DNA of 64,000 bases. Origin: Takakia lepidozioides. Its lineage: Eukaryota > Plantae > Bryophyta. The stretch is taken from positions 60,574,001 to 60,638,000 of the forward strand of contig CM060732.1 of NCBI GenBank assembly GCA_030704615.1. Reading direction: 5' to 3'. Under the pieces are notes generated by a model. The model was not told the DNA's origin. It saw only the letters and a list, made by a program, of their open reading frames with translations, and searched no databases. Within the stretch, counting starts at the first letter, position 1; each line of letters begins with the position of its first letter. Positions 1-64,000 of this stretch are shown here, in pieces. Made by a program: the position numbers and the translations under genes.

Positions 1-3000
1 CTTTTACATTCTGAATATGTAAGAACCATAAATTTAAAAAAAAGAAAAAAAAAGAACCATATATATATATATGTACTTTTTTTAATTACTATTATATGTT
101 GAAAAGTGATTTGCTTCGTCAGCCGGCCTTCTTGACACGTTAGCGAGGGTCCAGATATAGAATACACACACAGGTGAGAATAGGAGACTAGTTCCCAAAA
201 ACTCTGTTTCACACTGACAAACTAGCTTGTTGAATGTGAAGCAAGGGAAGGAAAGAGTTGAGGAAAACTTCCTGGCATGCGACATTCCTGTGATTGTGTG
301 TTGTAAGATATGGTGCCTCAATCACAAGGACTTGAATGAAACGAAATCACAACCATGTAGATTTTCAAAACTTGCAGATTAATCAGTTCTAGAGGTTGCA
401 ATGCTATTTAGTGCCATCTACAATGCTGTGCCTGACTCCTGCACCTACACAATGATGGAACATACTCAGCAACAATTGACAAGCTTAACACCAGAGGAAC
501 AGTTGTATTCTGACGTGTCGGGGTGCTATGAGTTCACATCACTGAAACAAGCTTATGTGATGAATACTGTACAAGTGCGAGTCAAGTACTGGAAAGATTG
601 CTCTACCAGACCATATGATTTGAGTATAAAACCCATCTTTCTAGGTCACTCGACTTTGGATCCTCTGAGAAAGGTCGAAGCTCCTCAGAAATTACTATTT
701 AGTAATCTACGGCTGACCAAAAATGACTTTGCTGGGACAAATTTTGTATAAGTTTCTACTTCCAGAGGACCAGGGACGACATTCGACATTGATCTCACTA
801 GAATTCCGCAATGACAACTGCTAAACATTGCTATAACAATTCACTGAACTGCATTAGCTAATCCTTTTGAGACCCTTCCACAAGGTAAGATGTTTACTAG
901 GAGACAGGATGCAGCTATGCACTCTTCCAAAAACCTGTCATTTTGATGGACTCTTGGTGTAGAGTTTTCCCTATTGGACTCTTTAAAGAAGTTTGCTACA
1001 TCAGGATCTAAGTTGCACTGGCTACTACAGAGATCTAGGCAACACTCTGGGTACTGTTTATCACAATGCTGAAGATGTGACCAAGGGAGTGCAAACTTAG
1101 TAAAGAGAGATAGATAGATGTGCACAGTGAACTAAACCATGCCACCCACATATAGAGAGAAGAGAAAGAGAGAGAAACTTGAGGTAGCTCTTTTGTATAC
1201 CTTGGAACCACTGGCCTCTTGCAAGGTTTTGAAGTTCTTGTAATTCCTTCCATCAGCACATGACAGTTTTTGGCCAAAATATGGATCCAAGCACGTGGTT
1301 TTCCAGTGACAGCACAGGCAAATGAGACCATTGAACTCCTTGAAGTTGATTGGGCAGCAGCATGCATGGCTCATGCACGATGCACCACCAATCCAAGAAT
1401 GCATTCGATCACTATACTTTTCTTGTCATCAGTAGGGAATGTTCTATCAATACAGCATTAAGTCATGGAACGGTTCCTTACCAGATATAGAGAGGGAGTT
1501 AGAGTCAGTAAAGGTTGGGGGCATGGGGAGTATGCACCAGAGAGAGATATACCTTCAAAAGATGGTAGACACAGGCTAGTAGCTGTGTATTGACAGAGAG
1601 ACGGTCCCCAGGCTGGGTGAACTCCTAGACCATGATGAACATGGGGCATTATGACAAGAGGTTGAAGCTTGGGGTATGGAACACCCACACACACATCAAG
1701 TAGGGAGCAGCTCTTCCTTTGAAGTGTCCCCTTGCATCACCTGCCTTCCAGACAACAAACTTCTTTCACTGAACCCCCAGTGCGGTCTTACTCTTATATT
1801 TATATGCTCTATCGTATTGGCCATGTACTCCTCTCTATCACTATCACATGGTGAACTCAGATTGAACATCCAGGAGACCCTCTCTCATCCTATTGTGAAC
1901 ATTATCAGATGTAAAACAAAAAAGGCTATACAACAGCGGCACGTACACAAATAGCAGATGATTGACGTATATAGTGCCTTCAAGACCGCTCCGCACCTCC
2001 AACACTGAGTGAGGGTCCAGCTCAACAGCCACAACCTTCTTAGCTACTTCTAGGAGATTCTTTGCTAAGTTCCCTGTGAAATAAATAATATTTTAAGCTC
2101 AATGAGCACCCCCACACGAATAGAGTTGTTTTATGTGTCTCCCAAAAAGATGGAAAAAAACTGTCTTTAAACTGCAATAAGAATCTAATGATAATAGTCC
2201 CAGCACGACCATTCCTTTGGATAGGAGACAGATGGAGAGATGTGTGCATTCATGGAATTTATTTTGAGGCACTGCCCAGTTCCCTGGCATAAGGAAGGGA
2301 GAGAGGGAGATGTACTAATAGACAAATGAATCTTCAGGGCTATGCTGCTGTAGCATTCTGGCATTACTAAATAAAACGTTCCAATTGGGTAAAAGTCTTG
2401 GTGTCGAACTGCCCAACTTGCCTCACAGCAATGTCCCTTTGTAAAAATGTCATTACCATATGTGATGTAACTAAGAAAGAGGTAGGAATTGCGCGAGTGA
2501 GAAAAGAGGGAAAGGGACCAACTTCAAAACACATGAGGGGCACACAAGCAGACAGACCATCGAAAAGATGTTTACCAGATCCAGGCCCAATTTGCAGAGC
2601 AATGTTTATCCCCACTTTCTGCATAATTGCTTGCACCAGCAGTCGATTCTTGACAATCTGTTGTACCTCCTTGAAAATCCTCTGAAAACGGTTGGGGTGT
2701 CTGTCTTCCCATGCCCTTGCCTCGGCCCCTGACATAGCTGAATCATCTCGGCTCTTATGTATACCCTGGATGGAAGTAGAATTTTCTCCCAGGTAAGCTG
2801 GAGATTGACTCCTTCACTATAACATCTACCCAAATGTGCTGCCCCCACGCACACAAGCTGACTCATCCATAACCTAAGCCAGTGGAACAAAACACTCTAA
2901 ATTCCCTAAAGCAACAATTTGCCCTCTAAACTGCATTCCCCCACTACTGTAAGAGTCTAATGGAGAAGAACTCGCAAAGGGGCCCCTACCCAATTGCTAA

Positions 3001-4445
3001 TAGTTGAATAGCATGCTGCGTACAATTTCAAAACCGTGTGGGCCGAATACCCCAGTTCCTTATAAGGTAGCCCTGTTAATCGATTAATCTATCACACGTA
3101 AGTGTCCCACAAACTGGCCTGATTTCAGCTACTGTGTTCTTTCGCAAAAGTGCACTGGTCACCTTATTTCCTAAGACTACACTGTAACCTGTGCAACTAA
3201 GATTTGTTCAATATTCACAAACATTCGGAGCATACAGCTTAACGCAACCCACTAAGTAGGAAAAGTTGCCTCAAATACAGTAATCTCACATCTGGATCAT
3301 GGCTTACACTTAGGTGGATCCGATCACTTCTTTCAAGGGCACAAAAGATGCACCCTCCAGTAGAGCCCCTCGTAGCAGCTGGAACTGCACCAACACAAAA
3401 GGCTCTTTCAATGCATAATCCACGACATCATCTTCACACTTTTCCTGAATCCTTCCTTCTCTCTCTCTCTCCCTCCATAGGCCTGCACGTATTTAGGTCT
3501 GGACATGAACACCAAGGATGTCGGTGCAGGATGAAGTTTGCATGAAGCCAAGAGGGATGGAAACGATCTTCGCTAATCTCAACCCTAATCGATACTTACG
3601 GATCGAATTACGCTCGGAATCGGAGCCCAAGCGTTTTGGGTTCTCTGGAGGAATGGCAGAGGGCGTGGGCGAATTTGAAGGCCCCATACACGCGTGCTCT
3701 GACATTCAGTGTTTTGCTCCAGGTTTGCCGCTTGCTGTGCGAACAGATCCCAGAGTGGTCTTGGGAGGTGAGCCTTGGAAGAGGAAGGAGACGACGAAGA
3801 ATGATGTCAGTAGTGGCAGCTGGCATAACCGAGCGCGTGCCTTATGTCAGGAGGCGGGGACTTTCTAACGGATATCTCCTTTGTGACGTGGGCAGCTTGT
3901 CGTCTTTCTCCCCATATACTCGAAAGCTCCCAGGTATGGCGGTTGGTCCATGCTTTGTGACCTCTAAGAGCATGACCAGCAGTGGCGCGGTAAACAGACA
4001 CGCCAACGGCATTATACTAGCCCATTTTTGGCCCGGAGCCCATATACTTGTGTGGCAGCTGGTGTGAAGGCCAGCAGCATGCGCCTGAAATGGCCGCTGC
4101 TGGCCATGCTCTTATAACAACATACCCAACACGCGTGCACACAACGCAAAAGTACGTATACTTACAATACAGCAGAGTCAAAGCAAAAATCCTTTGCTGC
4201 CAGATGTGATTTTGGCCTTCATTATGGCAGAGCGGCAGCGGTGCCTAACTTCCAACTGGCAAAAGCCAAGGGTGCTGTTAGGAGCGTGATTGGTTTGTCT
4301 TACTGAGATTTTGTCAACCTGCTTGACTGTTCCTAGCGAGTGGTATCTGGAAAATCTTCTAGCCCAAGTTCTTCTGTACTCTCCCTGGATTCCATGAAAA
4401 CACAGGCAACAAGCAACTTTTCTTCACACGCTGCATTTTTGAGTA

Positions 4446-4786
4446 GGGTAAGTTGGCCTATGACCGAACAGGCATCTATGACCGAACACCCCATTAACGC
4501 GTCAGTACCTATGACCATGCAGTGCCACTTGGCAAACAATCATTTGATATAACACCCCCAAAAAGTGTGATTGGTCATAGGGCTCTTGGTGTATACAAGC
4601 ATTCTGATTGGTTCGACTTTGAAACCATACAACTTTGTGTAGGATTCATGAAATCCAATAGTTCCAAGTTTGTAGGTTGCCGCATATGTGGGACACCTTA
4701 TGAAAATTACCTGAGGTACAAATGACAAAAATTCACCGTTAGATTTTTCACCATCGTTATTTGAACGGTCATAGGCCAACATACCC
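4446..4786. mobile_element. MITE (~341 bp) with ~21-bp TIRs and TA flanks (Tc1/mariner-Stowaway-like)
   Basis: Left end GGGTAAGTTGGCCTATGACCG and right end CGGTCATAGGCCAACATACCC are reverse complements with 1 mismatch. TA flanks both ends. A related partial copy starts at 13290. Confidence 0.75.
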
Positions 4787-6098
4787 TAGTAGCACTCAGA
4801 GTGGCGCATGCGGCATCATATTGCAGAAGAAAGCTCTGCGTCCCTGGCGACACGGTGGCTGACAAGTACATCAGCCATGATCATATTGATTTGGGTGCTG
4901 ATGCCATGGCTGCCTTGGTGCCTCCTAGGGACACAACCCCTATGTACAATAGTATCCAGTCTACTATGTATGTACAAGACCAATGATTTTCAACGAGCGG
5001 TGGTCATCTTTGGTCACGGAGGTGACATCTGCTGTAGAGTGGATTGTCTGTTACGTTTGATTCCAGCTGCAAATGTAGAGAAAGCACAATACCAAGTTAA
5101 CAGAGGTTGTAGCTGAGCTCAAGAGGTCTAAAATAGCGGAGTTTTCTTCTGTTGGATTGCAAGGACGGGAAAAGTCCCGGAAATGTAGACGTTGCACATG
5201 AATTGCTGTCACTCGAGCATGTGTGGACATTTGCGAAGTACACCCGCAAATGGCTAAGGGCAGCTTCAATGTGAGTTTCCAAGTTCGACATACAAATATA
5301 GGAAGGATGAACTGCAGAAAATTGTCCGAAAAGGCGCAAAGATTGAAGAGGCGGAGCTCAATATGGTTAGCGTTATATCCTGTCGCACCGGCGTGATCCT
5401 GAAGATCATCAGCTTTGCTTGCGAATAGTATAGATCTCCCTTTTTGTATCACTGCCCGCTGCGGAATGTCATAGCAGGTAGAGACAACGGGAGGGAGTGA
5501 GCGTTTCTGAGTACTAGGGATACCTGTAGACACAAGAGCGCTCAGAGAGACATCTTCGAGCAGCACTTGTAAAGATCACACAGTAATATTATCAATGTAT
5601 AACATTGTCTAGTAGACTGCTCTTTATTCTGAACTTCCCCGTGAAAACAAGAGCTTCTGTTACAGTGGACAAATCGTCACCACACCACTCGTTGATCACA
5701 CCATTGGAGATCTCTAACACACTAAGCAATTGGGTCCTCGTGCCTGCCTATCTGTACACGAGGTCTCCGGGCTAAATTTTGTAACCGTCCCAATGCGGCC
5801 TCCCGAATACACTGATCTAGCTTCGAGTACATTTGCCACTTGACAAATTTTTAAAATGTGTATCTGAAAAACTTGTGAGGTCCACAGTTGTAGTAGGGAT
5901 CATTCCCTACGAAATCGATATGAATTTAATCAACAACCTGAAGACAGAATGTTGGGTCCATTTTCACACACCAAGCAGTACCATTTGTTCATCGACCGTG
6001 ATGACCTTGGAATTCATGAATGTCAAGGGCAATAATGGTTGGAGTCTGTAGATGTACAGGTGTTGCATTGGGGAATTTTGAGCTCTAGAGTACGTGCA

Positions 6099-9000
6099 CT
6101 AGTATATCTCGTTCAAAAATGAGTTGTAGGTGTCGCTGCTTCCAAGCGCTTCATGAAAACCGAAGTCTGAGAGGGGGTCAAATGTATCCAAAAAGGAGGA
6201 GCTCAGTTTGTCTTCAAGCTCGGCCATATCTTTTGACCGGTTGATGTGTTGGTACATATTTACTGCCCGATGCAAGTCCTCAGCAGCTTGTTGCTCAATT
6301 TGGTCAGATGAGACCACATCTGACACAACATCACTTGGTGTACTGCCGTCGGAACCGCTGGCCATAGAAGCCCCATCCCGGTTAGAAACATCAGTTCTTT
6401 GAGACGGTTGCAGTAACGCCTTCGATGGAGTGTCTACAGTATCTGACAAGCTGCTTGCATCCGCTGTAGGTGACAGATCCAAACAGCTAGCCCGACCCCG
6501 GCTAGCTGACCGGCTTAAAGGTGGTCTCGCACCGGAACCGTTTGTCTGCGGGCTTCTGGGTGGCGAGGTTGCTTGCTGCGCTGGGGAAGTGAGGCCGTTA
6601 TCCCTCTCAGTGCCAGGAGTGACTGATGGGAGTTTAGATAAGAGAGCTTGGAGACTGGACATAGAGGGAAGCAGATTAGATAAGCATGGACTAGTCCCAC
6701 CTTGAGGACTTGTCTGCCCTGTATTCAAAGCCTTCTTGGGTGACGGGTTATCGTAACCATGTGAATTTCCCGAAGAGATATAAGCATAGTCCTTCAAGTT
6801 CAATGAGAAAAGGGTATCCCTGTCTGGTGGACGCTTGACCCCTAGTACGGTTGTGTCCGTTGTACTTGATGTGGATGGTCGCCACCAATCTGTGCCAGAT
6901 CGTGGGGACAGAAACGGGTCTACATATCTTGATGTCAACCCGCTTGGTGTGAGTCTTTCTTCCTGGCTCATCCACTGGCCACGCTCAGGTGGGGGAGATC
7001 CTTCCCCGTTCTGCGTCCGTTTTTTGGCAGTGTGTGAAGTAGGGTGGGATACAAAAACGCCTGGAATAGATTGCAGATAATTGAACTTGCGCTGGGTAAG
7101 TATAACAAAGTTGAGGTCTTCAATGATCTGCGATTTGAATACAACAAAACTGATCTGTCAGATTCCCAAGTCCAACGGCGTTGAGGATCCAGCTATGTTC
7201 AATTGAAACTCGACGGAGATCAGCTACAGCGGCATGCATCATTAAGTACAGTCTGCAGTACAGGATCGTTTAAACACATAGATCTAAAAGCATGATATTC
7301 TATTTTCCCTGGAGCCTTTAAATTTCATCAATTAGACATGCTCTAGATGGAGCTACCTAGAGCTAGATATATTGCAATCCCGTGTTCATCCCACGAGCGT
7401 CTACAAGTAACAGGAGACGATTATCATGAATGCATCTCTGCCTGATACTTAAGACAGAAAGCTCTCGAGACGTAGCAACAAAAACTTTCACCTGATTGTA
7501 ATGGGAAGATGTAGTTACCTTTTTCACAGAACCAAGCTGAAGGACCCCTTCTTGAACTGCTACCACTGCGATAGTCTGCAGGATTGATACATACACGTAT
7601 CTATTTACAATTAGTTATATGTCCCCTTTCTCCGTCCTTTTCGCCCGCTCAAAACCTGAAGCGTTTCGAAAGCACCTTCAAAGGGACCCCCTACAACCTC
7701 CAAATTCAAACCTCGAAAATTTCTTCATGATATCTAAGGAATGTAAACGGGAGGCATCCATAAATATCTTCGTTTACACGTTTGAAGCTCAATGATTTGT
7801 TCTCCAAAGCGATCTAACCATAGACGTAATGTAAGTGGACGGAATGTGCCATTAGAAAAGATGCATCTGGCCAGATGACAGACCTGAATCCCAGACTTGA
7901 ATTGAGCTTCCCATGTACGTGGATGCTGCATGGTTCGACAGAGTCAAACGCCAAGAGCACGAAAAATATTAGAAATCCAGATGCAGTCCTGAGGCACACA
8001 AAAAGACCTGTCGTTGTTTATGACAATCTTGAGACGCATAGATTTGCGATCGAATCGGACAGATTAAAAACATAATGTATGTACAGTTTCAGTCTATGAA
8101 TGTACGTGTGCAGATGAGCGAAAGAAAGAGCCAGGCCGGACGAGTAGATATATACATACGCGTGAACTATATGTGTGATGCATGCTCCAACAACGTCAAG
8201 GAAGAAAGCCAGACATCCATTTCAAAGTGCTATCAATGTTCCAGTTAGAGAAGAACAGTTACATACAGGGTCGAGAGAGCCATGCCAGGGTGACAGGAAG
8301 CTGATCTCATGCTCCAAAGGCTCTCGGTAGACCCACTTGTGACTGTTGTCAGCTGCCACCTTGCCCATTAGCCTGCCAGAATACGAACCCGCGGTCAACA
8401 TACTTAGTTCGCCCCAAGCATGGAATGCTAGTTCACTATGTCTACATTAAAGTGCCTGAAAGGAGGGGCATTCCAATGCACTTGCAAAGCCAAAACCTCC
8501 TTGACTAGGCAAAGTAAGGGTTGCCCGGGCAGGTAACTTTGTGGGTATTTACGGGCTTGGATGTTGGAGAAACCCGTGCAGGTCAGAGATCCGTACTCAC
8601 GAATTCCAGGTCTATGCAGAAACTTGTGCACATTTCCAGACAAAAGTTTCATCTGTCCAGAACGTATCCCAGGTGGAGAGATGTATTTATTCTGGGCAGC
8701 CAAACTAGATTAAATTCAACATATACATTCATTTTATCTAGCTTTGAGCTACTGATAAGAGAATGCTGCACGCCAAGGCATCTTTAGGAGGAGGATGACG
8801 ATTGTCAGCCAGACGATATTAGGTAGGCCTATCGCAAGCGCGCTTGCCCGGGTCGTGGGGTGTTTCGAGAATCATAAGTCACTCCTCTGGACAGGAAGTC
8901 TGCTAATTTCGATAGACATTCCGGGGGGGACATTTAAGCATGAATAAGTACTATCAGCAGCATCTTGGGAGACTTCATAAGGTTCCAAATTATATCGAGC

Positions 9001-9913
9001 ATGCTTCTCCTTCAACGGGAGAAGCCAACTAGCCAAGCGTAAATCTCTGAGATGATAATGATTTATATACCCCTCTCCATAGTTGTAAACTTCGTGCGAC
9101 ATTTTGAAGAAAAGCTCAGGATTCATAGCCTCCGAGTCTTCAGTGCCGCGGTGCTTTCTACTCCCAAACAAGTGGGATCCCATCCTTGTCTCTTTGGCCG
9201 CTACCGAGCATGCTGAGAAGTTGCAGAAGCCATCCTCCCACACAAGAATCCTGCAGCCGTATCATCAACACTTCAGGTTCTACTGAACACAATTCTCAAT
9301 CTGGTCCAGATCAATTCTATGAAGTCCAAATTTCAACTTCGAGATTCAAGAGGTGGTCACTAGCACTGTACCAGTTGCGCTTGTTGCCTTTGGTTCGGTC
9401 CATCAAGCCCCCGTCTGTTTCCCACCTGCGCCAATATCATTAAGACAGATTATTAGTCAATCTGACTAGTACTGTATGAAGGTCAAGTGCTCGGAAAAGT
9501 ACTCCCCGGTGGACGTGCTAGGCGATGAGAGGAGAGCAGCTCGAGGGACGTCAACCAACTTGCCCAATTCACATTTCGAGGAACGTTAAACTTGCCGTCA
9601 TTACGATGTATATGTCGGCAACTACCGGCTGTAAAAGGCTAAACTCGTGTTCTCTCCTCTCTCTAAGTTATTTTGCTCACTCGAGCAGAAATTCTCACGC
9701 TAAACGGTATCTAGACAATCCGACTCAGAATGTCTGAACTTCCGACCAGGTATGGCATGCGAGGAAAGGAGGACTGAAACCGTACTGGGGAGGAGGATAG
9801 TTTCGGGGAAGAATGCGCCAGAAGACGGCATACACCCACTGCGAATCTGTGCACAGGCTGCGCAGGGTGTGCTGCAGCACATGATTCAACGTTGGTAGTC
9901 CTTGTATCTCCAT
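6099..9913 (-). CDS. bHLH-MYC N-terminal domain protein lacking bHLH (RICE SALT SENSITIVE 3-like), ~531 aa, 7 exons: 9913-9786, 9425-9372, 9250-9071, 8372-8267, 7925-7884, 7575-7519, 7127-6099
   Basis: All introns are GT-AG and the frame is preserved (1596 nt). Family motifs: LQHTLRSLC..SQWVYAVFWRILPRNYPPPQW, WILVWEDGFCNF, ELFFKMSHEVYNYGEGLMGKVAADNSHKWV, HPRTWEAQFKSGIQTIAVVAVQEGVLQLGS, EDLNFV..RKFNYLQSIPG, PSMSSLQALLSKLPSVTP. Confidence 0.9.
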
Positions 9914-12900
9914 TTCTTTTCACCTGCTCACCTCTAGACCTCAGTCTTCCCTTCCCCCTCTCTCTAAGAGCTCTGTGAAGATTACGATGCAGGTACCCGC
10001 CTTGAGTCTTTCTCTCCAATCTGAGAGCTAGAGACGGTCACCGCAGAATTGACTTAGGAGAGATGGGGTGGCGACCCAGTTGGAGATGGCCACAGTAGAC
10101 TCATGAGGCACGCCGACAGGCGAACAGGAGCTAAAGAACAGAGAGATGAGGGAGAGCAGGCAGTGGCAGCGCCGCTGCTGGCAGCGGTGACCCACAAACA
10201 TGGCCCACCCTCCCTATCTTGAGCAACACGTACCTACCCGTACATGTATGTATGGCCAGCCCCCTCTCCCGGGCGCCCAACCTACTCCCTTCCCCCCTCC
10301 AGCTATCAACTGCACTTTGTACTCACTTCAACTCTTTCCCACCACCCCCCCCCTTCTCTTGCCTTCTCCACCTCAGGTTGAAGACGTCACTGCTAGAGTA
10401 CTTCACAGGAATAAATCACTTGCAGCGTTTCAACTCTAAGACAGATTTCCAGCAACTTGTGTCTCTTAAGCAATCTCGTAGTTTACTCTCTTTCTACCGC
10501 CTCCCCCTCATGAACTGGCTGACTCTGGTATTCAAAGATCCTTTAGCACACACGCTGATCCCTGTACATGCCCATCATCCCTGCTACTTTTCCCCCGGAT
10601 ATTTTGTACTTCTCATGCAGCATTACTAGCTACCTGGGACTGATCACTGCACGCCCAGGATGCTCCACCAAAAGAGAGTCCGGCCAAAGCCTCCCATGGC
10701 CTCTGCATGCCTTTGCCCACATGAGTCGTCAGAGACTCTCTCTCTCTCTATCTCCCTCCTTCCTCGGGATCATCAATCCCCCGTTTGTTTTTCTTAAATA
10801 ATAATCTTAAATGGGTTTAGTGTCATCTCCTTCTCGAAACAGAAAACCAGATACTACATAAAGGCATTAAATAAAAATAAACAGAAACTAAAATTTGGGA
10901 AAATTCACGTTTTGTTTTTTTCTAAAAAGGGGGATAGAAGCCCTGGGATTATTGAAGGGAAAAAACGTAATTTCTGTTTTTTAAATAAAGGTAATTCTTT
11001 CTTTAAAACAAAAACAAATCCAACGGAAGAATGAGTCACAAAATAAAATAAAATAAAATAAAAATTCAGTGCGTACTTGTTTAGTATGAATACGGTTAAA
11101 GCTGGGTAACAAGTGAGGTGTAGTAACAAATAATACACTCGATATGGGCAATCATTCTACCTTGCCAGTCTGGGCTTGACCGACTTTTGACCATGCACCT
11201 CTTATTCTCTTTGACTCTACTACCCGATTGTACAACCCCTATCTATTTATCTAATATTTATAACATATTATATCAATATTAATCAGTTGTTTTACTTTCT
11301 GGCGAAAGTACAATCCACCTGCTGCAACTTTCGCTCCAAGCAACCCACCTGGCTATATCTACAGGTCGGCTATCGCCAGAATATAATTACATATTTCCAT
11401 TATCCACCTAATATTATTGATTATCTAACCCAAGAGTCAACCACAGTTACCAACCTCACATAACTCGTCCGGTCGGTACACTATTCATTCCTCCGTCTCC
11501 GCGGATGCCAGTTGCCAGTTCTACCTTCTGTACATTCACTCTCGGCTCCGTGGATGACCAGAGCCCCGTGGATGAATCGCGTCGGCCAACCGCCCGCCGT
11601 ATTTAGCTCTGCCGCGTTCCGGCAGCATTAAGTTCCGCCGCGTTCCGGCAACTTAGTGAGCCTCGGTTAGGCTAAGTTAACTACAGGTTTAGGAGCGCTA
11701 ATTAGCCGCCGAGTCACTAACAACCGTAGAGTAAATTCACTGACTGGCTCATGTGGGTGGTGAGTAGTGAGTCGTAACTTACTAACTGTAACTTAACTCA
11801 CCACTTGCCTAAAATACATGTCCCATAACTGGGTGTGAAACCCATGTTAGACTCGTAATTGGGTGCCTTAAATTTTGACTATATATAAGGGGAGCCCTTT
11901 ATCCAGGCCGAGAATGTTCCATTTAATTTCCTCATTAGTGGTGTGATTAATGGGGGTTTTCTAGTTCATACCTGAATTTGGAAAATTTTGGATACTAGGA
12001 TAAGGCCAGAGTTAGGGCATTAAGGCACGTGCGGAATTCGCTACAGAGTTCATCCAGTTATTTATTCATCCACAGAGATCACTGGAGAGATAACAGATAA
12101 CTGGGGAATCCAGCTAACAGGCTGAGAAGAAACAAGATAATCACGTGTACGAGTTGATGAACTGGGATTGCAACTGGCCAAGTGCTGGGGGGCCTGTGGC
12201 TCCTTGTCGCTCCACCTACAAATCTGACTGGTATTAAAGCCATTTCTATCCTCCTTCAGAAGGAGTGGCAGAGGCCTCGGAACTCGGAACCCTCGCATGG
12301 GTGTAAACTGTAAACCTTAGATGCTGCAAACTGCGGTCCGTCTTTGTCTTTGCCCAATCCGGCAGCGACTAGAGCAGCATTTTGGTGCAACCAGTCCAGC
12401 AGAAGAGCGACAAGCAGGCTTTTCTGACGCGCCCTCGGAAAAATCTGACCTTCAATAAAGCCAATCTCACAAGCAGTGGCATCGGATGACGATGGTATCG
12501 GAAGTTAGTCATGGTAAATCTAACATTGCTCGAAAGTGTGGGATCCAGGCTCCATATTGTCCTTACCACAACTGGAAATGAATGCCAAAGTGCGCCGCCA
12601 ATAGGTTCAATGTATCCCTAGAGTGATCCAGATGCCTTGGGGATGATCTGTGTCCAGTGTCCACTCAGGAAGCTCTCAATCCTCTCATTCCAAGTAAATG
12701 CTGCGGCAGTATCCCGAAAGCTTGCAAGTTGTATGATGAGATCATCGCCCAACTTCGGCGCATGCACCTGCACCTTATTCTGTTCCACAAACTGCAAGAC
12801 TGATCACAGTTGGACACTGCAGTCCTTTGGATTCTCTACTACCACTTGACTTTTCGACACACCCCCCCCGCCCCCCGACAATACAATTCGTCAGGCATTG

Positions 12901-13289
12901 TATCGGAATTCGATCACGTGAGTCACCACAACACCTAACGCCACCGTAGCAATTTCAGCGAAAAATCTTGAGAGAAAAATCGTCTCGGATGAGTCCACAG
13001 GGTTTTTCCTAGATCAAGTCAAAATTACAGTAGTGGCCACATGGGTGTGGAGATGCCAGACCTGATTTTGCTGGCACTTTATTGGACACCCCCATATGCG
13101 GTAGAATGTCATTATCCCGCCTTTGTAGGATGTAATGCTTTGTATGGCCGATACGTACGCTTTGCTGTTGTAGGTGTGCCCACGTGATATAGCCAAAACA
13201 CATCCTAAAAATCTTGCCTGTGGGCCGACAGACAACCGTTGCCTCGAAACCTCCCCAACCGAATACAATCAAACCTCGGATAAGTGTTG

Positions 13290-13426
13290 GGGTATGTTGG
13301 CCTATGACCGAAGGGGTGTCTATGACCGTTGCTGGCCCCAAGACTGTTCATGTTGGCCACTTGGCAGGCAGTTATTTGTGATTGGTCATAGAGCTCAGGG
13401 TGCACAGGCATTCTGATTGGTTCAAC
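13290..13426. mobile_element. Partial copy of the 4446-4786 MITE, interrupted by the LINE poly(A) end
   Basis: Starts GGGTATGTTGGCCTATGACCG and shares GTGATTGGTCATAG...GCATTCTGATTGGTTC with the 4446 copy, then runs into the T-tract at 13427. Confidence 0.7.
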
Positions 13427-15335
13427 TTTTCTTTTCTTTTTTTTGGCACAAGTGAATGCAAGTTTACATTCTCACTGCTAAGAAGATTACAAGGCAGCCC
13501 CTAGCCAGGAGATAAAGGGGCGCCCAACAGGGGCGTGGAGAACACACTAATGAACAAATTGACCCATTCTAGGTCTCCGATAGGACCACATAACATCTCT
13601 ACCAGCCCTGTAAAATAGCAGATGTTGTGACCCCCAAAGCTTGTCAATGAGAGAGGATGTCTTGTTCAGCCATCGGAAAGTCATCTGCTGTTTTAATAGC
13701 CTTTTTCCATGCCATCTTGGCATAGTCAAGGAGGGCTTCCCAGACGAGCTTCTGCAACTTCTCCTGCTGCCACCTGATCCTATTGAAGACAAGATCATTT
13801 CTCTCAATCCACACAAGCCAGAGGATTATGCCTCTCAAAAGTGACCAGATTGGACCAAAAAACTGGAGGCTTTTGGGTAGCTTCTTTTCAAAGAGGCACT
13901 GCCGTAGGTTGAAACACTTCCAAGCCCTTCCTTGAAGAGCATTTGACCTCAACCTGTGAAGGATAGTAATACCCCATTTCCAGGCCCTAACAGCTCGAGG
14001 GCACTCAAAGAATTTGTGCGCAATTGTTTCAGGCACATTGCAATCACACACTATGCACCTTTTATCAATGGAGGTGTCTGCCATCGCTCTCCACTCATTA
14101 ACAGCTATCGCATGGTGCCATAGTGACCAGATGAACGCGGCCTCTTTTTGAGTTCAGGGTCGTTGCCATACCGACTTCCATCTCAACGACGGAGGTATGT
14201 TCCCAACATCCCTCCACTTGTGCTAAATGCTTTTAGAGAGCGCATGTCTGGGACTAATCCACCCTCTGCCCTTCTTTGGAGTGTACGAGAGCAAGTCATC
14301 TTCTCTTTTCCATAGCCATCTACCAGGATCGAAAACTAGGACTCTCAATTTCCCTGCGAACAGTAGGAACTGGGTTTTTGTCGGTCCTTTCTTAACCAAC
14401 ACCACCCTAACCTTTTCGATCGTTCCACCTTGCTCGAGCCAGTGTGTCATCTCTTCTCTCTGAACTTTCCTAAGAATCATGGTTTGGGGACTCACGGAGA
14501 AAACCACAATTGAAGTAGGGGGATGCATGTCTCTAGGCACCCGCCCACAAGCTGGCACAAAGTCAGCATTGGTCTGGAACACAAACTTGGGCGCGAGCTG
14601 ATCTGATTCATTACCGTAATAGCCAACCCACTCGCCTTCTTCAATGTTTGGTTCTCCCTCGTGCATAACTTGTTTCCATTCAGCAGGAATGTTGCCGAGT
14701 ATCCTTTCCCATATCTGGAATTCCACATCCTCTAGTTTGTATTTTGCCTTAGCTAGTTGCCATGATAGAAGGGCATTCTCTTGGGCATCCCATAAATCAC
14801 CTATTTGGCGCAAACCTTTTCTATGCACTTCTACTCGCTCAATGGAGACCCCGAACCTTCCCCCTCGAAACTTCTCTCCCACACCACAGGTTCATCTTCT
14901 TAATCTCCCAAAATTCCTCGAGTGGGGCAGCTAGCGTTACATGCTTGGACATTGCCTTCCATGCCTTAGCAATCTTACTCCAAATGCGGGAACCAAGGAA
15001 TGAGGAATGGCCTTTAACAAAAGCCCACTGAAGATCAGGCAGCCATCTTCTATGCTTTGATGGCTTGCACTTGCTCAACCTGTACCGTAGCAGGGTTTTC
15101 AAGTTTGAATCCCCGGGTTCTAGCGCACTGAGAATCCACTTACATAAGAGTGCTTGCATAGCTTTGTCCGGGTCAATAAGTGACAGCCCTCCCAGTTTCT
15201 TTTTGACACAACAATCAGTCCACTTAATCCGTGATCTGGTTAGATTCTCACTGCAACCTCAAAGATAATTTCTCAGCATTACACGAATCTTGCGTATTGC
15301 CTTGGTAGATCCGCCCCAAACCGACACAAAATACC
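13427..15335 (-). mobile_element. L1/Tx1-like LINE, 3' part (ORF2 C-terminus with zf-RVT, 3' UTR, poly(A)); degraded
   Basis: Minus-strand translation gives WYFVSVWGGS..RIKWTDCCVKKKLGGLSLIDP..AMQALLCKW, CIVCDCNVPETIAHKFFECPRAVRAWKW and WLVWIERNDLVF. A T-rich tract at 13427-13444 is the poly(A) tail. Stops and frameshifts are present. Confidence 0.85.
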
Positions 15336-17189
15336 TGTCAAGTTATTTTACCACTAGTGTGAAACTAGCTAAGAAATAGCTAGCTTTTACATATTGACAT
15401 TTGGGATTGGCCCAAGTGTCAATCCAGGGGTCAAGGCAGATTTAGGCCCTGGAGTGGTTATCTTCACGGCAAGCGCGGGAGGCTCATCTTTCTCGAGTTG
15501 AGCCTCACCGCGCCTAGCTATGGCGCCGTAGTGTGGATTCCCCATGGCGTAGGGTGCACTTGGCTTGACTTGTATTTGAGTGATGAGGTTATATATGCAT
15601 GAGTTTATGCTTCAGCTTTGTGAGCTCGCATGAGCTTGTGCTTGTATTCTTCTTCTTTATCACTCGAGAAAGATCAGCTCGCATCTGTGAGTGCCAGATA
15701 CGAGTTAGTTGTAGCATTTGTGGTTTTTGCTTGAGAATGAGAGAAACCAAGTTGTTATGCAAGGAGCACCGTGGAGCTCTTGGTTGTTAGAAGTGGAGGC
15801 GATGTGGGTTACGAGGTGGTAGACCTTGGCATTCGATCTTCAGCTTCAGAGATGAAAGCACCATGCTGCAGGTAATTCCAGAGCACCTTGATGGTTTCAG
15901 ATTGTGTACATGCATGAGCAAGCACGATTGGGAAGAGGACCAGTCAAGAGCAGGTTATAGTGGCTTTGGTGGCAAAGCTGAGAACTGGACTTGGGAATGC
16001 GAGCTTTCATTGTGTGAAGGATTGCAAAACCAAGCGAAAGGGCTGATTTGGCTTGGGGCAAATCAGTGTACTTTGTGGAGTATGGTGAGATTGGGTTTCA
16101 ATCTCGAGCTTCAGCATTGAGAGGGCTCTTGTCATGGCAAGAGCAGGGCTGGAACAGGAGCTAAGAGGTGCGGCAAGGCCATGGAATGTGCACCTAGGGT
16201 TTCAGAGCTTGGAAGAAGAGCTCTTGCACCACAAGAGAAGTGTCTTGTGGCTGGAAATGTAAGCCTTAGGGTTTCAGGAGCTTGACAAAGGCTGTGGAGT
16301 GCTTAGTCTTGTCTTAGAGAGCATCAAGGAGCCAATGAGCCAAGATAGGGGGCTGATATCTCGTGTGTGAAGAGGTTGCATGTGTGGAGCATGTATTCAG
16401 CTCATTGAAGCTTCCATCTTCAAGCTTGGAGGGCAAGCAAGAAAGAGGGAAGGGCTGACTTCCCTTATGTGAGGGCAATGCATGTGTGGAGCATGCTATC
16501 AGCCTGGTGAAGGCTTGCACTTTCAGGTGTGGGAGTGCAAGAAAGGAAGGAAGGGGCTGGTTTCCCTGTAGGGCATGTGGAGCATGCTTTCAGCCTGCTG
16601 AAGCTTGTATTTTCAGGTTTGTGGGTGCAAGAAATGAAGCAAAGGAGCTAATTCTCTTATGGTGAGAGTGGGGCATGTGTGGAGCATGCCTTCAGCCTAT
16701 TGAGGCTCTTGTTTTCAAGCTTTAGAGAGCTAGAACGGAAGGTCTAGGGCTGGTTTCCACTTGGAGTGAAAGAAAAGCACTTGTAGGGCCTATGTGAGTT
16801 GGGGTTTCAACTTCAAGCTTGAAGGGAGCGCAACTCTTGAAGTAGCAGGTGTAGGGGGCTGGAATAGGCTCTAAGACAGATGCTATGGCCAAGGAGAGTG
16901 CTTGAATGAGTGCTCACAAGGGCTGGGAACCAGCAGGACTTGGTTGTTTGCCATTGAGTTTAGTGGCGTGTTTGGGGAGGCTAAGTGAGAAAGAAGGCTT
17001 GGTTTGTGGCAACCACCTCATGGCTTAGGGCTACTATGGTGGTGTGTGGGAGCTGAAAGAGCAAGAATACCTTGCTGATTTCCTCACAGCCGCCATAGCT
17101 CGGTGGAAAGAAGCCTAGAGTCCAAGAGACACAAACCCTAGCTTGGCGTGGCTAAACCCCTTGGAGAAATGGCTAAACTGCCAGAGCGG

Positions 17190-18695
17190 GTGTGCCGGGC
17201 TGCGCCGGTGGCCTTCAGGGCTGTGACGGGCTGTGAGGGGCTGTGCCGGTGGCCTTTTGGGGCTGTGATGGGCTGTGAGGGGCTGTCACGAGCTGCGCCA
17301 GTGGCCTTCGGGGTTGTGACGGGCTGTGACGGGTTGCGCCCCTGGCCTTTGGGGCTGTGAAGGGCTGTGAGGGGTTGTGATAGGCTGTGCCCGTGGCCTT
17401 TGGGGCTGTGAGGGGCTGTGAGGGGCTGTGACAGGCCGTGCCTGAGGCCTTTGGGGCTGTGAGGGGCTGTGAGGGGCTGTGATAGGCTGTGCCCGTGGCC
17501 TTTGGGGCTGTGATGGGCTGTGAGGGGCCGTGCCTGAGGCCTCTGGGGCTGTGACGGGTTGTGAGGGGCTGTGACAAGCCGTGCCTGAGGCCTTTGGGGC
17601 TGTGACGGGCTGTGAGGGGCTGTGTCAGGCCGTGCCTGAGGCCTTTGGGGCTGTGAGGGGCTGTGCCGGGCTGCGCCGGTGGCCTTCAGGGGGGCTGTGA
17701 CGGGCTGTGAGGGCCTGTGACGGGCTACGCCGGTGGCCTTGGGGGCTGTGATGGGCTGTGAGGGGCTGTGCCGGTGGCCTTTTGGGGCTGTGATAGGCTG
17801 TGCCCGTGGCTTTTAGGGCTGTGATGGGTTGTGAGGGGCTGTGACAGGCCGTGCCTGAGGCCTTTGGGGCTGTGAGGGGCTGTGACAGGCCGTGCCTGAG
17901 GCCTTTGGGGCTGTGACGGGCTATGAGGGGCTGTGTCAGGCCGTGCCTGAGGCCTTTGGGGCTGTGAGGGGCTGTGGCGAGCTGTGACGGGCTGTGACAG
18001 GTTGTGCCCAGTGGCCTGTGGGGCTGTGACGGGCTGTGCGGGGCTGTGATAGGTTGTGCCCAGTGGCCTGTGGGGTTGTGACGGGCTGTGAGGGGCTGTG
18101 ACAGGCTGTGCCTGTGGCCTTTGGGGCTGTGAGGGGCTGTGACAGGCCGTGCCTGAGGCCTTTGGGGCTGTGACATGCTGTGAGGGGCTGTGTCAGGCCG
18201 TGCCTGAGGCCTTTGGGGCTGTGACATGCTGTGAGGGGCTGTGTCAGGCCGTGCCTGAGGCCTTTGGGGCTGTGAGGGGCTGTGGCGAGCTGTGACGGGC
18301 TGTGACAGGCGGTGCCCAGTGGCCTGTGGGGCTGTGACGGGCTGTGCGGGGCTGTGACAGGCTGTGCCCAGTGGCCTGTGGAGCTGTGAGGGGCTGTGAC
18401 AGGCCGTGCCTGAGGCCTTTGGGGCTGTGACGGGCTGTGAGGGGATGTGACAGGCCATGCCTGAGGCCTTTAGGGCTGTGACGGGCTGTGACGGGCTATG
18501 TCAGGCCGTGCCTGAGGCCTTTGGGGCTGTGAGGGGCTGTGGCGAGCTGTGACGGGCTGTGAGGGGCTGTGACAGGCTGTGCCCAGTGGCCTGTGGGGCT
18601 GTGACGGGCTGTGACAGGCTATGGCGAGCTGTGACGGGCTATGAGGGGCTGTGACAGGCTGTGCCCAGTGGCCTGTGGGACTGTGACGGCTGTGA
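17190..18695. repeat. Element-internal tandem array, ~51-bp unit built from ~10-bp GGGCTGTGA(C/G) sub-motifs
   Basis: Direct reading. The homologous array in copy 2 is at 44465-46452. Confidence 0.92.
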
Positions 18696-19429
18696 CCAGT
18701 GAGCTGTGTGGGCCTGTGCTGGTCTGTGGTGGCCCGTGTTGACCTGTGGAAGGCCTGTGCTCACTCGTGGAGGCACTGGTGGACTGCCTAAGGACTGACA
18801 TGTGGTCTTGAAGGCCGAATTTTGAAGCTCGTGGAGGGCGGTTTGAGGAGTATCTTCATGATATTCCCATGGTCATGCAAGTGAGGGAAGAGAGGAGAGG
18901 AAGAGTGTTGGGATGAGGGCATGCTGGGGTTAGGCATTGTTTTAGCTTCTCTTCCTCGTAGTTTCCACCCTCTCATTAGGCCAAGACCTTTCCGTAGGTG
19001 GAGGCAAGAGTCAGTCCGGGTTTGGGCTGGGGTGTCATGGCAGGAGCAACACCGTGGAGTTGTTTTTGGTGTGGGGGAGTTGTTGTTCTGATTTCTTGTG
19101 TTTGGATCCCCGCCATACCTGCATGCTTGACTGTACGCCATGCTAGTTTTGTGTGGGCGCTTGTTTTTATAGGTGATTGGTCTGGATTTGATCACCGGCC
19201 AGTCCTAGAGCATGTTGTCGATGGTGAGGCTGGGGTGATGACCAGACAGACCATCATTGTTTCTCCTGTGGTGAGGTTGGAGGTGATGACCAGCCATAGG
19301 AGTGCTTGCAGTGGATGCACGTACAGGTGTAGGCTATGTTAGGAACTTAGTATTCCAAACCATAAGCCGCAACAGGTTCTCTACCCGGTTACCTTGTGGA
19401 GAGGAGGTTAGGGACATGTTCATGACCGG

Positions 19430-22400
19430 TTGAGTGTCAACACGGAGGTGCCACTAGTTGCTGGGGACAGTGCCGGTTTGAGCACTAGCGATACTAGTGG
19501 GTACACGAGACGAGGTGTGCGGTTTAGGCCACCTTCACCTCCTGTGTCTTCTACGGAAGGTCTGATTCGGATTGTGAATCAGAGCTTGCAAGAGTTCCAA
19601 CGGAAGCCGACCGAGAGCTTGAGGGAGGCTTTCACTCGCATGAGGCGCTTGATAAATGTAACCCAAGGGGTTACGGAAGCTCAGGCAGTCCAATTCTGGT
19701 ATGGGATATTGGACAAGGAGCTGAGTAGAAGGGTGCAGGATGCAACTCTCCTACAAGCGGCCCAACCTACCTTAGCAAATGTGTTTTTGCTGGCAGAGCG
19801 GATAGAGCTCAACATGGTGGAGGAACGAGTGGTCATGGTGGGATTTGCTAAGGAGACACCACGGGGTAGTGGTACTCCTAACCAACCACTACCTCAACGT
19901 GCTCAAGGCAACAAGGGGGCTCAGGTGAAGCTCAGGGAAGGGCAGAGAGGACCTCAGATGCAGGGGTCTCTCCCTTCATTTGCTGGCCAACAACGGGCGG
20001 ATGTGGTGTGCTGGACATGTGGAGGACCCCATGTCAAGAAGGATTGCCCAGAGGGAGGCAAAGGGCCGGCACATGCACAGCCTGCACAGTTGCAGTGTGG
20101 GCATTGTGGCAAGCACGGGCATGGAGAGGCCCAGTGTTATGGTTTGCATCCTGAGTTGCGCCCAGGCCAGTTCCAAGGGAACAATGGTGGCCGGGGGCGA
20201 GGTGGAGCAGCCCAGAAAGGACGAGGTGGCCAGCCACGAGGTGCAGGCCAAGGGCAAGCTCAACATGGCCAAGGACGCGGAGGTCAGGGGGTTGACCAAG
20301 GCATGGCCAACCGGCTTTAGCAGCTAGAGCAGAGGCTCGCTGCCATGGCTACAGCTCAGGTGGTACCGGCTCTAAGGCCGGATGGTCCACCTCCTGCTCC
20401 TGAGGGAGGAGATATGGGAGGCATGGGATTCATGTGTGGAGCAACACTACCACTAGTGCAGGTGGAGTCTGCTGCAGCCGTGACTCGAGGAGCAGCACAA
20501 GTTCCTGAGCCACGAGGTGCAGAGGTGGCGTTGGATCCACAACGTGGGGAGGCAAGCCATCAGGCTAGGCTTCCTCAGTCATTCACATTGGCGGAGACAG
20601 TGTCGACGCCATCCATGGCACCTAGTTCTCGCCCGACTGTTACCAAGGCAGAGGTTACTATGCCATTGAGGAGAGCTACACGGGTAGCACCACTACCTAG
20701 TGTTGCCAAGGCTACGGCAGCTAGTGTGCTGCTAGGAGCGGCCACATCTGTGTGCCAGGCTCCATTGTTCTCGGCTACCATGATTGCGACGCCGAGGGTA
20801 AGACCAGCTGAGGTGTTCAGGCTGGCAGCTACACTTTGTGAGAGTGGGGAGGTTACTTCATCTTCTGCGGAGATAGTGGGAGGTGTAGTGCCGGAGGGAT
20901 CCTCGGATTTGAGAGTCAAGACTGCCACGGCGGTGCCATGGCAAGCTGCAGCTGCTAGGTTGATGGAGCTGCCAGTTAGGCTAGCCATTGAGCGCGCCAT
21001 GGTGACACCTGGAGTTGTCATGTTAGACAACCAGGATGGCATTTTCTGTTTGAGTGGACCGGCAGGCAAGAGGTACCGGCCACTGCGGGTCTTGTTGGAC
21101 TCGGGAGCTCAGCCATTGATGCTGGGCAAAGCTGCTATTGCAGGCTTGGGCCTCACAGAGGCGGATATGGAGCCTTGTCATTTCCAGATACAGACGTCTC
21201 TGGGAGGATCGGAGCAGGCTCGGGGCATGACACGGCGTGAGTTGGCTATCAGACTATGGCCGGATCACCCTACAGATGGCTCAGTGATGCGAGCCAAGGC
21301 CATTGTGACAGACGCGGTCTCATACGATGTCCTGGTTGGTGGGGCAGTGTTGTACCCCATGGGCTTCACCCTGGATTTTTGGGAGGAGTCAGCTTCCTAT
21401 AGGCCTGCATGGCAGTCAGGGGAGGGCCGGCGTGTGCAGCTCCCTGTGACATTCATTGGAGGAGTTGCGGTTGCCCAGCGAGGCAAGATGCCGATACTAG
21501 CAGCATTCACAGCGGCAGTGAGTTGGCCTAGAGAGTTGCTTGAGGGCAACGCTCATTCAGAGGATGTGCCACCTCCGGGAGAGCAGGATGACATGTATGG
21601 TATGGCGGAGTTGCCTACCATGGTTACTCAGACTCCATTGTGGGGCACGAGCAAGGATTTGCAGCGGGATGCTGATCGACGGGTGCAACAAGCCTGGGTG
21701 GAGGCTTTTGTACCGTCAGGAGAGGAGGAGGGTGCGGGGATTGCACCAGGACCACCTCAGTTGTCGCCATTGGACACCACACCTATTGTGTGTCAGTATC
21801 CGGATGAAGGCATTTGTTTTCTGGACTTGTTTGGCGGGATCAACACCGGATTGGCTGCTGTGTTACAGGCAGATGTACGAGTTCAGCATTACCTGTATGT
21901 GGAGAGGGATGAGACTGCACGACGCATTTCACTTCGCCATATTGCTCAGTTGGTGCAGCGGTACCTTGACTTGTTGTCGGTGTCTGCAATTCGTGGATAT
22001 CAGCAGGCCTTGCCAGCAGACATTTCGTTGTTGGGGGTGCAGGATTTAGAGCGGGTTGGCTCCATTGATCTGGTAGTGGCAGGTTGGCCCTGCCAAGGGC
22101 ATTCATCAGCCGGGCATGGCAATGGATTGCGAGACTCGAGGTCGGGTCTGTTTTGGGAGATGGTGCGGGTTTTGCGCCACTTGCAGCTTCATCAAGCTGT
22201 ATCTCCAGCATACATCTTAGAGAATGTGCCACTGATGGGCGATTCTCGGGCCAAGGTGATGGCCAGTGTGCATCAAGTCCGGTCGTGGCTTGGGTCAGCA
22301 GTGTTGCTAGATGCAGCTACAGTGGGGTCATGGGCTCATCGTCCACGGCTATGGTGGACTAACTTGTGCCACCTGCACTGCTCAAGCGTGCATTTGATGG

Positions 22401-23056
22401 GGTGCAGCGGCCAGCACACCTCATAGTGGATAGCATTTTGGACACAAGGAGGCAGTCTCAACGTGTGAGATGCGATGACCATTCGCCTTTGGCAGTGGTC
22501 AACAGGATGGGTCAACCACGAGCAGCATTACCTACACTGTTCAGCTTTCCAGGATCTCATGCTTTCCGGGATAGTGGACCAGGCCTCCTGTGGGATGCTC
22601 AGTTGCAGCAGTTAGTGGAGCCTAATGCCGACGAGCGAGAGCGGGCTATGGGGTTTTCCACTGGGACCACGGCGGTGCCTTCTCTTTCTGGCATCACGTC
22701 GTCAGGTGTTGGGGCAAGCAATGGATCTCAATTGCTTGACCTGGATTATCAGCTTGGCTATGGTTGAGCAACGTAGAGTGCGGAGTGCACTTCCCTTTAC
22801 GGTCTCTCTGCCTACCGAGACGGTACAGGCAGTGAGTGGGGGCGAGCCGGTGAGGACCACAGGGCGTATTCATCCATGGCACACGTGGGAGGTGCTCGAG
22901 GTTCAGAGGGAGTTGGCAGCCAAGGCGGCTGTGATAGATGAGGTTGGGGATTTTTCTCGGGTTGAGGAGGTCCTCAATGATGAAATGATGGGGTCGGATG
23001 AGGTCTTGTCATTGACTGAGCAGGCAGGGAGTACTGCTCAAGAGGTTGCAGCATAG
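19430..23056 (+). pseudogene. Copy 1 ORF1: Gag (internally deleted) - 2 Zn knuckles - aspartic protease - C5 cytosine methyltransferase; disrupted
   Basis: CWTCGGPHVKKDC, CGHCGKHGHGEAQC, VLLDSGAQ, FLDLFGG, AGWPCQGHS, YILENV, AHRPRLWWTN, ERERAMGF, RRQVLGQAMD. Stop at 20318, frameshifts at ~22365 and ~22690. Ends at TAG 23054-23056. Confidence 0.9.
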
Positions 23057-26000
23057 CAACCACGGGACGTGTCCTCTATCTCTAAGCCCACTGGACTTAA
23101 GGTTGCAGTTACGGAGGACAATTGGGAGCCTGACATTGGACCCATTGTCACCGGAGGAGAGAGACGACGTATACGGCGGTTCCTGAGGGCTTACAGGAAT
23201 TGCTTTGCCTTCAGTTTGAAGGACTTGGGAGCACTGAAGGGTCAAGAGATCCGTATTGAGTTGGCCACTGACACGCCAATCTTTCGGAGACCCTATAGAT
23301 ACAGTGACATGGAGAGGTCTTTGATTTAGATGAGGACTCAAGATCTCTGGGAGGCAGGTTTGGTGGAGCTCTCTGGTGGAGAGTATGCTTCAGCCATAGT
23401 GATGCCAGCCAAGAAGGATGTCTATGGCAATTGGACGGAGAGACGTATGTGCGGTGATTACCGGCCTGTAAATCGTCAGACCAAGTCCGATAAGTATGCC
23501 ATGCCAACACCAGAGGAGATCTTTGATGCCATCGGGCATGCTAAGGCCTTTAGCACTTTGGATTTACGATCCGAATATCACCAGTTGTCAATCAAGGAGG
23601 CGGACAAGCAGAAGACGGCATTCTGGGGGATCAATGAGCACGGCAAGGATTGCCTATATCAGTGGCGGTTCTTACCATTTGGGCTTAAGAATGCTCTTGC
23701 AGAGTTTCAGAGAGTCATGGATAGGATTCTAGCAGGGGTGGACTTTGCTCGGTGCTACATAGATGACATCATCATCTTTAGTGTTACGATGGAGGAGCAT
23801 GAGAGACACCTTCAGGTGGTATTGGAGCGCTTGAGAGCGCACGGATTGAAGTTGCATCCGGGGAAGTGCAAGTTTTTCCACAACCAGATTGAGTATCTGG
23901 GTCACATGATATATCCTGGAGGATTGGGGTACAGCAGACTAAGGTAGAGGCCATTGCACAAATTCCACGCCCCACGGATGTGAGCCGAGTTTGAGCTTTC
24001 ATGGGGTTGGCAAACTATTATAGACAGTTTGTCAAGGGATTTAGTACCATTGCAAAGGCTCTAACCAAGCTGACCAAGGTGGACCAGGAGTGGCAGTGGA
24101 AAGATGAGCAGGAACGAGCTTTTCAAGAGCTCAAGGCGAGGTTGACCTCGGCGCCTATCCTGAGACGACCTATCAAGGGGCGTCCCTTTCAGCCGCATAC
24201 GGATTGGAGCATGCTGGGGCTTGGAGCGGTGTTCACACAGGTGGATGATGAGGGAAGAAAGTTTGTAGTGGCTTATGCTAGCCACTCGAACAACGCTGCA
24301 GAGGCTAAGTACAGCTCATATGAGGGAGAGTGCTTAGCTGCAGTGTGGGCCGTGACACACTTCAGGTGCTATCTATACGGCAATCTTTTCACTCTTGTCA
24401 CGGATCACCAGCCACTCAAGTGGTTGATGGAGTCAGATAAGCTTACGGGGAAGCTTGCACGGTGGGCACTCATACTCCAGGAGTATGACTTTTAGATTGT
24501 GCATCAACCGGGTTTGGTCAATCGGGATGCGGATGGATTGAGTCGCAATCCATGCATGAGCCAGCAGGATGACACTGGAGCTCGGTGGCATGGTGAGACA
24601 GACGAGGAGATGGTGCCGGGATGGCACGAATCTGTATTTTTGTGTATCTTGGCATCGGGAGGTCAGGTTGGACCTACAACAGGGATGACTGTAGACGGAG
24701 TGTCTGAGGACTCTGAGGCTAGTGATGAGCCAGGTAGTGCCAGAGATATACATGAGGATTCGGCTGTGTTGGACTACCTCCGCACGGGAGACACGGCAGC
24801 CACTGTGACTGTCAGGGAGAGGGATCGGATCCTGCAACGAGCCAAGAGGTTCAAGTGGGAGGGGATACACCTACTTTGAGTGTGGGAGGATGGTCAGGTG
24901 AGGATTGTGCCTCACCCCACACAGCGTGCACGGTTAGTGCGGCATGCCCATGAGGAGTTGGGGCATTTTGGAGTGCGACGCACTCACAGTTTACTGCAAG
25001 GGCAGTATTGGTGGCGTGGTATGCATACAGAGGTGCAACAGTTCGTGGCTAGTGCATGGTGTGTGATAGGGTGGCGTGCTTCATTCAACACCCCTACACC
25101 ACAGTTGCATCCTTTACCAATCATGGGATTGGGCTACAGGTGGAGTCTTGACTTCGCAGGACCGTTGCCACTGACTGTGCGCCACCACAGATATGTGTTG
25201 GTGATGGTGGAGCACTTTTCTAAGTGGATTGAGTTGGTTCCATTGCCTGACAAGGCTAGTGAGGGGGCTGCGTATGCATTCTTGGATCGTGTGCTTAGCC
25301 GATTTGGTGCTCCAGCTGAGGTACTCACGGACCAAGGGAGAGAGTTCTTGGGGGAGTTTCAGGCTTTGTGTGATAAAGCCTTGATAGACCACCGCACCAC
25401 TTCTCGGGATCATCCTGAGGCCGATGGCTTAGCAGAGAGAGTTGTTCAGACGGTGAAGAGGGGTTTGCGCAAGTATGGCTTGCAGAAAGGACACCTAGGA
25501 GATTGGGATCTTCAGGTTCCTTGCTTAGCCATGGGCTACAGGTTCAGCAAACAAGCATCACTTGCCTCCTTCTCACCATATTTCCTTCTCTTTGGCCGAG
25601 AGCCGGATTTGCCTGCAGCCATTCGTAGGGACACTGCTCAAGTCCTTAACCTTGACGATCCGGACGTGTGGGTACGTGCATGTGATCAGCGTGCAGAGTT
25701 GTTCAAGAAAGTCATGCCCATGGCTTTTGAGAACCTTGCCATTGCACAGCACCGTGATACGTTGAGGTATGCCACTATACGTGGTGGAGGATATCATCCT
25801 GGGGTTCGGAGGTTTAGCCTTGGTGACTATGTTTATTTGCAGCAGACTACTCCTACGACTCTGGATGTTACTGCAGGGCGTGTTATTCTGAGGGTTCGAG
25901 AGGTGTTGCCCTCAGGGGTCCTGATCTTGGAGGGTCGGGATGGCATGACTTGGAAGGACCATGTGCGTAATTGTGCGTCATGTCACCTTCCCAATGTCGA

Positions 26001-26189
26001 TGGCAGAGTTGACCCAAACTGGCAGTGGTACCTGCAGGTTTGAGGTGCATGCTCTGTGGGTCTGCCAAAGGGGCAGCCACCATGCTGGTGTGTGATCGAT
26101 GCTCAAGGGGTTGGCATATGGGATGCTTGACACCACCTCTTGAGAAGGTTCCTGACGGACATTGGTTGTGTCCACACTGCTTGGGATAG
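23057..26189 (+). pseudogene. Copy 1 pol: RT - RNase H - DDE integrase - PHD finger; disrupted
   Basis: RMCGDYRPVN, LPFGLKNA, YIDD, TDWS, YEGECLA, HEELGHFG, SLDFAG..TDQG..AER, and a PHD motif CMLC..CDRC..WHMGC..WLCPHC after a frameshift at ~26020. Stops at 23327, 23992, 24493 and 24877. Confidence 0.92.
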
Positions 26190-26607
26190 TGGCAATGGAC
26201 ATGACTGGAGGCAGCTAACAAGACATGGGAGGCCAAGCTCATAGGAGTCAATACATGAGATTCCAAGCTCAAGTTCACAGGTTGCAAGATGGCGACTAAC
26301 GATGGGGCAACTCTTGCACCCGGCCTCTTGATCTATCGAGTTTGAGTGTAGTAGGGATAGTGGTGGAGGACTTAGTGAGGCTATGGTCACTATCACATCT
26401 TGTGGCTACCTGGACTTAGAGGGACCTAAGCACCAGCTAGGGGGGCGATTGTGTGGACTAGTGACTGCCATAGTGGGCAGCATAGTGGCAGCCTAGTGAC
26501 TGACTTGTAGCCTAGTGGTTGGACTAGTGGCTGGACTAGTGGTATACTAGTGTGTGGTGTGCACATGTGTTGTGTGGTTTTGGACAGCGATATGTATGCG
26601 CACAACA

Positions 26608-26872
26608 TACCACAGAGTAGAGGAGAGGACTGAATTAACAATCACCGCTCTCCCCGCCAAAAAGAGATGGGTGTTGCACCAGTAAGTCAATTGCTTCTTT
26701 ATCTTGGAAATCAAGAATTCATCGACGTCCTTTACATCAAGGTTGAGCCCAAAAGAAGTTTCTAACATCTTGGAGAGCTCCTCATCCCTCGCCCACTTCC
26801 ACCCTAACTCTTCAGTCCAAGCCGGGCAAGGTAGGGTCTTGGAGCACCAGTAAGCACCACTTTTATCCCAGT
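26608..26872 (-). mobile_element. Upstream continuation of the same LINE ORF2, truncated by a CACTA end
   Basis: Minus translation FLISKIKKQLTYWCNTHLFLAGRAVIVNSVLSSTLW joins YFVSVW at 15335 across the retroelement. Confidence 0.85.
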
Positions 26873-27400
26873 CACTACAGCAAATGGGGGCGGGTTTACG
26901 ACGCCAGCCGCGCCCCCACGTCTCGCGCGGTGCTGAACCCGTGACGCCGAGCCTGCGGCACTTTTTTGCGACGCCCCGGCGTTGCAATCCCCCGCTGCGA
27001 CACATTGCGATGCCCAGCCGTCGCAAAGTGGCATGAAGGGGGGAAAATGGCTCTCACTGCGACGGATTTTTTTTCTTGCGATGCCTCGGCGTCGCAAAAG
27101 CGTCACTGAGGGCGCCCCAGCACCTCTGCGACACTAGGGCATCGCAACAACATCACCACAATGAGAGTTTGTTTGTTGTTTTTTTTTTTGGCTTCAACTT
27201 CACAAAAGCATCTCTTGGGGCGTCCCGCGCTGGGACGGCCAATGCTGTGACGTCAGGGGGTCGCAACGGCGTCGCCACAGGGGGTCGCAATGGTGTTGTA
27301 GTCAGCTTAGGTCATCACAAGGACGTCGTTTGGGGCGTCTGGCGGTGGGGGGGTGCAACAATGGCGACGACGTTGGGGTTGGGGCTGGGGCTGGGCACTA
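26873..27400 (+). mobile_element. CACTA (En/Spm) terminus with GCGACG-type subterminal repeats; partner end not seen
   Basis: CACTACAGCAAAT at the LINE breakpoint, followed by many GCGACG/CGTCGC motifs. The same terminus occurs at 31943. Confidence 0.7.
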
Positions 27401-27469
27401 AGGTTGTGGAGGTTGTAACTCTCAGACGTCTCAAGAGGGACCCTTCTTAGAAGGAACTTGAAGGAAATC

Positions 27470-27472
<3 letters not shown>

Positions 27473-27502
<30 letters not shown>
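27473..27502. repeat. (AT)n microsatellite
   Basis: About 15 AT units, read directly. Confidence 0.95.
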
Positions 27503-27506
<4 letters not shown>

Positions 27507-28639
27507 TTGTTTTTGTGATACATAGATGTAGTGTAGGTGAGTTGGTTAGTCTGTAGTGTGATAGAAATGTTATAACGTAGAGATCTTAGGTTCAAGTATG
27601 CATTGCATGATATATGTAGAACAATGAACATATCGTCATTAAATAGAACCGGAGTCAATGGTCAATAAGTTTTTGAAATTCAAATTGGTTGAGGAAGATA
27701 ATTGGTGTCCATGACAGGTCCTAACCCCGAAGACATTAAGGCAGTCTCCAGTTGCTACTGAAGATGAAGACCCGGGAAGAGTAAGAAACACTTTTTGACC
27801 CGTCTCTAAGGTCATGATCACCGGAACCTCCACTGCACACGCGAGGTTCAAGAAACTGAAAACCCCTCCGTAACAACTTTACTCAGAGAAGTTTTCAGTA
27901 TGAGTTAAAATTATATTCAGAGATGAATCAAAAAATGAAATACCCTCGCGTAAGAACGTTTCAGAGAAGTAGAATAGAAATGGAATTACTGTTTGGTCTG
28001 GAACATGTAATGTGAAGATGAAGTCTAATTATATAACCTCTACTGTACAGTGGAGGTTGGATGAGATACAGATAAAAAAAGTCGGACGGATAAATGTGAT
28101 GAATATGGTTACGTGGATGAATAATTGTAATGACAGATGAATGTGAGCATTGACGTGACTGTTTAGTGGAGGTCCACGACTTGAGGGATGACGAAATACA
28201 GAAATTGGAGAGATGGACAAATACAGCGAAAAGAGAGTATTGGACTGTAATTTCTAAACGTGCAAATGAGAAATAAGTAGATTTTCCTGTAGACTATAAA
28301 AAACACACAGATGTCATAACATTTTCTACGGGAAAAAATGTAATTCACACGAGAGATTATGGAAATTCAGAGAGATACACCTGCGATGGCCACAGAGGTA
28401 CAAGATGCTCAGAGAGATGCACTATGGGCAGTGAGGTGGGAGATGACTAGAGAGGTGCGGGAAACACAATCTACAAGTGAGAGGTATGGAGATAGAAGTT
28501 TGATCAGTTTACACTCAAACCTTATATAGAGGTGGAAACCGGGTTGCCAGTTGGAACCCCTCCAATAGGATAGTGCGATATATTGTCTCATGGATCGATT
28601 TTCGGCGCCGTTCATCCATGTGATGATCTAGCAGAATGC

Positions 28640-28924
28640 ATTAGAGTGAGAGTCATGAAGTCATATGTCTGTCTAGCAATATGCACACGTCATTCCAGTG
28701 TAGCCATGACCGTGACTGGTAGTCATAGCTGCCATGCCAATATTCATGGTCAAACATGTTTGACCTGTGTTGCGCAGAGTCCGGAGCCATGCAGTCGCAT
28801 ATACGCCTTCCCCAGACCTGCATTATGACTTCAAAAGCATTTTACGACTGCAAATGGCATTTCTGCCACAAATCTGTCATGAGCGCACCCATGGGAGTCA
28901 TAAAAGCCGAAATCTGTTGTAGTG
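28640..28924. mobile_element. CACTA terminus (family 2, CACTACAACAGATT on the minus strand) with GTCAT/ATGAC subterminal repeats
   Basis: AATCTGTTGTAGTG ends at 28924. The flank reads AAC on the minus strand, matching the AAC flank of the 51708 terminus. Confidence 0.75.
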
Positions 28925-30252
28925 GTTGTGTCAAATTTTTGTGCCTTATTTGGGTCGTTTAGGAGCTTAGATAGCTTCACGAGCCTCATCAGATCTTTTG
29001 ACCATATAATCTTTGAGGGCCAGTCAGAGTAATACTTCTTAAGATTGTCGTCGTCTACGTCTTGCACAAGTTCCTACGACATAATTGAATAAGGTCAGAA
29101 ATGATATGAACCTCCACTGTCTAGTGGAGGTTCATGTTGTTACAAAAATTGGATTTTGTGGAGAAATTTACCTTGGCAACAATGATCGTGTGTTGTCCAC
29201 CGATGACGAAGAATCTGGACTTTTCCACCTCCTTCCAGTTTCGCGGTTTCGAACTAAAAACCTCCATAGGCTTCTCGGGGTTGCGGGAATCAAATAAATT
29301 GGATGTTTGGAGTCGAACACCCGGAGCTAGTAAAGACGCGCTTTGACTTTGTCTTTGTGCTTAACATTTAGGGGCCTGTACACCATATCCCTAGGAGCAA
29401 GCTCCATCATGGAAACTTTGACGTCCTGGGTCGCCTCAAACCCAAAAGGAAACATGTCATTGTAGTCTTGAACCTCTCCTGCATCTTCTCACACTTCTCT
29501 TTGTTGAAGATGTCTGCAGCCTTGGGTTTCTTGTTATTTGTCATGAAAGCGGGATCCATCTCCTCCTTTTGTTTCTTCTTTCCCCCTGATGTCCCGGCTT
29601 CATTCTCATCACCACCGGCATCAGTGGATTTCCGTTTTCCCTTCCTTGGCCGCGCTCTCGGAGCCTCCTCCTCCCGCGTCTTTGCAATCTCCTTACCCTT
29701 TAAGTAAAGCACATCCAAGAAAATACCCCAAGCCATGCAAAAACCTGCATCTATAAATTGAGTACCCTCGTCGCAATATGTGAACCCCGCCCGAATGGAC
29801 TCTCTCATCATGGCCTTCCTTAGAAGTCGTACCTCCAGTTTGAAGCCAAACGTTCTGGGAAATCTATCATCTTCCATCATGAAAATGACCAACATCGGAA
29901 ATTCCACCTCCATCTCTAGCTCTACGTCGACCACATCTCCATATTTGAGCTCGGCGACCTCTGCACCAATCTTGTAGTGGAACCAGAACTTATGGTCTAG
30001 AGCTGTTCCAACGAGGACAATGCCCTATTCTGTGAATTTCGGGTTGAGCTCAAAAATTGCCAGGTGATCATTCTTGAAATTTGGAGATTTTCGAGAAACA
30101 AATGAATCACAGATAGGTTTGCACATTCCAACAATACAATCCCTGGGGGTGATGTTGCTATCGACAGAACAAACCACCTCGGTCGTCAGACACATATCAT
30201 AACGACCATACAAAATTCTTAGGACCTCCACTCTCCAGTGGAGGTTCACCAC
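28925..30252 (-). pseudogene. N-terminal part of a TE-borne gene with a ParB/Srx-like domain; degraded, intron 29171-29074
   Basis: Minus translation MVYRPLNVKH...KPRNWKEVEKSRFFVIGGQHTIIVAK|ELVQDVDDDNLKKYYSDWPSKIIWSKDLMRLVKLSKLLNDPNKAQKFDT. VIGGQHT resembles the ParB/Srx G-x-H motif. A GT-AG intron, stops and frameshifts are present. Confidence 0.55.
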
Positions 30253-30475
30253 TGCACACTCTCATAGCTGACAGATAAAACAATTCAATTCAGGAAGAAA
30301 AAAAGATTTCACTCATTAGAAGAAAAAAATATTTATTAAGAGAAGGCTCGTCTCGCCATTCCATACATCATCCGGTCTCAAAATTGTTCGAATATCGAAT
30401 ACCTAATACTTGAAAGAACTCGATATATTCTTGTAAGTTGAGGTTCATCCCTTCATTTTCTTATATGTACAATAA

Positions 30476-30796
30476 CTACATGAGGCTCTCTCGAATCATC
30501 CTGAGGGTTTCAGGGGAGTACTCTCTAGGGGTATATGTCGGAGAATCTTCAGGGACGTACTGAGGAGAATCTGCAGGGACGTATTCTGGAGAATCAGCGG
30601 CGACATATTCTGGATAAATTACAAGTACAAATACTGGATACTGCGGAGAGTTGGGACTGTATCCGGGAGAGGACGGAAGGACGGATCCAGGGGACTGTTC
30701 ACTATCTCCTACAGAAATGTGATAATCTGAATTAGACTGAAGATTGCAGTCAGCAGTTTCATCTTTTTCTTCCTCGGTTTCCTCTGTTGTCTCCCG
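30476..30796 (-). pseudogene. Open frame ending in RNA Pol II CTD-like Y-x-P-x(1-2)-S-P repeats
   Basis: Minus translation ..SSPG YSPNSPQ Y..YPE YVAADSPE YVPADSPQ YVPEDSPT YTPRE YSPETLRMIRESLM*. No start codon, upstream in-frame stop. Confidence 0.4.
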
Positions 30797-31127
30797 TCAA
30801 ATAACTTCCTCGAACATTGATTCTTCAGTGCCCGGATTTATGAAGGTTCGCACGTCAGAGCCCACATCTGAAATCTGATTCTCAGATCTCTTTTTGAAGG
30901 TTTTTGTTTTCGACAAAACCAGTTTTTGCGTCTTGGTTTTCTGCTTTGTTGATGTTTACTGGATTCTGTCTCCTTGGCCTCTTACAGATGTCGACGACGG
31001 TCTCAGAACTATCTTTGGCCACCGTGTGCACTCCTATGCACCTTCTTTTTATATTGACATAACAAAAAATCAACGCAGGGGAGGCACCGACATAAGTCTA
31101 TTTCAAAGCCGATACCAATCTGGTCTT

Positions 31128-31942
31128 CCCTAGGCATAGGAGGTGGTGCAGGTGGGGCTTGAACCTCAGGCCTTGGAGCTGGTGCAACATGAGTAATGGC
31201 CATGGCAGCAAGACGTTGTTCTAGCTGGGCAAGCCCTATCCACTGCCTTGGTCATGACCTTGACCCTGACCTTGTGCTCCTTGGTTTTGGTTATGACCTC
31301 CACCACGACCTCTGCCTCCTCTACCTCTCTGGACTACATTGCCTCGTCCTCGGCCACCATTGTTCCTTTGGAACTGGCCTGGCCGTAGCTCAAGATGCAA
31401 GTCATAACAATGGGCCTCATCATGCCTATACTTGCCACAAATGCCCACATTGTAATTGTGTAGGCTGTGCCTATGTCGGCCCTTTGCCTCTCTCCGGGCA
31501 ATCCTTCTTAATATGAGGTCCTCCACAATCCCAACAATTCACACCCGACTATTGTTGGCCTGAGGATGAAGGAAGAGGCCTTTGCATCTAAGATCCTCTC
31601 TGTCCTCCCCTGCGCTTCGCTTGAGCCCCCTTGTTGCCCTAAGCACGTTGGGATAGTGCTTATTGTTGACTAGGAGCCCCACTTTGTTGTGTCTCCTTAC
31701 CTAACCCCACCATGACCACTCGCTCCTCCACCATATTGAGCTCTATCCGTTCTACCAGCAAAAACACATTTGCTAACGTGGGTTGGTCCACTTGTAGAAG
31801 AGTTGCATCTCGCACCCTTCTCCTCAGCTCCTTGTCCAATATCCCATACCAGAATTGGACTGCCTAAGCTTCCTAACCCCTTGGGTTACATTTATCAAGC
31901 GCCTCATGCGAGTGTAAGCCTCCCTCAAACTCTTAGTAGGCC
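31128..31942 (-). pseudogene. Diverged gag remnant of a relative of the DNMT retroelement (third, older copy)
   Basis: SLREAYTRMRRLINVTQGV, CGKYRHDEAHCYDLHLELRPGQFQRNNGGRGRG and MAITHVAPAPRPE match the Gag of copies 1 and 2. Cut by the CACTA end at 31943. Confidence 0.85.
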
Positions 31943-32520
31943 CACTACAGCAAATTGGGGGGGGGGGTTGCGATGCCAGCCGCGCCCCCACGCCCCGCAC
32001 GGCGCCGAGTGTGCAACGCCAACCCCGCGGAGCGTGTTTGCGACGCCAAGCCGTCGCAGCCAAACCCTGCGGGTCGCCACCTGGCGCCGGGGCCAGGGGG
32101 CGACGCCTGGCCGTCGCACGGGCGGATGAAGGACAGTAGGTAGCCCTTCCGTGCGACGCCCAAGCATCGCCCCCAGCGAAGGGAAGAAGCCAGCCCATTC
32201 TAGTGACGGCCGGTCGTCGCAAGCCCCAAAAAAAAAACATATTTTTGCCCTTTTTTTCATCGCAGCCTTTTTATGCGACGCTCGGCCGTCGCATGGTGGC
32301 ATGAAGGGCAAAAGGCCCCTGCGACGGCCGGGCGTCGCAAACAGCCCGGCTGCCCTATTCTTTCAAACAAAAAAACATGTCACAGCTTGCGACGACGTGC
32401 CATCGCCAATTGCGACCCCAGACCTCGTAAATCCATTCTTTCAAAACAAAAAATCAGGTCGCAGTTGGCGACGGTTGGCCGTCGCCGTTTGCGATCCCTG
32501 GCCTCATAAATACCTCCACT
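31943..32520 (+). mobile_element. CACTA terminus (same family as 26873) with GCGACG subterminal repeats
   Basis: CACTACAGCAAATT at the gag breakpoint. Sequence is similar to 26873-27100. Confidence 0.7.
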
Positions 32521-33479
32521 GGGCAGACGAGGTTCGTGTGGTTTGTCCTGCCGGAGTTTATGGAGGTCTAGAGGTCTACTGAGACTAGTCTACTAGAGTA
32601 GCGTCTACTAGGCCCGAATATCGGAAATTCGAAAAACCAATCGCACAAAACCATGATCCTAACCCACCATAACCCTAATCCATAACCCTAATAATCCAGC
32701 AGCACCATTAAACCAGGACCACAAACCACCCTTACATACCACCATACAAACCACCAGAAGAGAAGCAGCAATGAATTGAAACACCTAAATAGCTTTAATC
32801 AATTCAAACTAATTGAAACAGCTTTGGAAGCAATGAATTCAAACAGCTTTGGAACGAATGAATACAAATGAGATGCTCCGCATCAGACAAGACAGCACAC
32901 TCACGAAACGTGACATGCTAGAAACAAATGGTGCTCTATAATCTCTGGAACGAAAGCGAGTGAGGAAACAAAATCAAACCTACAACGACGTGGGCGATGC
33001 TGACCAATAAGCAGTAAAACAAAAGCAACAGCAAAACAAAAACAAAAGCAAATCAACAAACAGATCAACAAGCACAGGAACAAACTGAAACAGCATAACA
33101 ACAACAAATCTGCAAAACAAAACAAGCCAGAGCGAGCTAGAGAGAATCACATCGAACCTGAGAGAAATAGTAAACAAAAAGATTATCTGCTGGATGCCTA
33201 AGCTATATCAGTGCCTTGTTGATGACCTAAAACGCCTGACCCTTAAGCTTCCACCACTTTGCTCTCCCCTCCGTTCTGTTTCCCTCCCGTCTCATGTCTG
33301 CGCTTGAGAGAGGACTAAGGAAGGATGTGGTGTATGCTTGTGATTTCAAGGATGATTTCTGCAAAGGGCCCCACTGGATATCAAAAAGTAAACTTCTCTT
33401 GAGCCCATCACAAGTTTGCCTTCATTGGAATTGTCTCTCATCTTTCTTATTTCACACTGTAGCTCAACTTTAGGGCTGG

Positions 33480-35556
33480 AGACATGACACTGCCACTGTG
33501 ACAACATGAAAGTATCCAAAAACACGTAACAGAGATGAGGAGAAACTGTGGATGAATACTTTTCTAACCCAAGTCAATGCTGGGACACCGAGGCAAAAAG
33601 GTAAATGCTTGATACATGAGAGTAGCAGACGCAATTCAGTATAGGAACTAGTGTAATAAGCTGAGTTGGGTGTTTCCTAGAACAAATCTAGCTGTCATTA
33701 TCAGCTGCAAGAGACAAAAAGGTGAATGCCTGTTGGACTACAGAGAGAAGCAGATGCAATATAGAATTGGAACTACTATTATAAGTAGGGCTTGGGTGTT
33801 TGCTGGACGGACTTCACGCCGTTAGTGTCAACTGCTAGCAGCAAGGCTGACGATGTATTTATGATTTGTATACAGGCAGGGATATATAGCTGAAGGACTA
33901 GGGATAGAGGTCCAGATTTATCCAAGAGGGCTAGATTTCAAACACAAGATTACTTCTGATTCCCTGTGGATCAATAGCTACAAGTGGATAGATGGTCAAC
34001 TGGAAACGGCAACGGCAACAGCACAATTGATAGAACAAGGCACTGCTGATGAAGGTACCTTCTTCAACACATTTCACCCTGTTTTTCCTGCTATCAGAGT
34101 CGTCCCTGAATTTTGATGTTGAACTCTGCAAGGTAGCTGAGGAGAAGTTCTGGAAGGAATACGTTTAAGACCCCAATGGTGGAACAATCGAGGCAAAAAG
34201 GTGAATGTCTGTTGGAAGTAGACGCAAATCAACATAGGAACTAGTGTGACAAGTAGGGTTGGGGTGTTTGCTGGAACAATTCTAGGTTGCCATTGTCAGC
34301 TACTAACCGCAAAGCAAGGATGTATGCATGATTTTGTGCAGAGGCATGGATAGCTGAAGGGGCAGGGATAGAGTGTGGGTCCAGATTGCTGGATTTCAAG
34401 CTCCAAATTACCTATGATTCCATGTGGAAGGATAGCTACAAGAAACCTGCATGGGTAGATGGTCAACTGGAAGCCGCAGCAGCAACGGCACAATTGATAA
34501 AATCAAGCATTGGTAATCAAGGCACCTTCTTCAACACAATTCACCTTGTTTTTCCCTCTAATCAGAAATCGGTTCTAAATTTTCATGTTCAATTCTGCAA
34601 GTTAGCTGATTGAGTGAACCTTTGATAGTTTGGAGTGACTTTGACAAAGTACTACCAATGTGACAACAGGAAAGTGTCCAGAAACAGGTAACAGAGATGA
34701 GGAGAAGTTGTGGAATGAATACTTCCTGACTCCAGTCAATGGTGGGACAATCGAGGCAAAAAAGTGAATGTCTGATGGATTACAGAGAGTAGCATATGCT
34801 ATTAAGCATATGAACTAGTGTGATAAGTAGGGTTGGGGTGTTTGCTTGAACAATTCTAGGCTGTCATTGTCAGCTGCTAGCAGCAAGGCAAGGATGTATC
34901 CATGATTTGTGCAGAGGTATGGATAGCTGAAGGGGCAGGGATAGAGTGTGGGTCCAGATTCATCCAAGAGGGATGGATTTCAAGCTCCAGATTACCTATG
35001 ATTCGATATAAAATCAGGCACTGGTAATCAAGGCACCTTCTTCAACACAATTCACCTTGTTTTTCCCTCTAATCAGAAATCGGTTCTAAATTTTCATGTT
35101 CAATTTTGCAAGTTAGCTGGTTGAGTGAACCTTTGAGAGTTTGGAGTGACTTTGACATGGTACTACCAATGTGACAACAGGAAAGTGTCCAGAAACAGGT
35201 AACAGAGATGAGAAGAAGTTGTGGAATGAATACTTCCTGACTCCAGTCAATGGTGGGACAATCGAGGCAAAAAAGTGAATGCCTGATGGATTACAGAGAG
35301 TAGCATATGCTATTAAGCATATGAACTAGTGTGGTAAGTAGGGTTGGGGTGTTTGCTTGAACAATTCTAGGCTATCATTGTCAGCTGCTAGCAGTAAGGC
35401 AAGGATGTATCCATGATTTGTGCAAAGGTATGGATAGCTGAAGGGGCAGGGATAGAGTGTGGGTCCAGATTCATCCAAGAATGTTGGATTTCAAGCTCCA
35501 GATTACCTATGATTCCTTGTGGAAGGATAGCTACAAGAAACCTGCGTAGATGGTCA
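33480..35556. repeat. Degenerate tandem repeat, unit ~510-590 bp (about 3.5-4 units)
   Basis: ACTACCAATGTGACAACAGGAAAGTGTCCAG recurs at 34651 and 35162 (511 bp apart). GTAACAGAGATGAG and GTCAGCTGCTAGCAG recur. Related sequence lies at 48570-48740 and 49806-50530. Confidence 0.85.
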
Positions 35557-36256
35557 ATTTCTTGTTGTGGTAGTGCTTAGCAACATCGTGCTTGAAGAAT
35601 GAAGTATATTTTAGGAATGTATATAGGCAGACTGGTTCAAACACCATGTCAGTGTCTGATGTATTAACATCCAATATCGTTCGAAGGTGCAATGTCCTCT
35701 GAGGTTGTGTTGTATGACATGTTTGATTGTAGTTGTGCCTTTCATATGTTGTTGCTTCTGCCAGTCTATGCAACAGGGTTGGTGGTAGAATTTTTCTTTG
35801 CCACTCTTTGCAACTGCCAACAGGGTTGGGGGTCAATTCGTTGGTCATTGAAAGATTAATGCATGCTCTCTTTCCCTGCATAGGGGTTGTGTCTTGGTAT
35901 AGATGGCCTTTCTTCTTTGCCAATTGTTGTGCTTATGAGAGCTCCACAAAGTTAAATTTCATATTAATTTAATTTAATTTAATATCTAAATTAGTCATTT
36001 AAAATTAAATAACATTTAATAAATTGTAAAATCTACATGATCAACAGGTGTCAGTCATACCTGCTCCAACGAAACCACGTGCCATCTGTAGTGTTGTAGT
36101 GATATAGTCATACCCATAGTCGTGTAGTCATAAAGATATGACTACTCCACTGCACCATCAGGTGATGATTACATATGTCAATGCCCAAGGATCCCACATG
36201 TCACGCAGAGGCCTCTCCATGTAGGCGCAATGTTGTAGTGATGTAGTCGTAACCTC

Positions 36257-36963
36257 TGTCGTGCGCATACATATCGCTACACAACTACATCGCTGTCCAA
36301 AACCACACAACACATGTGCACACCACACACTAGTATACTACTAGTCCACACTAGTCCAGCCACTAGTCCAACCACTAGGCTACAACTAGTCAGTCACTAG
36401 GCTGCCATTATGCTGCCTACTATGGCAGTCACTAGTCCACACAATGATAAAGAGGAAGAATACAAGCACAAGCTCATGCGAGCTCACAAAGCTGAAGCAT
36501 AAACTTATGCATATATAACCTCATCACTCAAATACAAGTCAAGCCAAGTGCACCCCACGCCATGGGGAATCCACACTACGGCGCCATAGCTAGGCGCGGT
36601 GAGGCTCAACTCGAGAAAGATGAGCCTCATGCGCTTGCCGTGAAGATAACCACTCCAGGGCCTAAATCTGCCTTGACCCCTGGATTGACACTTGGGCCAA
36701 TCCCAAATGTCAATATGTAAAAGCTAGCTATTTCCTAGCTAGTTTCACACTAGTGGTAAAATAACTTGACAGCTGTCGTGCGCATACATATCGCTACACA
36801 ACTACATCGCTGTCCAAAACCACACAACACATGTACACACCACACACTAGTATACTACTAGTCCACCACTAGTCCAGCCACTAGTCCAACCACTAGGCTA
36901 CAACTAGTCAGTCACTAGGCTGCCATTATGCTACCCACTATGGCAGTCACTAGTCCACACAAT
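36257..36963 (-). repeat. 3' repeat block of copy 2: B1 (36962-36774), GC, A2 (36771-36445), B2 (36444-36257)
   Basis: A2 matches A1 (47984-48310) with one difference seen in 327 bp. B1 and B2 (~189 bp) differ at about 4 positions. Confidence 0.93.
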
Positions 36964-37221
36964 CGCCCCCCTAGCTGGTGCTTAGGTCCCTCTAAGTCCA
37001 GGTAGCCACAAGATGTGATAGTGACCATAGCCTCACTAAGTCCTCCACCATTATCCCTACTACACTCAAACTCGATAGATCAAGAGGCCGGGTGCAAGAG
37101 TTGCCCCATCATTAGGCGCCATCTTGCAACCTGTGAACTTGAGCTTGGGATCTCATGTATTGACTCCTATGAGCTTGGCCTCCCATGTCTTGTTAGCTGC
37201 CTCCAGTCATGTCCACTGCCA

Positions 37222-40200
37222 CTATCCCAAGCAGTGTGGACACAACCAATCTCCGTCAGGAACCTTCTCAAGAGGTGGTGTCAAGCATCCCATATGCCAA
37301 CCCCTTGAGCATCGATCACACACCAGCATGGTGGCTGCCCCTTTGGCAGACCCACAAAGCATGCACCTCAAACCTGCAGGTACCACTGCCAAGTTTGGGT
37401 CAACTCTGCCATCGACATTGGGAAGGTGACATGGCGCACAATTACGCACATGGTCCTTCCAAGTCATGCCATCCCGACCCTCCAAGATCAGGACCCCTGA
37501 GGGCAACACCTCTCGAACCCTCAGAATAACACGCCCTGCAGTAACATCCAGAGTCGTAGGAGCAGTCTGCTGCAAATAAACATAGTCACCAGGGCTAAAC
37601 CTCCGAACCCCAGGACGATATCCTCCACCACGTATAGTGGCATACCTCAACGTATCACGGTGTTGTGCAATGGCAAGGTTCTCAAAAGCCATGGGCATGA
37701 CTTTCTTGAACAACTCTGCACGCTGATCACATGCACGTACCCACACGTCCGGATCGTCAAGGTTAAGGACTTGAGCAGTGTCCCTACGAATGGCTGCAGG
37801 CAAATCCGGCTCCCGGCCAAAGAGAAGGAAATATGGTGAGAAGGAGGCAAGTGATGCTTGTTTGCTGAACCTGTAGCCCATGGCTAACCAAGGAACCTGA
37901 AGATCGCAATCTCCTAGGTGTCCCTTCTGCAAGCCATACTTGCGCAAACCCCTCTTCACCGTCTGAACAACTCTCTCTGCTAAGCCATCGGCCTCAGGAT
38001 GATCCCGAGAAGTGGTGCGGTGGTCTATCAAGGCTTTATCACACAAAGCCTGAAACTCCCCCAAGAACTCTCTCCCTTGGTCCGTGAGTACCTCAGCTGG
38101 AGCACCAAATGGCTAAGCACACGATCCAAGAATGCATACGCAGCCCCCTCACTAGCCTTGTCAGGCAATGGAACCAACTCAATCCACTTGGAGAAGTGCT
38201 CCACCATCACCAACACATATCTGTGGTGGCGCACAGTCAGTGGCAACGGTCCTGCGAAGTCAAGACTCCATCTGTAGCCCAATCCCATGATAGGTAAAGG
38301 ATGCAACTGTGGTGTAGGGGCGTTAAACGAAGCACGCACCCTGTCACACACCATGCACCTAGCCACAAACTGTTGCACCTCTGTATGCATACCACGCCAC
38401 CAATACTGCCCCTGCAGTAAACTGTGAGTGCGTCGCACTCCAAAATGCCCCAACTCCTCATGGGCATGCCGCACTAACCGTGCACGCTGTGTGGGGTGAG
38501 GCACAATCCTCACCCGACCACCCTCCCACACTCGAAGTAGGTGTATCCCCTCCCACTTGAACCTCTTGGCTCGTTGTAGGATCCGATCCCTCTCCCTGGC
38601 AGTCACAATGGCTGCCGTGTCTCCCGTGCGGAGGTAGTCCAACACAGCTGAATCCTCATGTATATCTCTGGCACCACCTAGCTCATCACTAGCCTCAGGG
38701 TCCTCAGACACTCCGTCTACAGTCATCCCTGTTGTAGGTCCAATCTGACCTCCCGATGCCAAGATACACAAAAATGCAGATGCGTGCCATCCCGGCACCA
38801 TCTCCTCGTCCGTCTCACCATGCCACCGAGCTCCAGTGTCATCCTGCTGGCTCATGCATGGATTGCGACTCAATCCATCCGCATCCCGATTGACCAAACC
38901 CGGTCGATGCACAACCTGAAAGTCATACTCCTGGAGTATAAGTGCCCACCGTGCAAGCTTCCCCGTAAGCTTGTCTGACTCCATCAACCACTTGAGTGGC
39001 TGGTGATCCGTGACAAGGGTGAAAAGATTGCCGTATAGATAGCACCTGAAGTGTGCCACGGCCCACACTGCAGCTAAGCACTCTCCCTCATATGAGCTGT
39101 ACTTAGCCTCTGCAGCATTGTTCGAGCGGCAAGCGTAAGCCACTACGAACTCTCTTCCCTCATCATCCACCTGTGTGAGCACCGCTCCAAGCCCCAGCAT
39201 GCTCCAATCCGTATGCAGCTGAAAGGGACGCCCCCTGATAGGTCGTCTCAAGATAGGCGCCGAGGTCAACCTCGCCTTGAGCTCTTGAAAAGCTCGTTCC
39301 TGCTCATCTTCCCACTGCCACTCCTGGTCCACCTTGGTCAGCTTGGTTAGAGCCTTTGCAATGGTACTAAATCCCTTGACAAACCGTCTATAATAGTTTG
39401 CCAACCCCATGAAAGCTCGAACTCGGCTCACATCCGTGGGGCATGGAATTTGTGCAATGGCCTCTACCTTAGTCTGCTGTACCCCCAATCCTCCAGGATA
39501 TATCATGTGACCCAGATACTCAATCTGGTTGTGGAAAAACTTGCACTTCCCCGGATGCAACTTCAATCCGTGCGCTCTCAAGCGCTCCAATACCACCTGA
39601 AGGTGTCTCTCATGCTCCTCCATCGTAACACTAAAGATGATGATGTCATCTATGTAGCACCGAGCAAAGTCCACCCCTGCTAGAATCCTATCCATGACTC
39701 TCTGAAACTCTGCAGGAGCATTCTTAAGCCCAAATGGTAAGAACCGCCACTGATATAGGCAATCCTTGCCGTGCTCATTGATCCCCCAGAATGCCGTCTT
39801 CTGCTTGTCCGCCTCCTTGATTGGCAACTGGCGATATCCGGATCGTAAATCCAAAGTGCTAAAGGCCTTAGCATGCCCGATGGCATCAAAGATCTCCTCT
39901 GGTGTTGGCATGGCATACTTATCGGACTTGGTCTGACGATTTACAGGCCGGTAATCACCGCACATACGTCTCTCCGTCCAATTGCCATAGACATCCTTCT
40001 TGGCTGGCATCACTGTGGCTGAAGCATACTCTCCACCAGAGAGCTCCACCAAACCTGCCTCCCAGAGATCTTGAGTCCTCATCTGAATCAAAGACCTCTC
40101 CATGTCACTGTATCTATAGGGTCTCCGAAAGATTGGCGTGTCAGTGGCCAACTCAATACGGATCTCTTGACCCTTCAGTGCTCCCAAGTCCTTCAAACTG

Positions 40201-40355
40201 AAGGCAAAGCAATTCCTGTAAGCCCTCAGGAACCGCCGTATACGTCGTCTCTCTCCTCCGGTGACAATGGGTCCAATGTCAGGCTCCCAATTGTCCTCCG
40301 TAACTACAACCTTAAGTCCAGTGGGCTTAGAGGTAGAGGACGCGTCCCATGGTTG
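37222..40355 (-). pseudogene. Copy 2 pol: RT - RNase H - integrase (HHCC, DDE) - PHD finger; one frameshift at ~38110
   Basis: 722-aa and 280-aa ORFs with YIDD, TDWS, HAHEELGH..CMVC, SLDFAG/TDQG/AER and CMLCGSAKGAATMLVCDRCSRGWHMGCLTPPLEKVPDGDWLCPHC. Confidence 0.93.
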
Positions 40356-43300
40356 CTATGCTGCAACCTCTTGAGCAGTACTCCCTACCTGCTCAGTCAA
40401 TGACAAGGCCTCATCCTGCCCCATCATCTCATCCTTGAGGACCTCCTCAACCCGAGAAGAATCCCCAACCTCATCCATCACAGCCGCCTTGGCTGCCAAC
40501 TCCCTCTAACCTCGAGCACCTCCCACGTGTGCCATGGATGCATGCACCCCGTGGTCCTCATATGCTCGCCCCCACTCACTGCCTGTACCGTCTCGGTAGG
40601 CAGAGAGACCATTGAGGGAAGTGTATTCCGCACTCTGCGTTGCTCAGCTAGAGCCAAGCTGATAATCCAGGTCAAGCAATTGAGATCCATTGCTTGCCCC
40701 AACACTTGACGACGTGATGCCTCAGAAAGAGACGACACCGCCGTGGTACCAGTGGTAAAACCCATTGCCCACTCACGCTCGTCAGCATTAGGCTCCACTA
40801 ACTGCTGCAACTGAGCATCCCACAGGAGGCCAGGTCCACTATCCCGGAAAGCATGCGATCCTGGGAAGCTGAGCAGTGTAGGTAATGCTGCTCGTGGTTG
40901 ACCCACCTTGTTGACCACTGCCAAAGGCGAACGGTCATCGTGTCTCACACGTTGAGACTGCCTCCCTGTGTCCAGAATGTTATCCACTGTGAGATGTGCT
41001 GGCCGCTGCACCCCATCAAATGCACGCTTGAGCAGTGCGGGTGGCATCATGTTAGTCCACCATAGCCGTGGACGATGAGCCCGTGACCCCACTGTAGCTG
41101 CATCTAGCAACACTGCTGACCCAAGCCACGACCGGACTTGATGCACACTGGCCATCACCCTGGCCCGAGAATCGCCCATCAGTGGCACATTCTCCAAGAT
41201 GTATGCTGGAGATACAGCTTGATGAAGCTGCAAGTGGCGCAAAACCCGCACCATCTCCCAAAACAGACCCGACCTCGAGTCTCGCAATCCATTGCCATGC
41301 CCGGCTGATGAATGCCCTTGGCAGGGCCAACCTGCCACTACCAGATCAATGGAGCCAACCCGCTCCAAATCCTGCGCCCCCAGCAACGAAATGTCTGCTG
41401 GCAAGGCCTGCTGATATCCACGAATTGCAGACACCGACAACAACTCAGGGTACCGCTGCACCAACTGAGCAACATGGCGAAGTGAAACGCGTCGTGCAGT
41501 CTCATCCCTCTCCACATATAGGTAACGCCGAACTCGTACACCTGCCTGTAACACAGCAGCCAATCCGGTGCTGATCCCGCCAAACAAGTCCAGAAGACAA
41601 ATGCCTTCATCCGGAGACTGCCACACAATAGGTGTGGTGTCCAATGGAGACAATTGAGGTGGTCCTGGTGCAATCCCCACACTCTCCTCCTCTCCTGACG
41701 GTACAAAAGCCTCACCCAGGCTTGTTGCACCCGTCGATCAGCATCCCGCTGCAAATCCTTGCTCGTGCCCCACAATGGAGTCTGAGCAACCATGGTAGGC
41801 AACTCCGCCATACCATACATGTCATCCTGCTCTCCCGGAGGTGGTACATCCTCTGAATGAGCATTGCCCTCAAGCAACTCTCTAGGCCAACTCACTGCCG
41901 CTGTGAATGCTGCTAGTGTCGGCATCTTGCCTCGCTGGGCAACCGCAACTCCTCCTATGAACGTCACAGGGAGCTGCACACGCCGGCCCTCCCCTGACTG
42001 CCATGCAGGCCTATAGGAAGCTGACTCCTCCCAAAAATCCAGGGTGAAGCCCATGGGGTACAACACTGCCCCACCAACCAGGACATCGTATGAGACTGCG
42101 TCTGTCACAATGGCCTTGGCTCGCATCACTGAGCCATCTGTAGGGTGATCCGGCCGTAGTCTGATAGCCAACTCATGCCGTGTCATGCCCCGAGCCTGCT
42201 CCGATCCTCCCAGAGACGTCTGTATCTGGAAAGGACAAGGCTCCATATCTGCCTCCGTGAGGCCCAAGCCTGCAATAGCAGCTCTGCCCAGCATCAGTGG
42301 CTGAGCTCCCGAGTCCAACAAGACTCGCAGTGGCCGGTACCTCTTGCCTGCCGGTCCACTCAAACAGAAAATGCCATCCTGGTTGTCTAACATGACAACT
42401 CCAGGTGTCACCATGGCGCGCTCAATTGCTGGCCTAGCTGGCAGCTCCATCAACCTGGCAGCTGCAGCTTGCCATGGCGCCGCCGTGGCAGTCTTGACCC
42501 TCAAATCCGAGGATCCCTCCGGCACTACACCTCCCACTATCTCCGCAGAAGATGAAGTAACCTCCCCACTCTCACAGAGTGTAGCTGCCAGCCTGAACAC
42601 CTCAGCTGGTCTTATCCCCGGCGTCGCAATCATGGTAGCCGAGAACAATGGAGCCTGGCACACAGATGTGGCCGCTCCTAACAGCACACTAGCTGCCGTA
42701 GCCTTGGCAACACTAGGTAGTGGTGCTGCCCGTGTAGCTCTCCCCAATGGCATAGTAACCTCCGCCTCGGTAATAGTCGGGCAAGAACTAGGTGCCATGG
42801 GTGGCGTCGACACTGTCTCCGCCAATGTGAATGACTGAGGAAGCCTAGCCTGACGGCTTGCCTCCCCACGCTGTGGATCCAACTCCACCTCTGCACCTCG
42901 TGGCTCAGGAACTCGTGCTGCTCCTCGAGTCACGGTTGCAGCAGACTCCACCTGCACTAGTGGTAGTGCTGCTCCACACATGAATCCCATGCCTCCCATA
43001 TCTCCTCCCTCAGGAGCAGGAGGTGGACCATCCGGCCTTAGAGCCGGTACCACCTGAGCTGTAGCCATGGCAGCGAGCCTCTGCTCTAGCTGCTGAAGCC
43101 GGTTGGCCATGCCTTGGTCAACACCCTGACCTCCGCGTCCTTGGCCACGTTGAGCTTGCCCTTGGCCTGCACCTCGTGGCTGGCCACCTCGTCCTCTCTG
43201 GGCTGCTCCACCTCGCCCCCGGCCACCATTGTTCCCTTGGAACTGGCCTGGGCGCAACTCAGGATGCAAACTATAACACTGGGCCTCTCCATGCCCGTGC

Positions 43301-44319
43301 TTGCCACAATGCCCACACTGCAACTGTGCAGGCTGTGCATGTGCCGACCCTTTGCCTCCCTCTGGGCAATCCTTCTTGACATGGGGTCCTCCACATGTCC
43401 AGCACACCACATCCGCCCGTTGTTGGCCAGCAAATGAAGGGAGAGACCCCTGCATTTGAGGTCCTCTCTGCCCTTCCCTGAGCTTCACCTGAGCCCCCTT
43501 GTTGCCTTGAGCACGTTGAGGTAGTTGTTGGCTAGGAGCACCACTACCCCGTGGTGTCTCCTTAGCAAATCCCACCATGACCACTCATTCCTCCACCATG
43601 TTGAGCTCTATCCGCTCTGCCAGCAAAAACACATTTGCTAAGGTGGGTTGGGCCGCTTGTAGGAGAGTTGCATCCCGCACCCTTCTCCTCAGCTCCTTGT
43701 CCAATATCCCATACCAGAATTGGACTGCCTGAGCTTCCGTAACCCCTTGGGTTACATTTATCAAGCGCCTCATGCGAGTGAAAGCCTCCCTCAAGCTCTC
43801 GGTCGGCTTCCGTTGGAACTCTTGCAAGCTCCGCAACTTCTCTGTCCTCACCCCTTGGTAGTTCCCTCTCAACTCTTCGAAGAACTCCACAACAGGGTTG
43901 AAGGCAGGCACGGGTGCTAGTGCTGGTGCGGTAGTGGCTTGGGTGGACGTCGTAGCTACTGTACCACCAGTCCCACTGCTGCTTGCTGAAGCTGCCGGTG
44001 CAGCGGCAGGTGTAGCCACTGCCCTCGTGGCTCTAGTGCCCCTAGTGATGGAGACATAGTCGGGTGACCAGTACATCCTCCACTCCTCGATCTCAACCTC
44101 ATGCCCCCGCCTGAACTCATGGTAATCATCCATAGGCGGCCCCTCAAGGTGCTGAAACAGCCCTTTCCATGCCATGAACGGCGTAAATAGTTGTGGATTG
44201 CGCATTTGCTGCAAATCACACCAACTATCAAACTCTTGGATAAAATCATCCAACTCAATGGTGCCCACCGCCCCAGAGTACCTTCGTGGCCCCTTGGTAG
44301 CTCCATACATCTCCTCCAT
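40356..44319 (-). pseudogene. Copy 2 ORF1: Gag - 2 Zn knuckles - RGG-rich - aspartic protease - C5 DNA methyltransferase; one nonsense and two frameshift lesions
   Basis: Gag from MEEMYG..ELDDFIQEFDSW (the true start may lie upstream). TGA at 43585 (CGA in copy 1), frameshifts at ~41713 and ~40508. Ends at TAG 40358-40356. Confidence 0.9.
40657..41602 (-). CDS. C5 cytosine DNA methyltransferase domain (DNMT3/Dcm-like), uninterrupted in copy 2
   Basis: Motif I LLDLFGGISTG, II YVERD, IV DLVVAGWPCQGHS, VI YILENV, VIII RAHRPRLWWTN, IX-X EREWAMGFTTGTT..SRRQVLGQAMD, in canonical order within the 400-aa ORF 40478-41680. Confidence 0.93.
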
Positions 44320-44464
44320 TGTGTCCCACAATAATGGCAAAGAAACAACTTGCACCGCCGGTATGAGCCCTCCTGATTTACAATCCGAATCAGAACCTTC
44401 CGTGGAAGACACAGGAGGTGAAGGTGGCCTAAACCGCACACCTCGTCTCGTGTACCCACTAGTA

Positions 44465-46452
44465 GGCCACTGGGCACAGCCTGTCACAGCCCCTCACAGC
44501 TCGTCACAGCCTCAAAGGCCTCAGGCACAGCCTGTCACAGCCCCTCACAGCCGTCACAGCCCCAAAGGCCTCAGGCGCGGCCTGTCACAGCCCCTCACAA
44601 CCCGTCATAGCCCCAAAGGCCATGGGCACGGCCTGTCACAGCCCCTCACAGCCCGTCACAGTCTCAAAGGCCTCAGGCACGGCCTGTCACAGCCCATCAC
44701 AGCCCCAAAGGCCTCAGGCATGGCCTGTCACAGCCCGTCACAGCCCGTCACAGCCCCAAAGGCCTCAGGCGCGGCCTGACACAGCCCCTCACAGCCCGTC
44801 ACAGCCCCAAAGGCCATGGGCACGGCCTGTCACAGCCCCTCACAGCCCATCACAGCCTCAAAGGCCTTAGGCACGGCCTGTCACAGCCCCTCACAGCCCG
44901 TCACAGCCCCAAAGGCCATGGGCACGGCCTGTCACAGCCCCTCACAGCCCGTCACAGCCTCAAAGGCCTCAGGCACGGCCTGTCACAGCCCCTCACAGCC
45001 CGTCACAGCCCCAAAGGCCATGGGCACGGCTGTCACAGCCCCTCACAGCCCCTCACAGCCTCAAAGGCCTCAGGCACGGCCTGTCACAGCCCATCACAAC
45101 CCCAAAGGCCTCAGGCACGGCCTATCACAGCCCCTCACAGCCCGTCACAGCCCCAAAGGCCTCAGGCGCGGCCTGTCACAGCCCCTCACAGCCCGTCACA
45201 GCCCCAAAGGCCATGCGCACGGCCTGTCACAGCCCCTCACAGCCCGTCACAGCCTCAAAGGCCTCAGGCACGGCCTGTCACAGCCCCTCACAGCCCCTCA
45301 CAGCCCCAAAGGCCATGGGCACGGCCTGTCACAGCCCCTCACAGCCCGTCACAGCCTCAAAGGCCTCAGGCAGGGCCTGTCACAGCCCCTCACAGCCCCT
45401 CATAGCCCCAAAGGCCTCAGGCAGGGCCTGTCACAGCCCCTCACAGCCCGTCACAGCCCCAAAGGCCTCAGGCACGGCCTGTCACAGCCCCTCACAGCCC
45501 GTCACAGCCCCAAAGGCCTCAGGCACGGCCTGTCACAGCCCCTCTCAGCCCGTCACAGCCCCAAAGGCCTCGGGCACGGCCTGTCACAGCCCCTCTCAGC
45601 CCGTCACAGCCGCAAAGGCCTCGGGCACGGCCTGTCACAGCCCCTCACAGCCCGTCACAGCCGCAAAGGCCTCGGGCACGGCCTGTCACAGCCCCTCACA
45701 GCCCGTCACAGCCGCAAAGGCCTCAGGCACGGCCTGTCACAGCCCCTCACAGCCCATCACAGCCCCAAAGGCCATGGGCACAGCCTATCATAGCCTGTCA
45801 CAGCCCCACAGGCCTCAGGGCACAGCCTGTCACAGCCCCGCACAGCCCGTCACAGCCCCAAAGGCCACTGGGCACAGCCTGTCACAGCCTGACACAGCCC
45901 GTCACAGCCCCACAGGGCACAGGGCACAGCCTGTCACAGCCCATCACAGCCCATCACAGCCTCAAAGGCCTCAGGCACGGCCTGTCACAGCCCCTCACAG
46001 CCCATCACAGCCCCAAAGGCCATGGGCACAGCCTGTCATAGCCCGTCACAGCCCCACAGGCCTCAGGGCACAGCCTGTCACAGCCCCGCACAGCCCGTCA
46101 CAGCCCCAAAAGGCCACTGGGCACAGCCCGTCACAGCCCCAAAGGCCACTGGGCACAGCCTGTCACAGCCTGACACAGCCCGTCACAGCCCCTCACAGCC
46201 CATCACAGCCCCAAAGGCCATGGGCACAGCCTGTCACAGCCCGTCACAGCCCCACAGGCCTCAGGGCACAGCCTGTCACAGCCCCGCACAGCCCGTCACA
46301 GCCCCAAAGGCCACTGGGCACAGCCTGTCATAGCCTGACACAGCCCGTCACAGCCCCACAGGGCACAGGGCACAGCCGGTCACAGCTTGCCACAGCCTGT
46401 CACAGCCCGTCACAGCCCGTCACAGCTTGCCACAGCCTGTCACAGCCCCACA
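44465..46452. repeat. Element-internal tandem array, 51-bp unit GGCCTGTCACAGCCCCTCACAGCCCGTCACAGCCCCAAAGGCCTCAGGCAC
   Basis: Direct reading. About 2.0 kb here versus ~1.5 kb in copy 1. Confidence 0.93.
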
Positions 46453-47983
46453 CATGGCCGCTCTGGCAGTTTAGCCATTTCTCCAAGGGGTTTAGCCACG
46501 CCAAGCTAGGGTTTGTGTCTCTTGGACTCTAGGCTTCTTTCCACCGAGCTATGGTGGCTGTGAGGAAATCAGCAAGGTATCCTTGCTCTTTCGGCTCCCA
46601 CACACCACCATAGTAGCCCTAAGCCATGAGGTGGTTGCCACAAACCAAGCCTTCTTTCTCACTTAGCCTACCCAAACACGCCACTAAACTCAATGGCAAA
46701 CAACCAAGCCCTGCTGGTTCCCAGCCCTTGTGAGCACTCATTCAAGCACTCTCCTTGGCCATAGCATCTGTCTTAGAGCCTCTTCCAGCCCCCTACACCT
46801 GCTGCTTCAAGAGTTGCGCTCCCTTCAAGCTTGAAGTTGAAACCCCAACTCACATAGGCCCTACAAGTGCTTTTCTTTCACTCCAAGTGGAAACCAGCCC
46901 TAGACCTTCCGTTCTAGCTCTCTAAAGCTTGAAAACAAGAGCCTCAATGGGCTGAAGGCATGCTCCACACATGCCCCACTCTCACCATAAAAGAATCAGC
47001 TCCTTTGCTTCATTTCTTGCACCACAAACCTGAAAATACAAGCTTCAGCATGCTGAAAGCATGCTCCACATGCCCTACAGGGAAACCAGCCCCTTCCTTC
47101 CTTTCTTGCACTCCCACACCTGAAAGTGCAAGCCTTCACCAGGCTGATAGCATGCTCCACACATGCATTGCCCTCACATAAGGGAAGTCAGCCCTTCCCT
47201 CTTCCTTGCTTGTCCTCCAAGCTTGAAGATGGAAGCTTCAATGAGCTGAATACATGCTCCACACATGCAACCTCTTCACACAAGAGATATCAGCCCCCTA
47301 TCTTGGCTCCTTGGCTCCTTGATGCTCTCTAAGACAAGACTAAGAACTCCATAGCCTTTGCCAAGCTCCTGAAACCCTAAGGCTTACATTTCCAGCCACA
47401 AGACACTTCTCTTGTGGTGCAAGAGCTCTTCTTCCAAGCTCTGTAACCCTAGGTGCACATTCCATGGCCTTGCCGCACCTCTTAGCTCCTGTTCCAGCCC
47501 TGCTCTCGCCATGACAAGAGCCCTCTCAATGCTGAAGCTCGAGATTGAAACCCAATCTCACCATACTCCACAAAGTGCACTGATTTGCCCCAAGCCAAAT
47601 CAGCCCTTTCGCTTGGTCTTGCAATCCTTCACACAATGACAGCTCGCATTCCCAAGTCCAGTTCTCAGCTTTGCCACCAAAGCCACTATAACCTGCTCTT
47701 GACTGGTCCTCTTCCCAATCGTGCTTGCTCATGCATGTACACAATCTGAAACCATCAAGGTGCTCTGGAATTACCTACAGTATGGTGCTTTCATCTCTGA
47801 AGCTGAAGATCGAATGCCAAGGTTTACCACCTCGTAACCCACATCGCCTCCGCTTCTAACAACCAAGAGCTCCACGGTGCTCCTTGCATAACAACTTGGT
47901 TTCTCTCATTCTCAAGCAAAAACCACAAGTGCTACAACTAACTCGTATCTAGCACTCATAGATACGAGCTCATCTTTCTCGAG

Positions 47984-48310
47984 TGATAAAGAGGAAGAAT
48001 ACAAGCACAAGCTCATGCGAGCTCACAAAGCTGAAGCATAAACTCATGCATATATAACCTCATCACTCAAATACAAGTCAAGCCAAGTGCACCCCACGCC
48101 ATGGGGAATCCACACTACGGCGCCATAGCTAGGCGCGGTGAGGCTCAACTCGAGAAAGATGAGCCTCATGCGCTTGCCGTGAAGATAACCACTCCAGGGC
48201 CTAAATCTGCCTTGACCCCTGGATTGACACTTGGGCCAATCCCAAATGTCAATATGTAAAAGCTAGCTATTTCCTAGCTAGTTTCACACTAGTGGTAAAA
48301 TAACTTGACA
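47984..48310 (-). repeat. A1 terminal repeat (327 bp) of copy 2; homologous to 15336-15662 in copy 1
   Basis: Near-identical to 36445-36771. Begins TGTCAAG and ends TTTATCA on the element strand. Confidence 0.93.
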
Positions 48311-48519
48311 CCTCAGTCATAACTTTCAGTCGTGTAGTCATATTTGTTATGACTACATCACCAAACCCTGCATCACCCTCAGTGACGACCATGACTTCGC
48401 ACTTATCACTCCGTAGTCATGGTAGAACTGACTTCGTGTTTGTCACTGCAGAGTGAGGTAGTCATAACAACACTTATCACTGCTATTCATAGTCATAAAA
48501 ACGTTAATCTGTACTAGTG
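48311..48519. mobile_element. CACTA terminus (CACTAGTACAGATT on the minus strand); its subterminal GTAGTCAT repeats continue at ~36040-36256
   Basis: AATCTGTACTAGTG ends at 48519. Dense AGTCAT/ATGACT motifs flank copy 2 on both sides. Confidence 0.65.
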
Positions 48520-49329
48520 TTGGCCCTGAGATGCATATTGAATTTTGTAAGTTAGCTCATTGCTCATTGATAAGTAGGGTTGGGGGTGTTTGCTGGAACA
48601 ATTCTAGGCTGTCATTGTCAGCTGCTAGCAGGAAGGCAAGGATGTATGCATGATTTTGTGTAGAGGCATAGATAGCTGAAGGAGCAGGGATAGAGTGTGG
48701 GCCTAGATTCGTCCAAGAGGGCCGGATTTCAAGCTCCATTATTTCAGTGTCATCCATTCAGCCAGGGATTTCTTGGTGACATTGCCAAGGCTTTACTCGC
48801 CACACGATGCTTGTAAAGCTTCCTTAGCTTGAATGCTGATTATGCTTGAATTATTAGGTTTGTAAAGCCAGTTTTGAAATTTTCATAGTAATCAGCTCTC
48901 TTGAAAATCTGTAGGTTGCAAGCCATTTACAGCGGGCCGTGGGTGGACTAGAAGACAACCATTGAAAATCTTGGTGCGTTAATACCAATGGAGAGCAGTG
49001 TAAGCTTCATATGCCCTTTTGGTGCTAGTTATCTTCATGTATGGTATTGTTGAACACCAACAATCTTTTGGTGAGATTATGTCTTGGTGCACGTGTCTGA
49101 TAAAGAAAAACGGTAATGTTTGTTCTGAAACTTGAAGGCGTGAAATGATTCAACACAGCAAGAGCATTACGCGTGTCACAGTACAAGTTGTAAGAAAGCG
49201 AGAGATACATAGTTATACAGTCAAACAGACAACTATCAGTTTCTGTGGAATCTCTTGCCAATGGCAGGATGGGTTGGGAACAGCCAAGTCAAGAGGTGAA
49301 TGCCTGTCAAATTACCACATGTCCTTCTG

Positions 49330-49800
49330 AACACTGCCCCTGCCCTGGTGGACATGTATGCCAAATGTGGGTGCATTGAGGATGCCAAGGGAGTGTTCAA
49401 CACTGTGGCTGAACGAGATGTGGTGTCGTGGAGTGCGATGCTTGCAGGGTATGCACAGCTGGGGTGCGGGATGGAGGCTCCAACCTTTGAGCAAATGATG
49501 GGGGAAGAGGTGAAGGCCGCCAACATAAGGTTTGTGTGCCTTTGCAGTGCGTCTGGCAGCCCTGGAAAAGAGCAAAGAGATCCCTGGTGACATCATCAAA
49601 TCTGCAATTGTACCAGATGTCATCTTGAACATTGCTCTGGTGGCCATGTATGCTAAATGTGAGAGCATTGAGGATGCCAAGGGAGTGTTCAACACTATGG
49701 CTGAACTAGATGTGGTGTCGTGGAATGCGATGCTTGCAGGGTGTGCAGAGCAGGAGCGAGGGATGGGGCTTTGGACACCTGAAAACAAATGATGGGGAAA
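49330..49800 (+). pseudogene. PLS-class pentatricopeptide repeat (PPR) gene fragment, frameshifted
   Basis: ALVDMYAKCGCIEDAKGVFNTVAERDVVSWSAMLAGYAQLG and ALVAMYAKCESIEDAKGVFNTMAELDVVSWNAMLAG in different frames. Confidence 0.88.
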
Positions 49801-49805
49801 GGGGT

Positions 49806-50530
49806 GAAGGTACCTTCTTCAACATATTTCACCATGTTTTCCCTGCTAGTGTTTGCTTTGAAAATTCTAGGCTGTCATTGTCAGCTGCTAGCAGCAAGGC
49901 GTGGATGTATGCATGATTTGTGCAGAGGAATGGATAGTTGAAGGAGCAGGGATTTCGTGTGGGTCCAAATTCATCCAAGAGGGCCAGATTTCAAGCACAA
50001 GATTACCTGTGATTCCCTGTGGATCAATAGCTACAAGAAAGCTGCATGGGTAGATGGTCAACTGGCAGCAGCGGCACAAGTGATAAAATCAGGCACTGCT
50101 AATGAAGGCATCTTCTTCAACACATTTTACCCTGTTTTTCCCTCTTATCAGAATCGGCCCTAAATTTCCATGTTCAATTCTGCAAGTTAGCTGGTTGAGT
50201 GAATCTAGTTTTGAGTGACTTTGACATGATACTGCCACTGTGACAACAAGAAAGTGTCAAAAAACAGGTAACAGAGATGAGGAGAAGCTGTGGAATGAAT
50301 ACATATCTGAGCCCAGTCACTGATGGGTCAACCGGGGTAGAAAGGTGAATGCTTGCTACATTTCAGAGGGTAGCAGACGCAATTCAGCATATGAACTTGT
50401 GTGCTACGCTGAGTTGGGTGTTTCCTAGAACAAATGTAGGCTGTCATTGTCAGCTGCTAGCAGTAAGGCAAGGATGAATGCTTGATTTGTGCAGAGGCAT
50501 GGATAGATGAAGGAAGAGAGATAGAGTGTG
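49806..50530. repeat. Further unit(s) of the 33480-35556 tandem repeat family
   Basis: Shares GAAGGTACCTTCTTCAACA, GATTCCCTGTGGATCAATAGCTACAAG and GTAACAGAGATGAGGAGAAG. Confidence 0.85.
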
Positions 50531-51189
50531 GGTGACGCAGGGTGCTGGGCAATGGGCTAGACGTCTTTGTATAAACGTGAGTGACCTTCATATCCTCCTG
50601 GCTCTCATTTTTAGTGCATGTTTCTTTGTGAAGTATCTGACGACTTCGCCAACACACACCAACCTTTTTGCTTTGGTTTGTTTACGAGTCTATGGGATAG
50701 AAGTTACCATAAACAACATTGGCATTGGTTTTTCATATATGGTATTAGATAATTCTCTTAACTGTTTCCGCCTTGGCAGGTTGCTCAGTGACCTTCCCTG
50801 GACGCTTTGGAGTATAGCGAGTGAGTGTCTCACAATGCAATGTTGGTTGGTGCATCTTATGCAAGAACTTGGAAAACAAACAGACGTCCTTGCTGTAGTA
50901 ATTCTTAAAGCCATGCAAGCCTTAGTTTTTGATGGGTTGCAGATTGATGGAATACATGAGTAGTTAGAAGATTCTGGGTGAACACTTTTCAAAGTGTTAT
51001 AGTTAGACAATATAATTCACATGAGAACATGTGACTATTTTATGTATTTTTAGATTGCGACAAAAACGATATGATAAATAGATTGGTAAATAGAGATGGT
51101 GTACAATCTCTTGGTTTTGCTCAGCTTGTTGGAGTTATGTCTTGCTGCCTTGTTCCTTTGTATTATATATTATATTTCATTGTTGTAAT

Positions 51190-51708
51190 AGACATGTACA
51201 TGACTGCTATCATAGTCATAATAATGACTACATCTATTTTCACTCTCCAATAGTACTACACCACGTGGCAGAAATACAAATATGTAAAAAAATTACAATA
51301 CACCCAAACAAACACCCATCATGACACATGTCAATCTGCTGAGGGACCACGTGTAAGAACTGCAACGCGCCACGTGTTGCAACCGGATTAGCACGCTCAT
51401 AGTCATAGTTCGCAGTCATGGAGAGCGAACATTCTGCCACGTGTCATTTCCTGTATCGAGCACATGTCATTCTTGCACAACCGCTGACATGGACTACACT
51501 GTCCGTTCAGTCATTCAGTAAAGCTAGCGTGTATGACTACCCCCACAGCTGCTCAGGCGCCACGTCACAGCCAGCCTGGAGAGTCATATCTGCCATGTCA
51601 CAACTGACTAGGCTTTTACGTCTTTAGAGTCAGGAAGTCGTAAATGGCTTCCATAACTGCATTTGCAGTCATAACACAGAGACGTAAAAGTCGCAATCTG
51701 TTGTAGTG
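51190..51708. mobile_element. CACTA terminus (family 2), partner of the 28640-28924 end
   Basis: AATCTGTTGTAGTG ends at 51708 and is followed by AAC. AGTCAT/ATGACT subterminal repeats. Confidence 0.75.
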
Positions 51709-53625
51709 AACATTCCCCGAGAAAGTTGCACATGCTCGGAATTTCTTCGAGCTGAGGGGGAGACCGAAAAAGTACAACGATCACATAACAAAGTTGGAGA
51801 CTAGACAATGGAATGTAAATAATTCATTGTGTTTTTTGTTCCTTTTACTAGAAAACCAAAATATTTTCAAGCTCGGATTTAATGTGACAAACGGAAAGTT
51901 CCATCATTCAAATATTCGATTTGCTGAAGTCTTATGTAATGTCTGTTGTTTCGTAATGAGGTGTTTCTCCACTTGGAACAATTTTGCAAATGTGCTGATA
52001 AAATACTTGAAAAACCATATGACCATGAAAACTTGATGTTTCGGATGACGCATGCAAAAGATTTCATGGTCTTCTGGTATTTCATTTGTGGAACTGTTCC
52101 TAGTGGAGAACATGAACATATTGGATAAATTTGACTTGGAGGAGCACCGCATCACGAAGCAGGAGACACTACGGAAAGAGCTTCAAATTACAAGGCACGA
52201 CAGGATGGACGGAAATGAATTGACAATCGAATCATCCTTTGGAGTATAGTATAATTGACATGATAGTTGTAACTTTTGTTTCATCTCAAAAATCAAATAT
52301 CAAATATCGAGTGAAATGTCTAATTTTGGCCCTGATCATTTTCACGGGAATTTATGCAAGCATGTCAACTCATACTGGAGATGAGTAGCGTGGAGAAGGC
52401 CATGGTTCTAGATCTCTGTGACGAAGACGTATGGAACCTCTGGGAGGAAGTGTTCAAACAGTGGGAGTAAGGAAAGCTTATTGATAGTTTCGGGATTCAG
52501 TGCAAGGGTGAACAACTACCGCTGAATAAAACCGCTATCGCGAAACTGCAAGGACTTAATAGCAGGCAGTTGAAAAGAGTGGCGGAGAAAATCCTGAACA
52601 GGAACATTTACATTCGGGGAACGAAATTCAAATGCGCGGACAAATCCAAAAATACAATGAGCGCGTATATTGACCAAATGAAATTGCGACGGTTTATTAT
52701 CGACAATGTAATGGAAGTCTTAGGATGGCCTCGGAGGAGCAAACAGAACCCGGAACCGTACACCAAAGTGAAATGGTGTGATGTGAAAAAAAAATACAAC
52801 TTCAACAAAGCTGAGTTTGAAACTTTTCAAGATCGGCTCGGGAATGACTACATTGTAAGCAAACAGAAGATGAATATGGAGACGTAGCCAATGACTTCTG
52901 CCTTCAAAAAGTATGTCTTGTTGTGCAAGCAGATCTTTGAGGATAACCAAAACGTCCTGGCGATTCTACGTACGAGCTTCAGGTCCCATTACACACAGCT
53001 GGGGGGGAAACCAAAAATTTGTTGATGCCAGATCACTGTTGGGACTTGCGCCGAAGAAACGGTTTGACGACATATCGATGGTGTTCGTCAATACAGTTTG
53101 TGATGATGACTCTGTTGTCTTCGAGGCAAAGGACTACTCCAATATCCTAGATGCTTTTGTGGCTAGGAAGCTCATGTCCAGTGCTTTTGTGTAACTTTTC
53201 TCGACACAAGAATCATCGGGAAATCTTGTGGCATACATCCGGAATGGTCCTGGATCAAAGTCGTTTAATATCCGACAAGGTTATTACATTCCCTGCGAGT
53301 TTGAATCACCTTACAAGAGCTGCACGACTATATTCTCCCGGACGGTCCTCTGCCTCGACTACGTATTTCGGGCAACAGCTGAGGAGATGGTGAATCCGGA
53401 CGATCACATTCAAACTGTTTTGTTAACGCCGGACCCAATTAATCCCGTTATCCAAGGACCAGATGTAGACCCGACCTCGCAGGAGAAGGAGTGCAGGACT
53501 TACACTCATGAGCTGACGGCAGACACCTACGATTACATGGTCTTTTTTTTTGCAGGGACGGGATGTCTTGTGTGAATGTTTTTGGAGGAGTGGCAATGAC
53601 ATACATTTTGCTTGTAAGGGGATTC
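51709..53625 (+). pseudogene. C-terminal part of the ParB-like TE gene, ending in an N6/N4 (beta-class) methyltransferase-like segment; degraded
   Basis: Continues the frame from 28925 (AQKFDT-TFPEKVAHARNFFELRGRPKK). Long interrupted frames at 52380-53575. C-terminal ELTADTYDYMVFFF/CRDGMSCVNVFGGVAMTYILLVRG resembles a SAM-binding motif I region. No clear DPPY. Confidence 0.45.
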
Positions 53626-53789
53626 TGCTTCATTTTGGAATTTTCTGTGGTTGCAGTTTGCCCGATTGTAGTGTGAATATGGAGGGAGTAACATTGAAAT
53701 TTTTGTTGTTACTATTCAGTCTCTTCATTTCTACAAGACAGGGGCTCTGATACCAATGGGAAGGAAGTTGAGCTATCCTTGTGAGTTTA

Positions 53790-54110
53790 TTTCATCCATG
53801 TTTATCATCCCAACGATGGCGGAGTACATCCATACTTACCAGTATATTTTAAGAGTTGAGAAATGAATGTTACGCCGGGATGGAAGTAGGTAAGCTATGA
53901 AAACAGTGGATTTTTCGTCCGGTGGATGAATGAAGTTCATCCATGCTGTAGGAACATCATGGGAACATTGGGGAACGCTCGACCAGGATGTAGCCTAAGT
54001 ACCTATGAATTTTGATCCATCAGATGAACGTGGTTCATCCATGATTTATCATCCATGAGGATGAGCGTATGGCCGGGTGTGTTTTTCATCCGGGAGATGA
54101 ATGAACTTCA
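53790..54110. repeat. Cluster of TTCATCC/GGATGAA short motifs (probable TE subterminal repeats)
   Basis: The motif recurs many times in both orientations. Confidence 0.5.
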
Positions 54111-57100
54111 TTTGTGTGCGATGGCGGGGAATGCCCTACGGGATGCTATGCGCAGAAGAAGAACGAGCAAGAGAGGGTGTAGCAGGGAGCGTAAGTAGGA
54201 AAACGCTTGGTGGATTCTGCTTGAGGGGCTGTGGAATGAGCAAGGATTGATTGTAGAGGGAACAGCGCGTTCTGCAACCTTTCCAGGTAGAAATATGTTT
54301 TATTCGAAAGTCCAGAACAAAGGAAATGGAAAAAACATTTGGATTATTCCACTCACAAGTATGTATAATTACAATATTGTCATATTCTATTTTGGAGTGT
54401 GTACAAATAAAAATTCACTAATTGTCATTCGTTACCTACATCCATAACCACTGCCTGGGTGACATTCTGGGACACCACCTCTCAAGGATTGTTAACGGGA
54501 TCCAGTGATGTAATCAAAGGCTCGTCATCTTCCACAGGTGTGAACCCTTGAGCTAAGGTTTCAACTAACTCCATCGATGTCGCTTCTTCCCCCCCTGGAG
54601 AAGCCGGATTTTTATTCGTGGTGTTATCGGAATTGGAGGAAGAGCTGTCCAAATTGTGTACACTTTATGGCGCAACGCGTTCTTGGGTATTTGGAGTACT
54701 ACCGAGTATATCCAACCCGAAAATTTCCTGGCCCTCTCTTTCCCTTTCCCACATCAGTCGCATCTGCCCCTGGTCTTCGGTGACGATTTCCATGTTCTCA
54801 TCTTCGTCTTCATGTTCGTCTTTCTCCTCGTCGTTGTCCTGTTCTTATTTCTCCTCCTTTTCCTCGTCCTGCTCTTTGTCGTGTCCTTCCTCATCCTCTT
54901 CTTCGTCCACTTCGTCATCCTGCAGTGAGTCTCCGTCATCTCTGTCTCCGGCGAGAGTCTGATTATCAATCTGAAGCGTCTTGAAATAAGCCTCCACCTT
55001 GCTTCTACAAATTTCTTTTTCATTACATAGTTCATGTCAAGCACACGAATATTTCTTTCCTACAATGAAACCAAACAATGAAATCAAAATAAAGCCGACG
55101 AACTGCAACCATCAAAAAATTGAAAGGGTTAGGCTTTCTTTTGAGAGAACTGGCCAACACACCAAACTCCAGAATAACAAACACCCAAAACACCCAAAAC
55201 TCCAATAACATGAACCTCCACTGTCCAGTGGAGGTTCCCAATAGCAGAAAATAGACACTGTTTAACACACTATCCCGACAACGTAGAAAAAATAGGAGAG
55301 TTGAATCTGTAGTGTGAAAAAAGAAGGGCATGAATCCCTTTTGTAAAAATCTAAGTTCGTAGTGCAAAGAAGCTTGCTGCCCTAGCCCACTATGCCCTAG
55401 TGAAGACAAGTTTGCTACCTTAAATCACTATCCTCAATCATTGACCCTTTACTGTTCATGACCAGAGACCAGATGCCCTCATCCATGCCGCAACGGAAGA
55501 GAAAACATGGATGGGACTAGGAAGCTTCTTCATTTTTATCTCTCAGCTTACAACTGGTTATCCCTTCATTCTTCTTTTTTCTGTGCAGCTCTCCCCTTTT
55601 CCAGATTTCTTTTCTCACCCTTGCATGACAAAATATTCCCTAGGTATTATGTAGAATACAGCACCCTTCCTACATGTTGTGCAATTACACCAAGGCAACA
55701 CATCCGACCAGATACATAATTTGTGAGTTGATATCTCAAGGATGCCCCACATTCCCTGTTTGGTCATTTTCTCTTCCTAAACAAGGCCCTCCATTCTGAG
55801 TGCTTTCAGAGACAATTCAGGTTTGTCAGTCAGTGATAAAGAGCCCATTATCTATATCTACATTCTACCCCATCCTTACCTTTTGCATTCAGCTATCAAT
55901 ATCTCCACGGACATATGCATCCTCTCACATCCTCTCTACAATCTCTTTGGTTTGAAGTCAGACCACCTCCATTCCATTTCTCAAAATCTTATCTCCTACA
56001 TCAGTCTTGCTTGAGAGCTCCTAAGTCAAAGCAACAACAACTATTCCTAAGTGAAAGAAGAAGAAGAGACAATTTTTTCTCACATGGCTGATTTATACTT
56101 AGAAGCAGGTGGTGGAGCTCCCTACCCACGTTGGCTCTCACATCCTCATCAGCAGCTGCCTAGATATATGCCGTTTATTGCTACTTCCGGCGCTTCTCCA
56201 GTAGCCAGAGTCATTAAATCATGGCGCTTCCCTCAGCAAACCATCCACCAGTGAGCCCTAGTTAATTCATAAATAGTAATGGCACCGCTTACTTCTGTGG
56301 TAGCAGCCCAGACAGACAAGCTGCTCCACTATCTACACTTCATCTTACTGCCCTGCTGCTAATCAAACCATTATTTAAAACAAAGTTATGAGCTGGTACA
56401 GCGAATCCAATCACCTACTATTCACAGTTCTGCTCTGTCCATCGTTTGCAACAATAGTTTGATCTCTTGCGAACCCTAGCTTCTAGTCAGCGCACGTCAT
56501 CCCTTCAATTCTTGATGGCCCTACTCCCTCCTCTGGCAAGTGCACAAGTTACAAAGCTGCTTCACATGCTTGCTTATCCCCTACCTTCATTGCTGCTAAT
56601 CAAACCCATCTGAAGATATAAACCACAGGTTGATAACAAAATGCAGCAACACCCCAAAGCCCTCTGTTCTGCTCAACTCTTCACCCACAGCTTAGATTCT
56701 TACCCACCGCTTAAGCCTAATTGCAGTGACTCCTTGCAGCACATGTGGCCGAGCTGCTTCCCTTCTCGTGCTTATCTTCCAGTTAATTGCCAAGTGACCA
56801 ACATAACGTCCATGGCGGCACCGCCTCCCTCTGTATGGCAGCTGCACACATGCCAAGTTGTTGCCTGACAGCTTATCCTTTAAGAACCCTTCCTTCTAGA
56901 AAACCTGAGTCATCACTCATGAGCCACCGCCCTCACCATTTCTTCCTATCTGCAGCTGTTCATTACGTCGAGCTGATCCTCCACGCAAGCTCATCCTCCA
57001 GCATTCAATGAAAAGAAGACTGGCAGCATCGCAAGATACCACAAAGCAGCATACGCCAAGTCCTTTGGTATTCCTACCTCCTACTCATTCCACAGCCCCT

Positions 57101-57419
57101 CATCAAGACAAATCCATATTTCCGTTCGCACATCTTTGTGAACAACCACTAACTGTTTCGATACTTTTCTTGTAGATCCAAGAATCCCAATCGGAGGAAA
57201 TGACAAACACACGAACTGGCTCAAAGGAGACTCAAATAGTGAAGAGCCACGTGGATTTGACAGTGAGGGTCAGGTCACCTGAGCCGGTTCTCCAAGTAAC
57301 CTCCACTGTCCAGTCGACGTTGCCATCTGCAGGGAATGGGTCGGAGAATCCTCCTACTCGCGGGGAAGTAGAAGAGACGGAGCAGCACAAGCGCATAATC
57401 CAACAACAGATCCCGATTT

Positions 57420-57908
57420 GCGAAGTGTGGACAAAGTTGCACAAACACTTCAGGTTAGGGATTTGGAGCTCTATGATGTATAAGAACTTGCAGCCCATCT
57501 TGGAATTTTTGCTTCGTGGTCTCCCTCAACCAGCCTTCGTTATGTCTCAAGAGGATTGTATTTCATGTTCTACTTCGGTTCACCCTCAATTCAAATCAGG
57601 ATTGGACCCTCCTCATTTGTTTTTGAAGCCACTGGTCAAGGTCTGGCAGAGATTTGGTGGACAATACACCAAGAGTAACACCTCTGCTCATTGACGACAC
57701 CGCCATGAAGCGTGTATTGAAACCACCTGACTCATGTCTTGTTCTCAAACCGTTCCAGACCGTGGAGACTGATGGTTGTTATCTTCTCAAGGTTCTTCAG
57801 ACCTATTTGCTTGGAATGAGAAAACATCCCACTGTTTCAAACTATCTTAGGAAAAAAAAAGATAGGGTTGAGTCTTTTTCCCAATGTTTCAAACGATCCC
57901 AAGTTTAG
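57420..57908 (+). pseudogene. FCP1/SCP (NIF, HAD-like) phosphatase homology domain remnant
   Basis: FRLGIWSSMMYKN..FVMSQEDC..FLKPLVKVW..YTKSNT/LLIDDTAMKRVLKP..LQTYL. Frameshift at ~57680. N-terminal catalytic motif absent. Confidence 0.7.
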
Positions 57909-59519
57909 CCCACTCTGGGATTTTATTGAGGACAACGGTTTTAAGAGTCTCAGATATGATGTTTCAAAATAAAATTATTTTTGATCAATCCCATCTCACT
58001 CGAGCTATTGAATATCTTCATGGTTTCTGATTTTCATTGCTTTGTAATCACACACGTATTAAATATGGTACTCTCCTTTTCACTCATTTTCTGTTGAATT
58101 CTTGACGCACATTTCGAGCCCAAGACTCTGATACAGGCCTTCATACGGGGACATGACTATATCTAGTGACCTCCACTGTTCAGTAGAGGTTCACATTCCG
58201 GATTTATGATTATGTCTCTTTGGCAGGTTCAAGGAGATGCTAACGATGTCAACGGTTCCTCAAGTCCTCTAAGGGAACCCTCCGGATCAGTAGTGAGTCG
58301 GAGATTTGAAGGCTTTCTGAGGGTTCACGATGGTGCTCAAATTGAGGGTGGATCCTCGGTCAGACCCTTCTCCTCTCAGGAAGCGAGCGACACTCTTCTC
58401 CTCTTGGGTGTAAAGTCCAAGGTGCAGGTGAAGAACAGAAATATCTCGAAAACTTTATCGACCTTTCCCAACATTCCTCACCCTCCCCGTTCAGTACGCA
58501 GGGTCTGGTCTATCCAACCCGCAGGGCAACCATCGGGGACTTGGCTGCGGCTCCGCTGCACCTTGTTCCGTCTCTTCCTCGCATATCTCCCCAGCACAAG
58601 GGTTGGACAGCCCAAATCCGCAGGAGTCAGGTGACTTAAACTCATTTCTCGCTCCTTGCTCATTATCCTAGTTTCACTTAGTTTGGGGTCTGATATTCAT
58701 CTCTCGCTCCAGGTTAGAAAATCTGCAGACTATGACCTTCCGGTCAAACGACGTCTGCATTGGAATGCAGTTCCGAGGTAAATTATTCCTTCGTTGCGTT
58801 TTCATTCCATCCAGGATGTCGAGTGCTCAAGGGACAATTTTCTGTACTTGCCTGTTATTGCCCCTCTACTCCCCCCGTCATTCAATAGCAAAACAACTCC
58901 AACATCGACACGCCTGACCCTGAACTGGTGGCACAATGTTCTGCACCAAAGAGGCGAAAAAGAGCCCCCGAGCCATTTCCTTCCTCTGCAGGAAATCTTT
59001 TCAACAAATAAAAGACTAATAAGAAAAAAAGATCAGACTCCAAACACATGAGGACTCCCTCCGATGTTGTGATGCCTCGTCAATCCAAGCCCGTGGGAAT
59101 CGGACATTGCTCCTCTGCGAGACCTTCAATGGTAAATTTCAAAACCATTTCTCCACTTTCGTTTGCAGTTTGTTTTGCGGTCCCAAACTAACTCCGTAAT
59201 TTTTATACAAGCGAATATGAAGCCACAGAACTTATTAAATACGCCTCTCGACAATGTGCGTCCACGAACCTCCACTTGACAGCCGACGTTCATCTTTTCA
59301 TGATCTCCAATTGTTCGATATATAGTCTACTCTTGGTCCTTTATAGTAGTCCATTGTCGAGACACTTATGTCTCGGCAAATGTAGAGATCACTCTAAAAC
59401 TAATAAACACTACATCGGGTTATTTCTGATGGCGGGAACACTGAAATTTATTTCCTTAAATTGCGCAAGATGACATTGTCCATCAACCTTCATCTGCCAC
59501 ATCGGGGAAGAGGAAACGG

Positions 59520-59900
59520 ATGTTGTTAATATTGAGTGTCAACGGACTCCTCTGCTACCAGCCACCTCCAATTGGCGGTGAATTGTTTAAGGAGAGATTT
59601 CGTTTCAGGAAAATTACAGTTCATGTTCTCGACAGACTTTTTGTGGTTCCCCGGCCCAGAGTCTTGGAGTTTCTCAACCTTGCATTGATGCATTTTCACA
59701 TGGTGATTTGGTCATGTGTTGAAAGAGATATTCTTTGTAGGATGCTCGAGTGCTTAGTTCCCACGAAAATTGCGAAGAAGTTTTGCTTCATCTGGTCAGT
59801 TGAGGATTGCAAAGACACTACCGGTTATGAGTTTGACATTGACCTCTTTTACATGAAGAATCTTACGTACAACGACATTGATGAAGTGATTCCTCCTTCC
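59520..59900 (+). pseudogene. Second FCP1/SCP-like phosphatase domain (N-terminal half), catalytic Asp replaced
   Basis: LLILSVNGLLC (cf. LLVLDVNGLL), VVPRPRVLEFL..HFHMVIWS, FCFIWSVEDC, FYMKNL. Confidence 0.7.
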
Positions 59901-59999
59901 TACGTAGGTTTCTCTAGTTCCCGGATATCCAGTGTATTAAACATCGTATATCTTCTCGTCCTAGTTCATCTTCTTCGTCCTCGTCCTCGTCCTCGTCCT

Positions 60000-60260
60000 A
60001 TGGATGCCGAAAAGCGGATGTGTCGAATTTGCTTCGATGAAGCGGAGCCCCTCAACAACCCTGCGGGTGCATCGGCACTGCAAAGGTAAGTATGTTAGTA
60101 TGTCTCGTTGTCTTTGTAAGCTTAAATTGAAAATTGAAATTGCAATACTAATTGCGGTAGGAAGAGCAAATGTCAAACTAGACTATGCAACTACCCACGG
60201 AGGAAATGCGGTTTCAGTTGCTATGAGACATTGGTGTCAAGAAAAGAGAGATATTGATTG
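60000..60260 (+). pseudogene. RING-CH (RINGv) zinc-finger fragment
   Basis: CRICFDEAEPL../PCGCIGTAK followed by a GTAAGT donor, and a downstream HWCQEKRD. Frameshifted. Confidence 0.6.
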
Positions 60261-62182
60261 ATAGGCGAAATAAACTATATAACTTATGTATTTCCCTTTC
60301 TTCCTCTTGCAAACAAAAGAGAGACTCCCAAACCTATAGGATGTATAAAAGTCCTCCGTTAGACGTTCTTTTTGGAACTTTGTCTTCTACAATTGCTTCT
60401 CAACTTAGTTTTGAATTGAAATGTTAATCTATTTAAGTATTTAGTTGGTGACTCAAAGAAGACAACATTAATTTCGGTAGAAAATGTTTTTTACAACAAT
60501 AAGATTTTTATTGAAACTTAGTGAATTGATCTATGTGTGCGTGAACGTTTCTTCTTAAGCAAAATAGATATTCAGAGTCGATAACTAAGGCAATATGAGG
60601 TCAAAATGAATAGAGAGATAGACAGTGCTTTTGATTTTTCTTTCTAGAACTCGTAGGATGTCTCCCATCAACCTGAACCAACTCCTTGCCTTCAATTGGA
60701 GAAACCTTACAGTGTGCGAGCTGCCAAGTTGGATGGGCGGGAGTCTTTCCATTCTATTCGTGATTTGGACGCTTTTGGAAAAGATGATATGTCATTTATC
60801 CCATCACTTATTTACGCATTAGTTGTTATGATGTATTTTATGGACAAACTACTAAGGCATCACCGTTTTTATTACTTATATTTCATGTCATTTATGTGCA
60901 TAAGTTTTTTATCTAATTATTTGTAATATCTTGTAAGAAAAAATTCAAATAGACAAATAATATGATAGTAAATTATCCCAAAAATTTGAAAAAAATAAAT
61001 TAATATGGAGAATAGTAAAATATTAATCTCCAAATAAATGTAAAATTAATGCTTAAAGACAGAGAAAAGACGATAAAAGAAATGCATTCGAAAAAAGCAA
61101 GGAAACTTTGAAAATACCAAATTATCGATATCCATACATTGTGTGTTGCACAACAATGATAACATGTTGATCATAAATAATATTATGGAAATATTATATA
61201 AAATATACAGTAAAGTAAAAAAAATCTAATCCCACCACAAATATGTCTCGAAATTAATTGCTTTGTTTTTATCAACTTTGATAAATACAGGAAAAATACG
61301 ATTTTTACTACCCAATGTTGTTTTATCACAACAAATATAATAAAGTATTATCATTTAGAATATTAATGAATATAAAAGAAAAATACTCATATAATTTTTT
61401 AAAAAGAAAATAAAAGTTGATTTTTTACTTGATGAACAAAAAATATCAATTAGTATATGTATTAATTATAATTCCAACTTTAAGAGAATGTAGCTAACAA
61501 ACAAGCCTCGGCTTCTATTATTCACACTAAAGTACACATCCAGAAATGGACGCAATCAACCGTACTCTTAGATGCCAAAGATTTTTTATTTTTATTTTCA
61601 TATTTTTGTCTTATTTCCAAGGAAACATCACCCAAAGTTTGCACATTGATCGCACACTTTTTATACCACTTGACTCAATAATATTTTCTTCGATATTGTT
61701 CAATGAAGTCGTCACTAGTTGTGCGGAACAGTGCAAAGCCCTCTAGCTCTTTAGGATGCCAACAAGTGCCAAGTTTTTGCTTATAGGCAAGACAAAGGGT
61801 TAAATACGAGGAGTCAGATTTTTCTACGTGGACCTGTTAAATTGTGACACATGTGATATAGTCACTTTTCTAATCCTGCCACCTCGTTATTCTTGCCACA
61901 TGGGCGCTGAGTAGAATTTACATGTGGCCCTTGTGGCGATTTTAGAATAACGTAAAAAATAAATTAATAACTTCGTACACTTGGTGGTTTATAACCAAGA
62001 ATCTTTCTCTTCTATACAGAAGACATATGTATCACATTGACTAGAGCTAGTTTTCCATGCACTACTTAGAGAGTAAAGCATGGTTTTTAGAATGGGATAG
62101 TAAGGTGGGCATTGACCTTTTGGTATTTATAATTTCAACTTTGGTATTCACAATAAATTTATTTTTGTATGGGGTTTTAAAC

Positions 62183-62665
62183 CAGTGTTGCTCTGGTATG
62201 AGTATTAGACCCGAGTATCAACGCTGGTATCAACCCTGGTATCACGGACCAGACCAGCCTGGTCTTAAAGTTCAACAATATCAGGTCATATACCAAACCA
62301 GGTTGGTATCCATATTCTCATACCAGCCACAATACCAATACCCCCCACCATCTTCCTCATTTACTCTGGTATGTGTATTATACTAGTTTATGTGGACATA
62401 CATGGACTTATTTATATTTGCTTTATGTTTATTGTATTTATTTTCACTTGATATTTGTTTTCACTTGTAAGTGAAATGGCTTTTGAATGATACCAGAAAT
62501 ATCCCATACCAGCTGGTATTGTGATCATGATACTCATACTCATACCAATAACTGGAAAAAAATACATCCAACATTATATAGACCAGACTGGTATGAAAGT
62601 TTTGTGATTGGGCCGGTACCGGGACCAATCTGGTACGTAAAAAACCTGATACCAGACCAACACTG
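62183..62665. mobile_element. hAT-like MITE (~483 bp), 17-bp TIRs, degenerate 8-bp TSD
   Basis: CAGTGTTGCTCTGGTAT and ATACCAGACCAACACTG (1 mismatch). Flanks TTTTAAAC and ATTTGAAC (6/8). Internal GGTAT/ATACC repeats. Confidence 0.7.
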
Positions 62666-64000
62666 ATTTGAACCCTTATAGCCATCCATTATAGCATACA
62701 AAATAATGGCCCGAAGGCCTTTAAGAAAATATAGTTTCTGAAATGTGATATGATAAATAACGTGATTGAATGGATTTTGAACTTATTGGGATGATGAAAT
62801 CTAAGGTTGAGAACAAGATATAATATATTAATATATAAACATGTTAAATTTTATTTAAAATAAAAATATATATACCATATTATTATATATTCATATTTAT
62901 TATCAATATTTAAAATAAACCTATTTAATTTTATATAGATATTATATTTAATATTTTTGAAATTTTTGAAATGTAATATGTTAAATAACTTGATTAATTG
63001 GATTTGAATTGGAATGATGAAATTTGAGGTTGAAACCATGACGTAATATAATAATATGTTATTATTAATTTTTATTTCATATATATTCTAAATTTATAAT
63101 ATAATATTAGTAAACATCTATATTATAATTCTATATGCTAATTATTATTATTAATTTTTAGATAAGTCTATTTATATATGTAGTTCATGTAATAAATATC
63201 TTAAAGCTGAAATATAAAGATATAACAGTAAAATATATATTGATTGAGTACATAGATATGTAGTAAGTGAAGATAAAATATGAATGATTCATACTGGATA
63301 TTTTGTTGGATAGAGTGATAATTGTGTATATGATAAATGATTTATGTCGTTGATAACTGATTCTTGTTGGTTAGAAAGAATTACATTTATATATATTTTA
63401 ATTAAATTTTTATTTTTGTTATTTTTATATTTTAACGTTATATTTTAACGTTATATTTTATTATATTCTATTATATTCTATTATATTCTATTATATATAT
63501 ATTTTATGATTTAACGTATACTACACGCTTGAATATTATATTTACAATACACTTGATAAATTTGTTGAAATGATGTAACATTCAAGTGACAGGTTGCAAC
63601 AATCCAAGAGGTGTAACTCTTTTTTATTTTGAAACCTGATAGGGGAAATATCTTTGAATATAGTCCTTAGTTTTTCTTTTCATGCCCGACCAAAGTAGTA
63701 GTGCTTCCGTATTGACCAGTAGGTCTTTTGAAAGTCCGGGTGTCCTCAGATTGGAACATTATGATTATTATGAATAATTCACAATCTCAGATCTGGGAGC
63801 ATGGGGACACACAACCGACCATTATAAAACAACGCCTCACCTCTCAAGAGGTATGGCCGATATTCTCTTTTTCAATGGAAGTCCTTTGGTTAGGAGACGA
63901 ACTCTTAAATGAGTCTTTGAAAAATCCATCGATCTCATATTGACCCTTGATGTATTCTGTATTAAATTTGGTGAAACGTAGCACGCAGAACGTATAGGAA

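Follow-up and report, generated by a model that had tools for sequence, protein, structure and literature searches.

A Gypsy-DNMT3 insertion without a terminal repeat in Takakia lepidozioides: probable later loss of one A and one B, or possible insertion in reduced form

How does a retroelement with two unrelated ends come to lie between perfect target site duplications (TSDs)? The question is raised by copy 1 (15336-26607, plus strand), which reads TACC/A-internal-B/TACC in a window of 64,000 nucleotides of Takakia lepidozioides DNA, the whole stretch analysed here (Table 1). The A of copy 1 shares 98.5% identity with each A of a second element, copy 2, and its B terminates in ...GCACAACA, having three deletions (3, 11 and 16 nt) relative to the first B of copy 2. 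In the whole window A and B each occur just three times, which leaves copy 1 without a second A or B; the absence of a terminal direct repeat is directly legible in the sequence, from which it was read rather than from an LTR finder. A four-base TSD match would arise by chance with p ~0.004. Once the four shared bases are removed, the minus-strand LINE frame that copy 1 interrupts is continuous across the insertion point, with no stop and no loss. Junctions with an overlap of 0, 1 or 3 bases give a stop and those of 2, 5 or 6 a frameshift, and an overlap of 7 stays in frame with one residue lost. The host LINE is itself decayed, with a stop 24 codons beyond the junction and a zf-RVT domain at 13647-14153; the loci collected contained no LINE homologue across the junction. 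The first-pass annotation had described an A start, a single B end, TACC on both sides and a split LINE ORF, and the sequence and the frame test confirm each of these. What lies here is a real insertion of a Gypsy-DNMT3 element between TSDs.

A domain search identified gag, a Dnmt3-like methylase, reverse transcriptase, RNase H, integrase and a PHD finger in copy 1, in the order gag-(PR)-RT-RNase H-integrase of Ty3/Gypsy elements. The protease is seen only as a protease-like DSG motif, Pfam giving no match. Relative to copy 2, gag has a deletion of ~540 nt. The methyltransferase belongs to PF00145, and the best PDB matches for the copy 2 domain are DNMT3A (E 4e-10). The integrase of copy 1 has D-34-E rather than D,D(35)E spacing, which recurs in 58 of 64 matched homologues; the other six are low-ranked matches with a spacing of 35 that group outside the clade. 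No chromodomain was matched in the domain search, and the long antisense ORFs of the tandem array in the leader gave no Pfam match above the cut-off. Across 32 ORFs in and around both copies there were no tyrosine recombinase matches, and an rve integrase is present. Viral contigs gave no match to the element, and bacterial and archaeal genomes only one spurious match of 22 residues. The element belongs to a liverwort/charophyte clade, which in a midpoint-rooted reverse transcriptase tree of 23 hand-picked rows comprises 16 rows (support 100/99), including three Klebsormidium nitens proteins that may be the elements of PMC5890265.

Table 1. Features of copy 1, copy 2 and the interrupted LINE, in window coordinates.
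Feature	Position	Strand	Basis or remark
Host LINE piece downstream of insertion, with zf-RVT	13647..15335	-	domain search, reading-frame test
Left TSD copy, TACC	15332..15335	.	sequence
Copy 1 A repeat, 327 nt, starts TGTCAAG	15336..15662	+	inferred 3' part of U3 + R + U5
A-internal stretch complementary to PBS, predicted transcript 5' end and self-primer	15482..15498	+	complementarity
Predicted self-priming PBS directly after A	15663..15678	+	not a tRNA-type TGG start
GC-rich tandem array, 5' leader	17184..18760	+	copy 2 counterpart 44464-46461
gag + protease-like DSG motif + C5 methyltransferase	19412..22426	+	broken by stops and frameshifts
Reverse transcriptase + RNase H, fragmented	23330..24495	+	domain search
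Integrase: zinc finger + core, D, D-34-E triad	24880..26043	+	domain search
PHD finger, frameshifted	26048..26185	+	alignment to copy 2; coordinates approximate
Polypurine tract directly before B	26439..26448	+	sequence
Copy 1 single B repeat, 159 nt, ends CA	26449..26607	+	inferred 5' part of U3
Right TSD copy, TACC	26608..26611	.	sequence
Host LINE piece upstream of insertion	26608..26798	-	reading-frame test
Copy 2 B2, joined to A2 end	36257..36444	-	TSD GAGG at 36253-36256
Copy 2 A2	36445..36771	-	sequence
B/A palindrome GACA-GC-TGTC	36768..36777	-	predicted integrase attachment site
Copy 2 B1, after purine tract	36774..36962	-	sequence
Copy 2 A1	47984..48310	-	TSD GAGG at 48311-48314

Copy 2 (48310-36257, minus strand) lies apart from copy 1 in inverted orientation and reads GAGG/A1-internal-B1-GC-A2-B2/GAGG, with B1 and B2 98% identical; no empty site, that is, no second copy of its target, occurs within the window. 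Neither element has the same LTR at both ends, the ends of copy 1 being unrelated and the repeats of copy 2 split. Copy 2 shares the A-coding-B-A-B layout with 17 distinct relatives; copy 1 shows this layout in reduced form. Judged from sequence, reverse transcription would generate B followed by A as the LTR, as the first-pass annotation had supposed: a predicted self-priming site follows A, and a purine tract precedes B. In copy 1 the complementary arms (15482-15498 and 15662-15678) match at 94% (0/1000 shuffles). Complements of 17, 13, 12 and 13 nt occur in three families with differing PBS (0/1000 shuffles each), and 14 of 18 rows contain one.

Insertions end where this LTR is interrupted by its own palindrome. 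A two-nucleotide spacer, CA-NN-TG, is present in 21/21 B/A rows (20 distinct), and the insertion ends correspond to this conserved site minus the central NN; in copy 2 the central GC (36772-36773) is missing from both ends. The earlier claim that insertions end at the B/A palindrome is thus borne out, with the central two bases lost. The ends that reverse transcription would define are never used: none of 15 5' ends starts with B and none of 47 3' ends stops at the end of A. Furthermore, the A2/B2 joint is variable, as expected if it is made afresh each cycle, carrying 0, 1, 2 or 4 extra bases that equal the start of the PBS in 8 of 9 family-2 joints (the ninth is rearranged); only the four-base extra is unambiguous, since B and PBS both begin AT.

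Copies of the form A-internal-B had been proposed as a real class, and they are indeed common in the clade: of the 47 distinct 3' ends read in related loci from metagenomes, 27 are of this form, a count that leaves out 21 of 80 loci (those that stop short of B, carry an interruption or lack any B match). One locus scored as single-B (L031) has a flank starting GCTG and is possibly a broken B/A junction, and L079 is a duplicate of L078. Exact 4-bp TSDs flank six of eight complete single-B copies. Single-B and B-A-B forms are intermixed in all three families, the single share being 17/24 in the family with a shorter B (115 nt) vs 9/17 (p=0.33), and B1/B2 pairs in relatives differ by 4-14%. A third form, in two distinct loci, continues from B-A-PBS into A in inverse orientation (bases 180 to 1) and stops precisely where the inverted A starts. 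No solo A-B was found in the fetched flanks of relatives. A search of the openly accessible literature returned no published description of the single-B form. The mirror form, A-B-A-internal-B, was found in none of 15 distinct 5' ends (p ~4e-4, computed on eight complete single-B copies). A two-LTR circle has two equal sites and should yield the mirror form as commonly as A-internal-B-A-B; such a circle is therefore not opened at random, and the proposal that copy 2 arose from one simply opened at B/A is not supported in that form.

Instead, we think it probable, from the arrangement of these sequences, that the family replicates through a self-primed linear BA-internal-BA DNA in which the palindrome of the left LTR is nicked and the unused ends are joined. 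RNA would start in A1, end in A2 and prime itself, yielding this linear DNA. Integrase would then skip the cDNA ends and make staggered nicks at the left-LTR palindrome, producing ordinary processed CA ends; it is tempting to speculate that the left site is preferred as the first to become duplex once the second strand transfer has taken place. Host end-joining, before or after insertion, would seal the A and B ends left unused and give A-internal-B-A-B, which would be the sole form able to copy again. Finally, B1 and B2 lie ~330 bp apart, and single-strand annealing or slippage between them could leave A-internal-B within the old TSD, presumably a dead end for lack of a downstream R.

For the origin of copy 1, the first-pass annotation had named a one-LTR circle and B1-B2 recombination, and these are the right pair of alternatives. 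We lean towards the view that copy 1 entered the LINE as A-internal-B-A-B, and that recombination between B1 and B2 afterwards removed an A and a B. Of the two elements copy 1 is the older: over 6855 aligned bases it carries 108 differences of the C>T/G>A type and copy 2 carries 53, about twice the decay. In the window's own species, the young main subfamily is roughly 80-90% B-A-B (0.77-0.97 by contig depths in run X6), compared with 17 of 44 relatives 2-10% old, a rough figure from one run of unknown library type whose contig depths are not true copy numbers and favour young copies. The ratios come from X6 alone, summed depths (internal, A, B) in X1, X2 and X5 being too noisy; pooling a diverged internal variant in X6 gives an A ratio of 1.3-1.4, and this variant, which seems to carry a different B, was set aside. 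Fitting a loss-only curve to the old set gives an expected B-A-B share of 0.72-0.88 at an age of 1-2%, although comparing X6 with the relatives spans different hosts. At all three sites that separate B1 from B2 in copy 2, the B of copy 1 has the likely ancestral base, so that a B1/B2 mosaic reading is not informed by them.

Conversely, copy 1 may have been born as A-internal-B, from a one-LTR circle or circular reverse transcription intermediate opened at its single B/A palindrome, by B-to-B annealing during insertion, or by an integrase that paired the A end on the left of a linear cDNA with the B end on its right; we regard this as credible but the less probable origin. It would make an extra end-joining step unnecessary. 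The single-B form is the commonest in relatives, including 7 of the 14 youngest, although the youngest is already 2% old, and the inverted-A form is possible only at birth. On the other side, short-read assembly is likely biased against young B-A-B ends; one contig (L035) breaks inside A2. Birth as single-B is favoured by the lack of an age trend among the 44 old relatives, with median branches of 0.068 for single and 0.061 for B-A-B (p=0.68, no significant age difference). A loss-only model is rejected for all 44 relatives (p=0.008), a result driven by long under-sampled branches; without five of these the B-A-B share from young to old is 6/13, 5/13 and 4/13, and loss alone is not rejected (p=0.15). 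Eight loci present in two or three assemblies, perhaps from the same plants, are never discordant in form. The lack of solo A-B in the flanks and the higher single share with the shorter B also count against later collapse, and the mixing of both forms in all three families speaks for birth. The first-pass annotation had held that single-B copies confined to old insertions, with B-A-B alleles at the same loci, would favour recombination, and the outcome is mixed: the lack of discordant alleles in these loci and of an age trend among old copies favours birth, against which stand the greater decay of copy 1 and the mostly B-A-B young subfamily, a rough estimate.

Two further readings have little probability. 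Collapse of B-A-B during assembly would be aided by the near-identity of young B1 and B2, as in copy 2, and none of the contigs listed spans the whole end. Against this, copy 2 retains B-A-B in the same assembly, the B of copy 1 has deletions absent from both Bs of copy 2, five single-B loci recur in separate assemblies and the B1/B2 divergence in relatives is too high for simple collapse, leaving it the least probable of all. A DIRS/Ngaro-like split-repeat replication, in which RNA serves as template for B2 or a tyrosine recombinase acts in trans, and from which copy 1 would derive by deletion, would suit the A-coding-B-A-B layout, which is that of DIRS-type elements in the accessible text of PMC5890265. 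It is scarcely more probable, given a DDE integrase in place of any tyrosine recombinase among the ORFs searched, true 4-bp TSDs of varied sequence with two central bases lost, and a variable A2/B2 joint that speaks against copying from RNA.

Whichever origin is true, more than half of the sampled 3' ends in relatives belong to copies without a terminal repeat, so that LTR-pair pipelines would likely miss or mis-bound this DNA methyltransferase and PHD family in bryophyte-type genomes. One-LTR and two-LTR circles are usually considered dead ends, and integrases are considered to act on cDNA ends. All insertions here end at an internal palindrome, so that a short DNA substrate would allow integration from circles or at internal sites to be tested directly. 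If later collapse is correct, copy 1 itself is a product of normal decay, comparable to a solo LTR, and it is the family that deserves attention. That this clade, widespread in plants and algae, moved its integrase site to an LTR-internal palindrome and routinely integrates one-LTR circles, with many insertions born LTR-less, is a more tentative proposal still; were the one-LTR-circle reading true, many insertions would be non-functional from the outset and escape LTR-pair annotation, and the normal substrate of a retroelement would be a circle long deemed a dead end.

Cleavage between abutted ends has precedents. In IS3/IS911-type circles a DDE enzyme cleaves abutted inverted ends a few bases apart; these are DNA transposons, the junction being made by transposase and not by reverse transcription. 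HIV-1 integrase has reportedly been seen to cleave at an internal palindrome (PMC1905944). As described in the accessible part of Delelis et al. 2005 (PMC1180852), foamy virus integrase cuts the palindrome at an LTR-LTR junction to give processed ends, as we propose here; that palindrome is formed by two ends made by reverse transcriptase and serves a side route, whereas here it lies mid-LTR, is templated each cycle and is seemingly the normal route.

The closest layout is that of KnitGypsy-Dnmt3 from Klebsormidium nitens (de Mendoza et al. 2018, PMC5890265), drawn as A-coding-B-A-B and DIRS-like with no mechanism in the part of the paper available, and sharing with our element Gypsy domains and a Dnmt3-like methylase in Pol. 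The same part contains no description of a TSD, PHD finger, self-priming site, palindrome or single-B form, and copy 1 differs in being without A2 and B2. DIRS order (PAT, Ngaro and, from the accessible text of PMC5890265, SymbioDIRS-Dnmt3) shares the layout, but those elements use a tyrosine recombinase and ours has integrase-type TSDs. Troyka, with CG...CG termini and a 3-bp TSD in the accessible text of PMC12440569, was ruled out by TG...CA and 4 bp here. Tandem LTR retrotransposons sharing an LTR, given in the available text of PMC11899658 as LTR-internal-LTR-internal-LTR with whole outer LTRs, were likewise rejected: the TSD abuts A and B directly, and the two copies are separate and inverted. 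In Tf1/Sushi and Tcn1 elements the PBS is complementary to an LTR-internal site, at which the transcript begins and is then cleaved to yield the primer; the complementarity is also found here, and self-priming is predicted. With these and canonical Ty3/Gypsy elements (Neumann et al. 2019, PMC6317226, in the part available) our element shares domain order, TG...CA, a 4-bp TSD, a purine tract and predicted self-priming; it differs from canonical Ty3/Gypsy elements in its 34 rather than 35 residues from D to E, in carrying a PHD finger and methylase with no chromodomain match, and in insertion ends that are not defined by reverse transcriptase, leaving the LTR permuted.

Self-comparison of the window revealed one element of 11-12 kb present twice, in copies inverted relative to each other, whose terminal repeats A and B each occur three times with no further copies in the whole window. 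Copy 1 ends in one B (the single-B form). Taking it out together with one TACC regains an open LINE frame, 4 being the sole overlap among 0 to 7 that leaves no stop, shift or lost residue. The first-pass annotation of copy 1 as an A-internal-B insertion flanked by TACC and splitting a LINE ORF is thus borne out by the target-site duplication (TSD) and the restored frame; copy 1 and the single-B phenomenon are real.

Element copies in the window and loci carrying a third end form
Feature	Position	Strand	Structure or note
Copy 1	15336-26607	+	TACC, A-internal-B, TACC
Copy 2	48310-36257	-	GAGG, A1-internal-B1-GC-A2-B2, GAGG
Third end form	L003:1283-1798; L011:3361-3878 (L012 is the L011 locus)		2 distinct, relatively young metagenome loci

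Copy 1 carries about 800 bases ahead of gag that are absent from copy 2, while some 540 bases of its gag are missing, a gap whose ends share a few bases of microhomology (18695-19492 and 43832-44372). Its B (26449-26607) has deletions of 3, 11 and 16 nt within 160 bases, amid short direct repeats; outside B, indels between the copies are just 1-2 nt over 6855 aligned bases. These deletions could be inherited or the scar of error-prone repair. Elsewhere, a minus-strand fragment (31166-31941), a diverged relative, shares 79-80% identity with the gag region in each copy, and the adjoining 31943-32058 matches 26873-26986 at 76%. Copy 2 is flanked on both sides by degenerate tandem repeats of a few hundred bases (33481-35557 and 48568-50533).

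A predicted priming site and a purine tract mark B+A as the LTR that reverse transcription would make. The sequence following A, the predicted self-priming primer-binding site (PBS), is the reverse complement of a site within A over 17 nt in copy 2 and 13 nt in copy 1. Complements of 12 and 13 nt occur in two related families whose PBS sequences differ; for each of these four, 0 of 1000 shuffles matched. A complement is present in 14 of 18 rows of related loci. B is immediately preceded by a purine tract, and standard reverse transcription from these two sites would yield BA-internal-BA. The two related families have a TATA-like box ahead of the primer site, but none was seen in the window's A.

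Related loci, the best 80 of 188 from a metagenome scan, fall into three families. Among them, every one of the 21 B|A rows, of which 20 are distinct, fits CA-NN-TG with its 2-base spacer, allowing for C>T/G>A decay, while outside this palindrome A and B diverge among the families. Insertions in these loci start at TG and end at CA, with NN missing. Furthermore, mixed-sequence loose ends in contigs from two sequencing runs (X1 and X2) cluster at the B end and A start, fitting the expectation for many different flanks. The A2|B2 joint of family 2 bears 0, 1, 2 or 4 extra bases, the same as the PBS start, which suggests a joint formed afresh by end-joining; of these matches, the 4-base one alone is unambiguous. 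Contigs sharing the internal end and purine tract diverge into different B sequences (loose ends at window 36958), marking subfamilies within one species that differ in their B repeats. In one B-A-B copy (L026:2649-2665) the TSD, AATG, is intact and A's first bases are swapped for five others.

The 3' end was readable in 59 of these best 80 loci, 47 of them distinct: 27 end in a single B, 17 in B-A-B, 2 in B-A-PBS-inverted A and 1 in B-A at a contig end. Both ends are present in eight distinct single-B copies, 6 with an exact 4-bp TSD and 2 with a match at 3 of 4 bases (chance 3e-13); four complete B-A-B copies have an exact TSD, the A start being damaged in one. Neither B nor A-B was seen ahead of any of 15 distinct 5' ends. 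Since 8 of 8 plain 5' ends would be improbable (p ~4e-4) were a closed two-LTR circle opened equally at either site, the left palindrome is preferred, a bias left unexplained by the earlier view of copy 2 as a simply opened two-LTR circle. Our guess is that timing is responsible: once the second strand transfer has taken place, double-stranded DNA would form in the left LTR long before the right. In the third end form, known from contigs without left ends and hence from the 3' end only, B-A-PBS is followed by inverted A bases 180 to 1, stopping precisely at the start of A in its inverted orientation (...TGACA, then flank); it likely arose when the plus strand folded back or jumped wrongly at the self-primer site and was cut at a palindrome. 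A 3-kb A-internal-B copy (L010:8195-11172), internally deleted and without methylase, has TSD copies that agree at 3 of 4 positions and is possibly a non-autonomous derivative.

The first-pass annotation had expected that recombination after insertion would confine single-B forms to old copies and leave B-A-B alleles at the same loci. No such alleles were found; each of the 8 loci present in two or three assemblies had one form throughout. The age expectation fared unevenly, with no trend among 44 relatives, but with a more decayed copy 1 and a young subfamily that looks, on a rough reading, mostly B-A-B. That copy 1 was born as A-internal-B, to which we give somewhat less than an even chance, is favored by the intermixing of both forms on the tree, by similar terminal branches (0.068 for single-B versus 0.061 for B-A-B, p=0.68; branch length follows B1/B2 divergence, rho 0.69), by single-B ends in 7 of the 14 youngest copies, and by singles being no rarer in the shorter-B family. 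A loss-only model is also rejected with all 44 relatives (p=0.008), and the constant form of the 8 loci across assemblies counts on the same side.

Removal of five long branches, however, abolishes that rejection (p=0.15), and the B-A-B share then falls weakly with age (6/13, 5/13, 4/13). No related copy is under 2% age. Decay-type differences number 108 in copy 1 and 53 in copy 2; between the repeats of copy 2 itself there are 4 substitutions in ~515 bases. Contig depths in run X6, which carries the organism label of the best match (purine tract|B joint 75, B 142, A 133, A|B ~61), imply a B-A-B share of 0.77-0.97 in the young main subfamily, albeit from one run of unstated library type and from depths that are not copy numbers; a loss-only curve predicts a close 0.72-0.88 at 1-2% age, different hosts being compared. 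The young B-A-B share, the decay of copy 1 and the fall with age after dropping the long branches count for later collapse to A-internal-B, towards which we lean slightly. Collapse and birth may both be at work.

Pfam matches comprise gag, C5 DNA methyltransferase, RT, RNase H, integrase and a PHD finger; Pfam found no tyrosine recombinase in 32 ORFs. The methylase's nearest solved structure is DNMT3A. The best named relatives are liverworts (Calypogeia at 75%, Riccia, Marchantia), followed by Klebsormidium and Closterium, which points to a bryophyte-type plant as host. In an RT tree built from 23 rows chosen by hand, these relatives form one clade separate from conventional Gypsy matches (support 100/99). 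In the integrase (window 24880-26043 and homologues), 34 residues separate the second D from E in 58 of 64 matched proteins. The conventional spacing is one residue longer, and the clade-wide D-34-E may serve as a clade marker.

Neither the palindrome route nor the single-B class was found in the literature searched, most subscription journals and Repbase lying outside its coverage. It is the family mechanism that is surprising; copy 1 is a decay product of this mechanism or else the most direct trace left by an integrating circle. The layout of copy 2 was already known, since the accessible text of De Mendoza et al. 2018 (PMC5890265) describes KnitGypsy-Dnmt3 as combining Gypsy domains with DIRS-like repeats; that text on KnitGypsy-Dnmt3 contains no mechanism, TSD or reduced form. 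It was the one paper found with the A-coding-B-A-B layout of Gypsy-DNMT3, an element mentioned in passing in the available part of a 2026 preprint. The PBS/A complement has the pattern of self-priming, which is established in Tf1/Sushi and a prediction in Tcn1, according to the accessible text of PMC6317226. Foamy virus offers a precedent for integrase cleavage of an internal palindrome, described in the accessible text of PMC1180852 as a side route.

Follow-up and report, generated by a model that had tools for sequence, protein, structure and literature searches.

A Ty3/Gypsy retrotransposon with a DNMT3-like domain, an integrase-PHD fusion and permuted terminal repeats in a bryophyte-like genome

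Two copies of a DNMT-carrying Gypsy element

The window, that is, the entire 64-kb stretch of DNA analysed here, contains two copies of a Gypsy-type retroelement with the domain order Gag-CCHC2-PR-DNMT-RT-RH-IN-PHD, each bounded by a 4-bp target site duplication (TSD). This architecture had been deduced in a preliminary, sequence-only reading of the same DNA, which also assigned it to a land-plant-like genome; both inferences hold, the host being bryophyte-like. Copy 2 occupies exactly positions 36257-48310 on the minus strand, within the TSD CCTC, and is ~97% identical to copy 1 across 7 kb. The copies and the coding features of copy 2 are as follows.

15336..26607, plus strand: copy 1, TSD TACC, layout A-internal-B; several frameshifts, two of them in the DNMT
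36253..36256: left 4-bp TSD (CCTC) of copy 2, with its partner at 48311-48314
44473..46448, minus strand: tandem array of ~39 units of 51 bp in the 5' leader, also present in copy 1 (17197-18695)
43270..44319, minus strand: Gag with two zinc knuckles and one in-frame stop at 43585-43587
41995..42399, minus strand: aspartic protease with a DSG motif (approximate limits, from translation, no Pfam match)
40658..41635, minus strand: DNMT3-like C5 cytosine methyltransferase domain, open, motifs present; a frameshift near 41713 separates it from PR
40350..40358, minus strand: in-frame TAG at the end of ORF1, with CAACCA after it (CARYYA readthrough context)
38925..40355, minus strand: reverse transcriptase and RNase H
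37366..38495, minus strand: integrase with an H2C2 zinc finger and a DD(34)E core; frameshift near 38110
37231..37365, minus strand: PHD finger, C-terminal to the integrase

Both copies are young but damaged. The DNMT motifs FGG, E, PCQ, ENV, RxR and GQA are present in copies 1 and 2 alike, and the two frameshifts inside the DNMT of copy 1 agree with the earlier description of that domain as disrupted. The intactness attributed to copy 2 applies to the catalytic motifs of its DNMT, whereas the element as a whole is frameshifted at three sites, near 41713 (between PR and DNMT), 40508 and 38110. Because of the first of these, a direct reading of the Gag-PR-DNMT fusion, likewise recognized in the sequence-only reading, is possible only in copy 1 (ORF 20321-22426) and in relatives of the element. 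In three of four sequence runs, a contig joint bypasses the copy 2 insertion, which may stem from a paralogous flank repeat.

Profile searches, which had been suggested for the DNMT and the PHD finger, yielded Pfam matches to DNA_methylase (E 5e-13), RVT_1, RT_RNaseH, Integrase_H2C2 and PHD (E 4e-11), the last confirming the integrase-PHD fusion. Retrotrans_gag and rve scored under the curated cut-offs, and the zinc knuckles, one CX2CX3HX4C and one CX2CX4HX4C, were identified from the translation, with no Pfam match. Pfam detected no chromodomain at the C-terminus of the integrase, where the PHD finger stands; a search of the element against Rfam gave no match, and a tRNA search of the window found none. 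Ty3/Gypsy elements share the order Gag-PR-RT-RH-IN and the type of RT and RNase H seen here, but the integrase lacks the DD(35)E spacing expected of this group: DD(34)E is found here and in 38 of the 39 scorable integrases of the clade described below (48 scanned), compared to DD(35)E in all 16 outgroup motifs. The best single-domain matches of the PHD finger are KDM5B/5A PHD1, and the residue two positions before the PHD His is non-aromatic in 29 of 29 cases; sequence comparison supports its membership in a class that reads unmodified H3 tails. Chlamydomonas Gypsy-7a_cRei and REM1 are likewise Gypsy elements with a PHD finger, proposed to influence the choice of insertion sites, and the published description of Gypsy-7a, on which this comparison is based, does not list a DNMT, unlike the present element (PMC9940879).

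An in-frame stop is located upstream of RT in all 23 loci compared, mostly one family or duplicates, and is followed by CAR in 22 of these. A strict CARYYA match is found in only 4 of the 23; 18 read CAACCC-ATG, which makes reinitiation possible. CARYYA after UAG is described as the readthrough context of TMV (PMC2754532), and given that a stop of this type parts Gag-PR-DNMT from RT, the DNMT would be produced at the Gag level.

Conservation of the methyltransferase and affinities of the element

The best PDB matches of the DNMT domain are to DNMT3A, with DRM2 and M.HhaI behind, and an alignment-based structure model (pLDDT 94.2, compared to 34 for a single-sequence prediction) has DNMT3A as its top fold match (E 1.6e-19). 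The catalytic Cys, Glu and RxR are retained in 56 of 60 aligned domains and altered or incomplete in the remaining four. A DNMT match was detected in 40 of the 42 clade proteins drawn from an RT-only search and was missing in two; this search was restricted to long proteins and is thus biased toward extra domains. Between families, dN/dS is 0.07-0.20 for the DNMT vs 0.04-0.10 for RT (five pairs with unsaturated dS), whereas between close copies it is ~0.5-0.65, with similar drift in the other domains. The DNMT is therefore under purifying selection between families and is not absent from most members, two of the outcomes on which the sequence-only reading had made its interpretation depend, and the comparisons support a domain that is retained and selected, not passively captured. 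Among viral contigs, the search with RT found nothing, and the search with the DNMT found only distant methyltransferases, which align with just a portion of the domain, at 29-48% identity.

In the RT tree (quick IQ-TREE search), the element falls within a 62-row clade that includes the Klebsormidium nitens element (SH-aLRT 99), with a poorly resolved order inside the clade; two Haematococcus chromodomain elements lie outside. The closest named relatives are from Marchantia, Calypogeia and Sphagnum. In the phylogenetic comparison proposed originally, the DNMT and RT trees agree on the bryophyte-like subclade, whereas the affinity to DNMT3 over DRM2 comes from the ranking of PDB matches. In keeping with membership of the clade, the DNMT3-type domain is unrearranged and has its catalytic residues, the assignment being made by PDB, fold and motif comparison.

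The novelty of the element was accordingly overstated at first: it belongs to the published KnitGypsy-Dnmt3 clade, and Gypsy polyproteins with a PHD finger are already in print. De Mendoza et al. (2018, PMC5890265) describe KnitGypsy-Dnmt3 of K. nitens as a Gypsy element whose DNMT3-type domain evolves under purifying selection. The K. nitens protein P0312, presumably of this element, has the order PR-DNMT-RT-RH-IN, 45% identity in the DNMT and DD(34)E, and falls in the same RT clade. According to that paper, the KnitGypsy-Dnmt3 domain is encoded in the Pol ORF together with RT, whereas here a conserved stop intervenes, which is a subclade variant and not the loss of a clade-defining feature; furthermore, its host is an alga, and the present host is bryophyte-like. 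The PHD finger, self-priming, junction palindrome, TSD and integration model discussed here are not mentioned for KnitGypsy-Dnmt3 in the text of PMC5890265. Among the papers listed in literature searches, none dealt with bryophyte Gypsy-DNMT3 elements or with split or permuted Gypsy LTRs.

Split ends, palindromic junction and self-priming

Gypsy by its proteins, the element is atypical by its ends. The terminal features of copy 2 are as follows.

47984..48310, minus strand: repeat A1, 327 bp, 5' terminus TGTCAAG...
36445..36771, minus strand: repeat A2, 327 bp, TG...CA, with one mismatch to A1 and a blunt join to the start of B2
36774..36962, minus strand: repeat B1, 189 bp, immediately after the polypurine tract
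36257..36444, minus strand: repeat B2, 188 bp, 3' terminus ...CACGACA
36963..36975, minus strand: polypurine tract (PPT)-like site, common to relatives
36768..36777: palindromic junction GACA-GC-TGTC between B1 and A2, a putative integrase attachment site
47968..47984, minus strand: primer binding site (PBS), 17 nt complementary to a site within A1
48148..48164, minus strand: putative self-primer inside A1

The PBS, PPT, TG...CA termini and TSD are those of Ty3/Gypsy elements, except that the PBS complements the LTR itself. However, in neither copy does the TSD immediately enclose a pair of full direct LTRs: copy 2 is A-int-B-GC-A-B and copy 1 is A-int-B only. The termini of the insertion are the two halves of the internal palindrome GACA-GC-TGTC. 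Split ends are also found in distant relatives, the layout being shared with L042 and L056, and a 4-bp TSD surrounds A...B in each of the five insertions for which both ends can be seen (copy 1, copy 2, L042, L033 and, probably, L026). Copy 2 has the junction palindrome after PPT-B, as do 6 of 16 scanned locus tails, including RT-RH-DNMT-IN types with ~40% DNMT identity; among the other ten tails, two pass directly from B to the flank, one is cut at the B end, one breaks off ahead of the PPT, and the remaining six may not be long enough. The arms of the L056 junction differ but are still palindromic (CGTCA-GC-TGACG). The spacer is GC in six of seven junctions, and CG[A/T]CA-GC is present at six of the seven junctions seen. 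The exact 10-mer, with an expectation of 0.06 per window, was found in 4 of 89 loci, always at the junction site.

Because the layout corresponds to an ordinary two-LTR cDNA in circularly permuted form, the integrase likely cuts the internal junction, and insertion probably proceeds from a circle-like DNA form, not by the natural ends. Textbook LTR integration uses no internal abutted junction, but DDE enzymes that cut the palindromic junction of abutted ends are familiar from the circle junctions of IS3 and IS30. HIV-1 integrase, also a DDE enzyme, is reported to cleave the palindromic junction of abutted ends in the retroviral 2-LTR circle (PMC1905944, PMC4372172); that junction, however, arises from the cDNA ends in a side route, whereas the one described here is LTR-internal and apparently a regular attachment site.

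Given that the PBS pairs with the LTR of the element itself, self-priming is indicated. Perfect complements of 16-17 nt, unlike in sequence, are present in copy 2, in L042 and L037, and in L035, which represent three families, whereas shuffled sequences reach at most 9-11; a fourth family has an 11-nt complement against a maximum of 10; in 6 of the 10 copies tested, the complements are just 8-13 nt, near the shuffle maximum. The leader fold is strong in the window (z-score -8.3) and weak in L042 (-1.2), with the PBS stem in both. Published accounts of the self-priming elements Tf1/Sushi and Tcn1, and of Tj1, likewise include a PBS complementary to the 5' LTR of the element and a stop between gag and pol (PMC6317226, PMC4600332), but Tf1 and Tcn1 are chromoviruses with ordinary paired LTRs, unlike the present element with its PHD finger and no chromodomain detected by Pfam. 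The permuted ends, which are the more unusual part of the element, escaped the sequence-only reading, as did the self-primer PBS, the readthrough stop and DD(34)E.

Proposed cycle and competing explanations

We propose, with a probability of roughly 0.6, that this member of the Gypsy-DNMT3 clade of Ty3/Gypsy uses the DNMT3-like domain in its Gag-protease frame, likely, to methylate its own cDNA and thus mark new copies, and that its integrase likely cuts at the internal palindromic junction and not at the natural ends of the cDNA. Translation of ORF1 would yield Gag-PR-DNMT, and the layout suggests that readthrough of the TAG would add RT-RH-IN-PHD, which would make the DNMT abundant in the particle. 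The RNA would prime itself by pairing its 5' end with the complementary PBS, and the plus strand would start from the PPT, to produce a cDNA with an LTR of the form B-GC-A at each end. At the left junction, the DD(34)E integrase would then cut both strands at CA^GC^TG, in keeping with the observed termini, and the two halves would be inserted with duplication of 4 bp; joining of the natural cDNA ends to each other would take place before integration, as a 2-LTR circle, or afterwards, resulting in A-int-B-GC-A-B. Copies of the A-int-B form would be dead ends that stem from a one-LTR form or arise when B1 and B2 recombine. Finally, the PHD finger may hold the integrase at nucleosomes whose H3 N-termini are unmodified, and the new copy would carry CG methylation from the moment of its arrival. 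CpG content gives self-methylation no support: the observed/expected ratio is 0.52 in the coding region vs 0.58-0.63 in the flanks, a barely stronger depletion, and copy-to-copy transitions (9.6% at CG, 6.6% at CHG) would be explained by host methylation.

The split ends could instead be copied by a templated route similar to that of DIRS/PAT, in which the RNA would reach into B2, both ends of a circular cDNA would be templated by the B1-GC-A2 junction, and new copies would inherit their A|B join; the role of the DNMT would be unchanged. The layout is indeed the A1-coding-B1-A2-B2 arrangement of split direct repeats described for PAT, Toc and Ngaro (PMC4157794), the KnitGypsy-Dnmt3 repeats are stated to be arranged as in DIRS (legend to Fig. 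4c in PMC5890265), matching the window, L042 and L056, and the nearest DNMT outside the clade sits on a DIRS-like protein, P0058. This route also accounts for the single permutation seen. All 10 distinct flanked 5' ends begin at A, with no B upstream, which counts against a symmetric 2-LTR circle, as such a circle should yield the mirror form A-B-GC-A-int-B equally often; B-junction-A-PBS appears in L035 and L055, contigs without flanks in which assembly collapse is likely. Nevertheless, we consider templated copying unlikely: the conserved self-primer PBS just after A1 and the PPT just before B1 would define ordinary LTR ends, and the A|B joins differ, being blunt in copy 2, with 2 extra nt in L056 and 16 extra nt, beginning with PBS sequence, in L033. 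Moreover, PAT, Toc and Ngaro employ a tyrosine recombinase, as described in PMC4157794, whereas this element combines a DDE integrase with 4-bp TSDs, PBS and PPT; the five ORFs scanned had no match to a tyrosine recombinase, and the leader outside the tandem array contains no ORF long enough for one.

A somewhat better, although still minor, chance is that the DNMT is selected for methylation of host or target DNA or of RNA, or as a particle component that binds nucleic acid or has a structural role. Expression at the Gag level would suit such a structural role, CpG loss is not elevated, and motifs are altered in a few lineages; in addition, the algal enzyme did not methylate yeast DNA, a result that its authors deem inconclusive, but the related SymbioDIRS-Dnmt3 domains did methylate CG in yeast (PMC5890265). 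That 56 of 60 domains retain Cys, Glu and RxR argues for cytosine catalysis, and a domain released in the particle would be expected to encounter the cDNA first. By comparison, neutral passive capture of the DNMT, combined with local rearrangement of a normal LTR element, has a negligible probability and can be dismissed. The damage to both copies in the window and the high dN/dS between close copies would speak for it, but the other domains drift in the same manner; between-family selection, concordant recovery of the bryophyte-like subclade in the DNMT and RT trees, and the end layout shared with L042 and L056 all contradict this explanation.

Returning to integration through the internal junction, we regard it as quite probable that a green-lineage-wide Gypsy clade integrates regularly via a pre-formed palindromic junction within the LTR. 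If so, a DDE retro-integrase would act on an internal abutted junction, a third way between linear LTR integration and the recombinase-based integration of DIRS. It is a far more doubtful conjecture that, on this route, the methyltransferase marks the conserved junction-adjacent CG and thereby selects the junction to be cut or shields the chromosomal junction.

These findings add land plants to the one alga from which Gypsy elements with a DNMT had been described, within a large clade spanning green algae and bryophytes, and with relatives in the model Marchantia, the function of retrotransposon DNMTs becomes testable there. Annotation software that looks for an LTR pair enclosed by a TSD would presumably overlook such elements or trim them wrongly, so that an abundant class may be under-annotated. 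Summed contig depth is alike over DNMT and RT, and more than 100,000 contigs were matched in each of X1 and X2; these contig numbers, which do not equal copy number, suggest that the family is very abundant.

A known kind of retroelement in a land-plant-like genome

A single Gypsy-type element is present twice in the window, in opposite orientations, and the two copies are about 97% identical across 7 kb. The sequence-only reading took both to be TSD-bounded, and this is borne out; in the layouts below, A and B are the two parts of a split terminal repeat, PBS is the primer binding site and PPT the polypurine tract.

15336-26607, + strand: copy 1, TSD TACC, layout A-internal-B
36257-48310, - strand: copy 2, TSD CCTC, layout A1-PBS-internal-PPT-B1-GC-A2-B2

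Profile searches matched RT, RNase H and the zinc finger of the integrase, as well as DNA_methylase (E 5e-13) and PHD (E 4e-11), whereas the integrase core and Gag scored under the Pfam cut-off, and a protease motif and two zinc knuckles were identified in the translation. The proposed DNMT and PHD domains were thus recovered, but copy 2 is itself damaged, with frameshifts near 41713, 40508 and 38110 and one stop in gag. Copy 1 carries more frameshifts, two of them inside the DNMT, and lacks ~540 bp of gag; ~800 bp of its leader, at 18695-19492, are missing from copy 2. Copy 2 is young, because A1 and A2 differ at a single one of 327 bases. A contig joint bypassing this insertion was found in 3 of 4 runs and may stem from a paralogous flank repeat.

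The element is real and under selection, and its kind is already known; the host range and several mechanistic details are new. The part of de Mendoza et al. 2018 (PMC5890265) consulted describes KnitGypsy-Dnmt3 of Klebsormidium, with the DNMT located in Pol and under purifying selection, repeats in a DIRS-like arrangement, and no activity in yeast, a result that the authors call inconclusive. PHD fingers in Chlamydomonas Gypsy polyproteins are likewise reported in an excerpt of PMC9940879. Because both are published, the claimed novelty of a Gypsy element with DNMT and PHD is overstated, and the headline finding becomes a land-plant member of this kind. A literature search of partial coverage found neither a report of Gypsy-DNMT3 elements in bryophytes nor one of the internal junction described below.

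A Klebsormidium nitens protein shares the order PR-DNMT-RT-RH-IN with the window element, at 45% DNMT identity. In a quick-search RT-RH tree of 71 rows, both fall in one 62-row clade (SH-aLRT 99) together with Marchantia, Closterium, Haematococcus, Monoraphidium and many unnamed proteins, and this clade includes two architectures, PR-DNMT-RT and RT-RH-DNMT-IN. A FastTree DNMT tree, built without host DNMT3 sequences, shows the bryophyte-like subclade again and places prokaryotic enzymes separately. One DIRS-like database protein (P0058) with RT, an annotated Dam domain and a DNMT related to the clade may connect the DNMTs of DIRS and Gypsy elements.

A third gag fragment, from a related subfamily (31166-31941, - strand; 80% identity to copy 2), has no ends or pol nearby. 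The 51-bp leader array, of unequal length in the two copies, contains a stop-free antisense frame of 553 codons in copy 2 (44871-46532, + strand), and a strong hairpin, predicted to fold in the leader RNA, immediately follows the PBS (47930-47960, - strand).

DNMT and PHD domains and their expression

The top PDB sequence matches of the DNMT domain are DNMT3A and DNMT3B, with DRM2 and M.HhaI ranking lower, and a model from a 36-row alignment (pLDDT 94.2) has DNMT3A as its best structural match (E 1.6e-19, TM 0.72). The search yielded 261 cluster representatives at E < 1e-30; the nearest named proteins are from Sphagnum and, at <=75% identity, from Marchantia and Calypogeia, followed by Closterium and Monoraphidium. 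These relatives suggest a bryophyte-like host. The dN/dS comparison that the sequence-only reading had proposed indicates purifying selection between families, at 0.07-0.20 (5 of 7 pairs; the others are dS-saturated) compared with 0.04-0.10 for RT; among close copies, most domains drift, with DNMT at ~0.5-0.65 (all values approximate, from our own counting script). Cys, Glu and RxR are retained in 56/60 DNMT domains. In an RT-only search, 40 of 42 clade proteins had a DNMT match, a count limited to long proteins and omitting two near-duplicate Haematococcus rows and most animal rows. These between-family ratios and this prevalence exclude passive capture of the DNMT. Three clade members (P0318, P0326, P0300) have lost catalytic motifs of the DNMT, with the domain still between RNase H and integrase.

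In the element coding region CpG observed/expected is 0.52, versus flank values of 0.58-0.63. Transitions between the copies affect 50/522 CG, 51/772 CHG and 61/2556 CHH sites, the pattern expected from host plant methylation. The methyltransferase activity of the element's DNMT is putative, and these figures lend it no support.

ORF1 (Gag-PR-DNMT-linker) ends in both copies in a TAG in frame with RT and followed by CAACCA, which fits the CARYYA context needed in TMV readthrough as given in the part of PMC2754532 consulted. Among 23 loci (about four families, duplicates included), all have an in-frame stop 15-22 codons upstream of the RT core, 22 have CAR directly after it, and the context is CARYYA in 4 and CAACCC-ATG in 18. 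Gag-PR-DNMT database proteins of ~1250-1430 aa terminate at this position, whereas more distant members, K. nitens among them, are fused with no separating stop. Within the subclade of the window element, DNMT would be produced at the Gag level.

The PHD finger best matches, as a single domain, PHD1 of KDM5B and KDM5A, then ATXR5, DPF, BHC80, BAZ2 and UHRF1. Clade PHDs have Gly/Ala two positions before His (29/29) and Asp after the third Cys (28/29), a pattern that we take to fit predicted binding of unmodified H3, not of H3K4me3. Four RT-RH-DNMT-IN-PHD members (L058, L056, P0039, P0047) carry several hundred extra residues C-terminal to the PHD.

Element ends and integration

At the B1/A2 border of copy 2 lies a palindrome, GACA-GC-TGTC, whose halves are both insertion termini. 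A related locus, L042, has the copy-2 layout, a 4-bp TSD and an identical junction core despite unrelated A and B sequences. Among 16 locus tails scanned, the junction follows PPT-B in six (L021, L042, L035, L038, L058, L056), with a GT spacer in L035 and covarying arms in L056; two pass from B into flank, as in copy 1, one is truncated at B, one is interrupted ahead of the PPT, and in the other six none was seen within the DNA available. The exact 10-mer, expected 0.06 times per window, occurs in 4/89 loci. All five insertions having both ends show a 4-bp TSD, L033 among them being internally rearranged and L026, a probable case, having A mostly deleted. The A|B join is blunt in copy 2, has two additional bases in L056 and PBS sequence at its start in L033.

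In three families that differ in sequence here, the stretch following A1 can pair with a site within A over 16-17 nt, longer than in any shuffle; the complement is 11 nt in a fourth family and only 8-13 nt in six other copies. The arrangement is that of Tf1/Tj1 self-priming, as described in portions of PMC6317226 and PMC4600332.

With the PBS after A and the PPT before B, the standard LTR scheme would yield a cDNA that carries B-GC-A at either end, of which the integrated form would be a circular permutation opened at one GC spacer, the A|B join representing the natural cDNA ends joined together. If both strands of CA-GC-TG were cut after CA, this would leave two ends with 3' CA and a 2-nt 5' overhang. 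Processed retroviral ends have this shape, and IS3/IS30 transposases work on circle junctions. HIV-1 integrase is capable of cutting a palindromic 2-LTR junction, according to the sections of PMC1905944 and PMC4372172 consulted. The clade integrase has DD(34)E in 38/39 scorable proteins versus DD(35)E in 16/16 outgroup motifs. The mirror product is missing, since 10/10 distinct flanked 5' ends start at A, and this counts against a simple circle model; a DIRS-like templated route to the element's ends would account for it. Two loci without flanks (L035, L055) read B-junction-A-PBS, probably through assembly collapse.

Both window copies lie within repeats, a LINE-like region and a degenerate ~500-bp repeat, and two insertions are too few to address targeting. 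The insertion site of copy 1, around 15336, appears to lie in a plant LINE; a zf-RVT match (E 2e-8) lies at 13647-14153 (- strand). The degenerate repeat (period ~470-570 bp, 33464-35576 and 48578-50614) is split by copy 2. A short imperfect palindrome, AACCTCCACTGTCCAGTGGAGGTT-like, occurs seven times at 27825-30262 and 55213-58207 and possibly derives from a DNA transposon. Three weak Pfam matches, all under cut-off, were also recorded:

8875-9261, - strand: bHLH-MYC_N
52471-52884, + strand: DNA pol B exonuclease
59460-60086, + strand: NIF phosphatase

Follow-up and report, generated by a model that had tools for sequence, protein, structure and literature searches.

The window, as the whole 64,000-nucleotide stretch of DNA is called here, contains two copies of a Ty3/gypsy retrotransposon that probably starts reverse transcription by self-priming of the Tf1 kind, with a primer that is probably 12-13 nt long and begins at about position 48160, rather than a primer of 17 nt. 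Analysis of the two copies and their relatives directly revealed a complement between the PBS position and the element's own repeat A, the covariation of this complement, the repeat order, a palindrome at which the insertions end and the target duplications.

Two copies of the element in the window

Copy 2 runs on the minus strand from 48310 to 36257 in the order A1-PBS-internal-PPT-B1-A2-B2, and copy 1 lies on the plus strand (15336..26607) in the short form A-PBS-internal-PPT-B. Features of each copy are given below on the strand of that copy; the tandem array and the palindrome have no strand. The copies are about 97% identical across the 7 kb coding region, and both are broken by stops and frame changes. 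The domain order in copy 2 is gag-protease-DNA methyltransferase-RT-RNase H-integrase-PHD (Pfam, with the protease motif recognised by eye). The gag and protease region (41338..44493) contains an in-frame stop at 43585-43587; programmed read-through of this stop was considered and rejected, as arginine is found there in all 10 of the relative loci that span the position. A C5 cytosine methyltransferase domain (40478..41737; PF00145, E 5e-13) lies within pol, and its catalytic motifs are recognisable by eye both here and at 22000-22426 on the plus strand. RT, RNase H and the start of the DDE integrase follow at 38028..40355 (Pfam). The remaining integrase and a C-terminal PHD finger (PF00628, E 4e-11) occupy 37222..38112, in a frame that differs from that of the preceding ORF.

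No chromodomain was matched by Pfam at the integrase C-terminus, where the PHD finger is found instead. Identity as a tyrosine-recombinase element was also considered and rejected, since the DDE integrase residues are present and no tyrosine recombinase was matched by Pfam in 15 element ORFs and the further ORFs scanned.

The 5' internal region carries a 51-bp tandem array that differs in length between copy 2 (44473..46408, 39 units) and copy 1 (17311-18695, 27 units). The array yields long repetitive opposite-strand ORFs that have no Pfam match, and no array of this type was found among the self-repeats of the relatives in families F1 and F2.

Copy 1 is nested in a decayed minus-strand LINE (13644-15331 and 26612-27053), identified by a zf-RVT match at 13647-14153 and by RT-like text on the far side of the copy. 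The flanks of copy 2 (33481-36256 and 48311-50533) contain imperfect repeats of about 510 bp and short subterminal-type repeats that resemble a CACTA or similar DNA transposon, with PPR-like coding text near 49300-49800. A gag fragment from a related family (31166-31941, minus strand; about 80% DNA identity) has no A repeat directly upstream.

Related loci and their placement

The nearest named proteins are from the liverworts Calypogeia, Riccia and Marchantia (73-77% identity), followed by Klebsormidium and Closterium; green algae were also matched, and the Marchantia relatives show a protein identity of 64-77%. The host is taken to be a bryophyte. A profile scan provided 79 metagenome loci, drawn from the best 80 of 322 confirmed matches, and relatives were present at 18 genome-bin loci; a search of viral contigs found nothing. 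In a quick RT-RNase H tree of 58 rows, built without Tf1 or Tcn1 references, the window element and loci L016, L026, L002, L080, L060 and L027 form one PHD clade (SH-aLRT 99), separate from the chromodomain-bearing gypsy rows. Three Klebsormidium nitens proteins (P0158, P0172 and P0192), which are putative KnitGypsy-Dnmt3 copies, form a clade with the window RT (SH-aLRT 96).

Outside the main PHD clade, the gypsy protein P0114 combines a PHD finger with a domain of the adenine-methyltransferase type (PF05869). The methyltransferase is placed after RT, not before it, in the algal-type loci L027, L032, L035 and L041. Loci L080, L081, L082 and L089, among others, are plant or algal retrotransposon contigs inside bacterial genome bins, a likely contamination.

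Permuted LTR and repeat order

In copy 2, A1 (47984..48310, 327 bp) starts with TGTCA and forms the left end of the insertion; it differs from A2 (36445..36771) at one position in 327. The PBS position (47968..47983) follows A1 directly. At the element's opposite end the polypurine tract (PPT; 36964..36976) abuts B1 (36774..36963), the upstream part of the LTR, which ends in GACA, and B2 (36257..36445) is joined to the end of A2 with one A in common and forms the right end of the insertion. The corresponding parts of copy 1 are A (15336-15662), PBS (15663-15678), PPT (26435-26447) and B (26448-26607). Both inserted copies start with TGTC, end with ACA and are flanked by 4-bp target duplications, at 48311..48314 and 36253-36256 for copy 2 and at 15332-15335 and 26608-26611 for copy 1.

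PPT and PBS mark the boundaries of an LTR. With the PPT before B and the PBS after A, the true LTR is thus B+A (B1A2, 36963-36445); this LTR is permuted, and A supplies no more than its downstream part. The insertion ends lie within this LTR, at the palindrome GACA-GC-TGTC that spans the B1|A2 joint (36768..36777) and is the predicted integrase cutting site.

The same arrangement was found in relatives. The long order PPT-B-A-B is present at 17 independent 3' ends including copy 2, namely in F1 (L003, L010, L016, L030, L044/L048 and L077), in F2 (L052, L055, L057, L058, L060, L066, L070, L076 and L078) and, apart from these lists, in L081. A further pattern, PPT-B-flank, occurs at 11 independent 3' ends including copy 1; both ends are known in four of the 11 (copy 1, L004, L012 and L017), and these are A-internal-B with a 4-bp duplication (three of four bases in L012). 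Duplications of 4 bp at TGTC..GACA ends are also present in L016, L044/L048 and L060, and the palindrome after PPT and B recurs even in GC-rich algal-type loci such as L027, L036, L040, L041, L082 and L090. The mirror form, A-B-A-internal-B, was found at none of 10 independent 5' ends and in none of five long copies with both ends, a small sample. The collapsed or circular contigs L002, L014, L027, L028 and L080 contribute A and PBS only and were excluded from the repeat-order counts, and the rearranged L056 was likewise excluded from counts. In L036 (15159-15232) two palindrome copies lie 64 nt apart, the first of them extended to about 22 bp.

The joint between A and B differs in its uniformity. 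The nine F2 joints fall into four forms (three blunt, four lacking the shared 2-nt overlap and two others), and the joint of L003 contains a 19-nt insert. Joints are uniform in six of seven F1 cases and, as far as the contigs show, in the window family, where no indel row is present among the rows shown for the joint at 36445.

Complementarity between the PBS position and repeat A

The initial annotation had described a 17-nt complement between the end of A and a site inside A, and had found no TGG start after A. Both observations were confirmed. In copy 2, 47968-47984 is the exact reverse complement of the inner site, 48148..48164 (17/17), and in copy 1 the inner site 15482-15498 matches 15662-15678 at 16 of 17 positions; the sequence after A starts with letters other than TGG. 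The outer arm pairs as described, with the refinement that 16 of its 17 bases lie outside A (47968-47983) and the 17th (47984) is the last base of A. The hairpin noted at the inner site could also be located (48140..48167, with arms 48160-48167 and 48140-48147); it is predicted only in RNA that includes upstream sequence.

Seven perfect inverted repeats in the window reach 13 nt or more when the arms are separated by 50-600 nt, and the 17-nt pair is the longest of them. In an anchored test, which takes the longest perfect complement within A of the sequence starting at A's last base, copy 2 scored 17 and copy 1 scored 13, and none of 2000 dinucleotide shuffles of A reached either value (means 4.1, maxima 10 and 9). 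A chance inverted repeat in a decayed element would draw on the remaining six such repeats (13-15 nt) and on the broken state of both copies; the anchoring at the end of A, the shuffle result and the recurrence of the pairing with other letters in five families largely refute this explanation, which retains a negligible probability. The variant 47971 C>G is carried by copy 1 and accounts for 20% of the contig depth in X1 and 41% in X5; it breaks pair 14 only, which leaves the core intact, and no change of its partner occurs among the rows shown (40 of 59).

Covariation in related families

The initial annotation had proposed a search for compensatory changes across copies. Our analysis revealed that five related families keep the pairing with changed letters. 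Among 32 candidate A starts examined for the complement between PBS and inner site, a perfect complement of at least 10 nt was found in both window copies, L015/L016 (17), L026 (10), L012 (10), L002 (16), L080 (13), L060 (10) and L027/L028 (12). The decayed copies L004, L017, L024, L025, L048 and L068 have no perfect complement of at least 9 nt at the site, and L044 matches a second site only. Among algal-type loci with enough sequence, the complement is clear in L027/L028 only, ambiguous in L014 and L082, and nothing convincing occurs at the site in L041 and L090. Starts are cut off in L020, L036, L040, L045 and L083, L081 is a 3' end, L032, L079 and L089 are probably not true A starts, and L085, L094 and L095 were excluded as lying outside the clade or lacking PHD.

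The anchored test gave 17 for L016, 16 for L002, 13 for L080, 12 for L027 and 15 for the L060 family (inner site from L076), with 0/2000 shuffles in each case; these five families were picked since each already showed a candidate complement. Eight rows from three lineages were aligned, and at the 11 positions compared 97.7% of cells pair; both sides have changed in 6 of these 11 alignable pairs, and in slid-partner controls pairing drops to 35-50%. The number of pairs with both sides changed was reached by 21 of 500 shuffles; the pair count was reached by none of 500, which is not to be read as a probability because the alignment rows are related. Variants of the F1 PBS differ mostly beyond base 11, and the conserved part of the pairing is the 11-13 nt adjoining the end of A.

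Only this first helix was counted, as MAFFT misaligned a second-helix motif (48076..48084 in copy 2) across families. The motif is kept in four families and is predicted to pair with the bases at and after the primer end; it is suggestive only, since its changes are one-sided and the helix formed in some folds only. In F1 (L016:1933-1943) a second primer-like copy, also complementary to the PBS, lies about 90 nt downstream of the first.

These results bear on priming by a host tRNA or tRNA half, with the inner site as an incidental or decoy complement. Although tRNAs prime most plant LTR elements according to passages of PMC6317226, the PBS position has no TGG start, Rfam gave no match at E up to 1 over 47700-48500, and the PBS letters differ among six families with the inner site changing in step. 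A PBS that covaries with its own LTR argues against a tRNA, whose sequence would not follow the LTR, and we regard this explanation as very improbable. ARAGORN found no tRNAs in the window and one in 24 loci, too few for comparison with the PBS.

Predicted RNA start and folding

The distance from TATA box to transcription start is about 30 nt. A TATA-like box starts 40-41 nt before the last base of the primer in L002, L080, L016 and L027 (TATAGC in L080, a pattern added after it had been seen) and 43 nt before the primer end in the L060 family, F2 (counted by hand). At this position TATAAA is present in 11 of the 17 F1 rows and in all 12 F2 rows. Taken with the distance of about 30 nt, this spacing would have the RNA begin at a pyrimidine-purine step that precedes the primer end by 11-13 nt, and in L080, L027 and F2 the perfect complement begins exactly at that step. 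The window equivalent is the C-A step at 48161/48160; the upstream TATA is degenerate here (48182..48188), roughly where relatives have TATAAA or TATAAT, and about 2 nt closer (38 nt).

The initial annotation had proposed self-priming and named a start at or near 48164 as support for it. Covariation and the TATA spacing of the relatives support self-priming and shift the predicted primer to 12-13 nt and its start to about 48160. As the conserved part of the pairing consists of the 11-13 nt adjoining the end of A, the RNA start is more likely to be 48160 than 48164; the predicted range is 48158-48166. The predicted self-primer core is accordingly placed at 48149-48160, with its start taken from the relatives. 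A complement of 16-17 nt in copy 2, L016 and L002 indicates that primer length is not fixed by the pairing itself.

Folding closes the 5' end onto the PBS in all eight predicted 5' RNAs (z -6.4 for copy 2) and permits the RNA to start roughly 10-18 nt ahead of the primer end. For copy 1 and L080, pairing is predicted only when the RNA starts at most 17-18 nt from the primer end, and with longer 5' ends the fold switches to the local hairpin. Copy 2, L016 and L027 retain the predicted pairing when the 5' end is longer, so a short start is not required by folding in these three. Rare letters at 48168-48169 weaken the hairpin in copy 2, and 98-99% of the X1 depth differs at these positions. The second helix also involves the final 3-4 bases of the primer in the fold of copy 2.

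The pairing might instead be a conserved RNA structure that serves packaging, dimerisation or strand transfer, with the PBS-position sequence pairing with the inner site of A2, far away at the 3' end, the transcript starting elsewhere and another primer in use. The only good TATA match in the window A is a TATATA downstream of the inner site (48051..48056), which is a rival promoter candidate confined to the window family, and strong structure characterises the 5' domain regardless. Against this, the five relative A repeats scanned have no downstream TATATA and do have a TATA-like box at the self-priming distance; the inner site in the A2 context folds into the local hairpin in three of four sequences; and wherever the end of A is defined in a family, the complement begins exactly there. 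A purely structural role is therefore unlikely.

Contigs from X12 and X17, runs guessed to be RNA and belonging to two studies, hint no more than weakly at a poly(A) region inside A: five of the eight listed contigs that reach this part of A stop at 36551-36588, without a loose end, 33-70 nt after the predicted start, at four places and mostly in a diverged subfamily. In X1, A is covered at about twice the contig depth of the internal region; as depth is not a copy number, this ratio was left out of the argument.

Proposed mechanism

The PBS is complementary to a site inside the element's own repeat A, and we consider it likely that RT is primed in the manner of Tf1, with the RNA of the element itself supplying the primer as its first 12-13 bases. 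Transcription would begin at about 48160 within A1. Folding predicts that the RNA then pairs through its 5' end with 47972-47983, closing the rest of A into a multi-helix domain. By analogy with Tf1, the element RNase H would cut after base 12 or 13, and RT would extend the primer into the end of A. The A2 site near the 3' end of the RNA would sit in its local hairpin and offer no competition. Standard LTR replication, with its limits set by PBS and PPT, would then give a linear cDNA of the form BA-internal-BA.

The integration step is less certain. In this step integrase would ignore the cDNA ends and cut the B/A palindrome after CA on both strands, and repair would join the two natural cDNA ends to give A-internal-B-A-B; the short form A-internal-B would follow if one repeat unit were lost or both palindromes were used. 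That the internal palindrome is cut and the natural ends are joined we hold to be slightly better than an even proposition. Cutting after CA on both strands would leave ends with the geometry of processed retroviral ends, and a reading of the palindrome as two att sites with a common 2-nt overhang, within the first LTR, is somewhat favoured. We also lean, with modest confidence, towards host repair of the natural ends, in which joining would give the long form and collapse the short form.

If self-priming yields a normal linear cDNA, the A2|B2 joint is where the two ends of that cDNA have met, without an intervening PBS or PPT, and the variable F2 joints and the L003 insert are as expected from end-joining. 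From a symmetric 2-LTR circle, A-B-A-internal-B and A-internal-B-A-B would be expected in equal numbers. The absence of the mirror form from the small sample leans towards cutting of the first LTR before the ends are joined.

For PAT/Ngaro tyrosine-recombinase elements a circle route has been proposed that starts from RNA of the type that runs from A1 through B2. Self-priming could likewise be true here and A-internal-B-A-B simply be inherited, with RNA from A1 through B2 copied to a circle and no fresh end-joining. The uniform A|B joint of the window family and the absence of A-B-A-internal-B among the 10 5' ends are compatible with this, as is the same repeat order described for PAT/Ngaro in passages of PMC4157794. 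On the other hand, PPT and PBS flank the A|B joint exactly, like the ends of a linear cDNA, the joints are variable in F2 and L003, and there is the weak hint of transcripts that end inside A. Inheritance of the order is thus a possible but rather improbable account, and joining of the natural ends of a self-primed cDNA is preferred. On the preferred reading, a green-lineage gypsy clade extending from algae to bryophytes has uncoupled the ends made by RT from the ends used in integration, a conclusion that we place just on the probable side.

Since self-priming fixes the start point of RT, the split repeats can be read as a permuted ordinary LTR. How split-repeat retroelements prime, and whether an internal palindrome can be the normal substrate of a DDE integrase, become testable questions in model bryophytes with close relatives of the element. 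If the reading is true, the split repeats familiar from tyrosine-recombinase elements can also be reached by way of a DDE integrase, and the element would model how such repeats arise. LTR finders that require two whole terminal repeats would pass over this high-copy class of elements.

Comparison with known systems

Self-priming has been shown experimentally mainly in fission yeast. Its probable appearance here, with compensating changes, is in a separate PHD/methyltransferase gypsy clade. In Tf1, pairing with the PBS involves the first 11 bases, and the RNase H cut falls between bases 11 and 12, as stated in passages of a review (PMC7175516) and of PMC4600332. The window element resembles Tf1 in its predicted primer of about a dozen bases and in the presence of an RNase H domain, and it shares with Tf1/Tf2 of S. 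pombe and the Tf1/sushi group (Tj1, the Tcn1 of moss and club-moss, and the copia element TAR) a PBS that is complementary to its own LTR. Self-priming is predicted in 12% of plant LTR elements, mainly Tcn1 and TAR, in the relevant part of PMC6317226, and for SM-Tcn1 neither kind of PBS was found according to the passage concerned in PMC2864245. Unlike the Tf1/sushi elements, the window element has a PHD finger instead of a chromodomain and a methyltransferase in pol, and its insertion ends at an internal palindrome. It also differs from Tf1/sushi and Tcn1 in lacking two whole LTRs at its ends, having A-internal-B-A-B or A-internal-B instead.

Split direct repeats of the order A1-B1-A2-B2 are described for PAT and Ngaro in the portion of PMC4157794 that treats them, and PAT/Ngaro/TOC and the window element have split direct repeats in common. 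The window element differs from these elements in having a DDE integrase, a protease, PPT, PBS and 4-bp duplications, and no tyrosine recombinase.

Cleavage of retroviral 2-LTR junctions provides a likeness for the proposed integration step, in that a DDE integrase cuts a palindrome of two head-to-head att ends. HIV-1 integrase is able to cut a palindromic LTR-LTR junction (PMC1905944), and integrase cleavage of the 2-LTR circle junction is also reported for foamy virus (PMC1180852). In the retroviral case the palindrome arises by the joining of cDNA ends, as a side route, whereas the LTR of the window element carries it built in, at its middle, and every inserted end seen falls at it.

The closest counterpart is KnitGypsy-Dnmt3 of Klebsormidium nitens. 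As far as the passages of PMC5890265 go, this element and the window element share the gypsy order PR-RT-RH-INT with a DNMT inside pol and a DIRS-like repeat order; the legend to Fig. 4c of that paper calls the KnitGypsy-Dnmt3 repeats 'the same as that of a DIRS retrotransposon'. The passages concerned give no primer site, palindrome, target duplication or mechanism. Nor was a report of self-priming, an internal palindrome or a mechanism found for the KnitGypsy-Dnmt3-type clade in the literature covered, which included few subscription journals and no supplements. Self-priming is thus already known, and the repeat order has been noted once, in the Klebsormidium relative; a link between the two was not found in the same literature. 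The window element differs from KnitGypsy-Dnmt3 in grouping with liverwort and moss-type copies. Taken together, the priming of the element probably works like that of Tf1, but by its domains and its ends the element is not a Tf1/Tcn1 chromovirus; it belongs with KnitGypsy-Dnmt3.
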